Source of the DNA: a virus
Taxonomy: Duplodnaviria > Caudoviricetes
Strand: one strand, 5' to 3'
IMG/VR virus record: IMGVR_UViG_3300026493_000002
Length of the DNA stretch: 64,000 nucleotides
Below are positions 1-64,000 of this stretch, piece by piece. The translations under genes were made by a program, and so were the position numbers. The stretch's first letter is position 1. Each line of letters begins with the position of its first letter. The notes beneath the pieces are model-generated. The model had not been told where the DNA came from. It saw only the letters and a program-made list of their open reading frames with translations, and did no database searches.

Positions 1-111
1 CGCAAGGGCATCAACCCCTTCACCAAGGAAGAGCAGTGGTTCGAGGCCAAGCCGGCCACGGTCCGCGTCAAGGCTCGCCCGATGAAGCGCCTCAAGGACG
101 CCGCCCTGTAA
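1..111 (+). CDS. HU/IHF-family histone-like DNA-binding protein, C-terminal fragment (5' truncated by window edge)
   Basis: Frame 1 reads RKGINPFTKEEQWFEAKPATVRVKARPMKRLKDAAL*, matching the HU/IHF arm motif R.G.NP.T.E...I.AK..V.F.....LK.A; not in the ORF track because the start is upstream. Confidence 0.85.
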   Translation, partial: RKGINPFTKEEQWFEAKPATVRVKARPMKRLKDAAL

Positions 112-135
112 TCGCAGAGCGCCGGCCGCAACACC

Positions 136-163
136 AAACTGCCCGGGGTTTCTCGGGCAGTTT
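136..163 (+). terminator. Intrinsic terminator hairpin after the HU gene
   Basis: aaactgcccg-gggtttct-cgggcagttt, 10-bp stem ending in T-run. Confidence 0.75.
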
Positions 164-225
164 CTGTATGTAGTACCGAACGGACTCCACATCTAGCCTC
201 ATAAAAACGACACAGGACTATACAG

Positions 226-891
226 ATGAATGCCACCAACCACACGGACTTGGTAAAGTTGACCGATCGCTGGACCGATTGGGTCAAGAACGAAATGCCG
301 GGCTGCGATCCCGAAATCAAGGCGTTGCTTATCGCCATCAACAGCATCGGGCCGGCAGTGATCCCCGCCTTCTCCTGCGCATCGCACGGCGATGGCCGGC
401 GCGGTTACATCGCGCTGGCACTCAGCCACGAATCGCGTTGGACGATCGCCACCTTCATGATCCGTATGGAGACGCGACTCAAGCGCGAAGACTACAAGCT
501 CGGCGTGGACGTCACGCGCACCGATCACATGCTGCAACGCATCGGGTTTGACAAGAACGCGAGCGGCAAGTGGGACGGCATTACCATTCGCTGGGAGTTC
601 GGCGAGTGGACGAAAGAAAAGAACCTCGAACTGATCCGCATGATGGTCGAGGTGTGCGGCGAAGTTGCCGAAGAGTATGCACAGGACCGCGCTGATCGTG
701 CGCGACTTGCGGCACTCGACGGTGACGACCGCACGGACAAGAACAAGATCGTGGTGCAGCGCACGGGTTCGTGCTTCACTGCGGACTTTGTGAACATGCC
801 GGGCTCGCCCCAAGTGGGCCGCGGTGATACCGAAATGGCGGCACTGATCCAGCTGCTGGCCACGCGCGACTTCACGGTGGAGATTCGCTGA
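226..891 (+). CDS. Hypothetical protein; N-terminal D.EI..L...IN...SC.SH motif (TYW3-like phage domain), C-terminal HicB-like segment
   Basis: ORF with SD (aggac) upstream; motif recognition only. Confidence 0.6.
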   Translation: MNATNHTDLVKLTDRWTDWVKNEMPGCDPEIKALLIAINSIGPAVIPAFSCASHGDGRRGYIALALSHESRWTIATFMIRMETRLKREDYKLGVDVTRTDHMLQRIGFDKNASGKWDGITIRWEFGEWTKEKNLELIRMMVEVCGEVAEEYAQDRADRARLAALDGDDRTDKNKIVVQRTGSCFTADFVNMPGSPQVGRGDTEMAALIQLLATRDFTVEIR

Positions 892-1097
892 TGCTGGATA
901 TCCTGTTTCGTTTCTTCTTCGGCCTCGGGTTTGTGGGCCTCGGGTTCTTCTACCTGCACAACTGGAAACGTCTGCGCGGTGACAAGATGGTCGGATACAT
1001 CGCAACCCATTACCTGATGATGGGCCTGTTGATGTTCGGGATTGCGCTGGTGATGATCGGTTGGTCGGTTGTCGCCTGCGTTGAGCATTGGGGCTGA
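891..1097 (+). CDS. Small membrane protein (two hydrophobic helices)
   Basis: Start overlaps the upstream stop (tgatg); two ~20-aa hydrophobic stretches. Confidence 0.6.
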   Translation: MLDILFRFFFGLGFVGLGFFYLHNWKRLRGDKMVGYIATHYLMMGLLMFGIALVMIGWSVVACVEHWG

Positions 1098-1105
1098 GCC
1101 TCTAG

Positions 1106-1225
1106 ATGAAATCCTTTCGCCGCTGGCTCCACCGTATCAGTCACTGGTTCCTGAGCATCGACTACGCAGTAACCATCAAGAACAACCGCATGTATTGCAA
1201 GAAGTGCGGTGAGGAAATCAAATGA
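1106..1225 (+). CDS. 39-aa small protein with C-terminal CxxC (MKSFRRWLHRISHWFLSIDYAVTIKNNRMYCKKCGEEIK)
   Basis: Translated by hand; fills the gap between neighbours and its stop overlaps the next start as ATGA (1222-1225). Below the ORF-track length cut-off. Confidence 0.6.
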   Translation: MKSFRRWLHRISHWFLSIDYAVTIKNNRMYCKKCGEEIK

Positions 1226-1803
1226 ACCTCTACATCGCGCTGGGGTCCGCTCCAGCCAAGACCATCAACGAAGCTGCGCTGGTACCCGAGGTACGTGGCG
1301 CGCTCACCCGCTGGCTGACGAATCAGCCCAAAGCCGATCGTGGTGTGCTGATCGGCGGTCTGGCCCTGAGCTTCTACGCTCGGCCTCGCCAGACGATGGA
1401 CGTGGACCTGTTGTTCGCTGACCGTGTGCCCGAGGTCAACAGCATGTTCAAGAAGCACCGCGAGCATTCGGCTATCGACAAGAAGGACCATGTGGAAATG
1501 GAGTTCGTCACCCCGAAGACGATCAACATTCCACACCAGGTTGCAGCGCGCGTGATCGACACCGCGTGGGAAATCGGTGAGCTTCGGATTGCATCGCTGG
1601 ACTCCATGATCGTATTGAAGCTGTACGGTGCCGACAACAAGCGGCGCCAGCGTCAGGACGAAGCGGATATCCAGTCGATGTTGGAACACAATCGGGTTCA
1701 CATCACGGGCCTGATCGAAAGCTGGCACCTGTCGGATCTGCACGCTGAACGTCTGCGCCAGATCGCCATCGACGTATACGGCAAAGAGGACGCACTGCGA
1801 TGA
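1222..1803 (+). CDS. Nucleotidyltransferase, AbiEii/MenT/DUF1814-like (Pol-beta superfamily)
   Basis: Signature IGGLALSFYARPRQTMDVDLL (GG.A......R.T.D.D) and C-terminal LKL....R..QD.AD; SD gagg upstream. Confidence 0.75.
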   Translation: MNLYIALGSAPAKTINEAALVPEVRGALTRWLTNQPKADRGVLIGGLALSFYARPRQTMDVDLLFADRVPEVNSMFKKHREHSAIDKKDHVEMEFVTPKTINIPHQVAARVIDTAWEIGELRIASLDSMIVLKLYGADNKRRQRQDEADIQSMLEHNRVHITGLIESWHLSDLHAERLRQIAIDVYGKEDALR

Positions 1804-2105
1804 ACGGATCGTTCCGCTGGACACCAGCACCGTGGTTGAAGCGTATCCTCGACACGCTCCCCATCAAGTCACTCCCGCCACAGACACCGCCGGTCCGTGC
1901 ACACAAAGTCGATCCGACCATGATCGTGGTCGAAGAGACACGCTTCGACGGCAAGCGGGTGTTGGTGCTTCGCAACTGGATCCACTATCCGGACCTCGCG
2001 CACTACAGCTGCTACCTGCACCACAAGTTGGTGTTTGAGACAGAAGAAGCCGAAGAAATGGCCCAATGGGTTGGGCGCATTCTGACGACAGCGCGCGACC
2101 GCTAA
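1800..2105 (+). CDS. Hypothetical protein
   Basis: ATGA overlap with the previous gene; co-oriented. Confidence 0.55.
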   Translation: MNGSFRWTPAPWLKRILDTLPIKSLPPQTPPVRAHKVDPTMIVVEETRFDGKRVLVLRNWIHYPDLAHYSCYLHHKLVFETEEAEEMAQWVGRILTTARDR

Positions 2106-2127
2106 CCACAAGGACACTGTCAGGTAT

Positions 2128-3495
2128 ATGGTCAGTCTATCATCCTTCACCAGTATCGCTGCCATTGGTGGCATCGTCGCTTTGATAAGCGCCGGCTGGT
2201 CACACGTCAAGGTAGTCTTCGCGCACCTGAGTTCGGTGCTGGTCGTTCGCGCGTCGAGCAACTACTTCCTCAAGCAGGCCATCTATTCCCACCTGCGTCG
2301 CAACTGGAGGCTTCTGCCGAGCAACGCCGCCGAGTACAAGCATCTGTGGATGCGGGTCAACGGATCGAACGACCAGAAGTGCGTACCGTTCCGAATGCCC
2401 AATACGGGCTCGGCCATCTTTGTGCGGCGGCACCAGTTCATCGTCTTCAACAACGAGGGTGATGGGAAGTTCTGGGGCCTTCGCGGCTTGGTCGATCTGG
2501 ACAAGCTGGTGGAGGACGCCGTACGCGAGTATCCGAATGCGTCACGTGGTACGAAGCGCCAATCTCAGTTCCGCGTCATTCAACTCATGGGTGACGAGAA
2601 GAGTGCCAACGGGTATTCGATGGGAACGGCGGTTGCGAAGCGGAACAGCGATGACTCGGAATCTCCTGCGGAGTCCTTGGGCAACGAACCCCAGCCGGAT
2701 ATCGACAAGCCGTTGATCTACCGACGCGAAGAGCTTCTGACCAAGGACGTGCGCGATCCATTAGCCCAGTTGTTCTACGAGCCCTACGTGTACCGTGCGA
2801 TTGAAAGCGCAGAGACGTGGTTCGACAGTGAAGAATGGTATGTGTCGCGCGGTCTGCCCTGGCGCCTCGGCTGGTTGCTGTCCGGACCGGCAGGTACTGG
2901 CAAGTCGGCACTGGTGCAGGCGATTGCTGAAAAGCTCGGCGTGCGCCTGTACATGTACAACCTCGCTACCATGAGCGATCAGGAGTTCCGCAGCGAGTGG
3001 AACAACATGACCACTCCGTGCGTGGCCTGCTTCGAGGACTTCGACAACGTGTTCGTCGGCCGTGAGAATCAGACTGCGCACAAGTCGCTGTCCTTCGACA
3101 CGATCCTGAATGCCTTGTCCGGTGTGCAAACCCGAAGCGGCGTGTTCCTGATCGTGACCACCAACCATCCCGAGAAGCTGGACAGTGCGATGGGTACTGC
3201 GCCGCGCTTCGAGGACGCAGGTGTAACGTCTGCGGTCAGCACTCGCCCGGGTCGTCTGGACGTCGAGATTCATCTGGGCCTGATGGGCGTTCCCAATCGC
3301 CTGCGCATGGCCGACAAGATGCTCAGTGACTGGCAGGACCTGCACGCCGAGGTCATGGCCATCGAAGGTGAGTACACGCCAGCCCAGTTCCAGGAAATTT
3401 GCACGCAGCGCGCGCTGGTACGCATCGCCGAAGAGCGCAAGGGCAGGTTGGCACTGGCACAGTCCGACGAGGCCGAAAGCAAAATCGCGGCGTAA
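2128..3495 (+). CDS. BCS1-like AAA+ ATPase with N-terminal membrane segment
   Basis: RGLPWRLGWLLSGPAGTGKS (Walker A in BCS1 context), ACFEDFD (Walker B), TTNHPEKLD...RPGRLD (SRH); hydrophobic N-terminus. Confidence 0.85.
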   Translation: MVSLSSFTSIAAIGGIVALISAGWSHVKVVFAHLSSVLVVRASSNYFLKQAIYSHLRRNWRLLPSNAAEYKHLWMRVNGSNDQKCVPFRMPNTGSAIFVRRHQFIVFNNEGDGKFWGLRGLVDLDKLVEDAVREYPNASRGTKRQSQFRVIQLMGDEKSANGYSMGTAVAKRNSDDSESPAESLGNEPQPDIDKPLIYRREELLTKDVRDPLAQLFYEPYVYRAIESAETWFDSEEWYVSRGLPWRLGWLLSGPAGTGKSALVQAIAEKLGVRLYMYNLATMSDQEFRSEWNNMTTPCVACFEDFDNVFVGRENQTAHKSLSFDTILNALSGVQTRSGVFLIVTTNHPEKLDSAMGTAPRFEDAGVTSAVSTRPGRLDVEIHLGLMGVPNRLRMADKMLSDWQDLHAEVMAIEGEYTPAQFQEICTQRALVRIAEERKGRLALAQSDEAESKIAA

Positions 3496-3503
3496 CGTAA
3501 TTT
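3494..3503 (+). promoter_or_regulatory. Candidate phage late-promoter motif AACGTAATTT
   Basis: Intergenic, 25 nt upstream of ATG 3529; same core found at four minus-strand sites. Confidence 0.55.
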
Positions 3504-3528
3504 GAGTCCAGTTAGTGAGGACTCAACC

Positions 3529-4041
3529 ATGACGCTACTCGATGGCACTGCGGCCTACAAGGCTAAGAAGGACACCAAGTTCAAGCAACGCAAGCACATC
3601 TTCTACGGTCGGGAGTTGACTCTCCAAGGCTACGAGGCGCTGGCGTTGAAACACTTGGTCGAGGTGATGGGAGTAAAGCCCAAGGACATTGTCACCGAGT
3701 GCGAGAACGACTTTACGAAGACGCTTGGCATTCGGTACAAGTACAACGGCGAATGGCGCACGTACATCCCTGATGCGTATGTCATTTCCAAACGGACCAT
3801 CATTGAGTGCAAGAGCATCCACACGCTCGGCCTCAGAAGCAACAAGAAGCGTGGCTGGAGCATGACGTGCGCAAAGGCACGGGCCACGCGGGAGAAGGGT
3901 TACGACATAATCCTGCTCCTCATGCGAGACGACGGAACGCGCATCAAGATGCCCAAGGGCTGGTACAACATGAAGAAGGCCCAGGTACTTGAGGCGCTTG
4001 CAGACGAGCTGGACAATTCCAAGTCTGTAAAGCTGTTCTAA
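3529..4041 (+). CDS. PD-(D/E)xK endonuclease-like protein (TnsA-N / T4 gp4-like / NCLDV-type)
   Basis: LQGYEALAL...YKYNGEWRTYIPDAYVISKRTIIECKS: PD..ExK catalytic pattern; SD gagg before ATG 3529. Confidence 0.7.
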   Translation: MTLLDGTAAYKAKKDTKFKQRKHIFYGRELTLQGYEALALKHLVEVMGVKPKDIVTECENDFTKTLGIRYKYNGEWRTYIPDAYVISKRTIIECKSIHTLGLRSNKKRGWSMTCAKARATREKGYDIILLLMRDDGTRIKMPKGWYNMKKAQVLEALADELDNSKSVKLF

Positions 4042-4045
4042 CGAA

Positions 4046-4288
4046 TTGGTCATGTGGTGGAATTCGCTTCGATGGCGAGCAGCTTGGCGACACGCTGATT
4101 CAGGGCAGCGTGGATTTGGCTGCGCGCTGGTACGCGAAGGCACAGGGGAGCTTGTGCGCTCAATCACTGCTTGGGAACTGGCGCGTGCGCTGGCCCAGGT
4201 ATCTGCGGGTTTAACTCCCGCCATGACCAACCTATTTGCAACCACTATCGGTAGACCCACAAAGTATGAAGCAGAATCATCCCGTTGA
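4046..4288 (+). CDS. Possible hypothetical protein
   Basis: Fills a ~220-nt gap between co-oriented genes; no motif, weak start. Confidence 0.3.
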   Translation: MVMWWNSLRWRAAWRHADSGQRGFGCALVREGTGELVRSITAWELARALAQVSAGLTPAMTNLFATTIGRPTKYEAESSR

Positions 4289-4637
4289 AGTTCGCAAGGT
4301 GCGCGGCATGGGTCGTGGTGTGTTCGCCACGAAGTCCTTCAAGGTCGACGACGTTATCGAAGTCTGTCCAGTGATCCTGTTCCCGCACAGCGAGAAGACG
4401 AAGCGTGACCATGACACCTATGGTTACAGCTTCCGTTGGAACAAGAACAACGTGGCGATCAGTCTCGGGTTTGGCAGCCTGTACAACCACAGCTACGAAC
4501 CCAACGCGGTTGTCGTGCAGGACCTCAAGGCACTGACGATGACCATCCATGCTCTCCGCCCTATCTCTGCGGGCGAGCAACTGTTTATCAACTACAACGG
4601 TCCTGCGGACGATAAGTCTCCCCTTTGGTTCACCTGA
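4266..4637 (+). CDS. SET-domain protein-lysine methyltransferase (minimal, vSET/bacterial type)
   Basis: GMGRGVFATKSF (GxG motif I), LGFGSLYNHSYEPNA (NHS.xPN), GEQLFINY (GEEL...Y); no post-SET cysteines. Confidence 0.9.
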   Translation: MKQNHPVEVRKVRGMGRGVFATKSFKVDDVIEVCPVILFPHSEKTKRDHDTYGYSFRWNKNNVAISLGFGSLYNHSYEPNAVVVQDLKALTMTIHALRPISAGEQLFINYNGPADDKSPLWFT

Positions 4638-4668
4638 GGACAGGACCTCTATTGAGGAGTACCGTGTC

Positions 4669-4986
4669 ATGGCTGAGGTCAAGCCGAGCCGAAAGTTCTA
4701 CGTGGTGTTGCAGACGAGGAGCATCCGCCTGCCGCACAATCTGAAACTGGAAACAACGGCGACCACGGAAGGCATCGCAAAGAATCACGCACTCTACCAT
4801 CTGCGCAAGCATGGTCATGATGCGTTCCGTGTGACCAGGAGAGTGTTCGCTCCACACCTTACCATGCTGCGGGAGTACCTGCTCTCGGATCAAGGACATA
4901 CGTTCGTCCAGTTCGTGGACGAGGACTCAGAACTGTGGGCGCGCTCCCTGGATCTTCGCGCCTACTTGCCAAACAAACCGAGGTAA
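4669..4986 (+). CDS. Hypothetical protein
   Basis: SD gaggag before ATG 4669; in-operon spacing. Confidence 0.6.
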   Translation: MAEVKPSRKFYVVLQTRSIRLPHNLKLETTATTEGIAKNHALYHLRKHGHDAFRVTRRVFAPHLTMLREYLLSDQGHTFVQFVDEDSELWARSLDLRAYLPNKPR

Positions 4987-4989
4987 CAA

Positions 4990-5571
4990 ATGTACGAACA
5001 GGAAATCGAGAACGGCGCCATCGTCGCCTGCCAGCTTGCATCGGGCATGATCGTCATGGGCCATACCGAAGACTGGATGAACACCGGCCCGGGTGAACGT
5101 CCGAGCCACGAGGAGTACGTCTATCTCCACCGCCCGCTGATCTTCACCCTGAGCAGCGACAAGGACGGCAATCAGGCCGCGGTGTTTAGCCAGCTGTGCC
5201 CGTTCGGCCGTGAAGTCATGGACTACCTGCCGCTGCGTCGCATCCAGCTGATCGACGAGCCGTATCTGCCAGAAGGCCAGCTGGAAGCCGCGTACATCGA
5301 AGCTGCGCTGGATCGCTTCGGTCCGGCCACTGCCGAGAAGAGTTCGACGGTGCTGAACTTCCTGCTCGACAACGACGTGTACGCGAAGCTGGTCGGCGCG
5401 CCGCAGAGCGTCGAGGCTGACACCGATGCCGAAGACGACGTGGAAATCGAAGACGCCGACGATGAAGGTCCGGACGTCAGCGACGGCCATGACCACGAAG
5501 GCTTCCCCGGCGGCTGTGAGCGTTTCGGCCACAGCGCCGACACCTGCCCTGAACGTTTCACCAAGGGCTAA
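4990..5571 (+). CDS. Hypothetical protein, possible Sm-like N-domain plus acidic tail
   Basis: IVACQLASGMIVMG...YLHRPLIF pattern resembles phage Sm-like proteins; D/E-rich C-terminus. Confidence 0.55.
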   Translation: MYEQEIENGAIVACQLASGMIVMGHTEDWMNTGPGERPSHEEYVYLHRPLIFTLSSDKDGNQAAVFSQLCPFGREVMDYLPLRRIQLIDEPYLPEGQLEAAYIEAALDRFGPATAEKSSTVLNFLLDNDVYAKLVGAPQSVEADTDAEDDVEIEDADDEGPDVSDGHDHEGFPGGCERFGHSADTCPERFTKG

Positions 5572-5586
5572 ACCCGAATAGCGTGT

Positions 5587-5608
5587 CTGCCCGGGCCTTT
5601 CCGGGCAG
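5587..5608 (+). terminator. Terminator-like hairpin
   Basis: ctgcccgg-gccttt-ccgggcag; same stem sequence as the hairpin at 136-163. Confidence 0.6.
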
Positions 5609-5639
5609 TCTACGTTTTAGGGCATAAGGAAATGCAGTA

Positions 5640-6221
5640 ATGGCTAGACGTAAGACGGCGCTCAAGGCTCTACCAGCCAACGCGCATCCTCTTGGTATCG
5701 GTGAAGCCGAAGACCAGTTGTATGTCATCCGTAGCGAGGCTCAAGCGTGCCTTCGCGAAGACGACACTGAATCCTACAAGGGCTTCCGCTCACACGGTCC
5801 CGTTGAAATCCGTGGCATGTGCCCGCACGGCGTCGATACGATCTACCAGCTGTACTTCACCTACCTGCCGTCGAGAGGCGGCGTGACAGTAGAACAACAA
5901 CGCTTGATGAACTTTGCCAAGGTGCTGGCAATGCGATTGGTTAGTCCTGACGCATACGCCCGTGATCTTGCGAACTACCTGTGCATCGGTCAGGCCCAGT
6001 TTGACAACGGGGAACTGCTGGCACTAGGCGGCATCAACTCGGAAGCGGCTGCTATCCACATCCGAGGTTACACCTGCTGTAAGCCGTGCAGCAAGCACAT
6101 GAATGGCAACACCCTGATACGAATCCACAATGCCGCGCGCTGGACGGAGTCCGACCTGAATCGGGAACTGGAACGTGCGTGGACTACTCAGCAGCAGACC
6201 AAACTACAATACGAGGATTGA
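5640..6221 (+). CDS. Hypothetical protein
   Basis: SD aagga upstream; co-oriented ORF. Confidence 0.6.
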   Translation: MARRKTALKALPANAHPLGIGEAEDQLYVIRSEAQACLREDDTESYKGFRSHGPVEIRGMCPHGVDTIYQLYFTYLPSRGGVTVEQQRLMNFAKVLAMRLVSPDAYARDLANYLCIGQAQFDNGELLALGGINSEAAAIHIRGYTCCKPCSKHMNGNTLIRIHNAARWTESDLNRELERAWTTQQQTKLQYED

Positions 6222-6226
6222 CGTAC

Positions 6227-7198
6227 ATGGACAACAGCCTTTTGCCGACGATCGGTGAGCAAGTAATCGACCTCTACAAGCGCACGGTCAAGACCGATGG
6301 TGTGCAGAGCGGTAACTTCGATGAAGAGACCATGCGCTGGGCCATCGAAGAGGTCGGTCGCAACCTGATCGCCAGCTACGCCCGTGCCGAGAAGCTCTCG
6401 CAGACCCACGAAACGCTGGAGAGCGCCGCCAAGTGGAATGCGCTGGTCGGCAGTTCGCGCATTCGTGTGCTGGGATCGTCCGGCCTCACGACCGAGAAGT
6501 CCTACTACGGTGAAGATCGTCAGGGCTATGCCCATCTGGGTCTGGAGCTCTGGACCATCGGACCTGGCCACGAAACGGACAACCTCGGCGGGTTCTCGGG
6601 CAACGACTGGCTGGAGAAGTACGTCAACATCATGCGTGAGAACCAGGGCACGCTGAACACCGGCATGGAAGTCCGTACGCCGCTGAACTACGTGCTGCGC
6701 AGCGACGACGTGCAGTGGATCATCAACTCGGCCAACGAGGTTGGTGTCCGTGTCGGCAACCAGTGCTTCTTCTACCACGAAAGCCGCAGTGTGCAGTACA
6801 GCGCGGCAGCCGGGTTGAAGTTCCGGCCGATCTGCTCCCGCGATATGGGCAACCTCAGCGAACTGATGATCCGCCGTGTGCGCGAAGATACGTCGGGCCC
6901 GGAATGGCAGCTGGTCAAGAGCTATGAAGGCACCATGCGCCGGCTGGTTCCCGACGACGTGGCGAGTCATCGTGTTTCGTGGCGCAACATGCTGGTCGAG
7001 GCCAAGAAGGCCAATCTCGCCAACATGGAGCTCGATCACGACGAGCGCACAGGCAACGATTCGTACTACGACCACGAGATTCGCAGGTTCGATAGCGTGT
7101 TCGACGAACTGGCGACGATCAGCCACCATCTGGCATCGTACCCGCATCCCGACCACAAGCTGACGCCGGCTATCACCGTCTCGGCTCAGGAGGCGTAA
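6227..7198 (+). CDS. Hypothetical protein
   Basis: SD gagga before ATG 6227; strong GC3 codon pattern. Confidence 0.7.
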   Translation: MDNSLLPTIGEQVIDLYKRTVKTDGVQSGNFDEETMRWAIEEVGRNLIASYARAEKLSQTHETLESAAKWNALVGSSRIRVLGSSGLTTEKSYYGEDRQGYAHLGLELWTIGPGHETDNLGGFSGNDWLEKYVNIMRENQGTLNTGMEVRTPLNYVLRSDDVQWIINSANEVGVRVGNQCFFYHESRSVQYSAAAGLKFRPICSRDMGNLSELMIRRVREDTSGPEWQLVKSYEGTMRRLVPDDVASHRVSWRNMLVEAKKANLANMELDHDERTGNDSYYDHEIRRFDSVFDELATISHHLASYPHPDHKLTPAITVSAQEA

Positions 7199-7869
7199 TG
7201 GCCAACCACATCTTCAACACCCGCTACCAGATCGACCTGCTCGACTACATGCTGACCTGCAATCAGGCGCTGCGTGAAGGCTGCGATCTGCCTGAGCCTC
7301 CGAACAAGGAGTATCGTCGGGGTGCGGACGGTGGCATATCGGTTGATGCCATTTGGTCGCAGCTGTACGGCCAGATGTACCGTATCTCGGACCATGCACA
7401 CTACGCACGCATCGGTAGCAACGACGAGGACATTGCCAATCAGGCCCAGCGTATGCTCGATCGGATTCACCAGTCGGCCGATCCCACCGACATGGCTCTG
7501 CCCGGCTTGGTGCCGCGCTTGGTCCAGATCGGTATGGACACGCGCACGTACTGCCGCATTCTGATTCGCCCTGTCGATAAGCCGGTGCTGCCTGATCCGA
7601 CCGCGCCGCGTCAGTTCTTCCAGAACCTGATGCCGCTTGGCGCCAAGTGGGAACACGCGTTGGTTGACGTGCAGTTCACCAACAAGCCGACTCCCACCGG
7701 GGACGTACACAACGGCTACTGCACGGTGAATGACAATGCTTGCGAGATTTACCAACGCATGGCAGAAGTCGTCGAAAGCTGCGATGCAACCATTCGTCAG
7801 GTCAAGCCGTTCGACTTCGATGGCCTCAATTTCCAACTGACCTTCTCCGAGATCCACGCCAATGGCTAA
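7198..7869 (+). CDS. Hypothetical protein
   Basis: TAATG overlap with upstream gene; SD aggagg. Confidence 0.7.
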   Translation: MANHIFNTRYQIDLLDYMLTCNQALREGCDLPEPPNKEYRRGADGGISVDAIWSQLYGQMYRISDHAHYARIGSNDEDIANQAQRMLDRIHQSADPTDMALPGLVPRLVQIGMDTRTYCRILIRPVDKPVLPDPTAPRQFFQNLMPLGAKWEHALVDVQFTNKPTPTGDVHNGYCTVNDNACEIYQRMAEVVESCDATIRQVKPFDFDGLNFQLTFSEIHANG

Positions 7870-8149
7870 GCGCAAGACCCGTCTGACTGGCAACACGCTG
7901 CACAACGACGGTGACCATTCCGGACTGCTGTTCAAGATCGTGTTCGTGATTCTCGCCGTAGTTGGCGTGCTGTACGCGATCGGTAGCGAGCATCAGTTCC
8001 GCAAGACCAACGACTATCGACGGATCTACTCGGCCGACGTTGCGCCTTGCAGCACTCCGGAAGATGCGGAGCAGTGCCGTCGCTTGGCCGTGCCGCTCAA
8101 CATCGAAGAAGATCAACCCGCAGAGACTGCCGCTGAGGCAACTCTGTAA
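7862..8149 (+). CDS. Small single-pass membrane protein
   Basis: Hydrophobic LLFKIVFVILAVVGVLYAIG; overlaps upstream stop. Confidence 0.6.
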   Translation: MAKRKTRLTGNTLHNDGDHSGLLFKIVFVILAVVGVLYAIGSEHQFRKTNDYRRIYSADVAPCSTPEDAEQCRRLAVPLNIEEDQPAETAAEATL

Positions 8150-8219
8150 AGCACAACCAACGTCGCGTGTCTGAGCCTTGCAGCGCGCGACGACCTCAGT
8201 CAAGGCAACAGGAATCCAT

Positions 8220-8450
8220 ATGAATGCACAGGTCGTGACCTCGAAAACCCGTCTCGCTCACCTCAACTCGCTGCTGGCTGCCGATGCTGCCAAGCTCGAT
8301 CTGCCCGCATTCCGTGCGAGCGTTGGTGCATCCGGCTCCAACCAGGACTGGCTGCGCAAGGCGATGAAGAAGCATCCCGAGTGTAGTGCGGAAATCAAGG
8401 CCCTGCTGGACGTGCCGTTCAAGGATCTCCTCAAGCCGCACGTGGGCTGA
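8220..8450 (+). CDS. Small hypothetical protein
   Basis: SD agga before ATG 8220; followed by a strong terminator. Confidence 0.65.
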   Translation: MNAQVVTSKTRLAHLNSLLAADAAKLDLPAFRASVGASGSNQDWLRKAMKKHPECSAEIKALLDVPFKDLLKPHVG

Positions 8451-8482
8451 GTGCTGGACTGAAACACAGCTGGTGGTTTGCT

Positions 8483-8537
8483 AAAAAGAAGCGGTAGCGC
8501 ATCCTGTTAATTCAGGCTCTGTGCTACCGCTTTTTTC
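8483..8537 (+). terminator. Long (possibly bidirectional) intrinsic terminator
   Basis: aaaaagaagcggtagc...gctaccgctttttt with inner cctg/cagg stem. Confidence 0.8.
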
Positions 8538-8675
8538 GTTTCCGCACGCTGGAATACGCTGCCGTTCGGGTTTGCGCCGAAAGCAGGATGCTAATTTTGA
8601 GCATGTTCCCGGGCGCTCTTTGCGCTGTTCGGGAACTCCGTGCTATACAAAGAGCATCCACTGGGAGACCCCTGA

Positions 8676-10322
8676 ATGAATACCACCAACCCGTCCGCTG
8701 GCGTGTATGTGACCGAACGCGACTTGTCGGAACGTATTGCCAACGCGTCCACGACCATCGGCGCCATCGTCGGTCCCTCCCAGAAGGGTCCGGTGATGGA
8801 GCGCACGTTGGTGACTTCGGTCAAGCAGTTCGTGGAAATCTTCGGGCGCCCGACTCCGCAGACTTCGCAGATGCACTACCATGCCGCGCAGTTCCTGACC
8901 GAGTCGAGTCGTCTGTACGTCACCCGCGTGGTGGCACCCGACACGCTGACTGCTGGCGCCTACCTGAGCGTGGACGACCTGAGTTCGCCGGCGCCCATCC
9001 TCAAGCTCAACAACTTCGACGACGGCACCAACCAGCCGCTCGGCAAGTACGATCCCTTCAACACCCTGGGCTTCGATCCGGCTCAGCCGGGTATCGACCG
9101 CGTGCTGGGCTTCTTCTGCGCAGCGAACCCCGGCACCTGGAACAACGAAATCTTCATCCGCGTTCGTCCCTCGACCAAGTCGGGCGTTGCCGCACCGGAT
9201 GATCCGTACCTGTTCTACGTGGACGTCTTCCTGAACTACCGCTCGCGCCGTCAGGCACCGAACGAATCGTTCCTGGTCTGCCGCGACTTCTACGTCGATG
9301 GCTTCGGTGAACAGCTCCAGATCGAAGAGGTCATCAACCGTCAGTCGAACATCATCCGCTACCGTCCGAACGAAGCCGCCCCGATCAAGGTCAAGATCCT
9401 GAACGTGGCGACCGAGTACCTGGATGGTGCAACCAACGGCTCGCGCCCGGCTGACGGCCTGGTCGTGCAGGGTTGGGAACTGTACGTCGACCCGGAACGT
9501 GTGGACGTGAACATCCTGATCCAGGGTGGTTACGAGAGCATCAACGTGCAGCAGACGATGACGACCATCGCGGAAGATCGCATGGACGCAATCGCGGTGC
9601 TGGATGTGCCTCGTGCACAGCAGGACGTCAGCGACGCCGTGTACTTCCGTCGCAACGACCTGAACATCGACAGCAGCTACGCGGCCCTGTACGGCCCCGA
9701 CCTGCTGATCTACGACGAGTACAACGACCGTGAACTGTACGTGGCGCCGTCGGGCTACGTTGCCGCCGTGATGGCGAAGACCGACAACGTCGCCGCTACG
9801 TGGTTCGCTCCCGCGGGTCTGGAGCGTGGTCTGCTCCGCATTCGTGGCCTGCGTCACGTCTACAATCAGGGTGATCGTGATGCCCTGGTGGACGCGCAGA
9901 TCAACCCGATCCGCAGCTTCCCGAAACTGGGTTCGTATGTCGTGTGGGGTGCTGACACCCTGCAGGTCATGGCATCGGCCCTCACCAACGTCAACGTCCG
10001 TCGTCTGCTCAACTTCGTGGAGAAGTCGATCCAGATTGCGGCCATCTACAAGACGTTTGAACCGAACGATGAAATCCTGTGGTCTCGCCTGACGGAAATG
10101 TGCGAACGTTTCCTCAAGCCGATCCGTGCCGGCCGTGGTGTCTACTGGTACGACGTGGTGTGCGACGAGAGCAACAACCCGCCCTCGATCCAGGCCAACG
10201 GCGACACGATTCTGGATATCTACGTCGACCCGGTGATCCCGGCGAAGCGCATCCACCTGAACGCAACCGTGACCCGTCGCGGCGCGTCGTTCACCGCGGA
10301 AGCACTGGACACCTCGAACTAA
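8676..10322 (+). CDS. Contractile tail sheath protein (T4 gp18-like)
   Basis: N-terminal SAGVYVTERDLS, FG.P; C-terminal PSG.VA, WFAPAG..RG, INPI, VWG..TL, NVRRLL, FEPND, CDE.NN sheath motifs. Confidence 0.95.
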   Translation: MNTTNPSAGVYVTERDLSERIANASTTIGAIVGPSQKGPVMERTLVTSVKQFVEIFGRPTPQTSQMHYHAAQFLTESSRLYVTRVVAPDTLTAGAYLSVDDLSSPAPILKLNNFDDGTNQPLGKYDPFNTLGFDPAQPGIDRVLGFFCAANPGTWNNEIFIRVRPSTKSGVAAPDDPYLFYVDVFLNYRSRRQAPNESFLVCRDFYVDGFGEQLQIEEVINRQSNIIRYRPNEAAPIKVKILNVATEYLDGATNGSRPADGLVVQGWELYVDPERVDVNILIQGGYESINVQQTMTTIAEDRMDAIAVLDVPRAQQDVSDAVYFRRNDLNIDSSYAALYGPDLLIYDEYNDRELYVAPSGYVAAVMAKTDNVAATWFAPAGLERGLLRIRGLRHVYNQGDRDALVDAQINPIRSFPKLGSYVVWGADTLQVMASALTNVNVRRLLNFVEKSIQIAAIYKTFEPNDEILWSRLTEMCERFLKPIRAGRGVYWYDVVCDESNNPPSIQANGDTILDIYVDPVIPAKRIHLNATVTRRGASFTAEALDTSN

Positions 10323-10439
10323 TCGTTCGGGGTTGTCCTCCGCCTCGGGACATTCCCCATACAACAAACACCAAGCCTACAAGACAAGGACCCGAAAGGT
10401 ATCGCAAGGAAGCAACACAAATATCTAGTAGAGGCTATT

Positions 10440-11021
10440 ATGCAAGAGGATGTTAGGCAGACTGGGGAAAGCCGAGTCCCTGACGCCCAAGTTTTGCATG
10501 CCAGACAGGAAATGCTCTTTGAGTCTTTCGCTGAGGTCAAGCGTGTACTCAAGACCGTCGAGGAGACTGTTGCGATCTTTCGCGTGTTCGACATGCAGAT
10601 CAAGCAGCAGGGCCTTGACATGGATCGGCTCACCCGTGTCGTTGATGACCTGCATCAGCGGCTCAACGACATGGGACCGATGGTCGAGAAGAGCATCAAC
10701 GTCGTGCGCGCCGACCTCTCTGAGGAAATCGAAAAGGCCCAGACCACTGCCAATGAAGTAGGCAGCAAAGTGAGCAACAAGCTCTCTTGGATTCAGGGCG
10801 CAGTTGCGGCTGTTACCTTCCTTGGCGCAATCATGTACGGCTTTGGCGTATGGTGGGGAGGTCGATATGTGGACATCATTGAAAATGGTGACCGCTACAT
10901 CCACACCCTGAAAACTTTGCAGGCGGAAGAACACCTGCGAAGCTCGCTGGGCGACAAGCCCAGGATTGAGCAGCTGGAGAACCCTCCGGTTGTGACGCGG
11001 GACAACGGGCGCAGGCTTTAA
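10440..11021 (+). CDS. Coiled-coil protein with C-terminal transmembrane helix (XhlA/holin-like architecture)
   Basis: Heptad-rich N-part then WIQGAVAAVTFLGAIMYGFGVWWG. Confidence 0.55.
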   Translation: MQEDVRQTGESRVPDAQVLHARQEMLFESFAEVKRVLKTVEETVAIFRVFDMQIKQQGLDMDRLTRVVDDLHQRLNDMGPMVEKSINVVRADLSEEIEKAQTTANEVGSKVSNKLSWIQGAVAAVTFLGAIMYGFGVWWGGRYVDIIENGDRYIHTLKTLQAEEHLRSSLGDKPRIEQLENPPVVTRDNGRRL

Positions 11022-11097
11022 ACGGTTTGCGCCCGTTCACTCCTATCGTAGAAGACAAAACACCGGCCTCGAGGAGGGGCCGGAATAGGTAAACACC

Positions 11098-12291
11098 ATG
11101 ACCCTCTCCACAACGCAGAGTAGGACCTTGGACGAGAGCCGTAGAATGGCTGTGGAAACTCTCCACGACATTCGCCAGTCAGCAGCCAACATTGCCGACA
11201 CGATGAAGACCGACGTGCTTCACAACACGAAGATGCTTCGGACTGTGGCGACCCTGCTGGAAAACGGTCTCGTTCTTCTTGACAAGGATAGTAGGATCAC
11301 GGTCTTCAATCCTGCGGCCAGTTCGATTTTCGGACTGCAGGCATCGGAGGCGGTGGGCAAGACTTTCGGTCAGTTGTTCCCTTCCCTGGCACGGAAGTTC
11401 TCTGCCGACTCGGATTCGATTCAGGGCATCCATACCCTGGACGATGAAGGCCGTAGTGGAGTTGTAAACCTGTCGTTCGCTCGGATGGTCGATAGCAGCA
11501 CTGACCATTCGTTCAGCGTTTTGGTTGCAAGTAAGGAATTCAGGGGATGCCAGAACGGTGAATGCCAGGACGGCTTGCAACAGCGGCTGAAAGATGCCAA
11601 TGACCTGCACAGCCTGACCATCTGGAACTTTCCCATCCCAGCTTTCTTCTCGGATGCGGAAGGTACAACGATCAGAGGTAGCAAGGAGTTCTACGCCCTC
11701 ATGGGCCGCACGCCCAGCCAGTTGAATGGCCGGAGCGTGGAAGAACTGCTGCCCGCTGCATACCACGACTGGTACTTCAAATCGGACGACGCTGCTCCGC
11801 TGCGAATGTACCTGACGACCCCGCAAGGAGTACGTGAGTTCCTTGCGCATCGCAATCCTGTCACTGACGACACTGGCCGAAAGATCGGCTATATCACCTG
11901 CCTCGTCCAACAGGCAGTGCAGCAATCGGGTGATACCGATTTCGTACGGTCCTTCATAAAGACCATCGACGCGCTTGACACACCACTCATGCTGGTGTCC
12001 TTCGCAGAGGGGCGTGTGCTGCTTGTCAACCGTGCGTTCTGCCTGAAATACGGCTACGAGCGCCCGGATATCATCAACACCAAGGCAACTTCCATCCTGT
12101 CAGGTGGAGACTTCACTCGCCTTCGCCGGACCATGACCCACGCGCTCGCCACAGGCAAAGACAGCCTTGGCCGTTTCCGTATCAGAGACGCGCTCGGGAA
12201 TCGCATTTGGTTGACGGTAAAGGCTATCGCAATCTCCACTGGACTGGTTGAGGGTAAGCACCCGAAGTATTGCCTCCTGACGGAGTGCTAA
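11098..12291 (+). CDS. Triple PAS-domain protein lacking an output domain
   Basis: Three PAS signatures: GLVLLDKDSRITVFNPAASSIFG..EAVGK; IPAFFSDAEG...SKEF..LMG...QLNGR; PLMLVS..GRVLLVNRAFC..YGY. The ORF ends right after PAS3. Confidence 0.85.
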   Translation: MTLSTTQSRTLDESRRMAVETLHDIRQSAANIADTMKTDVLHNTKMLRTVATLLENGLVLLDKDSRITVFNPAASSIFGLQASEAVGKTFGQLFPSLARKFSADSDSIQGIHTLDDEGRSGVVNLSFARMVDSSTDHSFSVLVASKEFRGCQNGECQDGLQQRLKDANDLHSLTIWNFPIPAFFSDAEGTTIRGSKEFYALMGRTPSQLNGRSVEELLPAAYHDWYFKSDDAAPLRMYLTTPQGVREFLAHRNPVTDDTGRKIGYITCLVQQAVQQSGDTDFVRSFIKTIDALDTPLMLVSFAEGRVLLVNRAFCLKYGYERPDIINTKATSILSGGDFTRLRRTMTHALATGKDSLGRFRIRDALGNRIWLTVKAIAISTGLVEGKHPKYCLLTEC

Positions 12292-12295
12292 GTCC

Positions 12296-12835
12296 ATGAC
12301 TATCAAAGAGTCCGTCCCGTACCGGGAGGCTCAGTCGTCTATTCGTACTGGGGATATTGTCTTCATCGGTGGAGCCAAGAGCCTGTTCTCGTGGCTTATC
12401 TCCGCCGTCACTCGCTCCAGCTTCTCGCATGTTGGTATCGCGTGCTGGATGTATGACCATCAGGAAAGCGTGCCCACGTTGTTCATTGTCGAGGCCACTG
12501 CTGGCGGCCGGCGCCTTGTCACCATGGACTACTACGGTGATCGACGTCCAATGAACATCGTGGAATCGCCTGTTCACTGGGTGAAGTACCGTGCGCCGTT
12601 GCTTGAGCGCACCGGGCTGGAGAGCTACGGCTACTTCGACCTGATCGGTATTGGCATCAAGGAAATGTTCGGGATTCGCACAAAGGACTTCGACGGTCAG
12701 GTGTGTTCCGAAATGGTTGCAACCATGCTCAACGAAGGCGGCCTCGGCCTCGATACTTCAATGAGTCCTGGCCGTCTCTACACCGCACTTCTGGAACGTG
12801 GCTGCGCCGTCAAGGCGATCACCACACCCAAATAA
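12296..12835 (+). CDS. Permuted papain-like NlpC/P60 amidase (YaeF/YiiX, C92 family)
   Basis: IRTGDIVF, SSFSHVGI (His) preceding VCSEMVA (Cys), the circularly permuted order. Confidence 0.85.
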   Translation: MTIKESVPYREAQSSIRTGDIVFIGGAKSLFSWLISAVTRSSFSHVGIACWMYDHQESVPTLFIVEATAGGRRLVTMDYYGDRRPMNIVESPVHWVKYRAPLLERTGLESYGYFDLIGIGIKEMFGIRTKDFDGQVCSEMVATMLNEGGLGLDTSMSPGRLYTALLERGCAVKAITTPK

Positions 12836-12853
12836 CCTACAGGTAAGGTAGCC

Positions 12854-13186
12854 ATGTCACAACACGAAACTCCCGCAGATCCGGCCCGTGCCGCCCTTGA
12901 ACTGGCTCGCCGGCGTCAGGATCTGGAGCTCTCCGAACTGAAAGCGCAGCGCAACGTGGCCTTGGACGAGAACTGCTCGCTCCGTGCCGAGATTGCACTG
13001 CTGCGCTCTGCTGTGAGGGAAGCTCGCGCATCGAATGAGGCAAGCCAGTCGGCGTTGCAGCAGGCACGATCCAACCTGACTGCGACGATCAACGAACTCG
13101 CCGGCGTGAAGGAGGAGCTTCGTCTGGAAAGGCAGAAGCCTGCTGGCCGTAGTCGCACTCGCACTCGCCAGTCGCAGACGCCGTAA
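12854..13186 (+). CDS. Coiled-coil hypothetical protein
   Basis: Heptad A/L/E/R-rich, basic RSRTRTR tail; SD aaggt. Confidence 0.6.
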   Translation: MSQHETPADPARAALELARRRQDLELSELKAQRNVALDENCSLRAEIALLRSAVREARASNEASQSALQQARSNLTATINELAGVKEELRLERQKPAGRSRTRTRQSQTP

Positions 13187-13248
13187 CACCAAGATCCTCA
13201 CTTCCCGCACACCGCTGACGGTGGTGCGTCAATCACCGGAGCAATCCC

Positions 13249-13701
13249 ATGGCGGTCAACGTATCTTCGTTCCTGCTTCCACGCAACGGCGCACAGTGGT
13301 TCGTCCTCGAAGACATTTATGTCCGAGGCGGCTTCCGCATCGTTGCGAATCTCGAAGCGCGCGCTGCTATCCATGCCTCTTCCAAGAAGGCTCGAATGGT
13401 TGTCATCACTGCCGACGACGGCAAGGTGTGGCAGCTACAGCCTGACATGGTGACGTGGGCCGAGTTCCGCACAAAGTCCACGTACTACCCGTTCTTCACG
13501 CATGACCAGCCTGAGGCTTCGGAAAAGTGGACTGTCCAGCATAACAAGGACACCCAGTATTTCTCCTACACGCTGTTCGATGGTGAGGGTGAGCAAATCA
13601 TCCCTGGCGGTGTCCGCATTGTGGACCCCAACACCATCGAGTTCAGTTTCAGTATCCCCGTCTCCGGACATGTGACGTTGACGTTCGCGGAACTGAGCTA
13701 A
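13249..13701 (+). CDS. Putative virion fibre/decoration protein (SFLLPR N-module plus one W.V.H beta-module)
   Basis: N-terminus paralogous to the 18963 and 21204 products; C-terminus paralogous to modules in 13849, 15636 and 16256. Confidence 0.65.
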   Translation: MAVNVSSFLLPRNGAQWFVLEDIYVRGGFRIVANLEARAAIHASSKKARMVVITADDGKVWQLQPDMVTWAEFRTKSTYYPFFTHDQPEASEKWTVQHNKDTQYFSYTLFDGEGEQIIPGGVRIVDPNTIEFSFSIPVSGHVTLTFAELS

Positions 13702-13848
13702 CCCATAAGAGTCTACAATCTCCTTACACTACAGGCACGTGCTTTGTAGGTTGGCTAGCATCGTCCTGAGGTCCAACGGATTGGACAACTGACGTGACCT
13801 AGTTGGCTACTATACCCTCTTTTCTTATTGCTCTCTTTGGAGATTCAC

Positions 13849-15558
13849 ATGGACCTGCTTGGCAATCTCGTACTTCGTGGTCTTGGCTTCGTCAAGAACC
13901 TGCGCATCGAAAACCTGGCCGCGGATCCCGTAACGCCGTCGACTGGCCAGCTGTGGTACAACACCACCGATGGCGAGTTCCGCGTCTACGACGGCACCAC
14001 GGTCAAGACCATCTCCCTGGGCGGCGACAGTGCTGCGATCCAGGCCGAACTGGACGCAACCCAGGTCGGTGCTGGTCTGGGCGCTGACGGCTCGTACACC
14101 AAGTTCACCGACAGCAACTACATCAACGATGCCACGTCGCTGACCAACGCCGACAAGCTGCTCGACACGCAGTTGAAGACCACCGATGCCGACCTGCGTG
14201 CGCTGGTCATTTCGGCCGCCAGCACTGCGCAGGAGCTCAACTCGGTTGAGACCGGCGCTGGCCTGAGCAACACCGGTACCTACGTGGTCCCGACCGGCAC
14301 CAACTACCTGGATGCTTCGACCTCGCTGGCCAACGCTGACAGCCTGCTGGACACCGCAGTGAAGTCTGCGGCTGATGCAGCTGCGGCTGCTGCGACCAAG
14401 GCCGATGGCGCAGTCGAGCGCACCGGCGACACCATGGAAGGCAACCTGGCTTTCGGCGGCACCCACAAGATCACGGGTCTGGCCGATGGTACGACTGCCA
14501 CTGACGCCGTCAACAAGGGTCAGCTGGACGCTGCTCTCGCCGGTCTGGACTTCCAGCCGGACGTGTGGGGCGTGCAGACCGATGCAACCCTGGTGCCGGA
14601 AGAAACGCTGGGTCGTCGCTACATCATCACCAATGCTGCTGCCCTGAACGCGGGCTTCGGCACCATTGACGGTGTTGCGAACGGCGATATCGTGGAATAC
14701 GACGGCGCCGACTTCCAGGTCGTGTACGACGTGTCCACTGCCGGCCCGGGTGCCATCGCGTGGAATCGTGGTGACAACCAGTTCTGGTACTACGGCGCCA
14801 CGTCGTGGTCGGCCTTCGGTGGCATGTCCGGTGTTGAAGCCGGCGTGGGCTTGAAGAAGACCGGCAACGTGCTGAGCGTGGAGCTGGGTGCTGGTATCGG
14901 CCAGCTGCCGACCAACGAAGTTGGCCTGGACGTTCTGCCCGCTGGCGGCCTGTTCCTGACCGAGAACGGCACGGCTGCTTCGACCGGTACCGACGCCAAG
15001 CTGGCGCTGCTGCTCGACGGCACCACGCTGGCTCGTTCGGCGACCGGTGTCAAGATCGCTGACGCGGGTGTTGGCGCTGCCCAGATCGCTGCTGCTGCCC
15101 TGGGCAATGGTCTGGTTGGCGGCGCTGGTACCGTGCTGAGCGTCGAAGCCAAGCCGGACGGCGGCATCATCGTCGACGAGGACGGCCTGAGCATCGACCC
15201 GAGCGTCCTCGAGTTCCTGCCGCTGGCTGGCGGTGAACTGACTGGCCCGCTGCTGCTGGCTGCCGATCCGACCGACAACCTGGGCGCTGCCACCAAGCAG
15301 TACGTGGACGCCAAGGCTGCAGGCATGGGCGGCACCTTCAACTACGACGGCGTGACCAGCTCGACGACCCACGTCGTGCAGCACAACATCGGCTCCAAGT
15401 ATTGCGTCGTCACGGTCGTGGACAGCGCCGACAAGGTCATCATCCCGGACAGCATCACGTTCGACGATGAAAACAACCTGACCGTGGGCTTCGCCTCGGC
15501 CATCACCTGTAAGGTGGTCGTCGTCGGCAAGTACGTGGCGCCGGCTCCGCAGCAGTAA
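13849..15558 (+). CDS. Virion fibre/structural protein (A/G/T-rich, DAVNKGQLD and AATKQYVD fibre motifs)
   Basis: SD ggag before ATG 13849; fibre-knuckle motifs typical of phage tail fibres. Confidence 0.75.
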   Translation: MDLLGNLVLRGLGFVKNLRIENLAADPVTPSTGQLWYNTTDGEFRVYDGTTVKTISLGGDSAAIQAELDATQVGAGLGADGSYTKFTDSNYINDATSLTNADKLLDTQLKTTDADLRALVISAASTAQELNSVETGAGLSNTGTYVVPTGTNYLDASTSLANADSLLDTAVKSAADAAAAAATKADGAVERTGDTMEGNLAFGGTHKITGLADGTTATDAVNKGQLDAALAGLDFQPDVWGVQTDATLVPEETLGRRYIITNAAALNAGFGTIDGVANGDIVEYDGADFQVVYDVSTAGPGAIAWNRGDNQFWYYGATSWSAFGGMSGVEAGVGLKKTGNVLSVELGAGIGQLPTNEVGLDVLPAGGLFLTENGTAASTGTDAKLALLLDGTTLARSATGVKIADAGVGAAQIAAAALGNGLVGGAGTVLSVEAKPDGGIIVDEDGLSIDPSVLEFLPLAGGELTGPLLLAADPTDNLGAATKQYVDAKAAGMGGTFNYDGVTSSTTHVVQHNIGSKYCVVTVVDSADKVIIPDSITFDDENNLTVGFASAITCKVVVVGKYVAPAPQQ

Positions 15559-15635
15559 AAGCAATCGCGGCAGTGCGGAGGGCTGGAGCAATCTAGCCCT
15601 CCTTGATTCACGCAGATAGAATAAAGGAAACCGCG

Positions 15636-16244
15636 ATGGATATCCATGGCGCCATGAACTTCCGCGGCAACCCGGTCAGCAACTTCGCTTTCAAGATGGA
15701 GAACGATTGGCCGATTGATCCGCAACCCGGTCGCGTACTGTTCCGCGAACAGGACCGGATGCTGTACATCTGTGCGGAACTTGCTGGCGGTCTGCCGGTG
15801 TGGGTTCCGTGTGCACAGGTCAAGGACATGTATCGCCATCAGCAGGGCGATGCCGCGCTGGAGTGGACAGTCGAACACAAGCTCAACATCAACCCGGTGT
15901 TGGTGCAGGTGTACGACGCAGAGGGCAAGTGGGTGATTCCGGACGAAATCATCTGCTCCGATCCCAACCGCTCCATCGTGAAGTTCAACATCCCGACGGC
16001 TGGCACCGCAATCTGTATTCGCGGTGAAATGTTCGGTGTCACTTCCGAGAACGTGGCCTACGAGCAGGACTTCACCGAAGCCGCTGACGAATGGGTCGTG
16101 GTCCACAGTCTGGGCTACAACCCGGATATCAAGGTCTACGTCGGCGGTGTGCAGGTTCAGCCGCAGTCCATCGTTCACAACAGTACCACGCAGGCCACCG
16201 TCACCTTCTCGGAGCCGCAGTCTGGCTTCGTGCGCTGCTTCTAA
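15636..16244 (+). CDS. Putative virion protein with two W.V.H beta-modules
   Basis: SD aagga; internal duplication EWTVEHKLN.../EWVVVHSLG.... Confidence 0.65.
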   Translation: MDIHGAMNFRGNPVSNFAFKMENDWPIDPQPGRVLFREQDRMLYICAELAGGLPVWVPCAQVKDMYRHQQGDAALEWTVEHKLNINPVLVQVYDAEGKWVIPDEIICSDPNRSIVKFNIPTAGTAICIRGEMFGVTSENVAYEQDFTEAADEWVVVHSLGYNPDIKVYVGGVQVQPQSIVHNSTTQATVTFSEPQSGFVRCF

Positions 16245-16255
16245 GGAGAATGGTT

Positions 16256-16477
16256 ATGTCCGTTTTCCGCCGTAGCTCGCACACCCATGTTCAGACGGAG
16301 CCGAGTGATGAATGGACGATCACCCACGGCATGTACTGCCGCCCCGCGGTGAGCGTGACCATTGAACACGAAGGCAAGGTGCAGACTGTTCTGCCCCTCG
16401 AAGTTGAAATCGTGGACCTCCAGACGGTGATCGTGCGCTTCACCAAGCCTCAGACTGGTGAAGCCCGCTTGGGCTAA
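16256..16477 (+). CDS. Stand-alone single W.V.H beta-module protein
   Basis: SD aaggag; EWTITHGMYCRP...IVRFTKPQTG. Confidence 0.65.
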   Translation: MSVFRRSSHTHVQTEPSDEWTITHGMYCRPAVSVTIEHEGKVQTVLPLEVEIVDLQTVIVRFTKPQTGEARLG

Positions 16478-16493
16478 GCCAAAAGCGCGTCGT

Positions 16494-16530
16494 AACGGGA
16501 GGCATCCTTCACTGGGTGTCTCCCGTTTTT
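16494..16530 (+). terminator. Intrinsic terminator
   Basis: aacgggaggcatcc-ttcact-gggtgtctcccgtt then tttt. Confidence 0.75.
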
Positions 16531-16613
16531 GCTATGCGGACCATGTGTGCATAGTAATTTACCACTATCTAAACGAGCGGACTATAGCGCCGCCTCACCG
16601 AATGGGGACATTC

Positions 16614-17300
16614 ATGGAACTCCGCCTCAACCAATTCATCACGGGTGTCGAACGCATCACCGATATCCACAATCTCGATTACTCCAACGTGGTGCTGTTC
16701 AACATGCACCACCCGAAGTACGTCGAGTTGGAACCGACGCTGCAGGCCGCTGCCGAAGACGACGACAGCGAACTGATTAACTCCAACTTCCGCATGGCTG
16801 CGGGGTTTGTCGAACCGGACTATTTGAGCCTGCCGCTCAATGGCATCTGGATCAACCTCTACCCGCACAGCAACTACTACCGACAGGCCCTGCGCCTCGT
16901 TGATACCCGTCCTCCGAACGAGTCGGGTGTTGCCAACGCCATAACCAACGAAGGCTACAACGCCACCTGGGTGAAGCTCAGCCGCTACGACCAGATGTTC
17001 GAGGTCCAGCAGCAGGACACCGGCGGCAGTGCTGGTCCGAAGGGACCGGACGGCGACAAGGGCCTCGTACACAAGAACGCGTGGCTGATCGACACCGCCT
17101 ACAAGTTCGGCGATGGCGTGATGCACAACGGCAGCTACTGGGTTGCGAAGCGCGACAACACGGGTGCAGACCCGAGTGAAAGCGCAGCCGACTGGCAGCT
17201 ACTGGCGGAAGTGGGCGATGATCCCGATATCGACTACGACCGTATTCTCCGCGAGGTCAAGGAACAGCTGGGTTGGGACGACGTTCCTCCTCCGCTCTGA
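16614..17300 (+). CDS. Putative fibre/adhesin with short collagen linker and CBM5/12 (ChtBD3)-like module
   Basis: GPKGPDGDKG; WLIDTAYKFGDGVMHNGSYWVAK..N..P....WQL. Confidence 0.7.
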   Translation: MELRLNQFITGVERITDIHNLDYSNVVLFNMHHPKYVELEPTLQAAAEDDDSELINSNFRMAAGFVEPDYLSLPLNGIWINLYPHSNYYRQALRLVDTRPPNESGVANAITNEGYNATWVKLSRYDQMFEVQQQDTGGSAGPKGPDGDKGLVHKNAWLIDTAYKFGDGVMHNGSYWVAKRDNTGADPSESAADWQLLAEVGDDPDIDYDRILREVKEQLGWDDVPPPL

Positions 17301-17344
17301 TTTTCTCTCGCTCCACCCTCACTGATTCCTGACACGAGGCATAC

Positions 17345-18892
17345 ATGGACACCAAGCTCCAAGAATTCGTGAGCCAGACCGCAACTCTGGCGAGCGTGCG
17401 AAACGTCGATACCCGCAACCCGATTGCCTACGATCTGGACATGCCGTCCATGTCGATGCGCTTCCGCGTTGTGGGCAGCATCGTCGAGCCGAGCTACAAC
17501 GGCTATCCGATCAACCTCATCTGGGTCGTCCTCGACGGCAACAGCCCGTATTTCAACAAGGTGTTGCAGTTGAAGTCTGCGACCTCGAACGATGAATCCA
17601 TCGAGGATCGCATCACCGACGTCAACTTCATGGGCACCTGGGTGCAGCTGGAGAACTACGCGGATCTGTTCCTGTATCCGCAGTACTACGTCACGGGCGG
17701 CGGTGCACCCGGTCCGGCTGGCCCGAAGGGTGACCCCGGCTACAACGTGCGTGGCGACTGGGTCCTGACCTCGACCTACGCCCGCAACGACACGGTGCAG
17801 TTCAACGGCAGCAGCTACGTCTCGCGCATCGCTGACAACATCGGCGAAACGCCCGGTGTCAGCACCAACTGGCAGCTGGTTGCCCAGAAGGGTGACACGC
17901 CCGAAGTGGACTACAACCGCATCATCGCCGACGTGGTTGCCATGCTCAAGCCGACGCTGGTCGAGCTGGAGATTCGTGGTTCGACCGCCGACCTGTTCGA
18001 GGGTGCAAGCCGCACGTTCGCCGTGTGGGCGAAGTACAGCAACAACACCGAAGAGAACGTGACGGCGAACGCGCAGTGGACCGTGAGTCCGAACGCCGTT
18101 GGCTCGATCAACTCCTCGGGCGTGTTCACTGCTGCACAGGTCAACGCTGATACGCCGACGACCCTGACTGCCGCGTACACCAACCAGGAAGGCGCAAGCC
18201 GTTCGGCCGACACGGGCTTCACCGTGAAGAACAAGGTGCCGACCGCTGTGACCGTCTCGGGTGCCGCGAACGTCAACGAAGGCACCACGTCGCAGTACAC
18301 CGCTACCGTCCAGTACAACGACGGCACCTCGGTTGCTGTTCCGTCCAGTGGTCGCGTGTGGGCTGTCGAACCCGATACCAACGCGTCGATCAATGCCTCC
18401 GGCCTGCTGACTGCCGGCCAGGTGACTGCTGACACGGCGGCTGTCGTTCGTTGCAGCTACACCGAAAACGGTACGACCGTGTCGGGTACCCGCAGCATCA
18501 CGATCAAGAACGTGGTCGCAGCCTCTCAGGCCCGTTACCTGTCGCGTGCCCGCATCACCGATATGTCGCAGTACAACAGCGCGTTCGTGAACAGCCTGAC
18601 CAACACCGTGCCGAGCGGCTGGCCGCATGACCTCGATCTGGCGATCGGCAGTGGCCAGTACGGCTACTACGCCCATCCCAAGTCGTGGGGTCTGGCCCGC
18701 TTCGAGGACAAGGATGCTCCGGGCTTCCCCGGCGGCTGGGACGGCGCTCGCAACGACATTCTCGATCCGTCGAAGTACGGCCCGTACGAAGTCCAGGCGA
18801 CCGTCAACGGTGTCACCGAAGCATGGTACATCTACCGTACCGATCAGCCGGCGCTGGGTAACACCCGCTGGACGATCTCGGTCACGCCGTAA
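17345..18892 (+). CDS. Tail fibre/adhesin with CBM5/12-like module, two Ig-like (Big) domains and C-terminal head domain
   Basis: [10 protein letters not shown]; W...TY..ND.V.FNGSSYV; repeated Ig-like units (A..YS..T..VT..A.W....G.I..SG..TA..V..DT). Confidence 0.8.
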   Translation: MDTKLQEFVSQTATLASVRNVDTRNPIAYDLDMPSMSMRFRVVGSIVEPSYNGYPINLIWVVLDGNSPYFNKVLQLKSATSNDESIEDRITDVNFMGTWVQLENYADLFLYPQYYVTGGGAPGPAGPKGDPGYNVRGDWVLTSTYARNDTVQFNGSSYVSRIADNIGETPGVSTNWQLVAQKGDTPEVDYNRIIADVVAMLKPTLVELEIRGSTADLFEGASRTFAVWAKYSNNTEENVTANAQWTVSPNAVGSINSSGVFTAAQVNADTPTTLTAAYTNQEGASRSADTGFTVKNKVPTAVTVSGAANVNEGTTSQYTATVQYNDGTSVAVPSSGRVWAVEPDTNASINASGLLTAGQVTADTAAVVRCSYTENGTTVSGTRSITIKNVVAASQARYLSRARITDMSQYNSAFVNSLTNTVPSGWPHDLDLAIGSGQYGYYAHPKSWGLARFEDKDAPGFPGGWDGARNDILDPSKYGPYEVQATVNGVTEAWYIYRTDQPALGNTRWTISVTP

Positions 18893-18898
18893 GCCAGC

Positions 18899-18928
18899 AG
18901 GGCCCGTGCTTTCATAGGCGGGCCCTTT
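18899..18928 (+). terminator. Intrinsic terminator
   Basis: agggcccg...cgggccct followed by tt. Confidence 0.65.
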
Positions 18929-18962
18929 GCTGCTACATCCATCTCAGATTTCGGAGCTAGCC

Positions 18963-20738
18963 ATGCCCATTGCAATTGCCTCTTTCCTACTGCCGCGTCC
19001 CGGCAGCAACTACTTCCTCGTTGAGGATATCTACGTTCGCGGCGGCTTCCGTACGGTTGCTGACCTCGCTGAACGTGATGCCACGCCGGTGAACAACCTC
19101 AAGAAGGGCTGCCTCGTGTACGTGCAGTCCGAGGAAGTCCTCTACCGCTTCGTTGGTCCGACCCCGGACGATGAAGGCCTTGTCTTCGAGCTTGCCAACT
19201 TCGGCGGTGGCGGCGGGATGACCTGGCGCGGCACGTGGACCCACGAAATCGAGTACGCGCGCAACGACGTGGTGTATCACAACGGATCGTCCTGGATCTG
19301 GCCTGTGGACAGCGCACCCAATGGTATCGAGCCTGGCGCTGACAACGAATGGCAGCTGGTTGCTCTCGTTGGCGAAGCTGGTACCGACGGCGAGAAGGGT
19401 GACAAGGGCGACGTGGTCAGCATGACCCCGAACGCTGCTGGTACGGCCGGCGAACGTCCGAACTACGACAACGAGCCGAAGGGCTTCACGTTCATGGACG
19501 TGGATACCCCGGCGCTGTACATCCGCAACGATGATGCAGGCGGTTCGTGGGCCGGCCCGTTCGACTTCTTGCAGGGTCCGCGTGGCCTGCAGGGCATCCA
19601 AGGCGAACAGGGTATCCAGGGTCCGGAAGGCCCCAAGGGTGATACCGGTGAGCAGGGTATCCAAGGCCCCAAGGGTGACAAGGGTGATGACGGCGACGTC
19701 GGTCCCCAGGGTGCCGAAGGCCCGAAGGGTGATACTGGCGAACAGGGTATCCAGGGTCCGAAGGGTGACAAGGGCGATACCGGTGAGCAGGGTATCCCCG
19801 GTGTTGCCGGCCTGACCAACAAGGGTGTCTACAACCCGGCCACCACGTACAACGAAGGTGACGTGATCGCTCACGATGGCCGTTCGTACTCTGCTGCGCG
19901 TGACGGTGTCGTTGGCATCGAACCCGTCGGCAGCACCGTCGACTGGACCGTTCTTGTCGAGCGCGGTGCACAGGGCGAGAAAGGTGATACCGGTGAGCAG
20001 GGCATCCAAGGCGTGGAAGGTCCCGAGGGTCCGGAAGGCCCGCAGGGTATCCAAGGCATCCAGGGTCCGAAGGGTGACAAGGGCGACAAGGGTGACGCAG
20101 GCGGTTCGGTTAATCACGCTGCGTCCCACGCCAAGGGCGGCAGTGACGAACTGACCCCTGCTGCCATCGGGGCTGTCGCTGATACGGGCGGTACCGTCAA
20201 CGGTGACCTGACCATCACTGGCAAGCTGTTCGGCAACAACGTCTTCCCCACGGTCGGCGATCTGCCTGCACCGGCTGCGTCCGAAGGCAACCTGGTGTTC
20301 GTCACCGAAGGCGCACGCACGCTGTTCTCCAACGGCACTGCATGGGTCGACGTTGGTCGTGGTGGTGACAAGGTGCTTCCGTACGACCTCGGCTTCTATG
20401 CCGGTGGTGCGAACGATGCGTCCGCAGTCCTGTCCGCGTTCCTCGCCGTCCGTTCGATTGCCCTCAAGGCAGGCCTGACCGGCAGTCGCGCACGATGCCT
20501 GGTTGCTCCCTCGGCCGCACTCACCCTGCAGCTGTGGAGTGACAGCACCCAGATCGGCACCGTGAACTTCGCTTCGGGTTCGACCACCGGCTCGTTCACG
20601 TTCTCCGCGGACGTAACGATTGCGGCTGGCGCCGTGGTCAGTCTGCGCACGGGCTCTGCCGGTAACGCCGCAGTCCGCAACGTCATGGTTACCCTCGTCG
20701 GCTTCGCTGTTGCTGCCGAAGGCACCATGAACTCGTAA
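18963..20738 (+). CDS. Collagen-like tail fibre/whisker protein with two CBM5/12-like modules
   Basis: Long Gly-X-Y tracts (GPKGDTGEQGIQ repeats), SFLLPR N-module, beta-rich C-terminal head. Confidence 0.85.
   Translation: MPIAIASFLLPRPGSNYFLVEDIYVRGGFRTVADLAERDATPVNNLKKGCLVYVQSEEVLYRFVGPTPDDEGLVFELANFGGGGGMTWRGTWTHEIEYARNDVVYHNGSSWIWPVDSAPNGIEPGADNEWQLVALVGEAGTDGEKGDKGDVVSMTPNAAGTAGERPNYDNEPKGFTFMDVDTPALYIRNDDAGGSWAGPFDFLQGPRGLQGIQGEQGIQGPEGPKGDTGEQGIQGPKGDKGDDGDVGPQGAEGPKGDTGEQGIQGPKGDKGDTGEQGIPGVAGLTNKGVYNPATTYNEGDVIAHDGRSYSAARDGVVGIEPVGSTVDWTVLVERGAQGEKGDTGEQGIQGVEGPEGPEGPQGIQGIQGPKGDKGDKGDAGGSVNHAASHAKGGSDELTPAAIGAVADTGGTVNGDLTITGKLFGNNVFPTVGDLPAPAASEGNLVFVTEGARTLFSNGTAWVDVGRGGDKVLPYDLGFYAGGANDASAVLSAFLAVRSIALKAGLTGSRARCLVAPSAALTLQLWSDSTQIGTVNFASGSTTGSFTFSADVTIAAGAVVSLRTGSAGNAAVRNVMVTLVGFAVAAEGTMNS
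19570..20100 (+). repeat. Collagen-coding imperfect tandem repeats
   Basis: aagggtgataccggtgagcagggtatcca-like unit recurs near 19635, 19724, 19769 and 19981. Confidence 0.8.
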
Positions 20739-20757
20739 CCAAAGAAGGAGTCTCGCT

Positions 20758-21204
20758 ATGCCATTCATGGTGCAATTCGTTAATGGCTCGGGCGCAGTCT
20801 CCGACTCCGGTGGTTCCGATGATGGTCAGGGCATCTTGCCCATCATCGGCGTTGCTGACTGGAATGCACCTCGTACCAGTGACACGATCTTGAATCTCCG
20901 TGCGATGCAGCGCGGCCCGAACCCGTCGCGCCAGATCCCGATCTTCAACATCGAGGCTCAGGGCAACGACGGCTACTGGCTGGCGTATCCCAAGATTTAC
21001 GGTCTCGCCACTTTCAACGAGGTGGATTCCAACGGCAACATCATCGGCATCGGTGACGGCGGCTGGGACGGCGCAAACGGCGATCCGATCAGCACGCAGG
21101 GTCCGAAGGAAGTCGAAGTCATCATCGACAACAAGCGGATCCCCATGTACCTGTACATGAGCGACTGGCCGGGTCTGGGCAACTCCTACTGGAGGACGAC
21201 CTAA
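20758..21204 (+). CDS. Putative virion protein, stand-alone paralogue of the 17345 C-terminal domain
   Basis: GY..AYPK.YGLA.F...GGWDGA..D....GP.EV......YLY.SD.P.LGN..W is shared with the 17345 product. Confidence 0.65.
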   Translation: MPFMVQFVNGSGAVSDSGGSDDGQGILPIIGVADWNAPRTSDTILNLRAMQRGPNPSRQIPIFNIEAQGNDGYWLAYPKIYGLATFNEVDSNGNIIGIGDGGWDGANGDPISTQGPKEVEVIIDNKRIPMYLYMSDWPGLGNSYWRTT

Positions 21205-21821
21205 TGCCCATCGCAATTGCCTCTTTCCTGCTGCCCCGTCCGGGCGGCAACTACTTCCTCCTGGAGGACGTCTACCTGCGTGGTGGCTTTCGTGTAGTTG
21301 CAACGCATGAAGCGCGCGATGCGATCCCGCCTCTGAGTCGCAAGGCTCAGATGCTGGTTGTCACCCAGGACGACAAGAAGATCTGGCAGATGGATGACGA
21401 CCTCGAAACGTGGTCCGAGTTCAAAGCTGGCGGCGGTGGAGACGGGGCTGGGCCTCGCGCGACCTTCGAGCATACTGTAAACGACATTCCTGCCCTGTCG
21501 TATGCAGATTTCGATATGGACGCAGGGAACACGATCATCGTGTTGAAGCTGCGCGTCTCCACCGCCTGCATTGTGGAAGTCCATGAGACTTCCCAGCGCA
21601 TCGACAACAACCCGTACAAGTTCATCGCCACCGAAGATCACCTCGAGGACGATGGAACCACCGAGTTGGAGGACGGCACGACTGTGAAGAATCGCCGCTA
21701 CTCCATTCTGACCAACATGGAGGTTGAGCCCAACGGCAAGCAGTTCATCCGCATCATCAACCCAAGCGAAAGCATGGTTAGCGTAAAGCTCACCGTCATT
21801 TACAAGCCTGTTGAGGCTTGA
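21204..21821 (+). CDS. Putative virion protein with SFLLPR N-module
   Basis: N-terminus MPIAIASFLLPRPG identical to the 18963 product; TAATG coupling. Confidence 0.7.
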   Translation: MPIAIASFLLPRPGGNYFLLEDVYLRGGFRVVATHEARDAIPPLSRKAQMLVVTQDDKKIWQMDDDLETWSEFKAGGGGDGAGPRATFEHTVNDIPALSYADFDMDAGNTIIVLKLRVSTACIVEVHETSQRIDNNPYKFIATEDHLEDDGTTELEDGTTVKNRRYSILTNMEVEPNGKQFIRIINPSESMVSVKLTVIYKPVEA

Positions 21822-21840
21822 TCTACCTGGAGACAGAAAC

Positions 21841-22974
21841 ATGAGTGGTTACCGTATCGAACGCCGTGGCTTCACCAAGGTCCATGCCCTGGTTTCGTCC
21901 ATCGTCGATGACATGCTGGCCAATGGCTTCACGAAAGTGTGGCCTGCGCAGTACACGCCCGGCACCAGCAAGGATATCATCCTGCAGGCCGGCGAGAACG
22001 TGGATCCGCTGCATGAGACCCAGCCGTGGTGCGTGAAGTTCCTGTGGTCGAAGGACGCGGCGGACAAGGCCAACAACGAAGCGACCAACGGCGGCAAGCT
22101 GGACGTGATCTTCGGTGCGCCGAGCATGTTCACCAGCGAAGGCATGCACGCGAACTACTTCCGTCAGCCTGCTGGCGCGAGCGACAACCGTGACGTCGTG
22201 GGTCTGGTCGGCACGGCCGTCAACCGTGACACCAACCCGGATATCGGCAGCCCGGATCGCACCTTCATCGACCGTACCCGCCTCAAGGTCACCACCGGTG
22301 CGGCAGCCCGTGATGACACGCTGGCTTACCCCATGAGCTACCAGCTGACGATCACCCCGCGTGGCTTCGCGCTCGTGGTGTGGGAGCAGGGTCAGGAACG
22401 TGAAGGCAATCGCTACTCGTTCGTCGTCGCACAGCGTCCGGTCGACAACGTGACTGGTCAGACCATCGTCGCAGGCAAGGCACCCGTGCATTGCCTCTAC
22501 GGCCTGATGAAGCCCGCCGTGAACCAGCCGTGGACCGACGTGAGCAACTTCAACTTCCGTCGCTTCACCATCCGCGAAGCGGACGTGCAGGTGCCGGCAC
22601 CGATGGCGACCTTCGGCACCATCGCTGACAGCGCGGCCAATCCGATGATGGGCGTCGATGCGACCCGTCATTCGATGGACTACAACGCGATCATGAACGG
22701 CTCGCAGCAGGTGTCGATCAGCGAGGACAACAAGTACGTCGTGTCCTTCCCGACCGGCCTGAACACCGCCCGCTATGCCTACAAGCATGAGCTGGACATG
22801 CTGGCGTACTGTTCGGCCGACGTGGTCTCGCAGGGCACCGAAGTCCCGCTGCAGGTGTACGGCGAAGCACAGCCGCGCAAGTACCTGGCCATGAACGCCA
22901 ACGGCGGCAACAACAGCGGCATGCGTCTGCTGCTGCTCGTTGACGGTGGCGGCATCAGCCCGGCCGGCGGCTGA
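21841..22974 (+). CDS. Putative virion structural protein
   Basis: Strong codon bias, beta-rich, located in the structural operon. Confidence 0.65.
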   Translation: MSGYRIERRGFTKVHALVSSIVDDMLANGFTKVWPAQYTPGTSKDIILQAGENVDPLHETQPWCVKFLWSKDAADKANNEATNGGKLDVIFGAPSMFTSEGMHANYFRQPAGASDNRDVVGLVGTAVNRDTNPDIGSPDRTFIDRTRLKVTTGAAARDDTLAYPMSYQLTITPRGFALVVWEQGQEREGNRYSFVVAQRPVDNVTGQTIVAGKAPVHCLYGLMKPAVNQPWTDVSNFNFRRFTIREADVQVPAPMATFGTIADSAANPMMGVDATRHSMDYNAIMNGSQQVSISEDNKYVVSFPTGLNTARYAYKHELDMLAYCSADVVSQGTEVPLQVYGEAQPRKYLAMNANGGNNSGMRLLLLVDGGGISPAGG

Positions 22975-22996
22975 TCCACAAGCAGTAGGTAAGTCC

Positions 22997-23033
22997 AAAG
23001 GGCCGCTGGGTTGAATTCCGGCGGCCCTTTTCT
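22997..23033 (+). terminator. Intrinsic terminator
   Basis: aaagggccgc...gcggcccttttct. Confidence 0.75.
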
Positions 23034-23073
23034 TCTAGCCTCGTGGCTGGACATAACACAAACAGGCGCTACG

Positions 23074-26000
23074 ATGACTAAGCTCTTTCCGACCCAGTTC
23101 GACACCCCGACCAACTCGACTGTTACCAGCGCAGAGTTCGTGGCCGAAGCCGATGGCAGCTACACCGTCTCGGGTGGCGCCACGCTGGTCGTGAATGGCG
23201 TTGTAGCCGGTGCGTCTGCGTCCATCGTTGAGGATGACCGTGTTGCATTGCGCATGGTCTCCAGTGGCGACTACGCTTCCGCACGTCATGCCGTTCTGTC
23301 CATCGACGGCGTGCAGCAGCAGGTGTGGACTGTGGTGACCGTCAACGATCCCACTGTGTACGCCAATCCCCTTTTCTTCGACCTCGATCTGTACGAAATC
23401 GAGCGCGATGCGCAGGGCGTCGAGTATGCTCCGTACTCCGTCTACAACCGCGCACTCTTGTTCAACCTCATTGGCGCTGCGGGCTCTGTGTCTCTGGCCA
23501 ACGGCGTGAAGTCGCCGACGCCTGCACTCACCAGCAGCATGCCGATCTGCTCCTACTACGACAAGCGCGTGGACCTGTTGGGCGTGAGCGAGAAGGCTCT
23601 TGTCCGCAGCTACGCGATTGATGGCCGTCCCTATCAGGCGGTGCGTGTGCCGCGTGATCCCAACGCGCAGATGCTGACGTTCGACACGTGGGTTACCGTA
23701 TCTGATGGTGCCCGTGTGGACGTCATCGGCTCGGACCACGAGAAGGCATTCGAGATTCCGACCGGCACTCGTCCGACCGGCATCGCGGTCAGTGCCAACT
23801 ACCGCCACGTGTGGATTGCCAACAGCGCAGACAACACCGTGCTGCACCTTGAATGGAACGGCACCACGTGGACTCGCACCACCGTGAGCGTGAGTCAGAA
23901 TCCGGTCTACATCGTGGTGGACAGTCTGAACAATGCCTACGTGTCGTGCTTCGCATCGGATCGTCTGACCAAGATCACCCCTGCGAACGTCACGTCCTCG
24001 ATCATCGTCGGCCAGAGTCCTCGTGGCGTGTTCTGCTCGGGCGCCGTAGTGTGGGCAGCAGTCTTCGGCGAAGGCAAGATCGTTCGTATCGAAGACGACG
24101 CAATCGTGGCTGAGGTCGAGGTCGCACTGTGCCCGTATGCTGTCGGCCAGAACGCTGACGGTACCATCCTGGCATCGTGCTTCTCGACCAGTGAACTGTT
24201 CCACATCAACCCGTTCGGCAACAACGAAATCACCAAGCGTGAGCAGGTGGCTCGTTTCCCGTACGCCATCCAGAACGTCGATTCGCTGTGCGTGGTGTCC
24301 TGCCTGTGGCAGGGTACTCCCGAGTTGACCTACGTCCTGGATCAGACGCCATTCCGCTTCACGTTCGATAGCCCAGAGAGTGTGGCACGCAACGCTGCGA
24401 TCCGTACCAATCGCTTCCGCGTCGAAGGCATCAACGTCGAAACATCGGTCAGCGTGTCGCCGATGTTCAATGCCATCGTGGTCAAGAACGGTGCAGCAGT
24501 GGGCGTCAACACCACAGTGGTGCGCGGCGATACCCTGCAGGTGAACTACACCTCGCCGGCCCTGCCCGAAGAAGAGTTTGAACTGGAGCTCGTCGTTGGT
24601 ACGTTCTCCAACGTGATGCAGACCAAGACCGTTGCGCTCGATACCCTCGTGGATGCCTTCGACATTCCCGCAGTGGTCGCAGCGGAGCTCAACACTGAGT
24701 ACACGTCGCAGGAAGTGACCATCGGCGGTCTTGAAGTTCCGACCGAACTGAGCATCAACAGCGGCATCCTGATCAAGAACGGCGTTGCGCTCGACTCGAT
24801 TGCCGTTGAGGTCCAGAACGGTGACAAGATCCAGATCCGCATGACCTCGGCTGCAACGAACTCCACGCCGGTGTTCAGCACGCTCACGGTTGGAGCGTTC
24901 GAGGAAGTGTGGTCGGTGTTCACGAAGGACGAAGTGGGCAGCACCGTGTACCAGCCGGTGATCGACGCAGGCAAGACCCTGTTCGACCTGATCAACTTCA
25001 ACGCGCAGTCGGCCAACATCGACCCTGTGAACGATATGCTGTACCGCTACAACGCGAACACGATGGGTGCGCCCGTTGAGTACGCTGTGACCAATGCGGC
25101 GGTAGGCAACGGCAGCAACAGCAAGGAGAACCTGTACGTGATGGATGCTGCGCGCAAGCGTGTGGTGTTCATGGACGTAGACGACGCCAGCGTGCCCGGT
25201 GTCGAAGCGATCTACCAGCTGGACGGCATTCCCTATGCGGTCACTGCTGGTCCGATGGTCGCCATGGGTCGTCTCGCCACCAGTCAGTATGCGACGGTGT
25301 ACGACAAGGACAAGATCGTCAAGCTGGGCACCAACGTGTCTCTGCCGCTTATCTCCGGCGCCAAGCCGATGGGCATTGCGTGCAGCAACTACAACGTCAT
25401 GTACGTGGCTGGTGCTGACGGCTTCCTGCATGTGTTCACCTACGACGAGGGCAGCAAGACGTTCTCGTTCAACACGATCCTCGGTGTTCCAAACGGCGGC
25501 CGTCTGTGCGACCTGATGTTCGATGACACCAGCCTGTTTGTTTCGGACCTGACGTCCGGTTCGGTGCACAAGCTGGTCAGCGGCTTCTACGTGGAGACGG
25601 TCAAGGTCGGCCATCTGCCGTACGCAATGGCACAGAGCGATACGCATGTGTTCACGGCCAACTTCGGCTCGGCCAGCGTGTCCAAGTTCCCGAAGAGCAA
25701 CGGCGCTGGTGCAGTTGTCACTGTCAACCTGCCGCCGGGCGCAAGTCAGCCGACCAGCATCACCGTCGACAAGGCGCGCAATCGTCTGTTCGTGGCCTGC
25801 CCGCGTGAGAAGCGGATCTACGAACTGAATGCTGATACCCTTGCGGTGACTCGTACCATCAACGCCCTTGGTTACATCTGGGGCTTGCAGATGCGCGATA
25901 GCAGTCTGATGGCACTCTCCATGTGGGGCAACCTGCTGGAGAAGAATGCGGTGGGTGCGGTGCGTACTTCGCCGACCTCGTTGGTGTTCGCGCCCCAGAT

Positions 26001-27858
26001 GGACGTTGACGTGGATGAAGCACTGACGTCCAACAGCGCGCGAGTGCTGGAGAACTTGGTGCTTCCCGAGCAGCTGTGGGTAGAGCCGTTCACCGACGTG
26101 GCCCTGATGAAGAACGGAGTCAACGTCGGCCATTCGACCACAGTGGTGAAGAACGACCGCATCGAGGTGATTGCCCGCAGTCCCAACAGCTACGACAGTG
26201 TTCGGTCGGTGCACGTCTACAGCTACAAGCACAACACCGCGTTTGAAATGCTCACCACCGAGGACGTGTTCCCCGATTACATCGTGTTCCCGACCGTACA
26301 GAATGCCGTCGTGAAGGACATGGTGGAGAGTGACACGATGGAGGTCAGCGGCCTTGCGGCTGGTGTCTCCGTGCGGTGCATCGTGAGCATGAGTGCTGGC
26401 ACCATTCAAGAGGCCGAACTGGAACTGTTCATCAACGATGCGAAGGTAGATCCGACAGCAGAACTGATGGTCAAGAACGGCGACACCCTCAAGGTGCGTC
26501 TGCGCGTGGTCAACGTGTCGTGGAATGGCAACAGCCTGTACGTGCTGTTCCGTACCGATCGACCGTTCGACTTCGGTGAGTTTGCGATTCGTACCGCGTA
26601 CCTTGAAGGTGCAGTGCGTCCGCCGAACGGTTGGATGCACGACTACCCGATGGGCACTGCTATCGAAGACGGCTATCACCATGCGGCACAGAGTCCGGAA
26701 GTGGGCTATGACCGTATGAAGATCATCGGCGAAGAGCAGATTTCCGGTGTCGAGCGCGATGCGGTTGTAACCACCGACAGCGTACACAGCCTGCTGGATG
26801 CGGTGCTGTATGACATTGAGGCCATGCAGTCCATTCTGGAAGTGGTCGATGTTCTCCAGACGGAACGCAATGCGGTTGGCACTGTGGCTGATACCGATAT
26901 CGAGGGCTACGACAGGGCTGAGGACAACACGGCGACGTTCGTGGACGTCAGCGGCTACAGTCGTGCGGAGTTCAACCCGATGACCCTCATTGACGTGGAC
27001 AGTTACGAGGTCACCAGCCTGTACAGCTTTGAGACGTCTCAGGAAGGTATGCCGACTGATGGCTATATGTCGTCCGCAGCTGGCGCCATCAAGATCGCGG
27101 AGAACGCCGGCTGGTTGAAGCATCTGCCCGTCGTGTTCACCAACACCAGTCGCGCGCTGTACGACGTGTTTGAGCCCAACGTGCTTCTGCCTGTGAGGGC
27201 CGAGTACGAAAAGATCGGCACGTACGGAGTGTGGGAGTTCAAGGTAGCCTACTCGCGCCATGAGTATTTCAACGCGCATGACGTGTTCGCTGCCTACTAC
27301 ATTGACAACATGTACTCGACTGCGGAGTTCAGTGTCTCCTACATGGGGCACAGTCCGTTGTCGCAGATCCCGGTCGTCAACAAGTGGCTCCAGTCGGCAC
27401 TGCATTCGTTCCACGTGGTGAACACCTTCTGGCGCTACGTGCCGATGCTGCACACCGAGAAGTTCGGTGCAACGGCCGAGAAGCTGCGCACGCGCTCCAT
27501 GTTTGACGTGGGCAGCAGCTATGACCGACGCGCACTGCGGCACATCAACTTCATGGATGACGTTGGCTATGACGTCCGTGAGATTCGTGCGATCAAGCTC
27601 AACATCGACGTGCAGTACATTCGACCGGCCAACATCGGGTTCGATGACTTCACCTACACGGCAGCATGGGAGAGGGCGTTCGATACTGAGGAAGCTGCAA
27701 TTGCAGCCGGCTTGGCGTTCGAGCATCCGACGGTATACGGAAAGCAGCTGTACGATAATTTCTGGATGTGGCACATTCCGGGGCTTATCACTCGCGTCGA
27801 GTGTGCGAACACCTCGCTGCGTCCCACCGTTGTCAAGGGCTATGTGCAGGGCGGTTGA
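23074..27858 (+). CDS. Giant (~1590 aa) putative receptor-binding/virion protein with two YVTN/YncE-like beta-propellers and repeated beta-sandwich units
   Basis: IPTGTRPTGIAVS..HVWIANS.DNTV and VKVGHLPYAMA..HVFTANFGS.SVS repeats; five ...KNG.......V..GD.I.V units. Confidence 0.75.
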   Translation: MTKLFPTQFDTPTNSTVTSAEFVAEADGSYTVSGGATLVVNGVVAGASASIVEDDRVALRMVSSGDYASARHAVLSIDGVQQQVWTVVTVNDPTVYANPLFFDLDLYEIERDAQGVEYAPYSVYNRALLFNLIGAAGSVSLANGVKSPTPALTSSMPICSYYDKRVDLLGVSEKALVRSYAIDGRPYQAVRVPRDPNAQMLTFDTWVTVSDGARVDVIGSDHEKAFEIPTGTRPTGIAVSANYRHVWIANSADNTVLHLEWNGTTWTRTTVSVSQNPVYIVVDSLNNAYVSCFASDRLTKITPANVTSSIIVGQSPRGVFCSGAVVWAAVFGEGKIVRIEDDAIVAEVEVALCPYAVGQNADGTILASCFSTSELFHINPFGNNEITKREQVARFPYAIQNVDSLCVVSCLWQGTPELTYVLDQTPFRFTFDSPESVARNAAIRTNRFRVEGINVETSVSVSPMFNAIVVKNGAAVGVNTTVVRGDTLQVNYTSPALPEEEFELELVVGTFSNVMQTKTVALDTLVDAFDIPAVVAAELNTEYTSQEVTIGGLEVPTELSINSGILIKNGVALDSIAVEVQNGDKIQIRMTSAATNSTPVFSTLTVGAFEEVWSVFTKDEVGSTVYQPVIDAGKTLFDLINFNAQSANIDPVNDMLYRYNANTMGAPVEYAVTNAAVGNGSNSKENLYVMDAARKRVVFMDVDDASVPGVEAIYQLDGIPYAVTAGPMVAMGRLATSQYATVYDKDKIVKLGTNVSLPLISGAKPMGIACSNYNVMYVAGADGFLHVFTYDEGSKTFSFNTILGVPNGGRLCDLMFDDTSLFVSDLTSGSVHKLVSGFYVETVKVGHLPYAMAQSDTHVFTANFGSASVSKFPKSNGAGAVVTVNLPPGASQPTSITVDKARNRLFVACPREKRIYELNADTLAVTRTINALGYIWGLQMRDSSLMALSMWGNLLEKNAVGAVRTSPTSLVFAPQMDVDVDEALTSNSARVLENLVLPEQLWVEPFTDVALMKNGVNVGHSTTVVKNDRIEVIARSPNSYDSVRSVHVYSYKHNTAFEMLTTEDVFPDYIVFPTVQNAVVKDMVESDTMEVSGLAAGVSVRCIVSMSAGTIQEAELELFINDAKVDPTAELMVKNGDTLKVRLRVVNVSWNGNSLYVLFRTDRPFDFGEFAIRTAYLEGAVRPPNGWMHDYPMGTAIEDGYHHAAQSPEVGYDRMKIIGEEQISGVERDAVVTTDSVHSLLDAVLYDIEAMQSILEVVDVLQTERNAVGTVADTDIEGYDRAEDNTATFVDVSGYSRAEFNPMTLIDVDSYEVTSLYSFETSQEGMPTDGYMSSAAGAIKIAENAGWLKHLPVVFTNTSRALYDVFEPNVLLPVRAEYEKIGTYGVWEFKVAYSRHEYFNAHDVFAAYYIDNMYSTAEFSVSYMGHSPLSQIPVVNKWLQSALHSFHVVNTFWRYVPMLHTEKFGATAEKLRTRSMFDVGSSYDRRALRHINFMDDVGYDVREIRAIKLNIDVQYIRPANIGFDDFTYTAAWERAFDTEEAAIAAGLAFEHPTVYGKQLYDNFWMWHIPGLITRVECANTSLRPTVVKGYVQGG

Positions 27859-27893
27859 TTCCGCCCTGCTGTTTCATCTACAGGAGACGGCAC

Positions 27894-28580
27894 GTGTCGG
27901 CCATCAGTACGCCACCGAAGATTCACCACTTCATCCCCATCAACGTCGCTCGCGTGCAGAACGTCAAGTCTCCGCCGTACGGTGCGCCCGAAGCTCTGGG
28001 CGAGTATCGCCGTACCCAGTTGAATGCAGGCGCGTTGTCGTACACGTTCCCGGAGAGCCACTACCCGCTGCGTGTCGATGACATTCTGCTGGAGAACGTG
28101 ATGGATCGGCGCATCATGCCGAATCGTCAGGCGCCACGACCGGGAGCGGGTAACACCGTCGTGTTCCGGCACGAACTGTTCGACTACAATCTGGAGACGC
28201 GCACGCTGACGTTCCATGGCGCGCTCGGCATTCCAGTCACGATGCACTGGTTCAACATGGGCAAAGCTCGCGCATGGAACGACCAGTGGATCAACCTGCC
28301 GTTGAAGTCGCTGCTGATTCAGGGCAGCAACTACATCGACCAGACGTTGATCCCACCGGACGAGACGGGCCTTACCGGCAAGTACCAAGGTTCGTGCCCG
28401 TGTTACCTCGAACTGGTGTCGCAGACCAAGCAAGGCATCGTGCGGTTGAACGATGCACTGGACGGCTTCTCGTACCGTGGCCGCGTTGGCTTCACTGGTG
28501 CGGATAGCTTTGAATTTCTCATTTACAACAGCTGGGGTCAGGTGTCGGACGTGTGTTGCTACACGCTGCAATGCTCCTAA
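27894..28580 (+). CDS. Hypothetical virion protein with C-terminal Big_9/cadherin-like motif
   Basis: GFSYRGRVGFTGADSFEF; SD aggag before GTG 27894. Confidence 0.6.
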   Translation: MSAISTPPKIHHFIPINVARVQNVKSPPYGAPEALGEYRRTQLNAGALSYTFPESHYPLRVDDILLENVMDRRIMPNRQAPRPGAGNTVVFRHELFDYNLETRTLTFHGALGIPVTMHWFNMGKARAWNDQWINLPLKSLLIQGSNYIDQTLIPPDETGLTGKYQGSCPCYLELVSQTKQGIVRLNDALDGFSYRGRVGFTGADSFEFLIYNSWGQVSDVCCYTLQCS

Positions 28581-28591
28581 GGGGAACCAAC

Positions 28592-29122
28592 ATGACGTTC
28601 ATCTACACCGCAATAATCAACTGGCTCAGGAGATTCATCATGGACAAGATCAGCGACACCGCGAAAGAAAAGGCGAGCGCCGAGTGGAAGCGCGTCAAGA
28701 AGCGGGCGAAGGCGACGGGCGGCTTCTTCGCGACCTACTGGAAGGAGTTCGTGATCGCAGGTGTGCTGATTGCCACGCTCGCGTTCAGCCACCAGTTCGT
28801 CTTCAAGCGCGGTATCGCCAAGTCCGATGCTGCGTGGGTTGCCAAGTACAACGCGGCAGTGGACGACTTCAACAAACGCATCGACGCAATGAAGCAGTCG
28901 AGCAGCGAAGTGGCTGATGGCACCGACAAGAAGATCGAGAAGACCACGAACGCACTGGACCGTGAAGAGCAGCGTGTCGCCGACAAGGCCGCGCAGCAGG
29001 AGCGGGACCGCATCAAGTCCGGCACGATCTGCCCCAACACCATCGACTTGAACGGGAAGATGCCGCCCGAGTTCTTCGAGTCGTGGAACCGCATGAACGC
29101 CGCTGGCGCCCAGTCCAAATAA
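28592..29122 (+). CDS. Inner-membrane spanin (Rz-like)
   Basis: Single TM (FVIAGVLIATLAF) then coiled coil with C-terminal Cys; directly upstream of a lipoprotein. Alternative start at 28640. Confidence 0.7.
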   Translation: MTFIYTAIINWLRRFIMDKISDTAKEKASAEWKRVKKRAKATGGFFATYWKEFVIAGVLIATLAFSHQFVFKRGIAKSDAAWVAKYNAAVDDFNKRIDAMKQSSSEVADGTDKKIEKTTNALDREEQRVADKAAQQERDRIKSGTICPNTIDLNGKMPPEFFESWNRMNAAGAQSK

Positions 29123-29133
29123 GGAGATAGACG

Positions 29134-29520
29134 ATGAAAGCAATGATGCGTGTCGCCATGCTGGTGCTGATTGCACTGGTGCTGGTAGGCTGTAAGTCGG
29201 CAGCGTCCAAAGTGGTGCTGAACACCGGCAAGGAAACTCCGGTCTTGGTTGAGTCGCCCGTGAGCGGCAAGCCCCTGACCGAGACCAAAAAGCAGATCGA
29301 ACTGGACGAACGCATGTTGGCGTTGTGCCCTGTGCCTCTGCCGCCGATCCAGATCATGAAGGGTCGCGCGCTGGATGCGCTGGGCATCAAGAAGGCGGAG
29401 ACTGCCATCTACTACGACTGCGCCAACAGGCACAACGACCTGGTCAAGTTCCTCGCTGACAAGCTGGGCATCGTGCCCGGACCGAAGCAGTCGGCCAACG
29501 ATCCACCTTCCGGTAAGTGA
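29134..29520 (+). CDS. Outer-membrane spanin lipoprotein (Rz1-like, separated type)
   Basis: Signal peptide with lipobox LVGC, Pro-rich LCPVPLPP, YYDCANRHNDLV. Confidence 0.75.
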   Translation: MKAMMRVAMLVLIALVLVGCKSAASKVVLNTGKETPVLVESPVSGKPLTETKKQIELDERMLALCPVPLPPIQIMKGRALDALGIKKAETAIYYDCANRHNDLVKFLADKLGIVPGPKQSANDPPSGK

Positions 29521-29526
29521 AACGAA

Positions 29527-29550
29527 AACGGGGCCCCTAGGGGCCCCGTT
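29527..29550. terminator. Perfect 24-bp palindrome, probable bidirectional terminator at the convergence of the two arms (copy 1)
   Basis: aacggggcccctaggggccccgtt is its own reverse complement. Confidence 0.8.
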
Positions 29551-29884
29551 CGCGTATCCGTCTTTTGAACCGCAGGGTGTACGTTTGATAGTCGACCTTG
29601 AATCCCTTGAGCTTGAACTGTCCTTCGAGAATTGGCATCTTCAAGGTGTAGCCTGGCTTCGGCACGCTGCACGAACTGACGCACAGGGAGAACTTGAGGT
29701 TCTTGGCCGCACGGAGAACTGAGCGCGCTCGATCCCGCTCTACTCCTTTCGCAAGGCCGAGCTTCACGATCAGTACCGCATCGCCAACGCTCGGGAAATC
29801 GTATTCCAGGCTGAGGACGTCTTCACCCAACGTGGACGACAATTTACCGCTGGAATTGAACAAAATGGTCGAAAAAGTGGTCAT
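29537..29884 (-). CDS. Hypothetical protein (stop codon at the palindrome centre)
   Basis: ORF overlapping the upstream gene by ATGA; lower GC than flanks. Confidence 0.45.
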   Translation of the reverse strand: MTTFSTILFNSSGKLSSTLGEDVLSLEYDFPSVGDAVLIVKLGLAKGVERDRARSVLRAAKNLKFSLCVSSCSVPKPGYTLKMPILEGQFKLKGFKVDYQTYTLRFKRRIRERGP

Positions 29885-30159
29885 TGCAGTGTTTGTACGA
29901 GAGGGACCAAAATACCACCCTTTTTCATCGAAGGAAAAGCGTCCGTGTGGCGCCTTTCCGCTTCCCTCAGGGCTTTGAAAACGTCGATTGGGAAGCCCTG
30001 CCGCGGAACGTCACGCCCCTTCTCCTGGAGCAACAGGTTGTCCATGTACTCTGGGAACTCCGGATGACCCCAGAACACCGAAAGGCTTTCTACGATATGC
30101 GGATACGGCATAAGGTGATTGGTAACAAGATCCTGTATTGCTTCGGGTATTTTGGCCAT
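29881..30159 (-). CDS. Small helical protein with YPHI...L...WG..EF..Y...LL...R.GFP..VF motif
   Basis: Motif I recognise from small betaproteobacterial hypothetical proteins; function unknown. Confidence 0.65.
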   Translation of the reverse strand: MAKIPEAIQDLVTNHLMPYPHIVESLSVFWGHPEFPEYMDNLLLQEKGRDVPRQGFPIDVFKALREAERRHTDAFPSMKKGGILVPLVQTLQ

Positions 30160-30203
30160 GGCAGCAGGCTCGATGTAGGATGCGTATGGTTTACAGAAAC
30201 AGG

Positions 30204-30227
30204 AACGGGGCCCCTAGGGGCCCCGTT
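30204..30227. repeat. Perfect 24-bp palindrome, copy 2 (terminator for the minus-strand operon ending at 30251)
   Basis: Identical to 29527-29550. Confidence 0.85.
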
Positions 30228-30250
30228 TGCATTTGCCTAGTTGTAGGCGA

Positions 30251-32020
30251 TCACTCGCTCTGCGGACTCTTGCTGTACTCGGGCGGGGTGGAATCTTCTT
30301 CCTCGTATTCCTCCTCGCCTTCGGTGTCATCGACCGCAGTGGCATCGTTGGGATCGGTGTCGAACTCGACGCCACCCGACTTCTCTTCGCCAGCGGACGG
30401 CTGCTCGTGGTCAGCACCAACCTCTTCGGCGACCGCTTCTTCCAGCAGTTCAGTCTCGGCCGCAGCGCGACGGTCCAGGCTGTACTCGTTGTAGAAGGTG
30501 GCACCGCAGTTGTTGCAGCGTGCACCACTCAGGTCATCCACGATGCGGATCTTGCCGTCGAGTTCGATGGTGTCGCTCTCGCCGCCGAACGGCACGCAGT
30601 CGCCAGCGTTGCAGGTCGGGCACGGGTAGGTGGGCGGCACGTCATCGCCTTCCGGACTGACCGGGACCATCACGTCATCGTCGCGCAGTTCCATTTCCTG
30701 CATGTTCGACAGGTCGACGTCCTTGTTCTCCGGCAACTCGAAGTAGCCAGCGGTATCGACGTGAACCATCGGCACGGATTGACCACGTGCGGCCGACGGT
30801 GCAGTGCCAATGTCCAGTTCGACGGGATCGGTACTGTTGAAGCCCGGATCTTCCTGGGTGTCATTGACCTGATCGCCAGTCGTGCTGTCGATCTTGGTGT
30901 CCGACTGCTGCTGTTCTTCCTCTTCCTCGCCATCAGCCTCGATGGCCGGCAGCTGGTCGAACGTCGGCAGGCTTTCACCCGTCTGTTCCGCAGCGAAGGT
31001 CTGCACCACGACCGGCGCTTCCTTGCTGTCGGTCACTTCGGCAGTGAGCGTCAACACCAGCGGCTCCACGTCGCCACGCTTGCGCTCGGCACGAATCTCG
31101 ATGGTGTAGGTACCGATCGGAGAACCGTTGCCGCCCAGTTCGGTGCCCGGCAGCTGATCGACGTAGAACGTCACGCGCTGGATGTTCTGGCAGATGTTGC
31201 CGTAGCCCGTGGTGTAGCTGTCCACGATATCCAGCACGGCGTCGTCACTGACCAGGTGGAAGGTGCCGTTGTTGAAATTGCCGTTGAAGCGCAGCAGTTC
31301 ACCGTTCGGCGCCTCGATGGTCATCGTGAGGTCGTACAGGTCGGTGATGTTGTTGCCGTTGACCTCGTTCAGCAGCAGCATCGAGAACACCCAGGCCCAG
31401 TCCTTCTTGGTTGCGAAGGTGGAGTCCTCGAGGTCGATCGCGTAGACGCCTTCCTGCGACTCGAAGGTCTGGATCACACGGTAGAAGCGGATGGCAGCAG
31501 CCAGCTCCAGTTCACCGTTGTTGACCACGACCATGTTGTCAGCGGGGTTGCCAGTGCCGACCTTCAACGAAGGCAGGTTAGGCTTCAACGCCTTCTCGTT
31601 CGGCAGCACGTTGTACTGCGTCACGGGATCGGTGATGATCGACAGGTCGTGTTCCGCCTCTTCGTTCGGATCGGGCAGCGCCGGCAGGGGCGGCAACGGC
31701 AGCGGAGCGTTGTGTTCCGCGTAGTCGCTCACCAGCAGGCTGCTCACGTTCGGATCGGAACCCAGGTCGGCCCACTCGGGACCGTTGTCGCCCGGCGTGC
31801 GATGCTGGAACGTGCGCTCCTTCGGGTTGTACAGGACGGTGCCGAGCGGCGCACTGGCCAGCGGCTCTTCGGACACCACGAAGTTGATCGTGCCCTTACC
31901 GTCTTCGCTCATTACCGGGAACGCGATGGCGCCCTTGCCGCGATAGCCTTTCTGTTCGGCCAGCATGGCGAAGCGTGCGCCCAGCGAGAGCGCCGGGATA
32001 TTGGAAATGGAACCGGTCAT
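30251..32020 (-). CDS. Acidic multi-domain protein with C-terminal YgiT/MqsA-type zinc finger
   Basis: YPCPTCNAG...IVDDLSGARCNNCGATFY; long D/E-rich linkers. Confidence 0.7.
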   Translation of the reverse strand: MTGSISNIPALSLGARFAMLAEQKGYRGKGAIAFPVMSEDGKGTINFVVSEEPLASAPLGTVLYNPKERTFQHRTPGDNGPEWADLGSDPNVSSLLVSDYAEHNAPLPLPPLPALPDPNEEAEHDLSIITDPVTQYNVLPNEKALKPNLPSLKVGTGNPADNMVVVNNGELELAAAIRFYRVIQTFESQEGVYAIDLEDSTFATKKDWAWVFSMLLLNEVNGNNITDLYDLTMTIEAPNGELLRFNGNFNNGTFHLVSDDAVLDIVDSYTTGYGNICQNIQRVTFYVDQLPGTELGGNGSPIGTYTIEIRAERKRGDVEPLVLTLTAEVTDSKEAPVVVQTFAAEQTGESLPTFDQLPAIEADGEEEEEQQQSDTKIDSTTGDQVNDTQEDPGFNSTDPVELDIGTAPSAARGQSVPMVHVDTAGYFELPENKDVDLSNMQEMELRDDDVMVPVSPEGDDVPPTYPCPTCNAGDCVPFGGESDTIELDGKIRIVDDLSGARCNNCGATFYNEYSLDRRAAAETELLEEAVAEEVGADHEQPSAGEEKSGGVEFDTDPNDATAVDDTEGEEEYEEEDSTPPEYSKSPQSE

Positions 32021-33831
32021 GCCTTTACCTCCTCTTGATCTTTCTTGGATTGGTCAACCAGCCAGCTCACGAAGCGCTTGGACAGGTCTTCCAGTTCGGT
32101 GTCGCTCAGCTTGTCCTTGCGTTCGGCCTTGGCCAGCTCTTCTTCGGACTCGTCGTGAATATCGTCATCCCACGAGGCCGACTCGGAGGCAGAATCGCCG
32201 CCGGAGAACTTGAAGCCACCGCCTTCAACAAACTTGGCGACGTAGTGGTGCATGGGACCCGGACCAGCGAGAGCGCCAATGCCTGCACCGACACCAACGA
32301 CGACGATAGCGCTGGCGAGCAGCGCCAAGCCCTTGATGGCCTTGCGCTTGTCTTCATCGTCACCGGTGCCATTGAGCATACGCTTCATGCTGCCGAGCGT
32401 GGACTTGGACGCGCGCTGCTTCACGGCGTTGACAACCGGAGTGAAGAAGCCCTTCTTCTTGCTGGCTTCATGCAGCTGGTCGGCAGTCTCCGCATGGATC
32501 TGCGGCTCTTCCTCTTCCTCTTCCTCCTCTTCCTCGGAGTCGTTCTCGCTGTCACCGTCAGCGTCTTCGGTGTTGCCTTCGTTCGCTTCCTGCTCGGCAT
32601 CCATTTCCGCAACGAGGTCGTCGAGCACCTTGTCCTGCTCGTTGGTGAGTTCGGGAGCAACGTCCTCGCCGGGCTTCAAGCCCTCTTCCTGACGCTGCTC
32701 GTTGGCCTTCTCGGCCTGTTGGTCCAACTCCTTGACGACACGTACCGCATCCTTGCCCTTGCCAGCGAGACGCTTGTTGGCGCGGCGCTTCTTCTCGACC
32801 TTGCGGCGATAGGCACGTGCGTACTTGCTGTTCGGATGACGTTCGAGGTAGGAACGCTTTGCCTTGGGCGACAGCGAACGCCACCACGAACTCTCCTTGG
32901 CACGCAACGGGCTTGCCTTGGATTCGACAGTCATCAGTCCGTCGTTGTCGAAGGAGAAGCCGATCTTGCTCGGTGCGAATGCGGGTGGCGTCGGCTCGTC
33001 CTCGACGATGGCGATCATCACACGACTGATCGAGGACTGCCCTTCCATTTCCTCGCTGATCGGCTCTTCCTCGTCAGCGAACATTTCGGGGTTCTCGACC
33101 TCGTCCTCGACTTCATCGTCCAGTTCGTTCAACTCGTCGTCGTTAAGGTCGTCGCTGATGACCGGGAAGGTGATGTTGGACATGTTGTGGTCGACGCCGG
33201 GCTTGGCCCAACGATTGGGCGCACGCCAACGCATCGGGTCGATTTCAGCGATGCGACCGCGATACAGGCCGGCGTTGTTCATCGGACGACCCGCACCAGC
33301 GATAGCCTCCAGTTCACCCGACTCCTGCAACTCCACAAAGCGAGCGGCGAAGTCGAAGATACGCTGGCTGTGAGCGAGACTGATCTGAGCATCGAGCGCG
33401 CCCAGTTCGGTGTTCAGCGCCTGCTGTACGTCCTCGCGCTGGTTGTTCTCGTTGAAGCACGACGAGACGTGCTGTCCGGGTCGGCAACGGCAACGCATCG
33501 GACTGTTGCGGGAAGCGCGCCGTGCATCATCCTTGGTGAAGAAGCGGGACGGACCCGGCATCGCACCTTCGGCGTCTGCACGCCTCGCAGCCTCTCGCAG
33601 CGTCTCGACGGGAATACCACGTGGACGAACAGCCTGACCCGTTTGGTCCAGCTCGCCGACAGGGAAGCCATTGAGCTTGAGGATGTTCGTGTGGATGACC
33701 TCAGCGCGCTCTTCCACGTTCTCGGTACGTTGCTGCTGGGCCTTCTGCATTGCACGGTCCCACAGTGCAAGCAGGAACTGGATGATGGACTCTTCCAGTT
33801 CGGGAGAGAGGATCTTGGACTGTTCGCACAC
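32017..33831 (-). CDS. Hypothetical protein with acidic tracts, WW..L....Y...HP.SK motif and C-terminal hydrophobic hairpin
   Basis: SD aggag before GTG; overlaps the next gene by ATGA. Confidence 0.7.
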   Translation of the reverse strand: MCEQSKILSPELEESIIQFLLALWDRAMQKAQQQRTENVEERAEVIHTNILKLNGFPVGELDQTGQAVRPRGIPVETLREAARRADAEGAMPGPSRFFTKDDARRASRNSPMRCRCRPGQHVSSCFNENNQREDVQQALNTELGALDAQISLAHSQRIFDFAARFVELQESGELEAIAGAGRPMNNAGLYRGRIAEIDPMRWRAPNRWAKPGVDHNMSNITFPVISDDLNDDELNELDDEVEDEVENPEMFADEEEPISEEMEGQSSISRVMIAIVEDEPTPPAFAPSKIGFSFDNDGLMTVESKASPLRAKESSWWRSLSPKAKRSYLERHPNSKYARAYRRKVEKKRRANKRLAGKGKDAVRVVKELDQQAEKANEQRQEEGLKPGEDVAPELTNEQDKVLDDLVAEMDAEQEANEGNTEDADGDSENDSEEEEEEEEEEPQIHAETADQLHEASKKKGFFTPVVNAVKQRASKSTLGSMKRMLNGTGDDEDKRKAIKGLALLASAIVVVGVGAGIGALAGPGPMHHYVAKFVEGGGFKFSGGDSASESASWDDDIHDESEEELAKAERKDKLSDTELEDLSKRFVSWLVDQSKKDQEEVKA

Positions 33832-33843
33832 GATGGTGTTCTC

Positions 33844-34797
33844 CTAGGTGCCGGTGTATGGCACGTACTTGGGACGCCGCTCGCGCAGTACCTTTACCGG
33901 ATACTCGCGGCTGATCTGGAACAGGGAACGATTCCCGTACTCCTTCAATGGCGTCTTCGATTTGATGCTGTACTTCTCGACGTTGCCCCACCATCGGGTC
34001 GGGTCACAGCCTGCGGTGTTGAGGCACAGATTGCGATCCTTGATCGGGTTGCCGCCGTTGTAGAACGTGGCGAGGAACGCCATCTTGTTGTCGAGGTCAG
34101 CGGTCTCCCACTTGATCGAACCCCAGTTCACCTTGTTCTTGACCACGATGGCCATGATCTGCAAACGGGGATTGTAGCGATCTTCCCAGTCCCATCCGCG
34201 CAAACTGGGATGCTGAGTTTTGACCTCTGCCCACGCATCGAATCGCAGGCTGCCATCGGCACGCCATGCTTTCGTCAACTGCCCGAGCCCGAACCCGTAC
34301 TCACGACTTGTCTTGAGTTCGGCACGTGGGTTCCAGCACTTGGAATGAGTGAGCGTGATGCACGACTCCTGCTCGATCTGAGCGGGGAAGTAGGAACGCA
34401 TCGGCATGTCGGGCCACACTTCATCAATGGCAGCGATCACGTCCGGCATCAACTTCTCTGCATTCGCAGGAATCTTGGGAAGCGGCTTTGCAGGCTGCTT
34501 GACCTCTTCCGGAGGATGCACCTGTTCCGTGGCGATGGGCGTCGGCGTGGGTGCCGGCAGTTCGGGCTTCGGCGTCGGGATGGGCTCGGGCGGCATCGAC
34601 ACGTCGGGGACGTTGATACCGATTTCCTGCAACACAGGCTGTTCCTTTACAGCTTCCAGAACCTCACCCTGCACGTCCGAGTTGGCGCCAACCTGTTCCG
34701 CCAACTGCTCGCTCTGCTTCACTTCCTGGTCGACTTTCTTGGAGCAGCCAACGGTCATCAGCGCAGCGGCAAGCAGTACTCCGTAACGAATCTTCAT
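33844..34797 (-). CDS. Lipoprotein-anchored lytic transglycosylase (SLT-like; putative endolysin)
   Basis: MKIRYGVLLAAALMTVGC lipoprotein signal, Pro-rich linker, AQIEQES catalytic Glu motif, GFGLGQ, YNGG. Confidence 0.8.
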   Translation of the reverse strand: MKIRYGVLLAAALMTVGCSKKVDQEVKQSEQLAEQVGANSDVQGEVLEAVKEQPVLQEIGINVPDVSMPPEPIPTPKPELPAPTPTPIATEQVHPPEEVKQPAKPLPKIPANAEKLMPDVIAAIDEVWPDMPMRSYFPAQIEQESCITLTHSKCWNPRAELKTSREYGFGLGQLTKAWRADGSLRFDAWAEVKTQHPSLRGWDWEDRYNPRLQIMAIVVKNKVNWGSIKWETADLDNKMAFLATFYNGGNPIKDRNLCLNTAGCDPTRWWGNVEKYSIKSKTPLKEYGNRSLFQISREYPVKVLRERRPKYVPYTGT

Positions 34798-34876
34798 GTC
34801 AGGTCCTTGCGTTGGATGATGTGCTTCAACGGCAAACACCGGCTGTAGAGCTAGTCCACAGCCGGTGCCGTATCGC

Positions 34877-35215
34877 TTACTTGAAGAAGTCCGCAGCCAC
34901 CAGCATGATGGTGCAGATGACGAGGCAGAATCCGAAGAACATGATGGATGCGCCCTGCGCGGTCTGTGCAGCCTTCGCCGCCACGTCACCGAGCTTCACG
35001 TACGGGAAGAGGACCTTCCGCAGGAAGTGGCTGATCAGGGCGATGGCGAACAGGAAGCCGAACACGTACTTCACGACCAGCAGCGCGCTCCAGTCCGGTG
35101 CGAAGCACAGGATGCAGGCGAGGATGAGCGGGATGGTACGGAAGAACTCCTTGGTGAACCAGCGGCTGTTGGTGAGGTCGAAGTTCTTGATGAACTCCCG
35201 GATACGATCAAACAT
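34877..35215 (-). CDS. Putative holin (three hydrophobic segments)
   Basis: 112 aa, three TM-like stretches, immediately upstream of the transglycosylase. Confidence 0.6.
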   Translation of the reverse strand: MFDRIREFIKNFDLTNSRWFTKEFFRTIPLILACILCFAPDWSALLVVKYVFGFLFAIALISHFLRKVLFPYVKLGDVAAKAAQTAQGASIMFFGFCLVICTIMLVAADFFK

Positions 35216-35263
35216 GGGTCTGCCCCTTGGCGTGGTTGGTGAAAGCCCTTTCGGACTGGTTAT

Positions 35264-35273
35264 AAATTACGTT
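35264..35273 (-). promoter_or_regulatory. Candidate late-promoter motif AACGTAATTT
   Basis: Intergenic, upstream of the holin-like gene. Confidence 0.5.
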
Positions 35274-35280
35274 TCCCGGA

Positions 35281-35904
35281 TTAGATCCCGGATGCGTTCT
35301 TCACGATGGTCGGGTTGAGGTTGATGACCAGGTTCAGGCCGGTGTTGGTGATGACAGTGCGCTTGACACGCGAGCCCACACGTGGCGCCTCGACTTCATA
35401 GCCATTCGAGGAACTCGGGATGACGGTATCATCGTCACCAAGCACCGCGCGGAAGCCATCTTCCGAACGCGACGAGAACTTGAAGTAGCTGTCGAACGAT
35501 ACCTGCAGGTCCAACGTAATGTCGGACACGCGCTGCGACGATCCGTCTTCCGGAGGATTGTCATCCGAAGGAGTCACGTAGCTCTGCGTGGAAGGTTTCG
35601 TGTCGTACACAGGTAGCAGACGAGAGTCCATCTTCTGCGTGCCGATATCACGTATGGCCATAACCGGAAGTGAGGCCCGCGTCATGTAGCAGCACGCGGG
35701 ATTGATCTTGGTGGCACCAACCACACGCACCTCGAGTACGCGACGATCCAGTGGCTTGTTCGATACCGGAAGACCTTTCGAGAAGAGTCCCGGCATCTGG
35801 ACACGATTCTGTGCAGAAGGCGTCCTGTCATACACTGGAAGGTTGCGCTGGTCAATGTTCATCCCGCCGTCGTTACGGCTGAGGCGTACAATCAACTCGG
35901 GCAT
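35281..35904 (-). CDS. Hypothetical protein with duplicated LPVYD..PS.Q motif
   Basis: LPVYDRTPSAQ and LPVYDTKPSTQ; SD aggag. Confidence 0.6.
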   Translation of the reverse strand: MPELIVRLSRNDGGMNIDQRNLPVYDRTPSAQNRVQMPGLFSKGLPVSNKPLDRRVLEVRVVGATKINPACCYMTRASLPVMAIRDIGTQKMDSRLLPVYDTKPSTQSYVTPSDDNPPEDGSSQRVSDITLDLQVSFDSYFKFSSRSEDGFRAVLGDDDTVIPSSSNGYEVEAPRVGSRVKRTVITNTGLNLVINLNPTIVKNASGI

Positions 35905-35915
35905 TGTCCTTCTCC

Positions 35916-37742
35916 TTACTGCAGGTAGGCATCCACGTTGACGTTGCCGCTGCCGTTGATGAAGATTTTGATGCGCGTTGCAGCCGTTGCCGAACTGACG
36001 AGGGTCCGCTGCACGGTGCCGTCATCGAACGTCGCGCCCTTCAACACTACACGCATGGAGCGCGAAATGCGATCGCCCGCGAAGCTGTAGGCGTTCAGGT
36101 CCACGTCCTGCTCGACGGTGCTGCCCGAGTAGTTGATCGACACCGGATTGCCGACATACGTGACCTCGACGGTGGCGCTCAGGTCGAGATTGAACACGTA
36201 CACCTTGCAGTCCACGTCCTCGACCCAGATCTGGCCAGAGGTGTCGAGGTGCAGGCGCGTGATGCCGGACGGGATACCGCGATACTGCGACACGGTGTAG
36301 CCCTTGGTCGTCGCGTTCCACGTCAGGATACCGAAGCCGGACGCGTTGTACACGATCAGGGTTTTGCCGTCGGCGCTCGCGGTGAACTGCGAGAGGATCA
36401 CACCGTAGCCGAACGCATCGCTGTAGTGCTTCACGTAGGTCAGCTTCGACGGGTCGGTCGCGTCGATCTTGAAGACGACCAGCTGGTGACGCGCAACCGG
36501 AGTGTAGGATTCGGTGTCACGGGTCAGGATGCCGTTGTTGTGGCCGTAGCAGACCAAGAAGTCATCCGTGCCGTCCTTCACCAGCCACGAAGAAATCTGA
36601 CCGCGCGTGGTAGTGGCATCCACGTCGCCAGGAGCCAGCAGAGTCAGACCAGCCGGCAGGCCAGTGATCGTACAGGTTGCCATGTTGACTTCGGGGTTGT
36701 AAGTCGTACCCGTACTCAGGACTGCAGGCAGATTCTTCGGCAGAACCATCATGCGGATCTGATACGTGTCATCTGCTGGGATGGTGTCAGGCATGTAATA
36801 CACGCCCTCGACGTCCAGACCAACCGGCGACTTTGCCAGCAGCCCAGTAGGTGCACCAAACGTATAGCGCAAGGTGGTCGTCGGCTGATAGAAACGAGTC
36901 GGTGCGATCTGACCAGTCTGCGGATCAAACGCGAAGTAGCGAATGGCCTGTTGACTGATAGAAAGAAAGCTGTTCCACAGGATCGGATACACGACGAAGA
37001 TCAAACGACCGTCGCCCAGCGTGGTCAGGTAGCGGAAGGCCTTGTTCGTCATGAACGCATCCGCGCCGCCGTTCGCAACCGAGGACTGACTGGAGTTCTG
37101 GGACATTGCGGCATGATTTGCCCAGATGTTGAACATGGACCACGCCCACGTCGTCTTGTCCACGTTGAGGATTCGCATACGCTGAGCCAAATCCGTGGTC
37201 GTGGTCGTAGCGCCACTAGGCGCGTATGCGACGGACATACGAACGTACACGAAGAACGTGGTTGCGTTCTCAGCGATGATCTGCGCGTGTTCGATGAAGT
37301 TCCACTGGTCCTGCTGGCGGTAGAAGTTGCCGGCGACGCGTGGAATGGTGCTCTTGAACGCTACGTCGTTGGCGTCGGTAACCTGACAGATGGAGTCGGT
37401 CACCATGACGAACTTCTGGCCAGCAGTCGGGCCCGACGTCGAAGTGAACACACCGCCGGCAGGTCCCATGCCTAGCAGGAACTGCGCACCGGCAAGATGC
37501 ACACCCATGTTCTGGTCGATGTTGAGGAACTTGGCGCTGTCGCGGATGATGGTGCCGCCTGCGCCCTTGAGACTGAGCGCAGAGGATTCAAAGGGGACAG
37601 GGCATGGGTTGGCACGGTCGAAGCCAACAGGAGTCATATCGCGCCTGGCGAGTTGACCACCGAACAGGTAGTTGTCACCCAGATCGACGATGTTGCGCAG
37701 TACGGACGGCAGCTTGTATTGGGCGCGGGGAAGGGAAGCCAT
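35916..37742 (-). CDS. Beta-rich putative virion/receptor-binding protein
   Basis: T/S/G-rich, propeller-like C-half, located in the structural operon. Confidence 0.6.
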   Translation of the reverse strand: MASLPRAQYKLPSVLRNIVDLGDNYLFGGQLARRDMTPVGFDRANPCPVPFESSALSLKGAGGTIIRDSAKFLNIDQNMGVHLAGAQFLLGMGPAGGVFTSTSGPTAGQKFVMVTDSICQVTDANDVAFKSTIPRVAGNFYRQQDQWNFIEHAQIIAENATTFFVYVRMSVAYAPSGATTTTTDLAQRMRILNVDKTTWAWSMFNIWANHAAMSQNSSQSSVANGGADAFMTNKAFRYLTTLGDGRLIFVVYPILWNSFLSISQQAIRYFAFDPQTGQIAPTRFYQPTTTLRYTFGAPTGLLAKSPVGLDVEGVYYMPDTIPADDTYQIRMMVLPKNLPAVLSTGTTYNPEVNMATCTITGLPAGLTLLAPGDVDATTTRGQISSWLVKDGTDDFLVCYGHNNGILTRDTESYTPVARHQLVVFKIDATDPSKLTYVKHYSDAFGYGVILSQFTASADGKTLIVYNASGFGILTWNATTKGYTVSQYRGIPSGITRLHLDTSGQIWVEDVDCKVYVFNLDLSATVEVTYVGNPVSINYSGSTVEQDVDLNAYSFAGDRISRSMRVVLKGATFDDGTVQRTLVSSATAATRIKIFINGSGNVNVDAYLQ

Positions 37743-37750
37743 TGGTTACC

Positions 37751-38185
37751 TCACAGAACTTTGAAAGTGACCTCGAGACCCGGATCCGAGTCGAGGCGGT
37801 AAGATGCGTACGGCTGGGGAATGCTGATCGGCGTGTACTCTTTGTTGAGTTGCACCGTCTCCAGGGTTTCTTCACTTCCCTTGTCGACCAGCAACAGGGT
37901 CTTCGCCTCCTGCTGCGGCTTGTACACCAGTGCAGACAGGATAAGACCGTCACCGACATGGTTCGCAACGTCGATGACCTGATAAGTGTCCGTGTCCAGC
38001 GTGATCGTCTTGACGGAAGAACCGCCATCACTGCCGACAGGCTTCCATTCACCGTTTGAGCCCACATACAGACCAGGAGCAAAGTCTCCGGACTGCTGAC
38101 TGAGGAACACGATCTTTGCCGTGTCACTGGCGGGCGGCTGCGGAAGAACCGCAACGGGAACGAACGTAAGGCTATCGTGAAGCAT
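37751..38185 (-). CDS. Putative virion protein sharing the MLxDSLT N-module with the 40801 product
   Basis: MLHDSLTF...GDFAPGLYV..NGEW versus MLTDSLTY...GDFEPGLYT..GTEW. Confidence 0.65.
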   Translation of the reverse strand: MLHDSLTFVPVAVLPQPPASDTAKIVFLSQQSGDFAPGLYVGSNGEWKPVGSDGGSSVKTITLDTDTYQVIDVANHVGDGLILSALVYKPQQEAKTLLLVDKGSEETLETVQLNKEYTPISIPQPYASYRLDSDPGLEVTFKVL

Positions 38186-38210
38186 GGCTGTCTCCTTTTG
38201 TGCTGATTAG

Positions 38211-38220
38211 AAATTACGAA
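38211..38220 (-). promoter_or_regulatory. Candidate late-promoter motif TTCGTAATTT
   Basis: 25 nt upstream of ATG 38185, just downstream of a terminator. Confidence 0.6.
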
Positions 38221-38240
38221 CTAGGGAGTAGCCACAAGCG

Positions 38241-38273
38241 AAGGGCCGGCTGAGTTGAATGCCCAGCCGGCCC
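38241..38273 (-). terminator. Intrinsic terminator
   Basis: gggccggctg/cagccggccc 10-bp stem, T-containing tail on the minus strand. Confidence 0.7.
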
Positions 38274-38279
38274 GATGCG

Positions 38280-38498
38280 TTACAGCTTGTCGGTGTCGAG
38301 CACCACGTCCGGATCGTCGATCAGTTCCACCACCTCGAGGCCCTTGATGTTCACGGGTTCGCGGGTGGCGATGTAGTCGAGACCGTCGATGGTCGTGCGG
38401 TAATGATCCACGGTCATGACCGGATCACCAGTCACGAGGTAGTAGTTCAGGCCCGGATCGAAGTAGTTGTGGATGATGCTGCGTGCAACCTTTGCCAT
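38280..38498 (-). CDS. Small hypothetical protein
   Basis: SD aggag; in-operon. Confidence 0.65.
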   Translation of the reverse strand: MAKVARSIIHNYFDPGLNYYLVTGDPVMTVDHYRTTIDGLDYIATREPVNIKGLEVVELIDDPDVVLDTDKL

Positions 38499-38509
38499 GG
38501 TGACTCTCC

Positions 38510-38872
38510 TTACTCGCTAAAGGAAACGAAGTTGGCGTACTTCGAGTCCAAGTTGAGGTTCTGTTCAAAGCCCGCCGCGATGCCCTGATAGGTACTCAGT
38601 GCGTCGATGGAGAACTGTGGTGTGTTGGACGTGTCGCCGAAGCGGAAGAACTCCTTCACGTCGCCGGGTGCTGCGTTGCCCAGAGGGTTGTCGAAGATGC
38701 CCATGACGTTCTGGGTAGAACGGTACGGACTTTCGGCAATCACCTGTTCACGCTTTACACTCTGCATCCCAGAAATGTCGTACTGGATGTTGATACGACC
38801 GTACTCGGGATACGCAACGAGAGTGGCCATCTTCTGCTCGCGGATGCCCTCGACGAGACCAAGATCAGCCAT
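38510..38872 (-). CDS. Hypothetical protein following paralogue 5
   Basis: Tightly spaced in operon, strong codon bias. Confidence 0.65.
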   Translation of the reverse strand: MADLGLVEGIREQKMATLVAYPEYGRINIQYDISGMQSVKREQVIAESPYRSTQNVMGIFDNPLGNAAPGDVKEFFRFGDTSNTPQFSIDALSTYQGIAAGFEQNLNLDSKYANFVSFSE

Positions 38873-38878
38873 GAGTGC

Positions 38879-39817
38879 TTACTCCGGAATGGCGAAGCGG
38901 CCGCCGCCAGTTGTTGCCAGGATGTAATGGTTGCGGGTCTCGACGCCGTTCGGATCGTAGAAGCCGTTTGCATCGACGCGCATACGGATCTTGTCCATGT
39001 TGGCGCCGGTGTTCAGCGACAGCAGCTTGAGACCGTACACACGTCCACGAATCAACTGCTGGTTGTAGTCCACGCTGTACGGCGTGAAGGCCATCGGATA
39101 GCCCGACGACGACAGCTTGTTGGGCCCACTCGGCAGGCAGTTCAGCAGGCTGGCTGCGAAGCTGCGGGTCTGACCTGCGATGGTCGTGATACCCTGCGAG
39201 TTGCTGGCGCTCTGACCAGTTGCACCAGTCACAGCCTGACGCGGGAACGACAGGCAATGCGGCAGTTTGTCCGACGTGTTGTAGGTGTTCGACGTGACGG
39301 CGAGCATCATGGCGCCCTGCGCGAGCGCGAACAGCGGGAACTGACCGGCAACTTCTTCCGGATTGTCCTTGCTGATTTCCACGCAGCCGACGAAGGCCTG
39401 ACCGATAGAGGCGCCCCAGGTTTCATCGGCACGTCGCACGGTCACGATTGCGTATCGCGCGCTGCCGAAGACGAACACGGTGCTGCCCGCGGCGGCACCA
39501 ACGTCCATCGCCATGTACTGGGCGTTCGCACCCCACGCGAAGGAGATATTGGTCAGCGCCGTGCCGTTCCAGCCTTCGCCGACGTTGAAGGCGATGTTGT
39601 TGCCGGAGGCGAAGATGTTGAGGAACTTGTACGTCACGCCGTCCACACACGGAGCGCGCAGGACGTAGTTACCGGAAGCAGGCGTTGCCGCGACTTCTTC
39701 CCAGCCCATGGACGTCAGTGCGTTCTTGATGGCGGCAGCGACCTCATTGGTCGTGGAGTTGGGTGCGACGGACAGAGCTTGCGAACGCTCACCCAACGGA
39801 TTTACGGTGACAGTCAT
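38879..39817 (-). CDS. Putative fibre/virion protein, paralogue family member 5
   Basis: EISKDN..EV.G, FTPY, RGRVYGLK, C-terminal RFAIPE. Confidence 0.75.
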   Translation of the reverse strand: MTVTVNPLGERSQALSVAPNSTTNEVAAAIKNALTSMGWEEVAATPASGNYVLRAPCVDGVTYKFLNIFASGNNIAFNVGEGWNGTALTNISFAWGANAQYMAMDVGAAAGSTVFVFGSARYAIVTVRRADETWGASIGQAFVGCVEISKDNPEEVAGQFPLFALAQGAMMLAVTSNTYNTSDKLPHCLSFPRQAVTGATGQSASNSQGITTIAGQTRSFAASLLNCLPSGPNKLSSSGYPMAFTPYSVDYNQQLIRGRVYGLKLLSLNTGANMDKIRMRVDANGFYDPNGVETRNHYILATTGGGRFAIPE

Positions 39818-39835
39818 CTTGAACTCCTGTTGGGA

Positions 39836-40786
39836 TTAAGCCGGAATGGCGAAGCGGGCACCCAGCGCACTCTCGGTGAGGACGTAGTGCTTGGTGTCCA
39901 CGCCAGTCGGCGAGTAGAACTGGTTGCTGTCGCACTTGATATCCACGGTGTCGAGCATGGAGCCGATGTTCTTGCCCATGAGCTTGATGCCGTAGAAGCG
40001 GCCACGCACGTTGAAGTTCGCAGCGGTGCCGAAGCCCGAACTTACCGCATACGGCGTGAAGGCAAACAGGTTGCCTGCGGCAGAGAGCGGATTGGGCACG
40101 GCCGGCAGCTGGTCAGCGAGACGTGCGCTTGCCGACTGGGACGACGTACTGCCAGCAATGGTCGTAACCGTGTTCGATGCCGAGGCGTTCACTGCGGTCT
40201 GCCCACTGATGGTACGCGGATAGGAGAAGCAATGCAGCGCCGATGCGGAAGTGCACAGACTGCCGACGAAGCCCGGACCACATGCCCATGCGGCAATCGG
40301 GTTGGCGCCGTCAACCTCATCAGCGTTGTCCTTGCTGATCTCCAGCACGCCAGTCCAGGACAGACCGGTTGCTGCTCCGAACACGCCGTCCGAAGTACGC
40401 GACAGCATGATGAAGTAGCGGGCAGTGACGAACAGGAACATGCTGCCGCCGGATGCGAGCGTCAGACGCTGCCAGTAAGCAGCAGTAGTACCGAAGTTCG
40501 CAGCGTTGGTGCCAGTCGAAGTCGTTTCGTTCCACGACTCCCAGACCTGCATCTGGATGGAACCGTTGCTCGACGTAGAGTACGCCAGTTCGAGGTACTT
40601 GAAGCCCACGCCGTCCGCGTTGCGGGCACGCAGCACCAGACGCTGACCAGTAACCTGATGGTGTACCGTCCAGCCATGTGCAACTGCGAAGACGCGGATG
40701 GCGGCGAGGATTTCGTCAGCCGTGGAGCCTGCGGTGTAAGCAACAACGCCCGAGTTCGGCCCGAGCGTGGTAGTGGTGATAGCCAT
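39836..40786 (-). CDS. Putative fibre/virion protein, paralogue family member 4
   Basis: EISKDN..EV.G, FTPY, RGRFYGIK, C-terminal RFAIPA. Confidence 0.75.
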   Translation of the reverse strand: MAITTTTLGPNSGVVAYTAGSTADEILAAIRVFAVAHGWTVHHQVTGQRLVLRARNADGVGFKYLELAYSTSSNGSIQMQVWESWNETTSTGTNAANFGTTAAYWQRLTLASGGSMFLFVTARYFIMLSRTSDGVFGAATGLSWTGVLEISKDNADEVDGANPIAAWACGPGFVGSLCTSASALHCFSYPRTISGQTAVNASASNTVTTIAGSTSSQSASARLADQLPAVPNPLSAAGNLFAFTPYAVSSGFGTAANFNVRGRFYGIKLMGKNIGSMLDTVDIKCDSNQFYSPTGVDTKHYVLTESALGARFAIPA

Positions 40787-40800
40787 GAATCAGTCTCCTG

Positions 40801-42246
40801 TTAGCCGACGTCGGCGATGTAGTCAATGCGGACGCTCAGGTCCTTGCCGTCACCAGCCAGAACTGCCAGCGTGATGTAATCGGTGGTCAGCAGACCCACG
40901 TCGAGTGCGGCCTGACCCGATTCGTGTGCGCCGATGGCAATAGTCGGCTTGTCCGTCGGGAACATCGTGGCGCCGTTCTTCTTCACGTCCACCTGTACGG
41001 CAGTCATGTTCGGAGCAACGTCGATGAAGGCCCGCACACCCTGGATCTTGCACTTGAACGGAGGGTACCAGCGCACGCCGGTCGTGAACTGAACCACGTC
41101 ACCCGGAATGGACGCGTAGATCGAACGCGGCATGGGTGCAACCGAGGACACCTGCTGGTCAACGTAGGTCTTGTTCGCTGCCTGATTGGGCAACGTCGGT
41201 GCAGCAGCCAGACCGAGTGGGCCAGTGAGGTCACCGCCAGTCTTGGACAGACGCGCATCCAGCTGGGCCTGCACCGGAGAGGTCACGCCAGAGAGGCGAC
41301 CCATTTCGGCAGCAGTCACGTCGCTGACCGCGACCTTGCCCTGTGCGTTGGAAATCAGCGCGCGATTGGCTTCGACGTTGGTGCCCACGATGGTGGATGC
41401 GGCGCCGTTGACCTTGTCCTGCTTCTTCGCCATCTCGGTAGCGAAGTTGTCGTTCAGGTCGATCAGGTTCTCCAGATCAGCCAGCGACATATCCGAAGCA
41501 GCGACCTTGCCCTGTGCGTTGGAAATCAGCACACGGCTGGCCAGCAGGTTGTTCTCGGTGATCGAACTCGCACCGCCGGTAATCAGCTTCTGACCGTCGT
41601 TGATGCCGAAGCCTTCGAGGGTCGTCGGGTTGCTACCCGCCGTCGCACGGCCATGACGGTCGAACGTCACGACGCGGTACGTACCAGGCTGGATGCCCGA
41701 GTTGTCCAACGCGATGGAGTCACCAACGCGCGTCAGACCAGCACCGATCTGGATCTGGCCATTGCCGCTGAACACGGCGAAGTTCAGAGGACTGGTGTCG
41801 AGGTCGATGGGCAGACCCGTCGAGACCAAGTACCAAATGGTGTTGGCGAAGTTCTCACCTGCGACGATGAACACCATCATGCCCGGCTTGACCTTGGCAT
41901 TGGTGTTCGCAATCGGGGATCGCTGCCATGCGCCCGAGTTGACGCGGTACACACCGTTCTCGGACGGGTCATCCTGGTTCTTCAACAGAATGTCGTCGCC
42001 CGCAACCAGTGCAACGCCTTCGACGATCTGGAGACCGGAACGAATGACAGGCTCGGTGGTGGTGCAGCGAACGTTGATCAGGGCCGCACCGCTGACGGTG
42101 TTGCCCGATACCCATTCGGTGCCGGAGTAGGTGTACAGACCGGGCTCGAAGTCGCCGATCTGTACCGAGAGATAGAAGGTCAGACCACGACTCGGGTTCT
42201 CCGGGAAGAAGTCTGCCTCCAGATAGGTAAGGCTGTCAGTCAACAT
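40801..42246 (-). CDS. Tail fibre-like protein with internal 57-aa duplication and jelly-roll-like tip
   Basis: GD.ILLKNQ..PSENGVY fibre motif, GTY..VT.D..GR.T.G, AANKTYVD; 30-bp exact repeat at 41330-41359 and 41501-41530. Confidence 0.8.
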   Translation of the reverse strand: MLTDSLTYLEADFFPENPSRGLTFYLSVQIGDFEPGLYTYSGTEWVSGNTVSGAALINVRCTTTEPVIRSGLQIVEGVALVAGDDILLKNQDDPSENGVYRVNSGAWQRSPIANTNAKVKPGMMVFIVAGENFANTIWYLVSTGLPIDLDTSPLNFAVFSGNGQIQIGAGLTRVGDSIALDNSGIQPGTYRVVTFDRHGRATAGSNPTTLEGFGINDGQKLITGGASSITENNLLASRVLISNAQGKVAASDMSLADLENLIDLNDNFATEMAKKQDKVNGAASTIVGTNVEANRALISNAQGKVAVSDVTAAEMGRLSGVTSPVQAQLDARLSKTGGDLTGPLGLAAAPTLPNQAANKTYVDQQVSSVAPMPRSIYASIPGDVVQFTTGVRWYPPFKCKIQGVRAFIDVAPNMTAVQVDVKKNGATMFPTDKPTIAIGAHESGQAALDVGLLTTDYITLAVLAGDGKDLSVRIDYIADVG

Positions 42247-42271
42247 TGAGCGTGTCTCCTATGGACGTGAA

Positions 42272-42733
42272 TCACATCGACGTCCAGGTGTAGTTCGGTT
42301 TGCCCTTCATGCGGTTGAACGCGTCAAGGCCCATTGCCTTGTAGTTCTGACTCTCCACGTTGGGCGGCAGTGGCGTCGGCCATACCTTGAGATCACCGTA
42401 GCGCATACCACGCATGGTGTAGGACGCAACCTGAGCAGGCACGCTCGTATCCTGATCTTGAGCAGACGTGAAGGTCAAGCCCAGAATCGGATAGAAGAAG
42501 TTGGACCTGTAGGCGAAGCGCAGAGCAGTGCCCGTCTTCGCGAGGTCGTAATTCTCGTGCGTCTGGTCGATCAACGGCGCGACGTTACCCATGCGCCGAT
42601 GACCGATGCCCCAGAAGGCCTGCGGGTTGGTGATGATCTCCAGATCCGGAGGCGTGTACAGATCCGCTGTCTGTGCCACGCCCGAGAATCCACCGGGTAC
42701 GCCGACCTGTGAACCGTTGGCCAGCTTTGCCAT
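42272..42733 (-). CDS. Hypothetical protein following paralogue 3
   Basis: SD aaggag; in-operon. Confidence 0.65.
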   Translation of the reverse strand: MAKLANGSQVGVPGGFSGVAQTADLYTPPDLEIITNPQAFWGIGHRRMGNVAPLIDQTHENYDLAKTGTALRFAYRSNFFYPILGLTFTSAQDQDTSVPAQVASYTMRGMRYGDLKVWPTPLPPNVESQNYKAMGLDAFNRMKGKPNYTWTSM

Positions 42734-42744
42734 GTGGTATCTCC

Positions 42745-43677
42745 TTAGGCCGGGATTGCGAAGCGCACGCCGTCGGCCGCACCGAGGATGAAGTGATCGG
42801 CGTCGGTACCATTCGGATCGAAGAACAGACTGACGTCGGTCTTGATAACGATCTTGTCCAGCGGCGCACCCAGATTGCGGGTCAGCACCTTGAGGCCGAA
42901 GAAGCGGCCACGCACGTGGGCAGCGACGTTTGCGTAACCCACGGTAGCGAGCGCGTACGGCGTCATCACGAACGAGGTGGCGTTGGCATCAATCGGGTTG
43001 GGCGCGATCGGCAACTGGCTGTAGAGCATCACGGTGGAGCTGGACGACGAACCGAACACCGTGCCGACACTGTTGGGCTGCTGGCTGTCGGTGTCCGCGT
43101 ACGCCGTCTTGCCGAATGCACGCGGCAGGTTGAAGCAGTTGGTGTTCGACGACGCAGCGAGACGGCCGACCGCACGATGACCGCCGGTCCATGCGAACAG
43201 CGGATAGGCACCGGCGACTTCTGCTGCATTGTCCTTGCTGATTTCCAGCACGCCGTCCCAGGAGTTGCCGGTCGCGCCGCCGAGGTCAGCGGTGTTGATG
43301 CGGCTGTACATCAACATGTAACGGGCGGTGGCGAAGACGTACAAGTAGCCGCCGAATGCCAGCGACAGGCGCTGACGTTCCACAGCAGGAGCGATGATGC
43401 CCAGGCCGGAGACAGCCTTGGTGTCGTTGTTCCAAAGCTCGAACGGCTCGATGGTGATATCGGCAGTACCGATCGTGAGACGGACGTACTTGTAGTTCAC
43501 GCCATCGGCCATCAGCGCGCGCAGGATGGTGATGGTCGTCGAGGGATCGTGGATCGACTCCCAGCCGCGCGTGGCCAGAACCGCTTTCAGGGCGGTCATC
43601 AACTCGGCCTGCGTGGCATTGATCGAGTAGTTGATGACGGCACTGTTGGTGCCGAGGGAGGTAGTGCGAGTGGTCAT
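42745..43677 (-). CDS. Putative fibre/virion protein, paralogue family member 3
   Basis: EISKDN..EVAG, MTPY, RGRFFGLK, C-terminal RFAIPA. Confidence 0.75.
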   Translation of the reverse strand: MTTRTTSLGTNSAVINYSINATQAELMTALKAVLATRGWESIHDPSTTITILRALMADGVNYKYVRLTIGTADITIEPFELWNNDTKAVSGLGIIAPAVERQRLSLAFGGYLYVFATARYMLMYSRINTADLGGATGNSWDGVLEISKDNAAEVAGAYPLFAWTGGHRAVGRLAASSNTNCFNLPRAFGKTAYADTDSQQPNSVGTVFGSSSSSTVMLYSQLPIAPNPIDANATSFVMTPYALATVGYANVAAHVRGRFFGLKVLTRNLGAPLDKIVIKTDVSLFFDPNGTDADHFILGAADGVRFAIPA

Positions 43678-43686
43678 GGCAGGTCC

Positions 43687-45789
43687 TTACTGGGGAAGAC
43701 AGATGGTAAGCTGGCTGCCAGCCACGACGTTCAATGGCACAGACAGCTTACGGATTTCGTGGGTGAGCAATGCAGCCGTTGGTTCACTCAGGCCATCCGA
43801 GGCGCAGTTGATATCCAGCGTATCGGCGTCAGCTCCGACAAGGAACGGCAGCACCTTGAGTCCATAGAGACGACCCATCACGTGGGTGTAGGGCCCGTCG
43901 TACAGCACAGCATACGGATCCTGATACGGTATGGCAGTTGCAGCGTAGCCCGTCGTATTCCACGGGATGCTAGCCCACGGGTTACGAATCGTGTTGGAGT
44001 TCAGGTTGTTACCGTTCGTATTCCAACCGCTCTGATTGGACCATGTGCACGACGCCATCTGCTGGACAACTTCGGGCGTATGCACAGCACAGGCGCCGTA
44101 CATTGCAATGTCCAGAGAGCGTATGGCATTGGTACCAACAAGTCCGCCCATGGTACGAGTCAGCTTGCCGCCATTCGGCTTGTAGTGTCTCTGGAGTCCG
44201 AAGTCGTTCTGTGGCGTCATGCTGCCTTCATCGGCAACGCGAGTACCGAGAGCAACGTCGTAGTCCAAGAAGCAGAAGTACGGAGTGTTGACGCCAACCG
44301 CCTGATAGTCTTCGACGTCCAACGCGCACTCAATGTCGAACACGCCGAAAGCGCCAGTGGTAAGGCCAGCAGTTCCAGCCACACTGTTGCGCGTCGGAAC
44401 GAACGACAGCCAGCGGCCATTCGGATCAGCACTGATCTCCAACACCCGATCCGTAGGCGCGGTCGCAGTGTAGTTCAGCACGGACATGGTGTGATAGCTG
44501 GCAACAGGGTTGACCAAAGTGCCAGTATCGCGATCCATGCCTTCGGCAGTTCTGGCCCGCATGTTGAGGAACGGAAGCGGCGTGCCGTTGTTCGAGCCGT
44601 GAGACAACTCCAGGTACTTGCGAGCCGTGCCGTAAGCACACGGTGCACTGAACACCATGAGGGGACTGTCCGTGTAGGTGCCGCCGTTCCAGCCTGTCAT
44701 CGTCTGCACATCAGCGACAACGAGATTGCCACTACCGTCTCGGATACGACCTTTGGTGTTCTGCACTACGACATTTTGTCCGGTGAACGTCGGCGAGTTT
44801 TGGCGAACCAGTCGTTCATTGGTACCGTTCGTGACACGAATACCATAGCCGGTGACTTCACGGATTTCAGCAACCACGCCACTCACGGCAGGAGCCGAGG
44901 ACATGTAGCTGCCGTAGGTTACGCAGGTGTCATTCGCGCGCTGCACGAACACACAAGCTTCAAAACGCGTGGAGCTACAGTTGTCCCAGATCACGGCATC
45001 CTTGGCATCGGTGACTACCGACAGATCGGGGAGTGATCCGTAGGTGCGACCCCAGACAGCGATGGTGCCATTGGCCCGCACTGCAACGGCTGCAAACGGA
45101 CTACACGCGATCTTGACGAAGGTCCCAGTCGGAGCCTGACTGATAATGCCGTAGGCGTCGGTACCCCAGACCTTGATCTGGCCGTCGTTGGTCAACGCCA
45201 TCGCGAACGAGTGGCCGCACGCAACTTGCTTATAGTTGGCGTCCGTCGGCATGCCATACTTCACATCGTACAGCGGACTGCCGAAGTGTTCCAGTTTGCC
45301 GGTGCTATCCAGCGCGATGAAGTAGCCGCTGCCGGCATCAATGTCGACCCACGTACGGCCTGGAGTGGACGGTGCGTAGGGGTTGGCCATGTAGGACGTA
45401 CGCATCTTACCCCACGCGAACAGAGTCCCGTCGGTCTTGATGCACACGGCGAACGTGTCACCGGTCTTCAACTTCGATACAGTGTTAGCGACCGGGAGAT
45501 TGGCTGAGGCGGTCAGTTCCGCATTCACATACCCGCCGGCTACGGTCAATACCGCAGTCGGAGTAGACGGAATCGAGACGCTGTGGAAATACGGCAGCAT
45601 GTAGCCAGAGTACTGAGGCACGGACAGTTCGGTCTCAATGTCCGTAGCCGTCTCCAATCTCCATGCCCCGGTTCGTACCAAGATGCTTCGGATGTTCTGG
45701 AGCAGATTCGAGTTGAGCAGGTCACTGCCGTTGGCGAGATACGCCATCGAGTACGAGTTGTTGCCTCGCTTGGTGATGTTAACAGCCAT
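43687..45789 (-). CDS. Paralogue family member 2 with inserted RCC1/BLIP-II-like repeats
   Basis: GDTFAVCIKTDGTLFAWG, IDAGSGYFIALDSTG, VACGHSFAMALTNDGQIKVWG, IACSPFAAVAVRANGTIAVWG; C-terminal GRLYGLK. Confidence 0.75.
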   Translation of the reverse strand: MAVNITKRGNNSYSMAYLANGSDLLNSNLLQNIRSILVRTGAWRLETATDIETELSVPQYSGYMLPYFHSVSIPSTPTAVLTVAGGYVNAELTASANLPVANTVSKLKTGDTFAVCIKTDGTLFAWGKMRTSYMANPYAPSTPGRTWVDIDAGSGYFIALDSTGKLEHFGSPLYDVKYGMPTDANYKQVACGHSFAMALTNDGQIKVWGTDAYGIISQAPTGTFVKIACSPFAAVAVRANGTIAVWGRTYGSLPDLSVVTDAKDAVIWDNCSSTRFEACVFVQRANDTCVTYGSYMSSAPAVSGVVAEIREVTGYGIRVTNGTNERLVRQNSPTFTGQNVVVQNTKGRIRDGSGNLVVADVQTMTGWNGGTYTDSPLMVFSAPCAYGTARKYLELSHGSNNGTPLPFLNMRARTAEGMDRDTGTLVNPVASYHTMSVLNYTATAPTDRVLEISADPNGRWLSFVPTRNSVAGTAGLTTGAFGVFDIECALDVEDYQAVGVNTPYFCFLDYDVALGTRVADEGSMTPQNDFGLQRHYKPNGGKLTRTMGGLVGTNAIRSLDIAMYGACAVHTPEVVQQMASCTWSNQSGWNTNGNNLNSNTIRNPWASIPWNTTGYAATAIPYQDPYAVLYDGPYTHVMGRLYGLKVLPFLVGADADTLDINCASDGLSEPTAALLTHEIRKLSVPLNVVAGSQLTICLPQ

Positions 45790-45797
45790 ATCTCACC

Positions 45798-46958
45798 TCA
45801 AAGGGGTACTGCGATGCGGCTGTAGTTGGCCACACCAAGGACGATGTGCGGAACGGCAACACCGTCGCGCTTCGGGAAGAGAGTCGTGGGATCGCATTTC
45901 AGGTTCACGATGCTGCGGGGTTCACCGTAGTTCATCATGCACTGCTTGATGCCGTAGAAGCGCCCACGGATGTGAGGGTTGGTCTGGCCAGGAGTACCGC
46001 CATTGGCAGGAGAGTATCCGGCGCAGGCCACCAGCGGGAAGAACTGCGGGTGCTTGAACGCTGCCTGACTGGAGCCCTGAGCCGTGATAGCCGAGGCTGC
46101 GTCATGGAACGTGGCCATTACTCGGTAGCTACCGGCACTACTGCACGTTCTAGCCTGAACCACGCCCGGAGCCAAGTTCGCATTCATTGGAGTGGACGTG
46201 AAGGTACGGCCCGCCGCGTTATCGAACGTCGCAGAGCCATTCCAAGCCCGTGGCAACATGTAGGCATAGGCCTGCATTCGATAGGTGACGACCATGTCGA
46301 GATTGACAACCTGAGTGCCGATCTCCTCGAAGTCTCGGCTGTCAGCAGTCTGGCGACCCGTGATCGCGTATCCCGAGGTGTAGCAGAACGGAGGAAGATC
46401 CGGATCGAGGATGTTCGGATCCTCGAACTCCAGACAGCCTGACCATTCGCCAGAGTCACTGCCGTACTGGGTAGCGGTCTGGGCATTGAGGCGAATCTCG
46501 GACAGCAGGATGAACCAACGTGCGTGCGCGAACACATTGACAGCGCCCGGCCCATTGGGATTCAGCGGCTGATCCAGAGGATCTGTGGCAGCGCCTGGTC
46601 CGTAGCGATGGGTAATGAAAGAGTGGAGGCTGTTGATCCGCTGCGACTCGCCGCGAGCATTTGCCATCGTCAGGCTGCCGGCCGTTGCCTTCTCACCGAC
46701 TTCCATACGAATGCGGGCTTGGCCGCTGTCAGTCACCAGCGTGAGACGCACGTACTTCTGCTGGCTGGCGCCACGTGCCGTGTTGGCTTTGATGACGACC
46801 GAGTTTGCACTCAGGCCAGTGGCGGGGAAGTGACGCGTCCAGCCGATGTTCAAGCCGACCAGGTGATCGACCATGTCGCTCAGGAAAGTCGACAGGGCCT
46901 CAACGCCAGTTGCGTACTTGTATTTGTAGGAATTGGGTCCAAGCTGTTCGACCTGCAT
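45798..46958 (-). CDS. Putative fibre/virion protein, paralogue family member 1
   Basis: N-terminal QLGPNS, RGRFYGIK, C-terminal RIAVPL. Confidence 0.7.
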   Translation of the reverse strand: MQVEQLGPNSYKYKYATGVEALSTFLSDMVDHLVGLNIGWTRHFPATGLSANSVVIKANTARGASQQKYVRLTLVTDSGQARIRMEVGEKATAGSLTMANARGESQRINSLHSFITHRYGPGAATDPLDQPLNPNGPGAVNVFAHARWFILLSEIRLNAQTATQYGSDSGEWSGCLEFEDPNILDPDLPPFCYTSGYAITGRQTADSRDFEEIGTQVVNLDMVVTYRMQAYAYMLPRAWNGSATFDNAAGRTFTSTPMNANLAPGVVQARTCSSAGSYRVMATFHDAASAITAQGSSQAAFKHPQFFPLVACAGYSPANGGTPGQTNPHIRGRFYGIKQCMMNYGEPRSIVNLKCDPTTLFPKRDGVAVPHIVLGVANYSRIAVPL

Positions 46959-47094
46959 TGCATTTTCCTTCTAAGTTTGTGCGGTCAACTGCACCTGTAC
47001 TTGTCCGACGCGTGCCGAAGAGACAGCACCAGGGATACGAGAGCGGGCAGAAAGACCCCTATCCAAGTAGATAGCGTCCTGCTGCCCTTGCTCC

Positions 47095-47104
47095 AAATTA
47101 CGAA
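47095..47104 (-). promoter_or_regulatory. Candidate late-promoter motif TTCGTAATTT
   Basis: Intergenic, downstream of a terminator, upstream of the paralogue operon. Confidence 0.55.
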
Positions 47105-47140
47105 CGTGCTAGCCTGACAACAGGTGTTTCCGAAACGACG

Positions 47141-47170
47141 AAAGGGCGGAGCCCGCTAGGAGCCCCGCCC
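47141..47170 (-). terminator. Intrinsic terminator (minus-strand specific, one G-U pair)
   Basis: Minus RNA gggcggggc-uccuagcgg-gcuccgccc-uuu. Confidence 0.7.
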
Positions 47171-47178
47171 TCAATAGG

Positions 47179-49218
47179 TCAGATTTCGACCTTTTGCCCG
47201 AGATAGCACGGGGTGAAGATGCCCGTACTGACCGTGTCGGCATAGAAGCACGGCACCAGCCAATGTGGATCAACGGTCGCAACCGGAGGAGCATCAACCA
47301 ACTGACCGGGCTGCGTCGGACTCAGGTAGTACAGCTTACCCGGAGTCAGGCCCTTGCGAACTCGCGTGATGCGGCCCGAAGTCATCTGCACCAAGCACAG
47401 CGAGGACGAATGCACGACGCTGACCACACCGATTGCACGCGCCAGCTGTTCGTCACTGGCGTTTGCCAACACCCAGCCACCGGACTGCGGCACCACGATA
47501 TCGCCGACAGTGAAGCCGTGATTCGGCAGGTTGATGTACTGAACCTGCGAGCCGTTGATGGCGTCGAAGTGGTTGGTCTTCACTCGCACCAGCAGACCGT
47601 CCTTGTCCACGAAGTACAGGCGATCCGTCACGGTACTGTAGGCGAAGCGACCCGCGCCGATTGCATCCTTGAGCGATTCGCCGTCATCACGTTCGGTGGT
47701 GTCGGTCGAGGCGTCGTAGATGTAGAAGCTGTTGTCACGGGTGTCGTAGTACAGGATCTCGTTCGCCTCGAACACCATCTTGGAGAAGGTGGCATCGTTC
47801 TGCGAATGGGCCGACACACCGATGCGGCACGGCTTGTCGAACAGGGCTTCCACGATCGGGTTGTCTGCGAGGTCGAACTCCAGACGGGTCGCCGGATCAA
47901 CACCGTTGTCCACGTCCGGATCAGGCAGAGTAGCACCCAACTGAGACGTGCTGATGCGGATCGTGGAGCTCTGACGTTCGATGAACAGACGGGCCTTCTG
48001 ACCGGTCCAACCTGTGGAGGTCGTGTTCGTGACGTTCGCACTGCCGTTGACCAACACCTGAGCATTGGTCTGACCGTAGTTGTAGACCAGTGCCCAGCTG
48101 TAACCCGGCACCGAACCCACAGCGCGCGCTGCACGAATGGCACTCAGCGTATGCTCCACGCCCATGTCATCAACCGCGAAGGCGACGACCACACCGATTG
48201 CGTCATCATCCGCATCCGAGGAAGACAGTTCGACGGTCAGGTCGTAGTTGTCGTACAACGCAGGCGACACGAAGCCGATGTAGGACGTGCTGTTGACGGT
48301 CGACTTGATGACGTCCAGTGCGGAATCGTACACCCAACTGTTCAACTCGGCGGGAACTGCCGGCTGGGGCAACGAGGCCTGATGGGAGAAGCGACGCCAC
48401 GCGGAGAACACCGTGGAGAAGTCGAATGCAGCACTGGACTTCAACAGAGCCACGTCGTAGTTGCTTTCAACCACGTCGTACGGCTTGGCGATCATATCGA
48501 AGGTCACTTCCGTGTCGGACCCGTCGATGGAGTACATGACGCGGCCACTCAGACCACCGGTCGACAACTCACCGGGATCACCCTTCTCACCACGCGGGCC
48601 TTCGGGACCTTGCGGGCCAGTCGGGCCATCAAGGCCGGGCAGACCTTGCAGGCCGCGTTCACCCTGGGGACCCTGTGGGCCAGCGGGGCCAGCAGGACCG
48701 GCGGGCCCTTGCGAGCCACCGCCACCGTTCGGACCCTGGGGACCCTGTGGGCCAAGATCACCCTTGTCACCCTTATCGCCCTTGTCACCCTTGATGCCCT
48801 GATCGCCCTTCGGACCAGCGGGGCCGTTCGGACCCTGCGGACCAATCGGGCCTTGCGGGCCTTCGGGACCAGGAGGACCGATCGGCCCCTGATCACCGAC
48901 AGGCAGCAGATAGACCTGCGGGTACATCCACAGATCGTCGTAGGTCACCACTTCTTCCCACGTGCCGATGCCCTGATTGGTGAAGCTCATGGCACGGAAC
49001 ACTTTGCGATACGTGGGAGACTCGGGGCCGAAATCGACCCAGAGTCCGTACTGCGGTACCAGCAAGCTGGTGGGTTTCGTGTGCGCAGCCAGCACGAGGA
49101 ACTCAGCTGCCGACACCGGATGGCTCACGCGGATCGCAACAGGATTGAACTGATCCATGTTGCGAAGGTCGCTGAGCGTCTCAATGCCGTCGACGAATTC
49201 GTCTAGGGTAGTTGCCAT
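47179..49218 (-). CDS. Collagen-containing tail fibre with ConA/laminin-G-like lectin domain
   Basis: [13 protein letters not shown]... Gly-X-Y tract (~48580-48890); [15 protein letters not shown] lectin-like motif; N-module shared with 16614 and 17345. Confidence 0.8.
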
Positions 49219-49233
49219 TGTACGGATCCTTGA

Positions 49234-52200
49234 TTACCAACCGAAAGCAACCCAGTGTGCACCGCGCCAGTTGGACGACGCGCGGCCGGGCTCATTGACG
49301 TAGATGCGGAAACTCACGTTCGACGGTGCGGCAAGAACCTGACCGACGGCATCGTGGTTGTCACGCTGATCGGGGTTGATATCCGACAGGATGACAGTGG
49401 CACACGCCGACGGGAAGTTGACCGGGAACGGCACGGTGATGATCGAGCCTTCACCCATGTTGGTACCAGTCGTCCAGCGACCACCCTGGATGTGGAACGG
49501 ACCGATGCGAGCCCACCATGCGTTGACGTTCGTGAAGTTGCCGTCAATGCCGATCATGGACATATCAATGCCAAGGTTCGCACGCGCAGCAGCCTTGTCG
49601 GGCACGTCAGCCAGATTCAGTGCGGCACGCAGGAAGGCACCAGCGTTCTCCAGTGCGGCAGTACCGATGCCGAGGTTCGCACGCGCTGCGCCCTTGTCGG
49701 GCACGTCAGCGAGGTTCATGTTCTTGAACAGCACGTTGCTGGCCAGCTGGTTCAGCAGGTCGGTAATGCCCAGGTTGTTACGTGCAGCAGCCTTGTCGGG
49801 CACGTCAGCCAGATTCAGCACCCTCTGGAGGTAGCGAGCGTTCAGTGCCGCTTCGCCGAGACCCAGATTCTGTCGTGCAGCTTCGACGTCCGTCAGGTCA
49901 CTCAGGTTGTTGGTCGACTTGAGATAACCGGCGAGGATCGCGTCCAGATCGGCACGCAGCACCAGTCGCGTCTGCGGAGTACGGGTGACGAAGTGGGTGA
50001 TCTGCAGGTCCAGTCCAATCAGCGAAGCATCGGGCGTGTTGACGAACTCCAGGAACGAGAACAGGTTCTGATTGAGCAGCCCGAAAATGTCCCAGCTGAT
50101 GATGCGTGCAGTGGTCGCAGCCACCATGTCCAACTTGTCGTCCAGGATGCCACGCATGGCGTACGTCTTGGCGGTCGAAATCGGATGGATGATGCTGTAG
50201 GCCTTGACCTGCTTACCCAGCTCGTTCGCGTCCTCGTAGGTCCAGAGATACACTTCCTTGCCGGCCGGGATCTGCGTCGGGAAGTTCAGCACGCCATTGG
50301 CAGCCGAGTACGAATGAGCATTGGTCGGGATGAACTCACCGTCGACCATCACGATGCGCGAATCAGGGTTAGCCGATTGGTGCATGTTGAAGGCGTTCTG
50401 GCCAGTGGACACGAAGCGCGTGGCCTTGGGACGAGCCGACGTACCCGGATGGTCGATGGACGTGAAGCAGATGACTTCGACGCGCTCACCACCAGTCAAC
50501 GTCTCATGCGGCCAGATGTTCATGCCGTCATAGACGAACTCGGTGTTGTGGATGATCTTCTCATTCACAGCCACGATCAGGTGCGAGATATCCGGCACCG
50601 GAGTGATTGGGAAGCTCGGCTGGCCCGAAGCGGTGAACGTGTGACGACGCGGGATCAGCTTGTTGGGCATACCCATCGCACCAGCGGGATCAACCCACTG
50701 CGGGCCAGTGTCACGACCCACACGCGACTGCACGACTTCGGTGTTCTCGGCCGTGAAGTTCAGCACGTCAACCACGGTGCTATTCAAGCCAGCACGCATG
50801 ATGACGCGACGGCCCTGAATGCGGTAGCGAGCGCGAGGCAGGTACTTGCCGCCGACGAACACCAGCACGTTGCGCGGGCCGGAGATATCGGCACTGGACT
50901 CGAACTCGATACGGTTGGCACCAGCTGCGACCGGGAAGCTATCGCGTGCCATCGAGCCGCGAATGTCGTCCGAGAAGGTGTTGCCACACACCAGCACGTA
51001 CACGTCACCGCTCTGGGGCTGACGGCCGGCGGTGAAGATCACCTTGGCGCCAACGAGGGTGTAGTCGTCGCTGGGCACAACCGTATCGGCGGCGATGACC
51101 ATGACCTTCGCCTTGGTATCAGCCACCATCGGCGTGTTGTACTCCAGCTGGCCAGTAGCCTTGTACTGCGCTTCCTGGAACGACAGCTGGGCGCCAGTGT
51201 CTTCGCGCTTGAAGCCCCACAGGCTGATGCGAGTCGTGGACGATGCACCGCCGATGATGCGAAGCACTTGGCCGCTGATCGAATACTGACCCGGAGCCAG
51301 GATGTTGTCGCCGACGCTGACGATCAGAGCCTCAGCAGACTCCAGCTCGGACAGCGGGAAGGTACCCGGCAGGTTGTACGTCTCGCCGTTGTTGCCCATC
51401 ATCGCGTGCTGATGCGGCTGCAAATGCGTTGCGCTCAACGTCGAGGTGGTGACCGAGTAGTTGTTCTCGCCGACGCCCAGTACCATGTAGTCCGGCAGGC
51501 CAGCGTTACGTGCCGGCAGCGAACTCTCATGCGAACGCCAGATGTGGACGTAGGAGTCCTGATTCATGGACGAGAACGGCTGGTCGATCACGGTGAAGCG
51601 ATTGGCCGTTGCGTTGTACTGCATCTTGCGGCTTTCACCAGCGCCTGCGCCGGACAGGATCTGCACGATGACGACTTCGCCATCGGTGAGCCACACGCCA
51701 TTCGCGGCCACGTCCAGATTGAACGCGCTCAGCGAAGTGACCACGTCGGGCTTGCCGATATGGACACGGGCGTGACCGGTGAAGCCCCACGCAGTGCCGC
51801 CCGGACCGTGCTTGATCGCCAGTGCAGGACTGGAGGAGGTGCGAGGCATACCGCTCAGCACTTCATCCTCGTGGGTGTTCGCGTCCATGACGACGACCAC
51901 GTTCTGCATCGAGTCCGTGGGGTTGAGCAGGGTGGACACGCTGGCCGCACTCGGAAGCGAGTACAGATCCGACGTGGTGATGTTGATGACTTCGCCGAGA
52001 CGTGCCAAGGACACGTACACGTAGAACTTGAGGCCGTACTCCGAGGTCTTCGGGAACGGCGGCAGATCACCATGAGCGAACAGGACGCCGTTGGCATCCC
52101 ACACGCCGATTTCGCCGACGTTCCACTGGCCGTCAGCAGGACGACCCTTGGGAATGTGGCAAGTCAGACGGACGGTGTTCTTGTCGATAGCTTCGACACC

Positions 52201-52368
52201 GAGGATGGTAGCGCGATAGACTTCCGCGCCGACGAGTTCCGTACGATCAGCCCGCACCTCGAAGCCAGTGGCCTCGGTGATGGAGAATTCCTTGAGACTG
52301 ACGAGGAATCCGCCAACACGCGCGTCTCGCGCTGCGGCAATACCCAAGTCGGTTGCAATCATGGTCAT
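49234..52368 (-). CDS. Baseplate-attached long tail fibre (tail-collar-type N-terminus, internal beta repeats, gp53-like C-terminal tip)
   Basis: MIATDLGIAA...VGEIGVWDANGVLFAHG N-terminus; NLADVPDK.AAR.NLG repeats; C-terminal IQGG...V.FPV.FP..C..V..S...W.A.G. Confidence 0.85.
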   Translation of the reverse strand: MTMIATDLGIAAARDARVGGFLVSLKEFSITEATGFEVRADRTELVGAEVYRATILGVEAIDKNTVRLTCHIPKGRPADGQWNVGEIGVWDANGVLFAHGDLPPFPKTSEYGLKFYVYVSLARLGEVINITTSDLYSLPSAASVSTLLNPTDSMQNVVVVMDANTHEDEVLSGMPRTSSSPALAIKHGPGGTAWGFTGHARVHIGKPDVVTSLSAFNLDVAANGVWLTDGEVVIVQILSGAGAGESRKMQYNATANRFTVIDQPFSSMNQDSYVHIWRSHESSLPARNAGLPDYMVLGVGENNYSVTTSTLSATHLQPHQHAMMGNNGETYNLPGTFPLSELESAEALIVSVGDNILAPGQYSISGQVLRIIGGASSTTRISLWGFKREDTGAQLSFQEAQYKATGQLEYNTPMVADTKAKVMVIAADTVVPSDDYTLVGAKVIFTAGRQPQSGDVYVLVCGNTFSDDIRGSMARDSFPVAAGANRIEFESSADISGPRNVLVFVGGKYLPRARYRIQGRRVIMRAGLNSTVVDVLNFTAENTEVVQSRVGRDTGPQWVDPAGAMGMPNKLIPRRHTFTASGQPSFPITPVPDISHLIVAVNEKIIHNTEFVYDGMNIWPHETLTGGERVEVICFTSIDHPGTSARPKATRFVSTGQNAFNMHQSANPDSRIVMVDGEFIPTNAHSYSAANGVLNFPTQIPAGKEVYLWTYEDANELGKQVKAYSIIHPISTAKTYAMRGILDDKLDMVAATTARIISWDIFGLLNQNLFSFLEFVNTPDASLIGLDLQITHFVTRTPQTRLVLRADLDAILAGYLKSTNNLSDLTDVEAARQNLGLGEAALNARYLQRVLNLADVPDKAAARNNLGITDLLNQLASNVLFKNMNLADVPDKGAARANLGIGTAALENAGAFLRAALNLADVPDKAAARANLGIDMSMIGIDGNFTNVNAWWARIGPFHIQGGRWTTGTNMGEGSIITVPFPVNFPSACATVILSDINPDQRDNHDAVGQVLAAPSNVSFRIYVNEPGRASSNWRGAHWVAFGW
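49570..49915 (-). repeat. Four tandem NL.D..D..AAR.NLG units (99-nt period for three)
   Basis: cttgtcgggcacgtcagc begins at 49594, 49693 and 49792; a degenerate fourth unit lies near 49880. Confidence 0.85.
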
Positions 52369-52401
52369 GGTGATGATTCCTTGGCGAAGCGATATGTTGA
52401 A

Positions 52402-53076
52402 TCAGGTCAGGGTGATTTCGTACTCACCGTGATGGAAGGCGGCGCCGATGCCGAAAGCCGAGCCACCAACCCAGTCCTTGTCGTCAATGATGATCGTGAA
52501 ATAGAAACGCTCGATCACCAGCGGGACAGGTGCAAAGTTGTGGAACAGGGCCTTGACACGGGTGAATAGGGATTCGCCGTCAGCCAGCAGCAGAGAGTCA
52601 AGATGCAGCAGACCGATGTTCAGTTCAATGTGGGTCGTGAGGAACCAATCGCCGCCGTCGATGACAAGCGGGCCATTGGGTTGCTCCACGAAGTCCGCAT
52701 AGTCCTTGGTGTAGAGATACCGAACGTCGGTCACGGCGTTCAGGATCATATCAACGAAGTTGACGAAGTACTTGGTGCTGTTGTGGTCCGGATAGTGCGG
52801 CAGCTGGGTAACGATCTTGGTCAGGTTCTCCGCGTTGAGGTACAACACGTCCTGCGTCAGATCGAAGCCCAGCATACGAGCCGCCTGCTCCAGCACCTTC
52901 GGGTCGGTATCACGTCGGATCCAACGCAGCTTAGCCAGCTGGTCGATCGGATCCTCAACGTTCACCTGGAACACCTCAGCAACGGCGGAAGCGAAGTCCC
53001 GCCACGTGCTGTTCTCTTTCAGGATGTTGGTGAAGAGGTCCTTGATGCTCGCGCGTTGAATGTCATCGAGTGCCAT
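52402..53076 (-). CDS. Baseplate wedge protein (P2 gpI-like)
   Basis: IDQLAKLRWI..TDPKVLEQAARMLGF; position next to the wedge gene. Confidence 0.65.
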   Translation of the reverse strand: MALDDIQRASIKDLFTNILKENSTWRDFASAVAEVFQVNVEDPIDQLAKLRWIRRDTDPKVLEQAARMLGFDLTQDVLYLNAENLTKIVTQLPHYPDHNSTKYFVNFVDMILNAVTDVRYLYTKDYADFVEQPNGPLVIDGGDWFLTTHIELNIGLLHLDSLLLADGESLFTRVKALFHNFAPVPLVIERFYFTIIIDDKDWVGGSAFGIGAAFHHGEYEITLT

Positions 53077-53083
53077 GGAGTCC

Positions 53084-54547
53084 TCACTTACGGTCGCTGT
53101 AGGTGCGGCGTTCCGAGTAGATCATGTTGACCTCGAGGGTAACGAGATTCCACCAGGTGTACGGCGCTTCGGGTTCGATTTCCGGATCCAGGAAGAAGTC
53201 GGAGGTCGGCGTGTTCATCTGCACGTAGTCCACGTCGTCCACGTCGGCAGCGGCGATGATATCCGACACCGCGATACGCTTGCCCAGCGTATTGATTTCC
53301 TTTTCAAACAGGGACTGGATGGCAGCGTACACGACAGGGTAGACTTCGCCCGGAACTGCGTTCTGCTTCAACGCGATGGTCAGCTTGACATTCACGTCAC
53401 GCCGCGTCGGGTTGTAGCGTTGGATCTGGACAGCCGCGTGCTTGCGGGTCTCGATCCACTTCATGAAGTCGTCCCACTCGATGTTCGTAAGCACGTCACC
53501 GTCGTAAGGCAGCAGACAGATGCGGACCACGTTCATCCACAGGAGGTTGCCGGGCGCAATGTCCTTCTGGGCCTTGACCTCGGCGGATGCAATGCCGGGA
53601 TAGTCGGCACACAGCGCCTTGTAGTCGTTCGGGATCACGGCACGACGGCGCGCACGATAGATCGACGGCGCCAGATTGCGGTAGAACGATGCGGGCTTTT
53701 CATCCGCACCACCCACGATTGCGGTCGACGACAAGCCCTGAATGTCAGAGTCGGTCACGTAGCGAGAATCGAGACCGCTACCACCGTTGTTGCCCGTGCT
53801 GCCAGTCGTGACAGCGTAGACCACTTCGATGTTGTAGCCGATGCTGGGCATGGCGCCATGCGTGCCGTCACCGAACGTGAGGACCACATCACCGTTGCCG
53901 TCCGTACGGTCGTAGAAGACGGTGGCGCCGGGCTCAGCGATCCACAGGCCGTCTTCGGTCTTGGTCCACGTGTCGCGCGTCTGCTGCGTGGTGTTGACCA
54001 AGTAGACGTTGACGTCCTCGTCCGAAACAACGAAGCCCGGCTCGTTCAGGGAAATCTCCTGGAACGATACCGAGCGGCCAGCGAAGGTGCGCTTGCGAAT
54101 CTCACCCTGATACAGCACGATGGGTGCGGACGTGGCCGAGCCCGACGCAAAGGTCAGGGGCTCACGGTTGAAGAACATGCGGCCATCGACCTGGAAGGCA
54201 GAGAGACGCGGAATGACGATCGGGACGATCAGGTTCTTGGTGCGACGGAAGGTGACTTCGACCTTGGCGGGCGTCTTGCGCTTGACGTGCACGCCGAGGA
54301 AGTCAGCACCTGCGTAGATCGAGGACGCGCGCTGTGCGGTATACAGGAACGCTTCACGGAAGTTCATTTCCGTGGCGAACTGATTGAAGGCACCGACTGC
54401 GGACACCGCCTCGATAAGAGCCTGACCAGTACCCGAAGTCTGCTGATCGACCCATGCGCCCTTGGTCAGCAGGTAAAGCTGCAACTGGAGGACGATGGAC
54501 TCGAAGTCGGGCTTGGTCTGGGAAATGCGAAGTGGTACGCCGCTCAC
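53084..54547 (-). CDS. Baseplate wedge subunit (T4 gp6 / BaseplateJ-like)
   Basis: DFESI, NF.EAFL.TAQR.SSIY..A, FGDG.HG, GGADE, RAV...DY..L motifs. Confidence 0.9.
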   Translation of the reverse strand: MSGVPLRISQTKPDFESIVLQLQLYLLTKGAWVDQQTSGTGQALIEAVSAVGAFNQFATEMNFREAFLYTAQRASSIYAGADFLGVHVKRKTPAKVEVTFRRTKNLIVPIVIPRLSAFQVDGRMFFNREPLTFASGSATSAPIVLYQGEIRKRTFAGRSVSFQEISLNEPGFVVSDEDVNVYLVNTTQQTRDTWTKTEDGLWIAEPGATVFYDRTDGNGDVVLTFGDGTHGAMPSIGYNIEVVYAVTTGSTGNNGGSGLDSRYVTDSDIQGLSSTAIVGGADEKPASFYRNLAPSIYRARRRAVIPNDYKALCADYPGIASAEVKAQKDIAPGNLLWMNVVRICLLPYDGDVLTNIEWDDFMKWIETRKHAAVQIQRYNPTRRDVNVKLTIALKQNAVPGEVYPVVYAAIQSLFEKEINTLGKRIAVSDIIAAADVDDVDYVQMNTPTSDFFLDPEIEPEAPYTWWNLVTLEVNMIYSERRTYSDRK

Positions 54548-54945
54548 GTAATGTTCCTCCTCAGGTTGAAGTTAAAGTCGACCCGCGCGTTTTCCAGCTG
54601 CGGCATCCAACCCGAAATGTTGAGATAGTACATGTCGTTGTCATAGTCGGGAATGACTTCGACCGCTTCGATTACCACGCGAGGTTCTTGCGCGGCGATT
54701 TCGTTCATGAGCTGGTTGCGCATACGTCGCGCCGTAACGTCGTCCAGAGGATCGAACACCAGATCCAACAGGTTGCTTCCGAAGTCACGCCTGAACGGCC
54801 GGCTGCCTTTGCGGGTAGTGATGATGTTGATGATCGACTGCTGGACCGCCTGTTCGTTCAGCACCAACTCGTAGTTGCTGCGCGTGCCAAGGCTGATGTT
54901 GACGTCCGAGTAGACCACCTCGCCTTCCGGAGAGATAGATGCCAT
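54544..54945 (-). CDS. gp25/GPW-like baseplate wedge protein
   Basis: YSD.N..., AVQQSI.NI..TRKG.RPF..DFGS.L..L.F, EPRV. Confidence 0.92.
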   Translation of the reverse strand: MASISPEGEVVYSDVNISLGTRSNYELVLNEQAVQQSIINIITTRKGSRPFRRDFGSNLLDLVFDPLDDVTARRMRNQLMNEIAAQEPRVVIEAVEVIPDYDNDMYYLNISGWMPQLENARVDFNFNLRRNIT

Positions 54946-54951
54946 GAGTGC

Positions 54952-55236
54952 TTACCCGATTAGAACCTTGGGAGTGCCTTGAGCGACACGCGACCCGCAG
55001 TTGATTGGATCACCGACCCGCATCTTCTGCTTGCCGGATGCGAATACCTTGGGAGAGCCCTGCTGGGCTGTGCCGGGATGGCAACTGCTACCACGACAGT
55101 GGACAGCGTACGCATCGCCAACACAGACCACGCCCTTGCCAGACGCGAACACCTTAGTGCTTGCGCTGATCGAAGGGCGTGGCGGATAGCCATCATGGCC
55201 GGTGCAAATGTCACCGAGACGTGTTACTTCGGGCAT
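54952..55236 (-). CDS. PAAR-domain spike tip protein
   Basis: RLGDICTGH..YPPR, VGD...H, RVGD...CGS; Zn-binding C/H residues. Confidence 0.92.
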   Translation of the reverse strand: MPEVTRLGDICTGHDGYPPRPSISASTKVFASGKGVVCVGDAYAVHCRGSSCHPGTAQQGSPKVFASGKQKMRVGDPINCGSRVAQGTPKVLIG

Positions 55237-55262
55237 GATGGATTCTCCTTCTCTGTTGGTTG

Positions 55263-55272
55263 AAATTACGAA
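55263..55272 (-). promoter_or_regulatory. Candidate late-promoter motif TTCGTAATTT
   Basis: 26 nt upstream of the PAAR ATG 55236. Confidence 0.6.
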
Positions 55273-55280
55273 GACCAGGA

Positions 55281-56033
55281 CTACGGCGTCTGGCCACGTA
55301 CGCCTTCCCACGCGGGGAAAGTGGGTGCGGCCGGCGCAGATGCACCGCTAGAGCCTCCGCCGCCGTCATCGTGGATCTGACCACCAGCATCACGCATCGC
55401 GTTACCGCCTGCATACGTCTGATGGGTACCGCCAGCTTCCGAGTTGAGGTTGCCGGACGCACTGTCCACGATGTTGGACGCGAACTTCTGTGCGTTGCCA
55501 GTGACCACCAGGGTGTCGTTGCCATCCACGAACGTGGTACGATTGCCCTTGACGTGTTCGACAAGGTTGCCATCGACCTTCACCCACGCATCGCCAGTCA
55601 CGTAGAAGTGCAGGTCACCCTGATTGCGGATGAACACGTCCTCGGAGGTCTTGTCGATGATGATGAGGCTACCACTAGGCCACAGGGTAACGTCGCGGGT
55701 CGGGTAGTTGACAGATGCCTCAGGCAGCTTGGTCGTCTCGTCGATGAAGTAGCCCTTCCACATCGGATGCAGAGGACTACCGTTCTGGAACTCGACCAGC
55801 ACCTTGGCGCCAATCTCGGGCACAGCGAACTTGCCGTGGTTGGCGCTACCGCCACCAGGATGGGCGAGACTCACGATTGCCCACGGCAGGTGTTCGTCGC
55901 TGATGCCCTCGAACACTTCTGCCACTCGGATGCGCAGACGACCCCATTCCTTGGGATCCTTGTTGTCGATGACCGTTCCGACCTTTGGCGCTTTGCCCAA
56001 GCCGGACTCTGTTTCTTCACTGCCGATCATCAT
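55281..56033 (-). CDS. Baseplate central spike (gp5/gpV/VgrG-like OB fold plus beta-helix)
   Basis: G.V.DN.DP..WGR.R.R, LPWA, VPEIG..V.VEF.NG...P; V.G..T..V.G repeats. Confidence 0.9.
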   Translation of the reverse strand: MMIGSEETESGLGKAPKVGTVIDNKDPKEWGRLRIRVAEVFEGISDEHLPWAIVSLAHPGGGSANHGKFAVPEIGAKVLVEFQNGSPLHPMWKGYFIDETTKLPEASVNYPTRDVTLWPSGSLIIIDKTSEDVFIRNQGDLHFYVTGDAWVKVDGNLVEHVKGNRTTFVDGNDTLVVTGNAQKFASNIVDSASGNLNSEAGGTHQTYAGGNAMRDAGGQIHDDGGGGSSGASAPAAPTFPAWEGVRGQTP

Positions 56034-58192
56034 GCGCTCCTGGTGTAGTTGTATTCCTCGTTCTGGCGTCCGCTGGTGTCGATGTACGAAACCATTTCGG
56101 CCAGCTTGGACTTCAACTGGTCAGCGCCCACGCGAGCAACGGTATAGCCGCTCTCGGGTGCCCACTGGTAGTTGCGAGAATCGTCCTTGACCTGCAGCGT
56201 GTCTGCCATGCGCGACTGCACGTCGGACACCGTCGGCGTCTGCCTCGAAATCTCGTTGATCGGGGTCGCCACCGGAGTGACCGACTGACGAACCGAGTCC
56301 TCGAAGTAGAAGCGATTGAGCTCCAGGTTGGGCACGCTCAGATTGGGCGTCTCGCCAGTCACCGTCTGGATCAGGCTGTTGTAGCTCGACGCCATGCTGG
56401 ATGCCTGAGACTGATAGCCCTGCACGATGCCGGTAATGTCACCGACCATTTCGTCGATCTGCTTGCCCGCACCAACTGCGGCGTCGAGCGGACCACGGAT
56501 CGCCTGGAACTGTGCGCCGACCGATGCGTACATTTCGGACGTGGACTTCATCACCTGGGTGATGCCGAGCATCGCGCTGACGTTCTCCGCAACACCAGTC
56601 GGGCGGAACATGGCGGCAGTTCGGCTGATGCCGTTGATGCCAGATGCCATGAGCTCCACGTTACCGGATCGAATAGCATCCGTTGCGGTCTTGAGGTCAG
56701 TGCGATAGTCATCCAGCGTGGACTTCAACTGCTTCAACGAGGCAGCGCCCGACTGGAGATCCTTGAGTGCCTTCTCCGGGTTCTGGAGATAGGTGCCCAT
56801 GTTGGACGTGAAGTTGGTCAGGCTCGGCAGGGTGAGCTTCGCGTTGTTCAGCACGTTCTCGGCCTTGGCCCGCACTGCGTTCAACTGACCTTCGATGCCG
56901 CCGACGATACCCATGATGCCCTTCGCGCGGCCGATGGTGTTCGCCGCAACGGTGGCACTCGGATCGACCAGCGTGTCGGGAATCGACGACTCCCGGGCGG
57001 ATGTGGGTTCGGAGGACTTCAACTCTGCTGCTCCCTTCTCGGTGATGGACATACGCACCAGTTCGATGCGCTCGCCGTAATGCTGGCCACCGACAACGAT
57101 GATGGTCTTGGCTACGACGATGTAGATATCGGAGTTACGGACAGGACGGGCCGGATCGGCATTCGCCTGCTTATACAGCACCGGATCGAACAGCTGGACT
57201 TCGGTCGGCTCCGAGATAAGGATCGACACGCGCTCACTGAACAGTGCCAGCTGACGCTTGTTCTGATACTCGGCCCGGTAATACTTGTCGTGGACATTGC
57301 CGCAGTCGATGGGACCGTAGCTGATCTTCGCCCTGCCGACAGTCTGTGCCACCTGATCGTTGATGGCCAGATACGGTGCGCTCGTCTTGACGTCCACTTT
57401 GTCTTCGACTTGCGTGACACCACTCGGACCGTCCACGATCTGGGTAGAGCCGTAGTTCGCCATCGAGTTCATCAGGCCAGCATCGGAGCGTTCCTTCGAC
57501 TGGTCAACACGGTACACCTGCTTGCTGCTGTCGGGATCACCCTCGCCGATGTTGTGCAGGAAGACGTACTTGATTTCTTCCATGGGCGTCGCAACCACGT
57601 CCAGCAGGTTGCGGAACTTGAGGACACCCAGCGAGGTCAGGGCCGCGTACATGGCACTGAACTCGTCAACGTAAGCGTAGGGCGCCACGTTCTGCTGCAC
57701 GAACGCACCGCGGTTCTTCGACACGGACAGCCACACCTGATTGTCCACGGTGCCACGTCCGTTGAAGTCCTCGGGGCCGTCGTAATCGAGCTTGCACTTC
57801 TCGGCCAGCTGCTTCAACACCGCCGAGGATGTTCCCTCGTAGGAATCGCGCGCAGATTCCGTGGTGTACTTCGGAGCATCGTAGATGCCCAGCACCTGCA
57901 GACGGGGGCCGGCTTGACCCGCCATCTGCATGACCGAGAACAGTCGGTACTGGCGGGTGATCGTTTTCAGATCGTTCGGCGTTTTGCCAACGGTGATCAG
58001 GATCTCATTACCGTCCGTGAGACAGAGTTCCTTGGTCAACGTCTGGCTGTTGTCGTTCAGGATCATCATCAGGCTGGGCGCTGTGCAAGCCGTGCCCTCC
58101 AGCAGAGCCAGAGAGCTAACCAAGTTGGCGCCGTCCAATGGCTTGCCGTCGATCTTGATTTCGATGTAGATGCGACCTTCAATGTTAATCAT
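56030..58192 (-). CDS. Baseplate hub protein (gp27/gpD-like) with long helical C-terminal extension
   Basis: Position between spike and LysM-like gene; hub-like N-half; A/S/Q-rich helical C-half. Confidence 0.6.
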   Translation of the reverse strand: MINIEGRIYIEIKIDGKPLDGANLVSSLALLEGTACTAPSLMMILNDNSQTLTKELCLTDGNEILITVGKTPNDLKTITRQYRLFSVMQMAGQAGPRLQVLGIYDAPKYTTESARDSYEGTSSAVLKQLAEKCKLDYDGPEDFNGRGTVDNQVWLSVSKNRGAFVQQNVAPYAYVDEFSAMYAALTSLGVLKFRNLLDVVATPMEEIKYVFLHNIGEGDPDSSKQVYRVDQSKERSDAGLMNSMANYGSTQIVDGPSGVTQVEDKVDVKTSAPYLAINDQVAQTVGRAKISYGPIDCGNVHDKYYRAEYQNKRQLALFSERVSILISEPTEVQLFDPVLYKQANADPARPVRNSDIYIVVAKTIIVVGGQHYGERIELVRMSITEKGAAELKSSEPTSARESSIPDTLVDPSATVAANTIGRAKGIMGIVGGIEGQLNAVRAKAENVLNNAKLTLPSLTNFTSNMGTYLQNPEKALKDLQSGAASLKQLKSTLDDYRTDLKTATDAIRSGNVELMASGINGISRTAAMFRPTGVAENVSAMLGITQVMKSTSEMYASVGAQFQAIRGPLDAAVGAGKQIDEMVGDITGIVQGYQSQASSMASSYNSLIQTVTGETPNLSVPNLELNRFYFEDSVRQSVTPVATPINEISRQTPTVSDVQSRMADTLQVKDDSRNYQWAPESGYTVARVGADQLKSKLAEMVSYIDTSGRQNEEYNYTRSA

Positions 58193-58201
58193 GGCGCTGC
58201 C

Positions 58202-58549
58202 TTAGATGGAGATTACTCGCTGCACGCGAGAGTTGCTGACCGCGTTCTCCGTGATCACTGCCGCGATGGAGGTCAGGCTCGGGATCTTGAGCTTGGTGCC
58301 CTCAACAATGTCCCGATACGACGCGATGCCGTTGTAGCCCATGATGATCCACCAGAGCTTCTCCTTGCCGTACTTGCGCTTGGCAATGAGGTCAGGTGCA
58401 CCACGTTCGTCCTGCGATACCTCGTGGTTCGTGTAGGACGTGATCTGCAACAGCTTCGGCAACACTCGGTCCTTGAGTGCGTCGATACCGTGTTCGTCGG
58501 CGACCGTGGAGAAGAAGCGGTCGAACTTGTCGTCTAGCTGCTCGGCCAT
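58202..58549 (-). CDS. Baseplate wedge gp53/LysM-like protein
   Basis: H.V...E.GAPDLIA...YG...LWW.I..YNGI......G..LKIP. Confidence 0.8.
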   Translation of the reverse strand: MAEQLDDKFDRFFSTVADEHGIDALKDRVLPKLLQITSYTNHEVSQDERGAPDLIAKRKYGKEKLWWIIMGYNGIASYRDIVEGTKLKIPSLTSIAAVITENAVSNSRVQRVISI

Positions 58550-59280
58550 GATTGCCCCGCGTAAAAGATTTTCTCAAGGTCTTCACCGGTAATGCAACCG
58601 TTGTAGGTCATGAAGCCCAGGTTGATCGTCATAGCGATCGGGATGCCGTTCTCGTCCAGCAGGGTGACCACATCGGTACCCACGCTGGTGATGACGACAC
58701 TCTCGAAGTACAGGTAGCTGCCGATGTACACCGCAATGCGACGGCCTTCGGTGGCACCGTTCGGCTGGTTGTTGATGAGGCGTGGACCCGGCGCTTTCAG
58801 CACTTCGCCTTCGGACGTGGGAGCAGCCAGCTTCAACAGAGCAAGCTGGCGTTCCTTCACTTCCCGCTCCGTGTTCTCGTTGGCGTAGAACACCAGGTCG
58901 AGGTTCATCTGGAGCGGAGAGGTCGATTCCCACACATGCACATGCTGCGACTTGGTCTTGTTACCGATACCAGCCGCACCGAGTGCCGCATCAACGAACT
59001 GGCCGCTGCCGGCAACCAAGCCGTCGGCAGCGCCACCAGCAGACGCCTGAGCAAAGGGCTGGCCCCACTGCGAACTCAGTTCCATGTGGAAGCGTTCGGG
59101 CAGATGCGCACGGATCGGGAAAATCTTCCGTGCACTACTGCCTGTCGGCTTGATTAGTGCTTCATCACCGAACACTTCCAGCAGCACGTCGTAGTGCTGA
59201 CTGGTTGCGGGCACCGAGTAGCCGTTATCGGGCCGGACTGCCGAGCCGATGTTGGCCAAAATGTCAGATGCGTTGGCCAT
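58534..59280 (-). CDS. Baseplate tail-tube cap / gp48-like protein
   Basis: Position after TMP; W.ST.P....L.L.F..., IG.Y..F..VVITSV...V pattern. Confidence 0.55.
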   Translation of the reverse strand: MANASDILANIGSAVRPDNGYSVPATSQHYDVLLEVFGDEALIKPTGSSARKIFPIRAHLPERFHMELSSQWGQPFAQASAGGAADGLVAGSGQFVDAALGAAGIGNKTKSQHVHVWESTSPLQMNLDLVFYANENTEREVKERQLALLKLAAPTSEGEVLKAPGPRLINNQPNGATEGRRIAVYIGSYLYFESVVITSVGTDVVTLLDENGIPIAMTINLGFMTYNGCITGEDLEKIFYAGQSWPSS

Positions 59281-59283
59281 CTA

Positions 59284-61839
59284 TCAAACCCTTCCGATCA
59301 AAGTAGGCACCATCGAGAGGTGCGGGAAGAACACAGGAATGTCGTTCAGGTCGATGCCGCCGGAGCGACGTGCAGCGTGTGCAACCGCAGGCTGAGCAGC
59401 GTTGGCGCCACCAGCAGCATTCGCAGGCGGAGTCGTGGAGTCAGCAACGATAGCAACCGGCTTGGCCTCAAGAGGAGCGTTCGCTGCAACCTTCTGCACC
59501 GGGTTCGGCACGGATGCCGTAGCAGTGCTTGCAGACGGAGACGAAGCGTTTGCCGTCTGGGTAGGCGACATGGTTGCAGTCGTGGTGCTGGGCTTGGTAG
59601 CAGTCGTGTCCACCGATGCAGTAACGCCATCGAACGCTCCGGACTTCGGAGGAGTGGTAGTAGCGACTTCTGCCTTGCCCTTCTCCGCGAGTGAGGCGTC
59701 AGCAACCGTACCGGCCTTGCCCTTGTCAGCGGCAGCAACAGCCAGCAGGTCCTTGCGCTCGTTCTCGATCCGTCGAGCCACACCAGCACGCATCTTCTCG
59801 GAAGAGGACTTGAAGCGGGTGTTGACGGTAGCAGCCTTGTAGTCCTGCACGGCGTTGACGATTTCCTCGTCGGTCATCTTGTTGGCGTCCTTGCCCTTGA
59901 GCGCCTCGGTAATCACGCTGGTACCACCGCCGTACTGCACGCTGGTGGACATGATCGCTTCCTGCACCGCACGGCCACGCTTGTTCACGTCAAGACCGGT
60001 GTCCTTGCCGACCTTCGATGCGAGCTTGTTGTAGTGCGTGTCCACGATGTAGTCGTGCTGGGCCTTCTCCATGCCCGCGCCATCGCTCTCCACGATTTGC
60101 TTGTAGCGAGCGTTGAACTCGGGACTGCCGGGCTTGAGGCCCGCGAACTGCGCACCGTACTTCTGACCTTCCTTCGATGCGAGGAACTTGGCCATCGAGC
60201 CGTTGTTGGTAGCCAGCTGGTGCTTGCCGTACGACACGCCGCCGTGGTCACCCTTACCGGACGATACGGTTGCAACACCGCGACCGCCAGATTCGTACTT
60301 GGCTGCGATGAAGCCCAGAGCGCCGCTGACACTCGCAGGAAGGGCGGACGCAACAGCACCAGCTGCTGCACGACCACCGCCAACGATTGCCTTACCGACT
60401 GAACCCGAGTTCTCCAGAGCAGTGACTGCCTTGCCGCCGTAGTTCATGATGCCGCCGACGATTGCCTTGGCCGGAGCCAGTGCTGCGTCGGTAGCCTTGG
60501 AGAAGACGTTCTTGGCGCCTTCCCACAAGTTGGAGCCGAACTCCATCAAGGTTCCGCCGAGGTTACCCACGACGTTCTTGAATCCATCGAATGCCTTGTT
60601 GACGCTCGGCAGGATGTTGTTCTTCCAGTCGCTCTTGAGGGCCTCGCGGGCATCCTCACTGAACGGGCTCATGAACAGAGACATACCGCGACCGATGTGG
60701 TCACCGATGCCAGACTTCTCGACAGCGCCACTGATCGAAGAACCGATCTTGTCAACGATGGCTTCACCGCCGAAGTAGCCGAGCGCACCGCCGCCGATAC
60801 CACCGACAGCACCACCGATTGCAGTACCGACGCCGGGGAAGATCAGGGTACCGAGTGCAGCACCTGCCTGTGCGCCGGCAGAGCCAAGTGCGAGCGCACC
60901 TGCCGTACCACCTGCGACGTTCGCAACTGCCTGGGCCTTCTCACCACCAGTCTTGGTGTCATCGTTGAGTGCCTGATAGGCAGTCAGACCGCCGGCAGCG
61001 ATAGCACCAGCAGCACCTGCCTTACGCAGCACACTGGTACCTACAGCGCGCGCTGCACCGGCCTCAACTGCGCCAGCTGCTGCACCGCCGCCACGAAGGC
61101 CGACAGCACCAAGAGCGCGACTGCCCAGTCCCTTTGCAGACTGGAGGGCACTGCCCGCCATCTGGCCACCGCGAGACAGCAGGCTTCCGCCAGTCTGGGT
61201 AGCACGTTGCAGAATGCCGCCACCGACGTTACGCACAGCACCGAGGGCACCAGCGCGGGGAATCGGTGGCGGACGGGCACCCCTCGGGATCGGAGGTGGG
61301 CGAGCTCCAGTACGAGCAGCGCCGACACCACGTGCGGCCTTGATGGAGCGAGCGCGTGCACGGGCACCAGGACGACGCGGACCACGGCGACCTCTACGAC
61401 CGCGACGGCCTTCACCGAGCAGGTCGAATGCAGAGTCGAGCAGGCCCGGGCCTTGACCCTGACGTTCGATCTTCTTCAACGTGACCAGCATTTCCTTCAT
61501 CAGTCCGCCGAGGTTCCCCTCCATCGAACGAATGTCGTTGCCGAGCGTGTAGCTCACGTTCTTCATGGACGAGATTTGACGCTCGCCCATGGTGCGATTC
61601 GCTTGCTGGTGCTTGTTCGCCTGCGCCTGTTGGTTTCGGCTACGCTCACCAGCCCACTTGTCCTGAATACCGAGGGCGCGCATCATTCGTTCGGAAGCGG
61701 AGTGTTGCCCCGCACCTACCTGACGCGCCAGCCGTTCGGTACCGGACTTCATCGCCTTGACATACTTCTCGCCGTCGTTTCCACGAAGCGACTGGAAGTA
61801 TTGCCGGCGATCATTGATTGTCTCCAGAATACCGGCCAT
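59284..61839 (-). CDS. Tape measure protein with lysozyme-like (VgrG3-C-like) muramidase domain
   Basis: G/A-rich GGAVGGIGGGALG segment; KYESGG.G..TVSSG.GD.GG.SYG..QL; follows the chaperone gene. Confidence 0.85.
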   Translation of the reverse strand: MAGILETINDRRQYFQSLRGNDGEKYVKAMKSGTERLARQVGAGQHSASERMMRALGIQDKWAGERSRNQQAQANKHQQANRTMGERQISSMKNVSYTLGNDIRSMEGNLGGLMKEMLVTLKKIERQGQGPGLLDSAFDLLGEGRRGRRGRRGPRRPGARARARSIKAARGVGAARTGARPPPIPRGARPPPIPRAGALGAVRNVGGGILQRATQTGGSLLSRGGQMAGSALQSAKGLGSRALGAVGLRGGGAAAGAVEAGAARAVGTSVLRKAGAAGAIAAGGLTAYQALNDDTKTGGEKAQAVANVAGGTAGALALGSAGAQAGAALGTLIFPGVGTAIGGAVGGIGGGALGYFGGEAIVDKIGSSISGAVEKSGIGDHIGRGMSLFMSPFSEDAREALKSDWKNNILPSVNKAFDGFKNVVGNLGGTLMEFGSNLWEGAKNVFSKATDAALAPAKAIVGGIMNYGGKAVTALENSGSVGKAIVGGGRAAAGAVASALPASVSGALGFIAAKYESGGRGVATVSSGKGDHGGVSYGKHQLATNNGSMAKFLASKEGQKYGAQFAGLKPGSPEFNARYKQIVESDGAGMEKAQHDYIVDTHYNKLASKVGKDTGLDVNKRGRAVQEAIMSTSVQYGGGTSVITEALKGKDANKMTDEEIVNAVQDYKAATVNTRFKSSSEKMRAGVARRIENERKDLLAVAAADKGKAGTVADASLAEKGKAEVATTTPPKSGAFDGVTASVDTTATKPSTTTATMSPTQTANASSPSASTATASVPNPVQKVAANAPLEAKPVAIVADSTTPPANAAGGANAAQPAVAHAARRSGGIDLNDIPVFFPHLSMVPTLIGRV

Positions 61840-61889
61840 TGGAATCTCCCGTAGGGACTAGTTGCCTAGTCCCAGTACAAAGCATCGGA

Positions 61890-62054
61890 CTACTTGGGTT
61901 TCTTACCGACATTCTCTTCCCGTTCCTTCCGATACCGGCTGTAGTTATACAGCAAGGTCTTTATGGGCATGTCGTCGTCGGGCTGCATACCTCGGTGGGT
62001 AAGCAACTCATACTGCATGTCCAGAAGGTCCTGCTCCGGGATCAGGGGAAAAAA
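61890..62054 (-). CDS. -1 frameshift extension of the tail assembly chaperone (G-T / gp26-gp51-like second part)
   Basis: Open -1 frame (PLIPEQDLLDMQYELLTHRGMQPDDDMPIKTLLYNYSRYRKERE...) entered at slippery T TTT TTC (62048-62054). Confidence 0.65.
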   Translation of the reverse strand, partial: FFPLIPEQDLLDMQYELLTHRGMQPDDDMPIKTLLYNYSRYRKEREENVGKKPK

Positions 62055-62848
62055 GTGGTAGGCGTGAGGTTGACGTGATACGGCTCGGCCTTCATGCAGC
62101 GGCGGCACTTGATCTGCACCACCTCTTTCAGGCCATGCTGCATCAGTTCGTTGAGCGCCGTGCCGGTGTCGAGCATTTCCATTCCGGTTTCGTCGTCAGC
62201 GTCTTCCATGCGCTTGAACTTGTCCACTACCGTCTCACCTGCAACCCACTGGGCAGCTGCGGTCAGCATCACACGTTCCGGATCGGCCAGTGCCTTGCCC
62301 AGACCTTCGATATGCTTGGCGCGCGGGAAGTCGAAACCTGCCGGCAGCACCTGCTTAGCGAACTTCTCCTCACCTTCTTCATCGAGGCTGAGGATCTCAA
62401 TGTCGGACTTGTACACGGCTTCGGTGTTGTGCGTGCCGCAGTCTTCCTCGCGGTACAACGACAGGTCGTCGGGCATCGGGTAGGGATCCTCGTTGGGGAC
62501 GACCATGTTGGTCTCCTTGTGAACGAGGACGCGCTCGCCGCATTCCCAGCTCACCACGACGGGCGTCTTCGGGATCGAGTGGATCCGGAGCCACATCATG
62601 ACGTAGTAGAAGTCGCCGATGGTCAGCTCCTTCGCGTCCTGGGTAATGACCAGGTCGATGGCTCGGATCATGTGGGTCATGTCCTTGAGCGCAGCGGCCT
62701 TCGATACGAGCTTGAACTCCTTGATGCCGAACGGACGGATAAACATCGTGTTCCAGTCGTAGCCCTTGAACTGGCTCGGCAGCGCACCGATATCCTGGTA
62801 GCGCGAGTCAGCGAGGAGCAACTGGAGCTGGTTGTCGTTGTACTTCAT
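62042..62848 (-). CDS. Tail/baseplate hub assembly chaperone (T4 gp26-like)
   Basis: IRPFGIKE.KL, LTIGDFYY....LRI.S, C-terminal CxxC...L....FF; directly upstream of TMP. Confidence 0.8.
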   Translation of the reverse strand: MKYNDNQLQLLLADSRYQDIGALPSQFKGYDWNTMFIRPFGIKEFKLVSKAAALKDMTHMIRAIDLVITQDAKELTIGDFYYVMMWLRIHSIPKTPVVVSWECGERVLVHKETNMVVPNEDPYPMPDDLSLYREEDCGTHNTEAVYKSDIEILSLDEEGEEKFAKQVLPAGFDFPRAKHIEGLGKALADPERVMLTAAAQWVAGETVVDKFKRMEDADDETGMEMLDTGTALNELMQHGLKEVVQIKCRRCMKAEPYHVNLTPTTFFP

Positions 62849-62874
62849 GGTTGTAGGATCCCTGACAGGTTGGG

Positions 62875-63393
62875 TTAACGCGGAGACTTATGGAACGTGT
62901 ACTTCACGTCATCTACGCTGAAAGTCTGCTGATTGGTGATGCGTGCAGAGCCGTCAGAGTAGTTGAGGGAAAACGGGTTGGTGTCTGCCGGCCAGCAGCC
63001 GATAAGTTTGGCCGTGATCACCGCATCGTTCTTCTGATCCAGCAAGGTGACGATGATGTTGCGCTTGTACTGGGACGGAAGGCCATAGGCACCCGTCTCG
63101 AAGTTCTTGACTCTGGACTTCCAGTAGTTGAGCCACGAGGTGGATCGACCACTGCGGTCTTCGTAAAACGTTGCCGAGAACGAACTAACAGTGTGCGTGC
63201 CCGGATGGTAGATGAAGCGGGAACCCACGTACTGACCTTCGCTGACGCTGATATTGTTGAAGGGCAGGTCAATGGCTTCCATGAACTCCGGCGCCAAGTC
63301 GAACGGCAGGTACTTTGCCACCCACTTGAATGCCAGCAAGGGGTCCTCAAGGTTGAGGATCTTCTGAATATCGGTGAGAGTCTTATCTCCCAT
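62875..63393 (-). CDS. Tail tube initiator / tube paralogue (gp54/gp19-like)
   Basis: DPLL.FKW, SATFYED, W...V.....G.YG.PS.YK..I...LLD, CWP. Confidence 0.8.
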   Translation of the reverse strand: MGDKTLTDIQKILNLEDPLLAFKWVAKYLPFDLAPEFMEAIDLPFNNISVSEGQYVGSRFIYHPGTHTVSSFSATFYEDRSGRSTSWLNYWKSRVKNFETGAYGLPSQYKRNIIVTLLDQKNDAVITAKLIGCWPADTNPFSLNYSDGSARITNQQTFSVDDVKYTFHKSPR

Positions 63394-63419
63394 GACTACA
63401 CCTCAACGGGCGCGATGAA

Positions 63420-63459
63420 ACACGAAAGCCTCCGCGCCGGCGACGCGGACACGGAGGCT
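63420..63459 (-). terminator. Terminator/attenuator after the tube gene
   Basis: gcctccg/cggaggc stem followed on the minus strand by tttcgtgttt. Confidence 0.55.
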
Positions 63460-63505
63460 GGGATCGCGTAGGACGTTTTACAGTTCGCCTACGACCGGTC
63501 GAGAC

Positions 63506-64000
63506 TTAGCGGGCCTCGTACCAATCGTATTTGAAACTGACGCTCAGGGTGATCGCGGTCGAGTTGGAACCATCGAACTGGACTTCCGGCACCTGCGACG
63601 GCCACATGTTGACGATCCGGTACTCCTTGACCTTGGTGCCCTTCTGATCGAAGATCGTCAGGTAACCGTCGCGAGCGTACTCGGACTTGTATGCGCCGTG
63701 CTGGGTGTCGTGCGCACGGCAGAACTCGGCCCAGTTCTCGAGGATCGTCTGGATCTGCGCCATTCGATTCTCGAGGTACTGCACGGTCATATCGTGGGAG
63801 TACGTCAGGTTACCGACGTGTTCCAGCGTATGGCCGAACAGCTGCACTTCGACCGCGTTGATGGTCATGCCCGGCTTGGAAGCCTGCTGGCAGAGCATAC
63901 GCAGCGGGATGGTGTTGTCGCCCGTCGGCACGTTGGGAATGTCGAGGACGAAGTTGTCGGACAGCATCGGATCGGGGATCGCAGCTGCCACGTCGCCAAT
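63506..64000 (-). CDS. Tail tube protein (T4 gp19-like), 5' truncated by window edge
   Basis: DPM.SDNF, C..AS.PG.T...VEV, W.E.C......G..K.EY, FDQ.G, WPS.V....FD, V.F.YD; frame open to the window end. Confidence 0.9.
   Translation of the reverse strand: MGDVAAAIPDPMLSDNFVLDIPNVPTGDNTIPLRMLCQQASKPGMTINAVEVQLFGHTLEHVGNLTYSHDMTVQYLENRMAQIQTILENWAEFCRAHDTQHGAYKSEYARDGYLTIFDQKGTKVKEYRIVNMWPSQVPEVQFDGSNSTAITLSVSFKYDWYEAR

Follow-up and report, generated by a model that had tools for sequence, protein, structure and literature searches.

A BCS1-type ATPase, a stand-alone DUF7487 nuclease and a minimal SET methyltransferase as probably independent neighbours in a PaBG-like jumbo phage

Organisation of the locus

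The window, i.e. the whole stretch of 64,000 nucleotides analysed (IMG/VR record IMGVR_UViG_3300026493_000002), comes from the genome of an uncultured tailed phage, a PaBG/NCTB-like jumbo myovirus related to Pseudomonas phage PaBG. The product of its tail sheath gene (8676-10322) exhibits 47% identity to the sheaths of PaBG and of phage NCTB. Three real and intact genes follow each other on the + strand and encode a BCS1-type AAA ATPase of 455 aa (2128-3495), a stand-alone DUF7487 nuclease domain of the PD-(D/E)xK type of 170 aa (3529-4041) and a minimal SET-domain protein methyltransferase of 123 aa (4266-4637). The database gene calls shift two of the starts inward, from 3502 to 3529 for the nuclease (open reading frame 3502-4041) and from 4236 to 4266 for the SET protein (open reading frame 4236-4637). 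The family matches of the three proteins and of the tail sheath are far above chance. The first-pass annotation, which had recognised three near-consecutive BCS1-like, nuclease and SET genes, is borne out by Pfam matches to all three.

The nuclease and SET genes are separated by a spacer of 224 bases (4042-4265, assigned to neither strand), in which no promoter-like or terminator-like site and no remnants of lost cargo genes were found. An 80-aa open reading frame at 4046-4288 has no match in the relatives except in the near-identical L008. The SET gene is followed on the + strand by the gene of a 105-aa protein of unknown function (4669-4986), which lies directly 3' of SET in every relative examined. 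Further downstream, on the + strand, a terminator-like hairpin (5587-5608) presents a 9-bp stem with 7 G-C pairs and then a T-rich tail. Judged by its sequence, this hairpin is likely to be the end of a transcription unit holding all three genes, and no terminator-like site was found between the ATPase, nuclease and SET genes in the window. The GC content of the region, 0.58, does not stand out from the window around it, and a DNA-level search with the 2.5-kb region against 50,697 phage records gave no match.

NCBIfam and PADLOC gave no match for the nuclease and SET proteins and only generic AAA matches for the ATPase, including weak IetA/IteA matches far under the cut-offs. A role of the genes in a known defence system was dropped after these results.

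A phage member of the BCS1/YjoB group

The ATPase matches the Pfam AAA family (PF00004) with an E value of 1.3e-15 and 58 bits (cut-off 21). Among the sequences of solved structures, its top match is yeast Bcs1 (E 2.7e-22), with Cdc48 behind (1.6e-18). The phage protein and yeast Bcs1 have in common WY.RG.P.R.G.LL.GP.G.GK, an EDxD Walker B, LNAL.GV and TTNHPEKLD, and the motifs GPAGTGKS, EDFD and RPGR are kept across 41 homologues. By these motifs, the Walker A, the Walker B and the second region of homology with the arginine-finger region are intact.

Residues 2-20 are hydrophobic (Kyte-Doolittle 1.97), as in an N-terminal membrane anchor. The predicted structure (pLDDT 85) presents a helix at residues 5-38, aligned from Bcs1 residue 11. 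Over the span 2-434, the model aligns with full-length Bcs1 for 320-362 residues with Z of 19-20, and 303 residues align with B. subtilis YjoB (Z 19), whereas just ~205-225 residues align with AAA proteins that are not of the BCS1 type. The N-terminal membrane helix, the middle domain and the AAA domain all align with those of mitochondrial Bcs1 (yeast, mouse) and of YjoB. The fold of the model points to a Bcs1-specific middle domain, an assignment made on the predicted structure only, as Pfam BCS1_N does not match this domain at E <= 0.01. The phage ATPase differs from Bcs1 and YjoB by this missing Pfam match, by a disordered insert at residues 162-184 and by its sequence, which is ~20% identical over the full length. 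Unlike that of mitochondrial Bcs1, its substrate cannot be the Rieske protein.

We take the ATPase to be an orthologue, encoded by a phage, of the BCS1/YjoB group of AAA ATPases. It may be active at the inner membrane and use ATP as a chaperone or translocase of folded proteins, a role already put forward for jumbo phages. Iyer et al. (2021, PMC7824862) have described BCS1 orthologues in each of the three groups of jumbo phages, and some of the jumbo-phage relatives are annotated as mitochondrial chaperone. The phage BCS1-type ATPases are a model in which translocases of folded proteins can readily be studied outside mitochondria.

A bare nuclease domain from an apparently mobile family

The nuclease matches Pfam DUF7487 (PF24308; E 1.8e-14, 54.6 bits, cut-off 27) over the profile positions 121-220 only, which correspond to the C-terminal half of the model. 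Across 18 homologues, residues E36, P81-D82, E93 and K95 do not vary; they are those of the QGYE and PD...E.K signature quoted in the first-pass annotation, which is thereby confirmed. A sequence search against solved structures gave no match and Foldseek against the PDB returned only weak matches to cap-snatching endonucleases, while a wide structural search with the predicted structure (pLDDT 87) led to TnsA and Vsr. In fold, the protein is next to the PaBG putative homing endonuclease, followed by TnsA (Z 7.3) and Vsr (Z 7.2), with further matches to Hjc, I-Bth0305I (Z 5.4) and tRNA splicing endonucleases at Z of 5 to 6.1. These Z values are modest, but all top matches are of the restriction-endonuclease-like fold, which is the fold predicted for the window protein. 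In the same way as PaBG_00174, to which it is 53.5% identical, the Vsr/TnsA-like nucleases and I-Bth0305I, it combines this predicted fold with the catalytic E...PD...ExK residues.

The DUF7487 family comprises 3287 representative clusters, mostly with the domain C-terminal in proteins of 200-530 aa. Most relatives of the window nuclease carry 70-380 extra N-terminal residues, and of the 10 long members scanned, 4 have treble-clef zinc fingers ahead of the domain. Unlike these members with their N-terminal extensions, the window nuclease is the bare domain. Elsewhere, the gene layouts suggest that the family behaves like mobile homing endonucleases. Two copies each are present in PaBG and in the complete genomes G001 and G004, at scattered positions, one G001 copy carries an in-frame stop and one PaBG paralogue is named putative homing endonuclease. 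In Dickeya phage JA11, an unannotated nuclease frame of 379 aa has a fragment annotated as DNA repair helicase on either side. On these data, DUF7487 can be seen as the domain that provides the nuclease in a large family of modular, apparently mobile endonucleases; giant viruses have distant relatives of this fold.

There is some chance, well short of even, that the window nuclease is itself a still-active free-standing homing endonuclease, which would cut nuclease-less relatives at this position and copy itself, possibly with its flanks, so that the adjacency of the three genes would be a by-product of selfish spread. The behaviour of the family described above is in line with this account, and so is the variable gene content around the nuclease in the relatives, which is typical of endonuclease-driven flank exchange. 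However, the sporadic presence and insertion seen for the other members (JA11; PaBG, G001, G004) is not seen here: the gene is present in all of the relatives sampled, and its place among the other genes is unchanged in the six and in PaBG, a stability within its lineage that distinguishes it from sporadic homing endonucleases. Moreover, it consists of the nuclease domain alone, without the N-terminal DNA-binding regions of most members and without a DNA-binding region for a long target site, and its divergence matches that of its neighbours. Considering that it is fixed in position and diverges at its neighbours' pace, the nuclease is therefore read as vertically kept. Such a catalytic domain, taken from a large family of modular nucleases, would probably be a metal-dependent DNA endonuclease and may serve phage DNA transactions or competition with other phages. 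In PaBG as well as in L003 and L004, a DNA methylase and an asparagine synthase are encoded downstream of the nuclease, which also speaks for vertical descent.

A minimal SET protein closer to bacteria and phages than to chloroviruses

The SET protein matches Pfam SET (PF00856; E 2.6e-16, 60.4 bits, cut-off 22.4) over the profile positions 1-105, with the motifs GRGVFA, LYNHS..PNA and INY conserved. Its best matches among solved structures are S. pombe Set7 (3.4e-14) and, second, PBCV-1 vSET (1.3e-12), with which its cofactor and catalytic motifs (GxG, NHS, catalytic Tyr) align. Residues G16, G18, N74, H75 and Y110 are invariant in 40 homologues and S76 is kept in at least 90% of them. Like PBCV-1 vSET (A612L) and Set7, the window protein is a single domain of ~120 residues without pre-SET and post-SET zinc clusters; unlike vSET, it presents a conserved C-terminal PLWF tail, common to the bacterial and phage group.

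There are 1416 homologues of similar length. Proteins encoded on bacterial chromosomes (Oscillatoria, Saprospiraceae, Bacillus) are 45-52% identical and those from the phage lineage 54-66% identical, compared to ~33% for chlorovirus vSET, which scores 51 bits against 100-165 bits for the bacterial and phage proteins. The closest relatives are thus not the chlorovirus or giant-virus proteins that would be expected for a vSET orthologue. In the same direction, the single giant-virus sequence falls in the other half of a SET tree, a partial tree with few well-supported branches from which true vSET and the eukaryotic SETs were left out. By its motifs, the protein is a minimal SET lysine methyltransferase, predicted to be catalytically intact, of a type common in bacteria and large phages. 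Minimal bacterial SET proteins have been reviewed (PMC3980110), and by the present survey SET methyltransferases occur widely among the large tailed phages, with at least 108 viral stretches in 42 groups. IMG/VR contigs of 317-321 kb carrying a SET gene were considered as chloroviruses and rejected, their SET protein scoring only 47 bits to vSET; a tail-sheath homologue within 5 kb of the SET gene identifies them as phages.

The first-pass annotation had associated the three families with eukaryotes and nucleocytoplasmic large DNA viruses and had seen in the region an island with this flavour. The existence of such members is correct. Eukaryotic Bcs1 for the ATPase and S. pombe Set7 with chlorovirus vSET for the SET protein are the top solved-structure matches, Klosneuvirus, Marseillevirus and iridovirus proteins have the nuclease fold in common at 24-28% identity, a real but distant relationship, and distant relatives of the SET protein and of the ATPase are contained in giant-virus metagenome bins. 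However, solved structures are biased towards eukaryotes, and for every gene the phage or bacterial relatives are much closer. Large viral-type metagenome contigs abound in members of the ATPase family at 35-45% identity, compared to 21-26% for the giant-virus bins, and the identities given above for the SET protein and for the PaBG nuclease tell the same. The uniform GC content, the position of the giant-virus SET in the partial tree and the inheritance of the genes along the phage lineage, with neighbour-like divergence, also argue against a foreign block. An island from giant viruses or eukaryotes, drawn from a gene pool common to giant viruses and jumbo phages, is consequently very improbable, and the locus no longer stands as a case of eukaryote-like genes in a phage: the three families are ordinary in large phages and would have been joined here by gene loss.

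Gene order in the lineage and distribution outside it

The order ATPase, nuclease, SET on a single strand is the same in the window and in six relatives, i.e. in every relative spanning the genes, including five more distant ones with proteins 57-82% identical. The identities to the window proteins for ATPase, nuclease and SET are 59, 65 and 63% in L003 and 79, 64 and 66% in L004. The compact layout is restricted to the window and its 97% identical sibling L008, where the gaps measure 33 bases between ATPase and nuclease and 224 bases between nuclease and SET. In the other relatives, the first gap holds 5 genes (L004, L009) or 7 genes (L003) and the second one 2 (L003, L004, L009), 3 (L011) or 4 genes (L012), which are mostly of unknown function and differ between relatives. 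The three genes stand side by side because the window phage is without the genes that part them in its relatives. As the most divergent relatives all have this cargo, its loss in the branch of the window is the simpler account.

Outside the lineage, the three genes were found together in none of 148 viral loci. In 80 IMG/VR loci that contain SET and form 42 groups at 70% identity, neither partner is present within 10 kb. Among 65 ATPase loci, the nuclease is present in one and SET in another, without any locus combining the two, and the 3 viral loci with the nuclease do not have all three genes. The combination is likewise absent from the named and complete phage genomes checked, these absence calls resting on a loose first filter: PaBG and NCTB gave no ATPase match and no SET match, and in each of the complete IMG/VR genomes G001, G004, G005 and G006 one or more of the three genes are missing. 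For each of the families, there are many phages that carry it without the other two.

A joint protein-modification/remodelling module, as first suggested for these genes, would have, for example, the ATPase unfold or translocate the SET target and the nuclease cut the DNA released. The kept order and strand, together with a terminator-like site found only after the three genes, would suit such a module. The 5-7 and 2-4 varying genes interposed in the relatives, the lack of the combination outside one lineage and the separate occurrence of each family do not, so that the module is largely refuted by this distribution and we give it very little credence. This is essentially the outcome, ordinary bacterial or phage clades and no co-occurrence elsewhere, that the first-pass annotation had named as counting against its own reading.

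Therefore, the three genes are most probably independent accessory genes of a PaBG-like jumbo myovirus, co-inherited only via the gene order of the lineage and made neighbours by missing cargo genes. Against full independence, the conserved order and strand and the uninterrupted stretch up to the hairpin have to be considered, and the genes may be co-expressed and have some functional link.

The SET gene and its downstream partner

The only tight partner of SET is the 105-aa gene directly downstream, which adjoins it in L003, L004, L008, L009, L011, L012 and L013 (tblastn). Its product, which belongs to no Pfam or PHROG family, is identical in L008 and 37-47% identical in the other six, more distant loci. 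Neighbour clustering in the 42 groups gave no SET-linked family beyond the lineage of the window.

The SET enzyme would methylate a host or phage protein, perhaps in concert with its constant downstream neighbour, the 105-aa protein. Chlorovirus vSET silences host chromatin; the bacterial host has no histones and the target must therefore differ from that of vSET. With the SET enzymes of archaea, chlamydiae and chloroviruses as a guide, the best guess is a DNA-binding nucleoid protein. We suggest, as a rather unlikely speculation, that the two proteins form a phage protein-lysine methylation system modifying a nucleoid protein, either of the host or the HU-like protein of the phage, during infection. 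If true, it would be the bacterial-virus counterpart of the silencing by vSET. The gene of the phage HU-like protein is located ~4 kb upstream.

The three genes and their host phage

Three co-directional open reading frames were found in the window at 2128-3495, 3502-4041 and 4236-4637; in the database gene calls, the second begins at 3529 and encodes 170 aa, and the third begins at 4266 and encodes 123 aa. Their products match, above the curated cut-offs, the Pfam families AAA (PF00004, E = 1.3e-15), DUF7487 (PF24308, E = 1.8e-14) and SET (PF00856, E = 2.6e-16), respectively. The three-gene observation of the first-pass annotation is thereby confirmed, and the families that it named are the correct ones, with Bcs1 and vSET as solved relatives. 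The GC content is about 58-60% throughout the window and shows no shift at 2-5 kb. The tail sheath gene (8676-10322) shares 47% identity with its counterparts in phage NCTB and Pseudomonas phage PaBG, and the recorded carrier of the window's own proteins is a 233 kb contig. The host genome is, therefore, that of an uncultured PaBG-like jumbo myovirus.

The BCS1-like ATPase

Yeast Bcs1 is the solved structure whose sequence matches the ATPase best (E = 2.7e-22), and the motifs WY.RG.P.R.G.LL.GP.G.GK, EDxD (Walker B), LNAL.GV and TTNHPEKLD are common to both; the Pfam BCS1_N model gave no match to this protein. Residues 2-20 are strongly hydrophobic. The AlphaFold model (41 homologues in the alignment, pLDDT 85) aligns with the complete mouse and yeast Bcs1 proteins (320-362 residues, Z 19-20), the aligned stretch beginning at the N-terminal helix and running through the whole AAA domain, and with B. 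subtilis YjoB (Z 19), whereas with Cdc48, FtsH and the proteasomal ATPases the alignment is limited to the AAA part of about 220 residues.

Homologues with 35-45% identity are carried by many contigs of 130-460 kb, and weaker matches are present in 172 named phages, some already annotated as mitochondrial chaperone. Among the relatives at 65 IMG/VR loci, giant-virus bins reach only 21-26% identity. BCS1 orthologues have been described in all three major jumbo-phage groups, with a proposed role in membrane-proximal assembly (Iyer et al. 2021, PMC7824862). Considering this report together with the homologues on many large contigs, the ATPase gene is a new member of an already described phage family.

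An AbiEii-like nucleotidyltransferase is encoded at 1222-1803 of the window (Pfam, 26 bits; PADLOC AbiEii, 6e-6), and homologues with 67% identity to it lie upstream of the ATPase gene in the lineage loci L004 and L009.

The DUF7487 nuclease

The PD-(D/E)xK signature spotted by the first-pass annotation is borne out by residues E36, P81-D82, E93 and K95, invariant in the 18 close homologues of the nuclease. In the viral structure library, the protein nearest to the nuclease model (pLDDT 87) is a "putative homing endonuclease" of PaBG, followed by unnamed and metagenomic phage proteins and, in third place, by the Klosneuvirus, Marseillevirus and iridovirus nucleases (24-28% identity). The giant-virus relatives thus exist, as had been proposed, but they are not close, the nearest named protein being PaBG_00174 with 53.5% identity. 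Of the solved structures, TnsA (Z 7.3) is nearest to the model, closely followed by Vsr (Z 7.2); the homing endonuclease I-Bth0305I scores Z 5.4.

A DUF7487 profile search retrieved 3287 representative clusters (770 at E <= 1e-10), in most of which the nuclease domain forms the C-terminal portion of a protein 200-530 aa long; treble-clef zinc fingers precede it in 4 of the 10 long members scanned. PaBG and the complete IMG/VR genomes G001 and G004 each have two copies of the family, at unrelated positions. One of the two in G001 (IMGVR_UViG_3300045974_000132, 286 kb), at 94312-94752, contains an in-frame TGA, which fits the decay of a mobile endonuclease gene. In Dickeya phage JA11 (record 129450-130586; L005 3338-4474), JA11_155 and JA11_156, each annotated as a putative DNA repair helicase, flank an unannotated open frame of 379 aa on the opposite strand, which ends in the DUF7487 nuclease domain; the arrangement has the appearance of a helicase gene interrupted by a mobile endonuclease gene. 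Given the unrelated positions, the in-frame stop and the apparent helicase split in JA11, members of this family behave like mobile elements.

Active homing of the window nuclease would accord with this behaviour; yet the protein is a bare nuclease domain, unlike the longer members of the family, its relative position is the same in every relative, none of which is without a copy, and its divergence tracks that of the neighbouring genes (identity to the window by tblastn for ATPase, nuclease and SET of 59, 65 and 63% in L003 and of 79, 64 and 66% in L004). We therefore lean towards vertical retention, and consider active homing less likely.

An inverted repeat (GAGTCC-9 nt-GGACTC, 3503-3524), located after the ATPase stop codon and before the nuclease start codon, overlaps the nuclease gene's ribosome-binding site (GAGGA) and could limit translation of this gene.

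The minimal SET protein

The best solved relatives of the SET protein are S. pombe Set7 (3.4e-14) and PBCV-1 vSET (1.3e-12, about 33% identity). It has 1416 matches of similar length in the collection of metagenomes and genomes, and throughout this group the cofactor motifs, the catalytic motifs and a PLWF tail at the C-terminus are conserved. Homologues whose contig also encodes the nuclease share 54-66% identity, and bacterial chromosomal ones (Oscillatoria, Saprospiraceae, Bacillus) 45-52%; bacterial SET proteins have been reviewed (PMC3980110). The gene is found in at least 108 viral stretches of IMG/VR, and the named phages carrying it include Stenotrophomonas phages Moby and Ps15 and Vibrio phage GR11A.

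In a quick maximum-likelihood tree, weakly supported overall, the window protein falls inside its lineage clade, beside which stand the phage sequences GR11A and L022 and then a bacterial cluster; the one giant-virus-bin sequence falls in the opposite half. Giant viruses and eukaryotes are thinly sampled in this tree.

When the 80 IMG/VR stretches retrieved, the named-phage loci and the lineage loci were grouped at 70% identity, a tail sheath gene lay within 5 kb of SET in 6 of the 42 groups, namely those of L026, L051, L053, L060, L022 and the window itself. Several large myovirus lineages have, then, SET near the tail module.

The SET protein of L023 (IMGVR_UViG_643886033_000001, 39.5 kb) is almost identical in the tree to P0107, a protein named for Bacillus tropicus; a prophage-like element may therefore carry the minimal SET gene of the Bacillus cereus group.

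Gene order and co-occurrence of the three genes

The window was compared by tblastn with the contigs on which its closest homologues are encoded. Throughout these lineage contigs the genes follow one another in the order ATPase, nuclease, SET, but at variable spacing. The ATPase and nuclease genes are separated by 33 bases in the window and in its 97% identical sibling L008, by five genes in L004 and L009 and by seven in L003; between nuclease and SET there are 224 bases (window, L008), two genes (L003, L004, L009), three (L011) or four (L012). The interposed genes are mostly without assigned function, one being thioredoxin-like. Since every more distant relative has such cargo, its loss in the branch of the window is the simpler account of the compact layout; no cargo remnants were found in the nuclease-SET spacer of the window. 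No terminator-like sites were found between the three genes of the window, and a good one follows them at 5587-5608. From these sites, the three genes are likely to be co-transcribed, in a unit that would also include unrelated neighbours.

Outside the lineage, neither ATPase nor nuclease was present within 10 kb of SET at 80 IMG/VR loci, and neither ATPase nor SET was found within 10 kb at 3 loci with the nuclease. At the 65 loci with the ATPase, one has the nuclease, one has SET and none has both. PaBG has its two nuclease copies and no match to SET or ATPase, and NCTB, searched for these two genes, matched neither. JA11 and GR7B have only the nuclease, GR11A and Moby only SET, and one or more of the three genes are missing from each of the complete IMG/VR genomes G001, G004, G005 and G006. 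All three genes thus do not co-occur beyond the lineage in the sets examined.

The suggestion of a eukaryote- or giant-virus-flavoured island is, therefore, unsupported, phage or bacterial homologues being closer for each gene. All three stand essentially among ordinary bacterial and phage sequences, on a thin phylogenetic sampling of giant viruses and eukaryotes, the nuclease family having distant giant-virus members. The variable spacing in relatives and the absence of the trio from other phages in the loci and genomes compared likewise speak against a joint module.

The only gene always directly adjoining SET encodes a protein of about 100 aa, a tight linkage seen within the lineage. In the window, it is a 105-aa protein of no known family (4669-4986), directly downstream of SET as in all relatives examined, identical in L008 and with 37-47% identity in six more distant loci (tblastn).

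About 4 kb upstream of SET, L008 encodes a 207-aa protein (2909-3532, its end corresponding to about position 111 of the window), whose C-terminal 85 residues match the HU/IHF DNA-binding fold (PF00216, 27 bits) after an N-terminal extension of 120 residues; it is a predicted phage-encoded nucleoid-type protein.

Follow-up and report, generated by a model that had tools for sequence, protein, structure and literature searches.

Lytic phages are usually regarded as running a fixed programme, and the best-studied phage-encoded sensors come from temperate phages, VqmA of VP882 among them. VqmA of this vibriophage is a phage-encoded PAS quorum-sensing receptor and the best-studied precedent for PAS sensing by a phage (PMC8284805). 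MopJ of Caulobacter crescentus is a single-domain PAS protein with no output domain (PMC4432633). The locus that is analysed here lies in a stretch of 64,000 nucleotides of caudoviral DNA (IMG/VR record IMGVR_UViG_3300026493_000002; "the window" in what follows) and encodes a protein with three PAS domains, likewise without an output domain, next to a predicted membrane protein and in the midst of tail genes.

All the ORFs of the PAS block are present and lie on the + strand, with the sheath gene upstream and fibre-like genes downstream, which agrees with the first-pass annotation's picture of co-oriented genes in a structural region. The upstream anchor of the insertion is the tail sheath gene (8676..10322, +; 548 aa; Phage_sheath_1, Phage_sheath_1C and phrog_23, the last at 3e-96), whose product is 46.6% identical to the PaBG sheath and which probably opens the transcription unit. 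It is followed, all on the + strand, by the genes for protein A (10440..11021; 193 aa), the triple-PAS protein (11098..12291; 397 aa), protein C (12296..12835; 179 aa) and protein D (12854..13186; 110 aa). The downstream edge of the insertion is protein E (13249..13701, +; 150 aa), a small fibre-type protein (phrog_23630 at 3e-19, phrog_21918) whose N-terminal domain is common to PaBG gp270 and other fibre genes; tblastn of gp270 gives a match at 13249-13512. Beyond it lies the gene for the fibre-like virion protein F (13828..15558, +; 576 aa; phrog_16122 'virion structural protein' at 4e-110, and YadA_stalk). The sequence over 6000-18000 is identical in four other assemblies, so that nothing suggests a frameshift introduced during assembly.

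The 397-aa product is complete and cytoplasmic; it is built from an N-terminal helix followed by three PAS domains and lacks any enzymatic or DNA-binding output of its own, much as the first-pass annotation had described it. Its Pfam matches to PAS families are all above their gathering scores and are spread over three stretches of the protein (PAS_9 at 1.2e-19 and 70.9 bits, cut-off 27; PAS_4 62.7 bits, cut-off 23.1; PAS 61.3, cut-off 22.6; PAS_8 40.7, cut-off 21.8), so that the two families named beforehand for a search, PAS_9 and PAS_4, are both found; TIGR00229 scores 71.6 bits (cut-off 22.9). In the AF2 model, N-terminal helices (residues 11-53) are followed by PAS1 (residues 57-146, DNA 11266-11535, +), PAS2 (residues 182-271, DNA 11641-11910, +) and PAS3 (residues 297-396, DNA 11986-12285, +). 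Each of these units runs beta-beta-helix-beta-beta-beta, which fits a five-stranded antiparallel sheet with flanking helices, three times over. The overall pLDDT of the model is 67.6, with values of ~55-83 for the PAS1 and PAS2 blocks and ~70-89 for most of PAS3; there are dips at residues 141-150 and 381-390. Foldseek ranks multi-PAS proteins highest (DosP, PpsR lacking its HTH, LOV-PAS; probability 1.00). No kinase (HisKA/HATPase_c), GGDEF, EAL or HTH match was found in Pfam at E values up to 1, again as had been claimed, and scores against the equivalogs AtoS, DosP, PhoR and PpsR are far under their cut-offs. No signature of a cofactor or ligand was recognised, although ligands of other kinds may be bound: direct reading places the LOV motif G-x-N-C-R-F-L-Q in none of the three domains, and the 25-member family alignment, in which the proximal His of FixL/DosP-type heme sensors would have to be conserved, has no invariant His or Cys.

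Might an output domain have been lost to a sequencing frameshift? The ending P-K-Y-C-L-L-T/S-E-C/V is nearly constant across nine close homologues, more distant family members stop within a few residues of it, and the protein stops inside PAS3 with gene C beginning 4 nt later; the conserved C-terminus and the nearness of the next gene make such a loss very unlikely. The family as a whole comprises ~19 clusters at 50% identity, all of 302-428 aa. Seventeen of these match the PAS profile in one piece that spans the greater part of it, and the two shortest match it in two pieces; an output-fused form is absent among them, and full-length homologues (336-428 aa) carry no extra domain. All the other top hits of the profile are multi-PAS proteins of at least 748 aa that score through summed repeats. 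Scans of IMG/VR with the protein or its alignment brought up no relatives, and one metagenome scan found again one locus already in hand (L005), together with generic PAS hits only.

Protein A begins with a coiled coil of ~115 aa, which is followed by a single hydrophobic segment (residues 120-138, Kyte-Doolittle maximum 1.64; 1.64-2.12 across members of the family), corresponding to a transmembrane helix at about residues 117-140, and a short C-terminal tail. A W-K-E-K-Y-x-x-x-R-G motif precedes the hydrophobic helix and a Y-I-x-x-L-K-T-L motif is conserved in the tail. There is no signal peptide, and in most members Lys and Arg are more numerous before the helix than after it. From these alignments and hydropathy profiles, A is predicted to be a tail-anchored inner-membrane protein with its coiled coil facing the cytoplasm. 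It matches no Pfam, PHROG, NCBIfam or PADLOC family, and its ESM Atlas look-alikes are unnamed coiled-coil clusters. The gene adjoins the PAS gene at every locus for which upstream DNA is on the contig. A complex prediction for the PAS protein with residues 1-116 of A scored 0.00 against a mark of 0.32 in a run without controls, and speaks neither for nor against binding.

Protein C is a permuted NlpC/P60 cysteine hydrolase of the YiiX/C92 type. Its match to Peptidase_C92 (24.1 bits) is under the cut-off of 27, and NF007458 gives 18.3 against a cut-off of 216; phrog_1128 matches at 1e-15, and several homologues carry PF05708 in precomputed tables. The model (pLDDT 85.8) aligns in VIA-align with 3kw0 at Z 17.0 (rmsd 2.9 over 162 residues), with YiiX (2if6) at Z 14.0 and with TseH at Z 8.1. 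His45, Cys137 and Ser138 are invariant in 33 sequences, and the order of His45 before Cys137 is the permuted one, which bears out the first-pass annotation's call. C lacks a signal peptide, and tblastn against 50,697 phage records returned nothing. The hydrolase is probably directed at the cell wall. (An activity as a deconjugating peptidase on modified tail proteins was considered and dropped, the sole hint being a weak deSUMOylase fold match at Z 4.4.) Protein D, a soluble coiled coil with a basic C-terminus, has only weak coiled-coil-type family matches in Pfam and no hydrophobic segment. D is found only where C is present, and it is the fastest-evolving gene of the block, 16-29% identical among relatives whose sheaths are 62-75% identical.

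The four genes had been read as a cassette, but no obligate unit of all four exists. The A-PAS pair is present at 13 loci (the window, L002-L005, L007-L009, L011, L012, L016, L017 and L030) and lies directly behind the sheath gene wherever upstream DNA is on the contig; to that extent conserved synteny is found, but C and D split off at some loci. Three loci have A-PAS without C and D: at L016 and L030 the slot behind PAS has neither, and at L017 an Acb1-like gene (4.5e-11, above cut-off; a single observation) and a gene for a 323-aa protein stand in their place. Conversely, other jumbo phages (L010, L013-L015) have C but neither A nor PAS, and in two of them it adjoins a peptidoglycan hydrolase gene, for an M23+GH108 protein in L013 and for an M15_4/VanY protein in L014; in L010, L013 and L014 genes of the C family are near fibre genes too. 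(The protein upstream of C in L010 was examined as a possible PAS relative and rejected: hhalign with the PAS profile was negative, and it is an FNIP/LRR repeat protein.) Since A-PAS is kept without C and D, and C is found without PAS, the constant unit is A plus PAS, and behind PAS lies a variable accessory slot. C is an optional occupant of that slot and a separately mobile jumbo-phage gene; being separable from A-PAS, it is not the dedicated output of the PAS protein.

A-PAS is an accessory, clade-specific module. Profile searches of the complete genomes of PaBG, NCTB, Lu11 and HRDY3 find no PAS homologue in any of them, and A is absent from PaBG, the one of these four that was searched with the A profile; tblastn with A or PAS as query gave no match in the full set of 50,697 phage records. 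In these four cultivated phages the sheath gene is followed, within 3-10 nt, by a gene for a ~214-aa tail protein. Phages with the PAS gene make up one monophyletic group (100/100), in keeping with a single acquisition, and the pair probably entered once, in the common ancestor of this uncultured clade of PaBG/Lu11-like jumbo phages from soil. Throughout the clade the entire region is collinear. The adjacency of A and PAS in its members is thus phylogenetically non-independent and provides no independent evidence of their coupling.

The module has been changing quickly. At a sheath identity of 62%, PAS is 24% identical, A 22% and D 16%, as against 39% for C, 41% for E and 49% for F; A, PAS and D diverge two to three times faster than their neighbours, and much faster than the sheath. 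Codon usage also sets the block apart, GC3 being 0.66-0.69 in its four genes and 0.81 in the sheath gene, a difference that the first-pass annotation had noticed by eye; the mean for the window is 0.755 (sd 0.046, n=57), and the block is at about the 5th percentile. In six phages (the window and five relatives) A and PAS, and C and D where present, have a lower GC3 than the sheath and fibre F genes, and in those phages these genes are also below the mean of the locus, with one exception (C in L003). A lowered GC3 shared by six phages speaks against a recent transfer and in favour of expression below that of the major structural genes.

In L009, L012, L017 and L030 the gap between the sheath gene and A narrows to 2-20 nt, and the stretch from sheath to fibre genes yielded no terminator on the + strand. 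A scan of 8000-16500 for consensus promoters and terminators gave nothing useful on the + strand, and no copy of the Lu11 middle/late promoter motif occurs in the window. On this arrangement of the DNA, A-PAS is probably co-transcribed with the sheath gene. Seven runs labelled 'metatranscriptome' contain the locus, and in the four that were examined it is covered by contigs of up to 65 kb; these runs also contain contigs of up to 243 kb. Genome-length contigs in RNA-labelled libraries most likely represent phage DNA, and are silent on transcription, start sites and levels.

What might such a pair do? The reading that we favour, tentatively and at somewhat less than even confidence, is that A and PAS constitute a late, low-abundance, membrane-associated input or adaptor pair that works through protein contacts. 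The pair would have been inserted directly behind the sheath gene in the ancestor of the clade and retained while diverging quickly, its products being made along with the late genes at low abundance. The PAS array would bind protein A and be held by it at the membrane, where it may respond to an input from inside the cell (a ligand, a redox state or a partner protein) and relay this to a late process near the membrane, acting purely by protein contacts, as the output-less MopJ does. The slot behind PAS is usually filled by hydrolase C and the small coiled coil D, and is otherwise empty or occupied by an Acb1-like gene. The location between sheath and fibre genes would suit a role in assembly as well, which counts against the adaptor reading, as do the absence of a recognised cofactor or ligand signature and the restriction of all synteny to one collinear clade. 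A more specific proposal, which we regard as rather unlikely, makes the pair a membrane-tethered sensor that reads a late metabolite, redox or energy signal of the host and gates an event at the membrane or cell wall, such as lysis timing or the action of the slot enzyme. If true, this would be a split design, a sensor plus exchangeable output, that is so far undescribed for phages.

Three other readings are each improbable in our estimation. The PAS array might be a signalling decoy, as the first-pass annotation suggested, forming heterodimers with PAS domains in host histidine kinases or in c-di-GMP enzymes and thereby blocking or misdirecting signalling in the host. PAS is the only type of domain in the protein; its N-terminal helix and the first half of PAS1, which are the usual dimer interface, are conserved; residues 9-96 align weakly with the linker-helix-plus-PAS region of the membrane kinases AtoS, PnpS, PhoR and NblS; and fast evolution fits a role in host interaction. 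No specific host-like donor emerges, however, the best hits outside the family being generic giant multi-PAS proteins with summed repeats; the fact that it is strictly paired with a membrane protein of the phage itself suggests a phage partner instead; and a gene in a late structural operon comes late for host takeover.

It is just as doubtful that the block controls lysis, with A as a holin- or antiholin-like protein, PAS timing A according to the state of the cell and C as the muralytic enzyme that is released. C has the peptidoglycan-active permuted NlpC/P60 fold, with a likeness to a T6SS effector, TseH, as given above, and in other jumbo phages it adjoins the M23+GH108 and M15_4/VanY hydrolase genes; A is predicted to be a membrane protein with a large cytoplasmic domain on which a regulator might dock. 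Yet the window has a separate candidate lysis pair of its own (33844..35215), apart from the PAS block and made up of a lipoprotein-type endolysin-like gene (33844-34797, - strand; phrog_669 endolysin at 4.6e-17) and a holin-like 112-aa gene (34877-35215, - strand; phrog_8226 holin at 9.2e-7), and this weakens a reading of the PAS block as the lysis cassette. A, with its one transmembrane helix and ~115-aa coiled coil, matches no holin family in Pfam or PHROG, A-PAS is retained without C at three loci, and the cultivated relatives lyse without A or PAS.

Equally hard to credit is a counter-defence or superinfection-exclusion island in which A-PAS would block a host immune pathway, or a secondary infection, at the membrane. 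The insertion site would then be one that gathers fast-evolving host-interaction genes, and the Acb1-like, anti-CBASS gene in the slot of L017, the rapid divergence of A, PAS and D, and the accessory, clade-specific nature of the module all accord with this. Against it, PADLOC models give no match and the Acb1-like neighbour has been seen once; we also know of no anti-defence protein that is built from PAS domains. Least likely of all is an accessory of tail or fibre assembly, or a minor virion component, with PAS folds as scaffold and A anchoring assembly at the membrane: the genes do sit between sheath and fibre genes, co-oriented, tightly spaced and probably co-transcribed, and C-family genes are near fibre genes elsewhere (L010, L013, L014), but no PAS gene is present in four cultivated relatives whose sheath and fibre genes are homologous, and A is found in none of them, GC3 is under that of structural genes in six phages, divergence is much faster than that of the sheath, E and F, and the PAS match is to sensor families at the level of sequence, beyond fold alone.

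A conserved PAS-only protein that has its own membrane partner and lies in the late tail operon throughout a clade of giant soil phages would be a candidate for state-dependent control late in infection. The locus also offers a clean comparative system, since sister phages differ in whether they carry the module and in which genes fill the slot. The YiiX-like hydrolase, separately mobile and associated with cell-wall hydrolases, offers a functional lead for a family without a known substrate.

Comparison with described proteins puts the locus in perspective. Protein C shares with YiiX/YaeF (Peptidase_C92; 3kw0, 2if6) and with TseH (6v98) the same permuted papain-like fold with His before Cys; it differs from YiiX/YaeF in being phage-encoded, in having no signal peptide or lipobox, and in scoring just below the Pfam cut-off. 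PpsR/CrtJ (PDB 4hh2), with an N-terminal PAS, a helical linker, two more PAS domains and then an HTH, is among the top Foldseek matches of the PAS protein (E 8e-14) and resembles it in length, in its array of three PAS domains and in the helices that connect them. Its C-terminal HTH is absent from the phage protein, TIGR02040 scores 18.6 against a cut-off of 275, and the TM-score is only ~0.27, so that the same arrangement of domains cannot be read from the match. PAS-only and PAS-kinase proteins of other phages and of giant viruses in BFVD (among them a multi-sensor kinase of Agrobacterium phage Atu_ph07, and 'PAS domain' proteins of uncultured Caudovirales) have PAS folds in common with it, some of them being small proteins without an output domain; tblastn of the 50,697 phage records shows no sequence relative among them, and none has been described with a paired membrane protein. 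MopJ is like the phage protein in consisting of PAS only, without catalytic or DNA-binding output, and in working through protein-protein contacts at a defined membrane-proximal site (PMC4432633); it is a bacterial protein with one PAS domain and no membrane-anchor gene adjoining, and the likeness is one of PAS fold. VqmA, a phage PAS protein too, reads a small-molecule signal and decides a late event (PMC8284805). It does so with one PAS and a DNA-binding domain, in a temperate plasmid-like phage, whereas the protein described here has three PAS domains along with a partner in the membrane, and lacks an HTH.

The window derives from an uncultured soil jumbo phage, and its sheath protein is closest among cultivated phages to those of NCTB and Pseudomonas phage PaBG (47% identity each), Lu11 (40%) and HRDY3 (39%). 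Seven consecutive plus-strand genes encode the sheath (8676-10322; 548 aa), the coiled-coil/TM protein A (10440-11021; 193 aa), the triple-PAS protein (11098-12291; 397 aa), the hydrolase C (12296-12835; 179 aa), the small coiled coil D (12854-13186; 110 aa), E (13249-13701; 150 aa) and the fibre-like F (13828-15558; 576 aa). Just 5' of the sheath gene, a long hairpin rich in GC, with six Ts in a row behind it (8485-8545), looks like an intrinsic terminator ending the preceding unit, so that the sheath gene would begin a new transcript; its long loop caused a consensus terminator scan to overlook it. Further along, a 387-aa protein (21811-22974, plus strand) matches phrog_12249, labelled 'tail sheath' (1e-87): either that PHROG is misnamed or this is a second sheath-related tail protein beside the 548-aa sheath. 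The fibre-region proteins at 13249-13701, 13828-15558, 15603-16244, 18927-20738 and 21204-21821 share an N-terminal domain, which PaBG gp270 ('endosialidase chaperone') and gp272 also have, as well as a ~60-aa beta domain at the C-terminus, and make up a mix-and-match fibre repertoire. The window phage recurs across several soil samples. Over 6000-18000, four runs (X2-X5) from soil libraries labelled as metatranscriptomes yield 25-65 kb contigs identical to it, and contigs in the same libraries reach 243 kb; evidently, phage DNA is abundant in these RNA preparations.

The first-pass annotation described the 397-aa protein as a triple-PAS array lacking an output domain, and that description holds. 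Four Pfam PAS families score above their gathering thresholds in three stretches, TIGR00229 is matched as well, and no output domain was detected in Pfam and NCBIfam searches. The AF2 model (nine homologues as input; pLDDT 67.6) has N-terminal helices followed by three PAS units of canonical form (residues 57-146, 182-271 and 297-396). Its best Foldseek matches among solved structures are multi-PAS DosP, PpsR without its HTH, and LOV-PAS; a viral structure library gives matches to PAS kinases and, from uncultured phages, to a few small proteins with PAS domains alone. A lost output domain and a frameshift artefact are both very unlikely: the C-terminus, which falls inside PAS3, carries a near-constant motif common to nine close homologues, more distant members stop a few residues away from it at most, the C gene starts 4 nt after the PAS gene ends, and the 6000-18000 sequence is identical in four other assemblies. 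One relative does have a broken PAS gene (4992-5998 of a 191-kb IMG/VR contig); its reading frame ends behind PAS2, another frame picks up the beginning of PAS3 for only ~55 aa, and the cause is either PAS3 decay or misassembly.

A word-indexed search retrieved eight full-length homologues (41-76% identity), and an exhaustive profile search extended the family to ~19 clusters at 50% identity, all 302-428 aa long. Seventeen match most of the profile in a single stretch and the two shortest in two; all the remaining top matches are multi-PAS proteins of at least 748 aa that score through many repeats. Among the best 150 of 101,142 profile matches there is no family member with a fused output domain. 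In a separate jumbo phage contig (L026:4150-6384, minus strand; the IMG/VR contig of L015, G004:C1 ~68.1-70.4 kb), the gene for a 744-aa protein with at least four PAS domains and no output domain neighbours that for topoisomerase IB and lies a long way from the C-family gene of the same phage; multi-PAS proteins lacking an output domain may be a recurrent feature of jumbo phages.

The block had been proposed as a four-gene cassette, and here the claim fails. A and PAS occur together in 13 loci, directly 3' of the sheath gene wherever the contig includes upstream DNA; C and D are not constant. The slot behind PAS holds C and a D-like small gene in ten loci, is empty in two (L016 and L030), and in L017 holds an Acb1-like gene and a 323-aa gene. 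The C family (55 members; largest contig 364 kb) also occurs without A, PAS or sheath nearby in four loci (L010, L013, L014 and L015), directly 3' of an M23+GH108 protein gene in L013 and overlapping the 5' end of a peptidase gene of M15_4/VanY type in L014. A and PAS are thus kept while C and D are lost or replaced, and C, to judge from these neighbourhoods, is mobile on its own in other phages, which leaves A plus PAS as the constant unit. L017 is a distant relative on a 43% GC contig, and its Acb1-like anti-CBASS phosphodiesterase gene (2270-2773, plus strand; PF23474, 4.5e-11, above cut-off) stands directly behind PAS, the unknown 323-aa gene completing the substitution for the C-D pair.

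Profile searches that gave strong PAS and A matches in the control genome G001 found no PAS-family gene in the complete genomes of PaBG, NCTB, Lu11 and HRDY3, nor A in PaBG, the one of the four searched for it; tblastn with A and PAS gave no match across all phage records searched. In these four phages a gene for a ~214-aa tail protein lies 3-10 nt behind the sheath gene. NCTB also has a weak C-family match (LT598654.1, 184442-184834, minus strand; E 1.2e-5, in a 182-aa frame) ~26 kb from its sheath gene. Ten of the PAS-bearing loci have a complete sheath gene, and in the sheath tree these form a single clade (100/100), apart from the four cultivated phages. Taken with the distribution, this makes a single gain of the A-PAS pair most likely; it also means that synteny within the clade is no independent evidence of coupling.

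Where sheath identity is 62%, identity to the window proteins is 24% for PAS, 22% for A, 16% for D, 39% for C, 41% for E and 49% for F. Codon usage of the block is less GC3-biased than that of the sheath, as first judged by eye: GC3 is 0.66-0.69 for A, PAS, C and D vs 0.81 for the sheath (window mean 0.755, sd 0.046, n=57 genes). Since the dip repeats in five relatives with overall GC of 51% to 60%, it is a lasting property of these genes, best explained by expression below the level of the major structural genes rather than by recent transfer.

In protein A, a coiled coil of ~115 aa leads into a single hydrophobic helix and then a short tail, and there is no signal peptide; a Lys/Arg-rich motif directly before the helix in most family members suggests a cytoplasmic location for the coiled coil. 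Conservation in the PAS protein is greatest along the N-terminal helix and across the front half of PAS1, then in motifs of PAS2 and PAS3, with large insertions in the second half of PAS1, a pattern that would suit a conserved interaction or dimer surface more than a single conserved cofactor pocket. D is a soluble coiled coil with a basic tail. For C, the permuted NlpC/P60 assignment is borne out in fold and in residue order: His45 precedes Cys137, both invariant in 33 sequences, and the model (pLDDT 85.8) aligns in VIA-align with Bacillus cysteine peptidase 3kw0 (Z 17.0), E. coli YiiX (Z 14.0) and the cell-wall-directed T6SS effector TseH (Z 8.1). The Pfam score of 24.1 is just below the cut-off of 27. 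Its neighbours in other phages make a cell-wall substrate the best guess.

Our favoured reading, offered tentatively, is that A and PAS would form a membrane-associated pair, expressed late and at low abundance, in which PAS would serve as an input or adaptor module working through protein contacts, and that the position behind PAS would be an accessory slot with exchangeable content. Each of three other readings is unlikely. PAS might be a decoy of host PAS signalling. The block might control lysis timing; a separate candidate lysis pair on the minus strand at 33844-35215 (holin-like, phrog_8226, 9e-7; endolysin-like, phrog_669, 5e-17) lowers the odds that A-PAS-C-D is a lysis cassette. It is similarly doubtful that this is a counter-defence or exclusion island. 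An assembly or structural role is the least probable of all.

In full-text literature searches, no paper turned up that reports PAS-only proteins either from jumbo phages or encoded next to tail genes. The A-PAS pair is real, conserved and clade-specific, and unusual in its fixed membrane partner; its function is a proposal only. The closest known counterparts of the window protein are output-less PAS adaptors of the MopJ type (PMC4432633), the core of PpsR, itself a triple-PAS array, and VqmA of VP882, a phage PAS receptor (PMC8284805); it belongs with them in the PAS superfamily and lies outside the families of all three.
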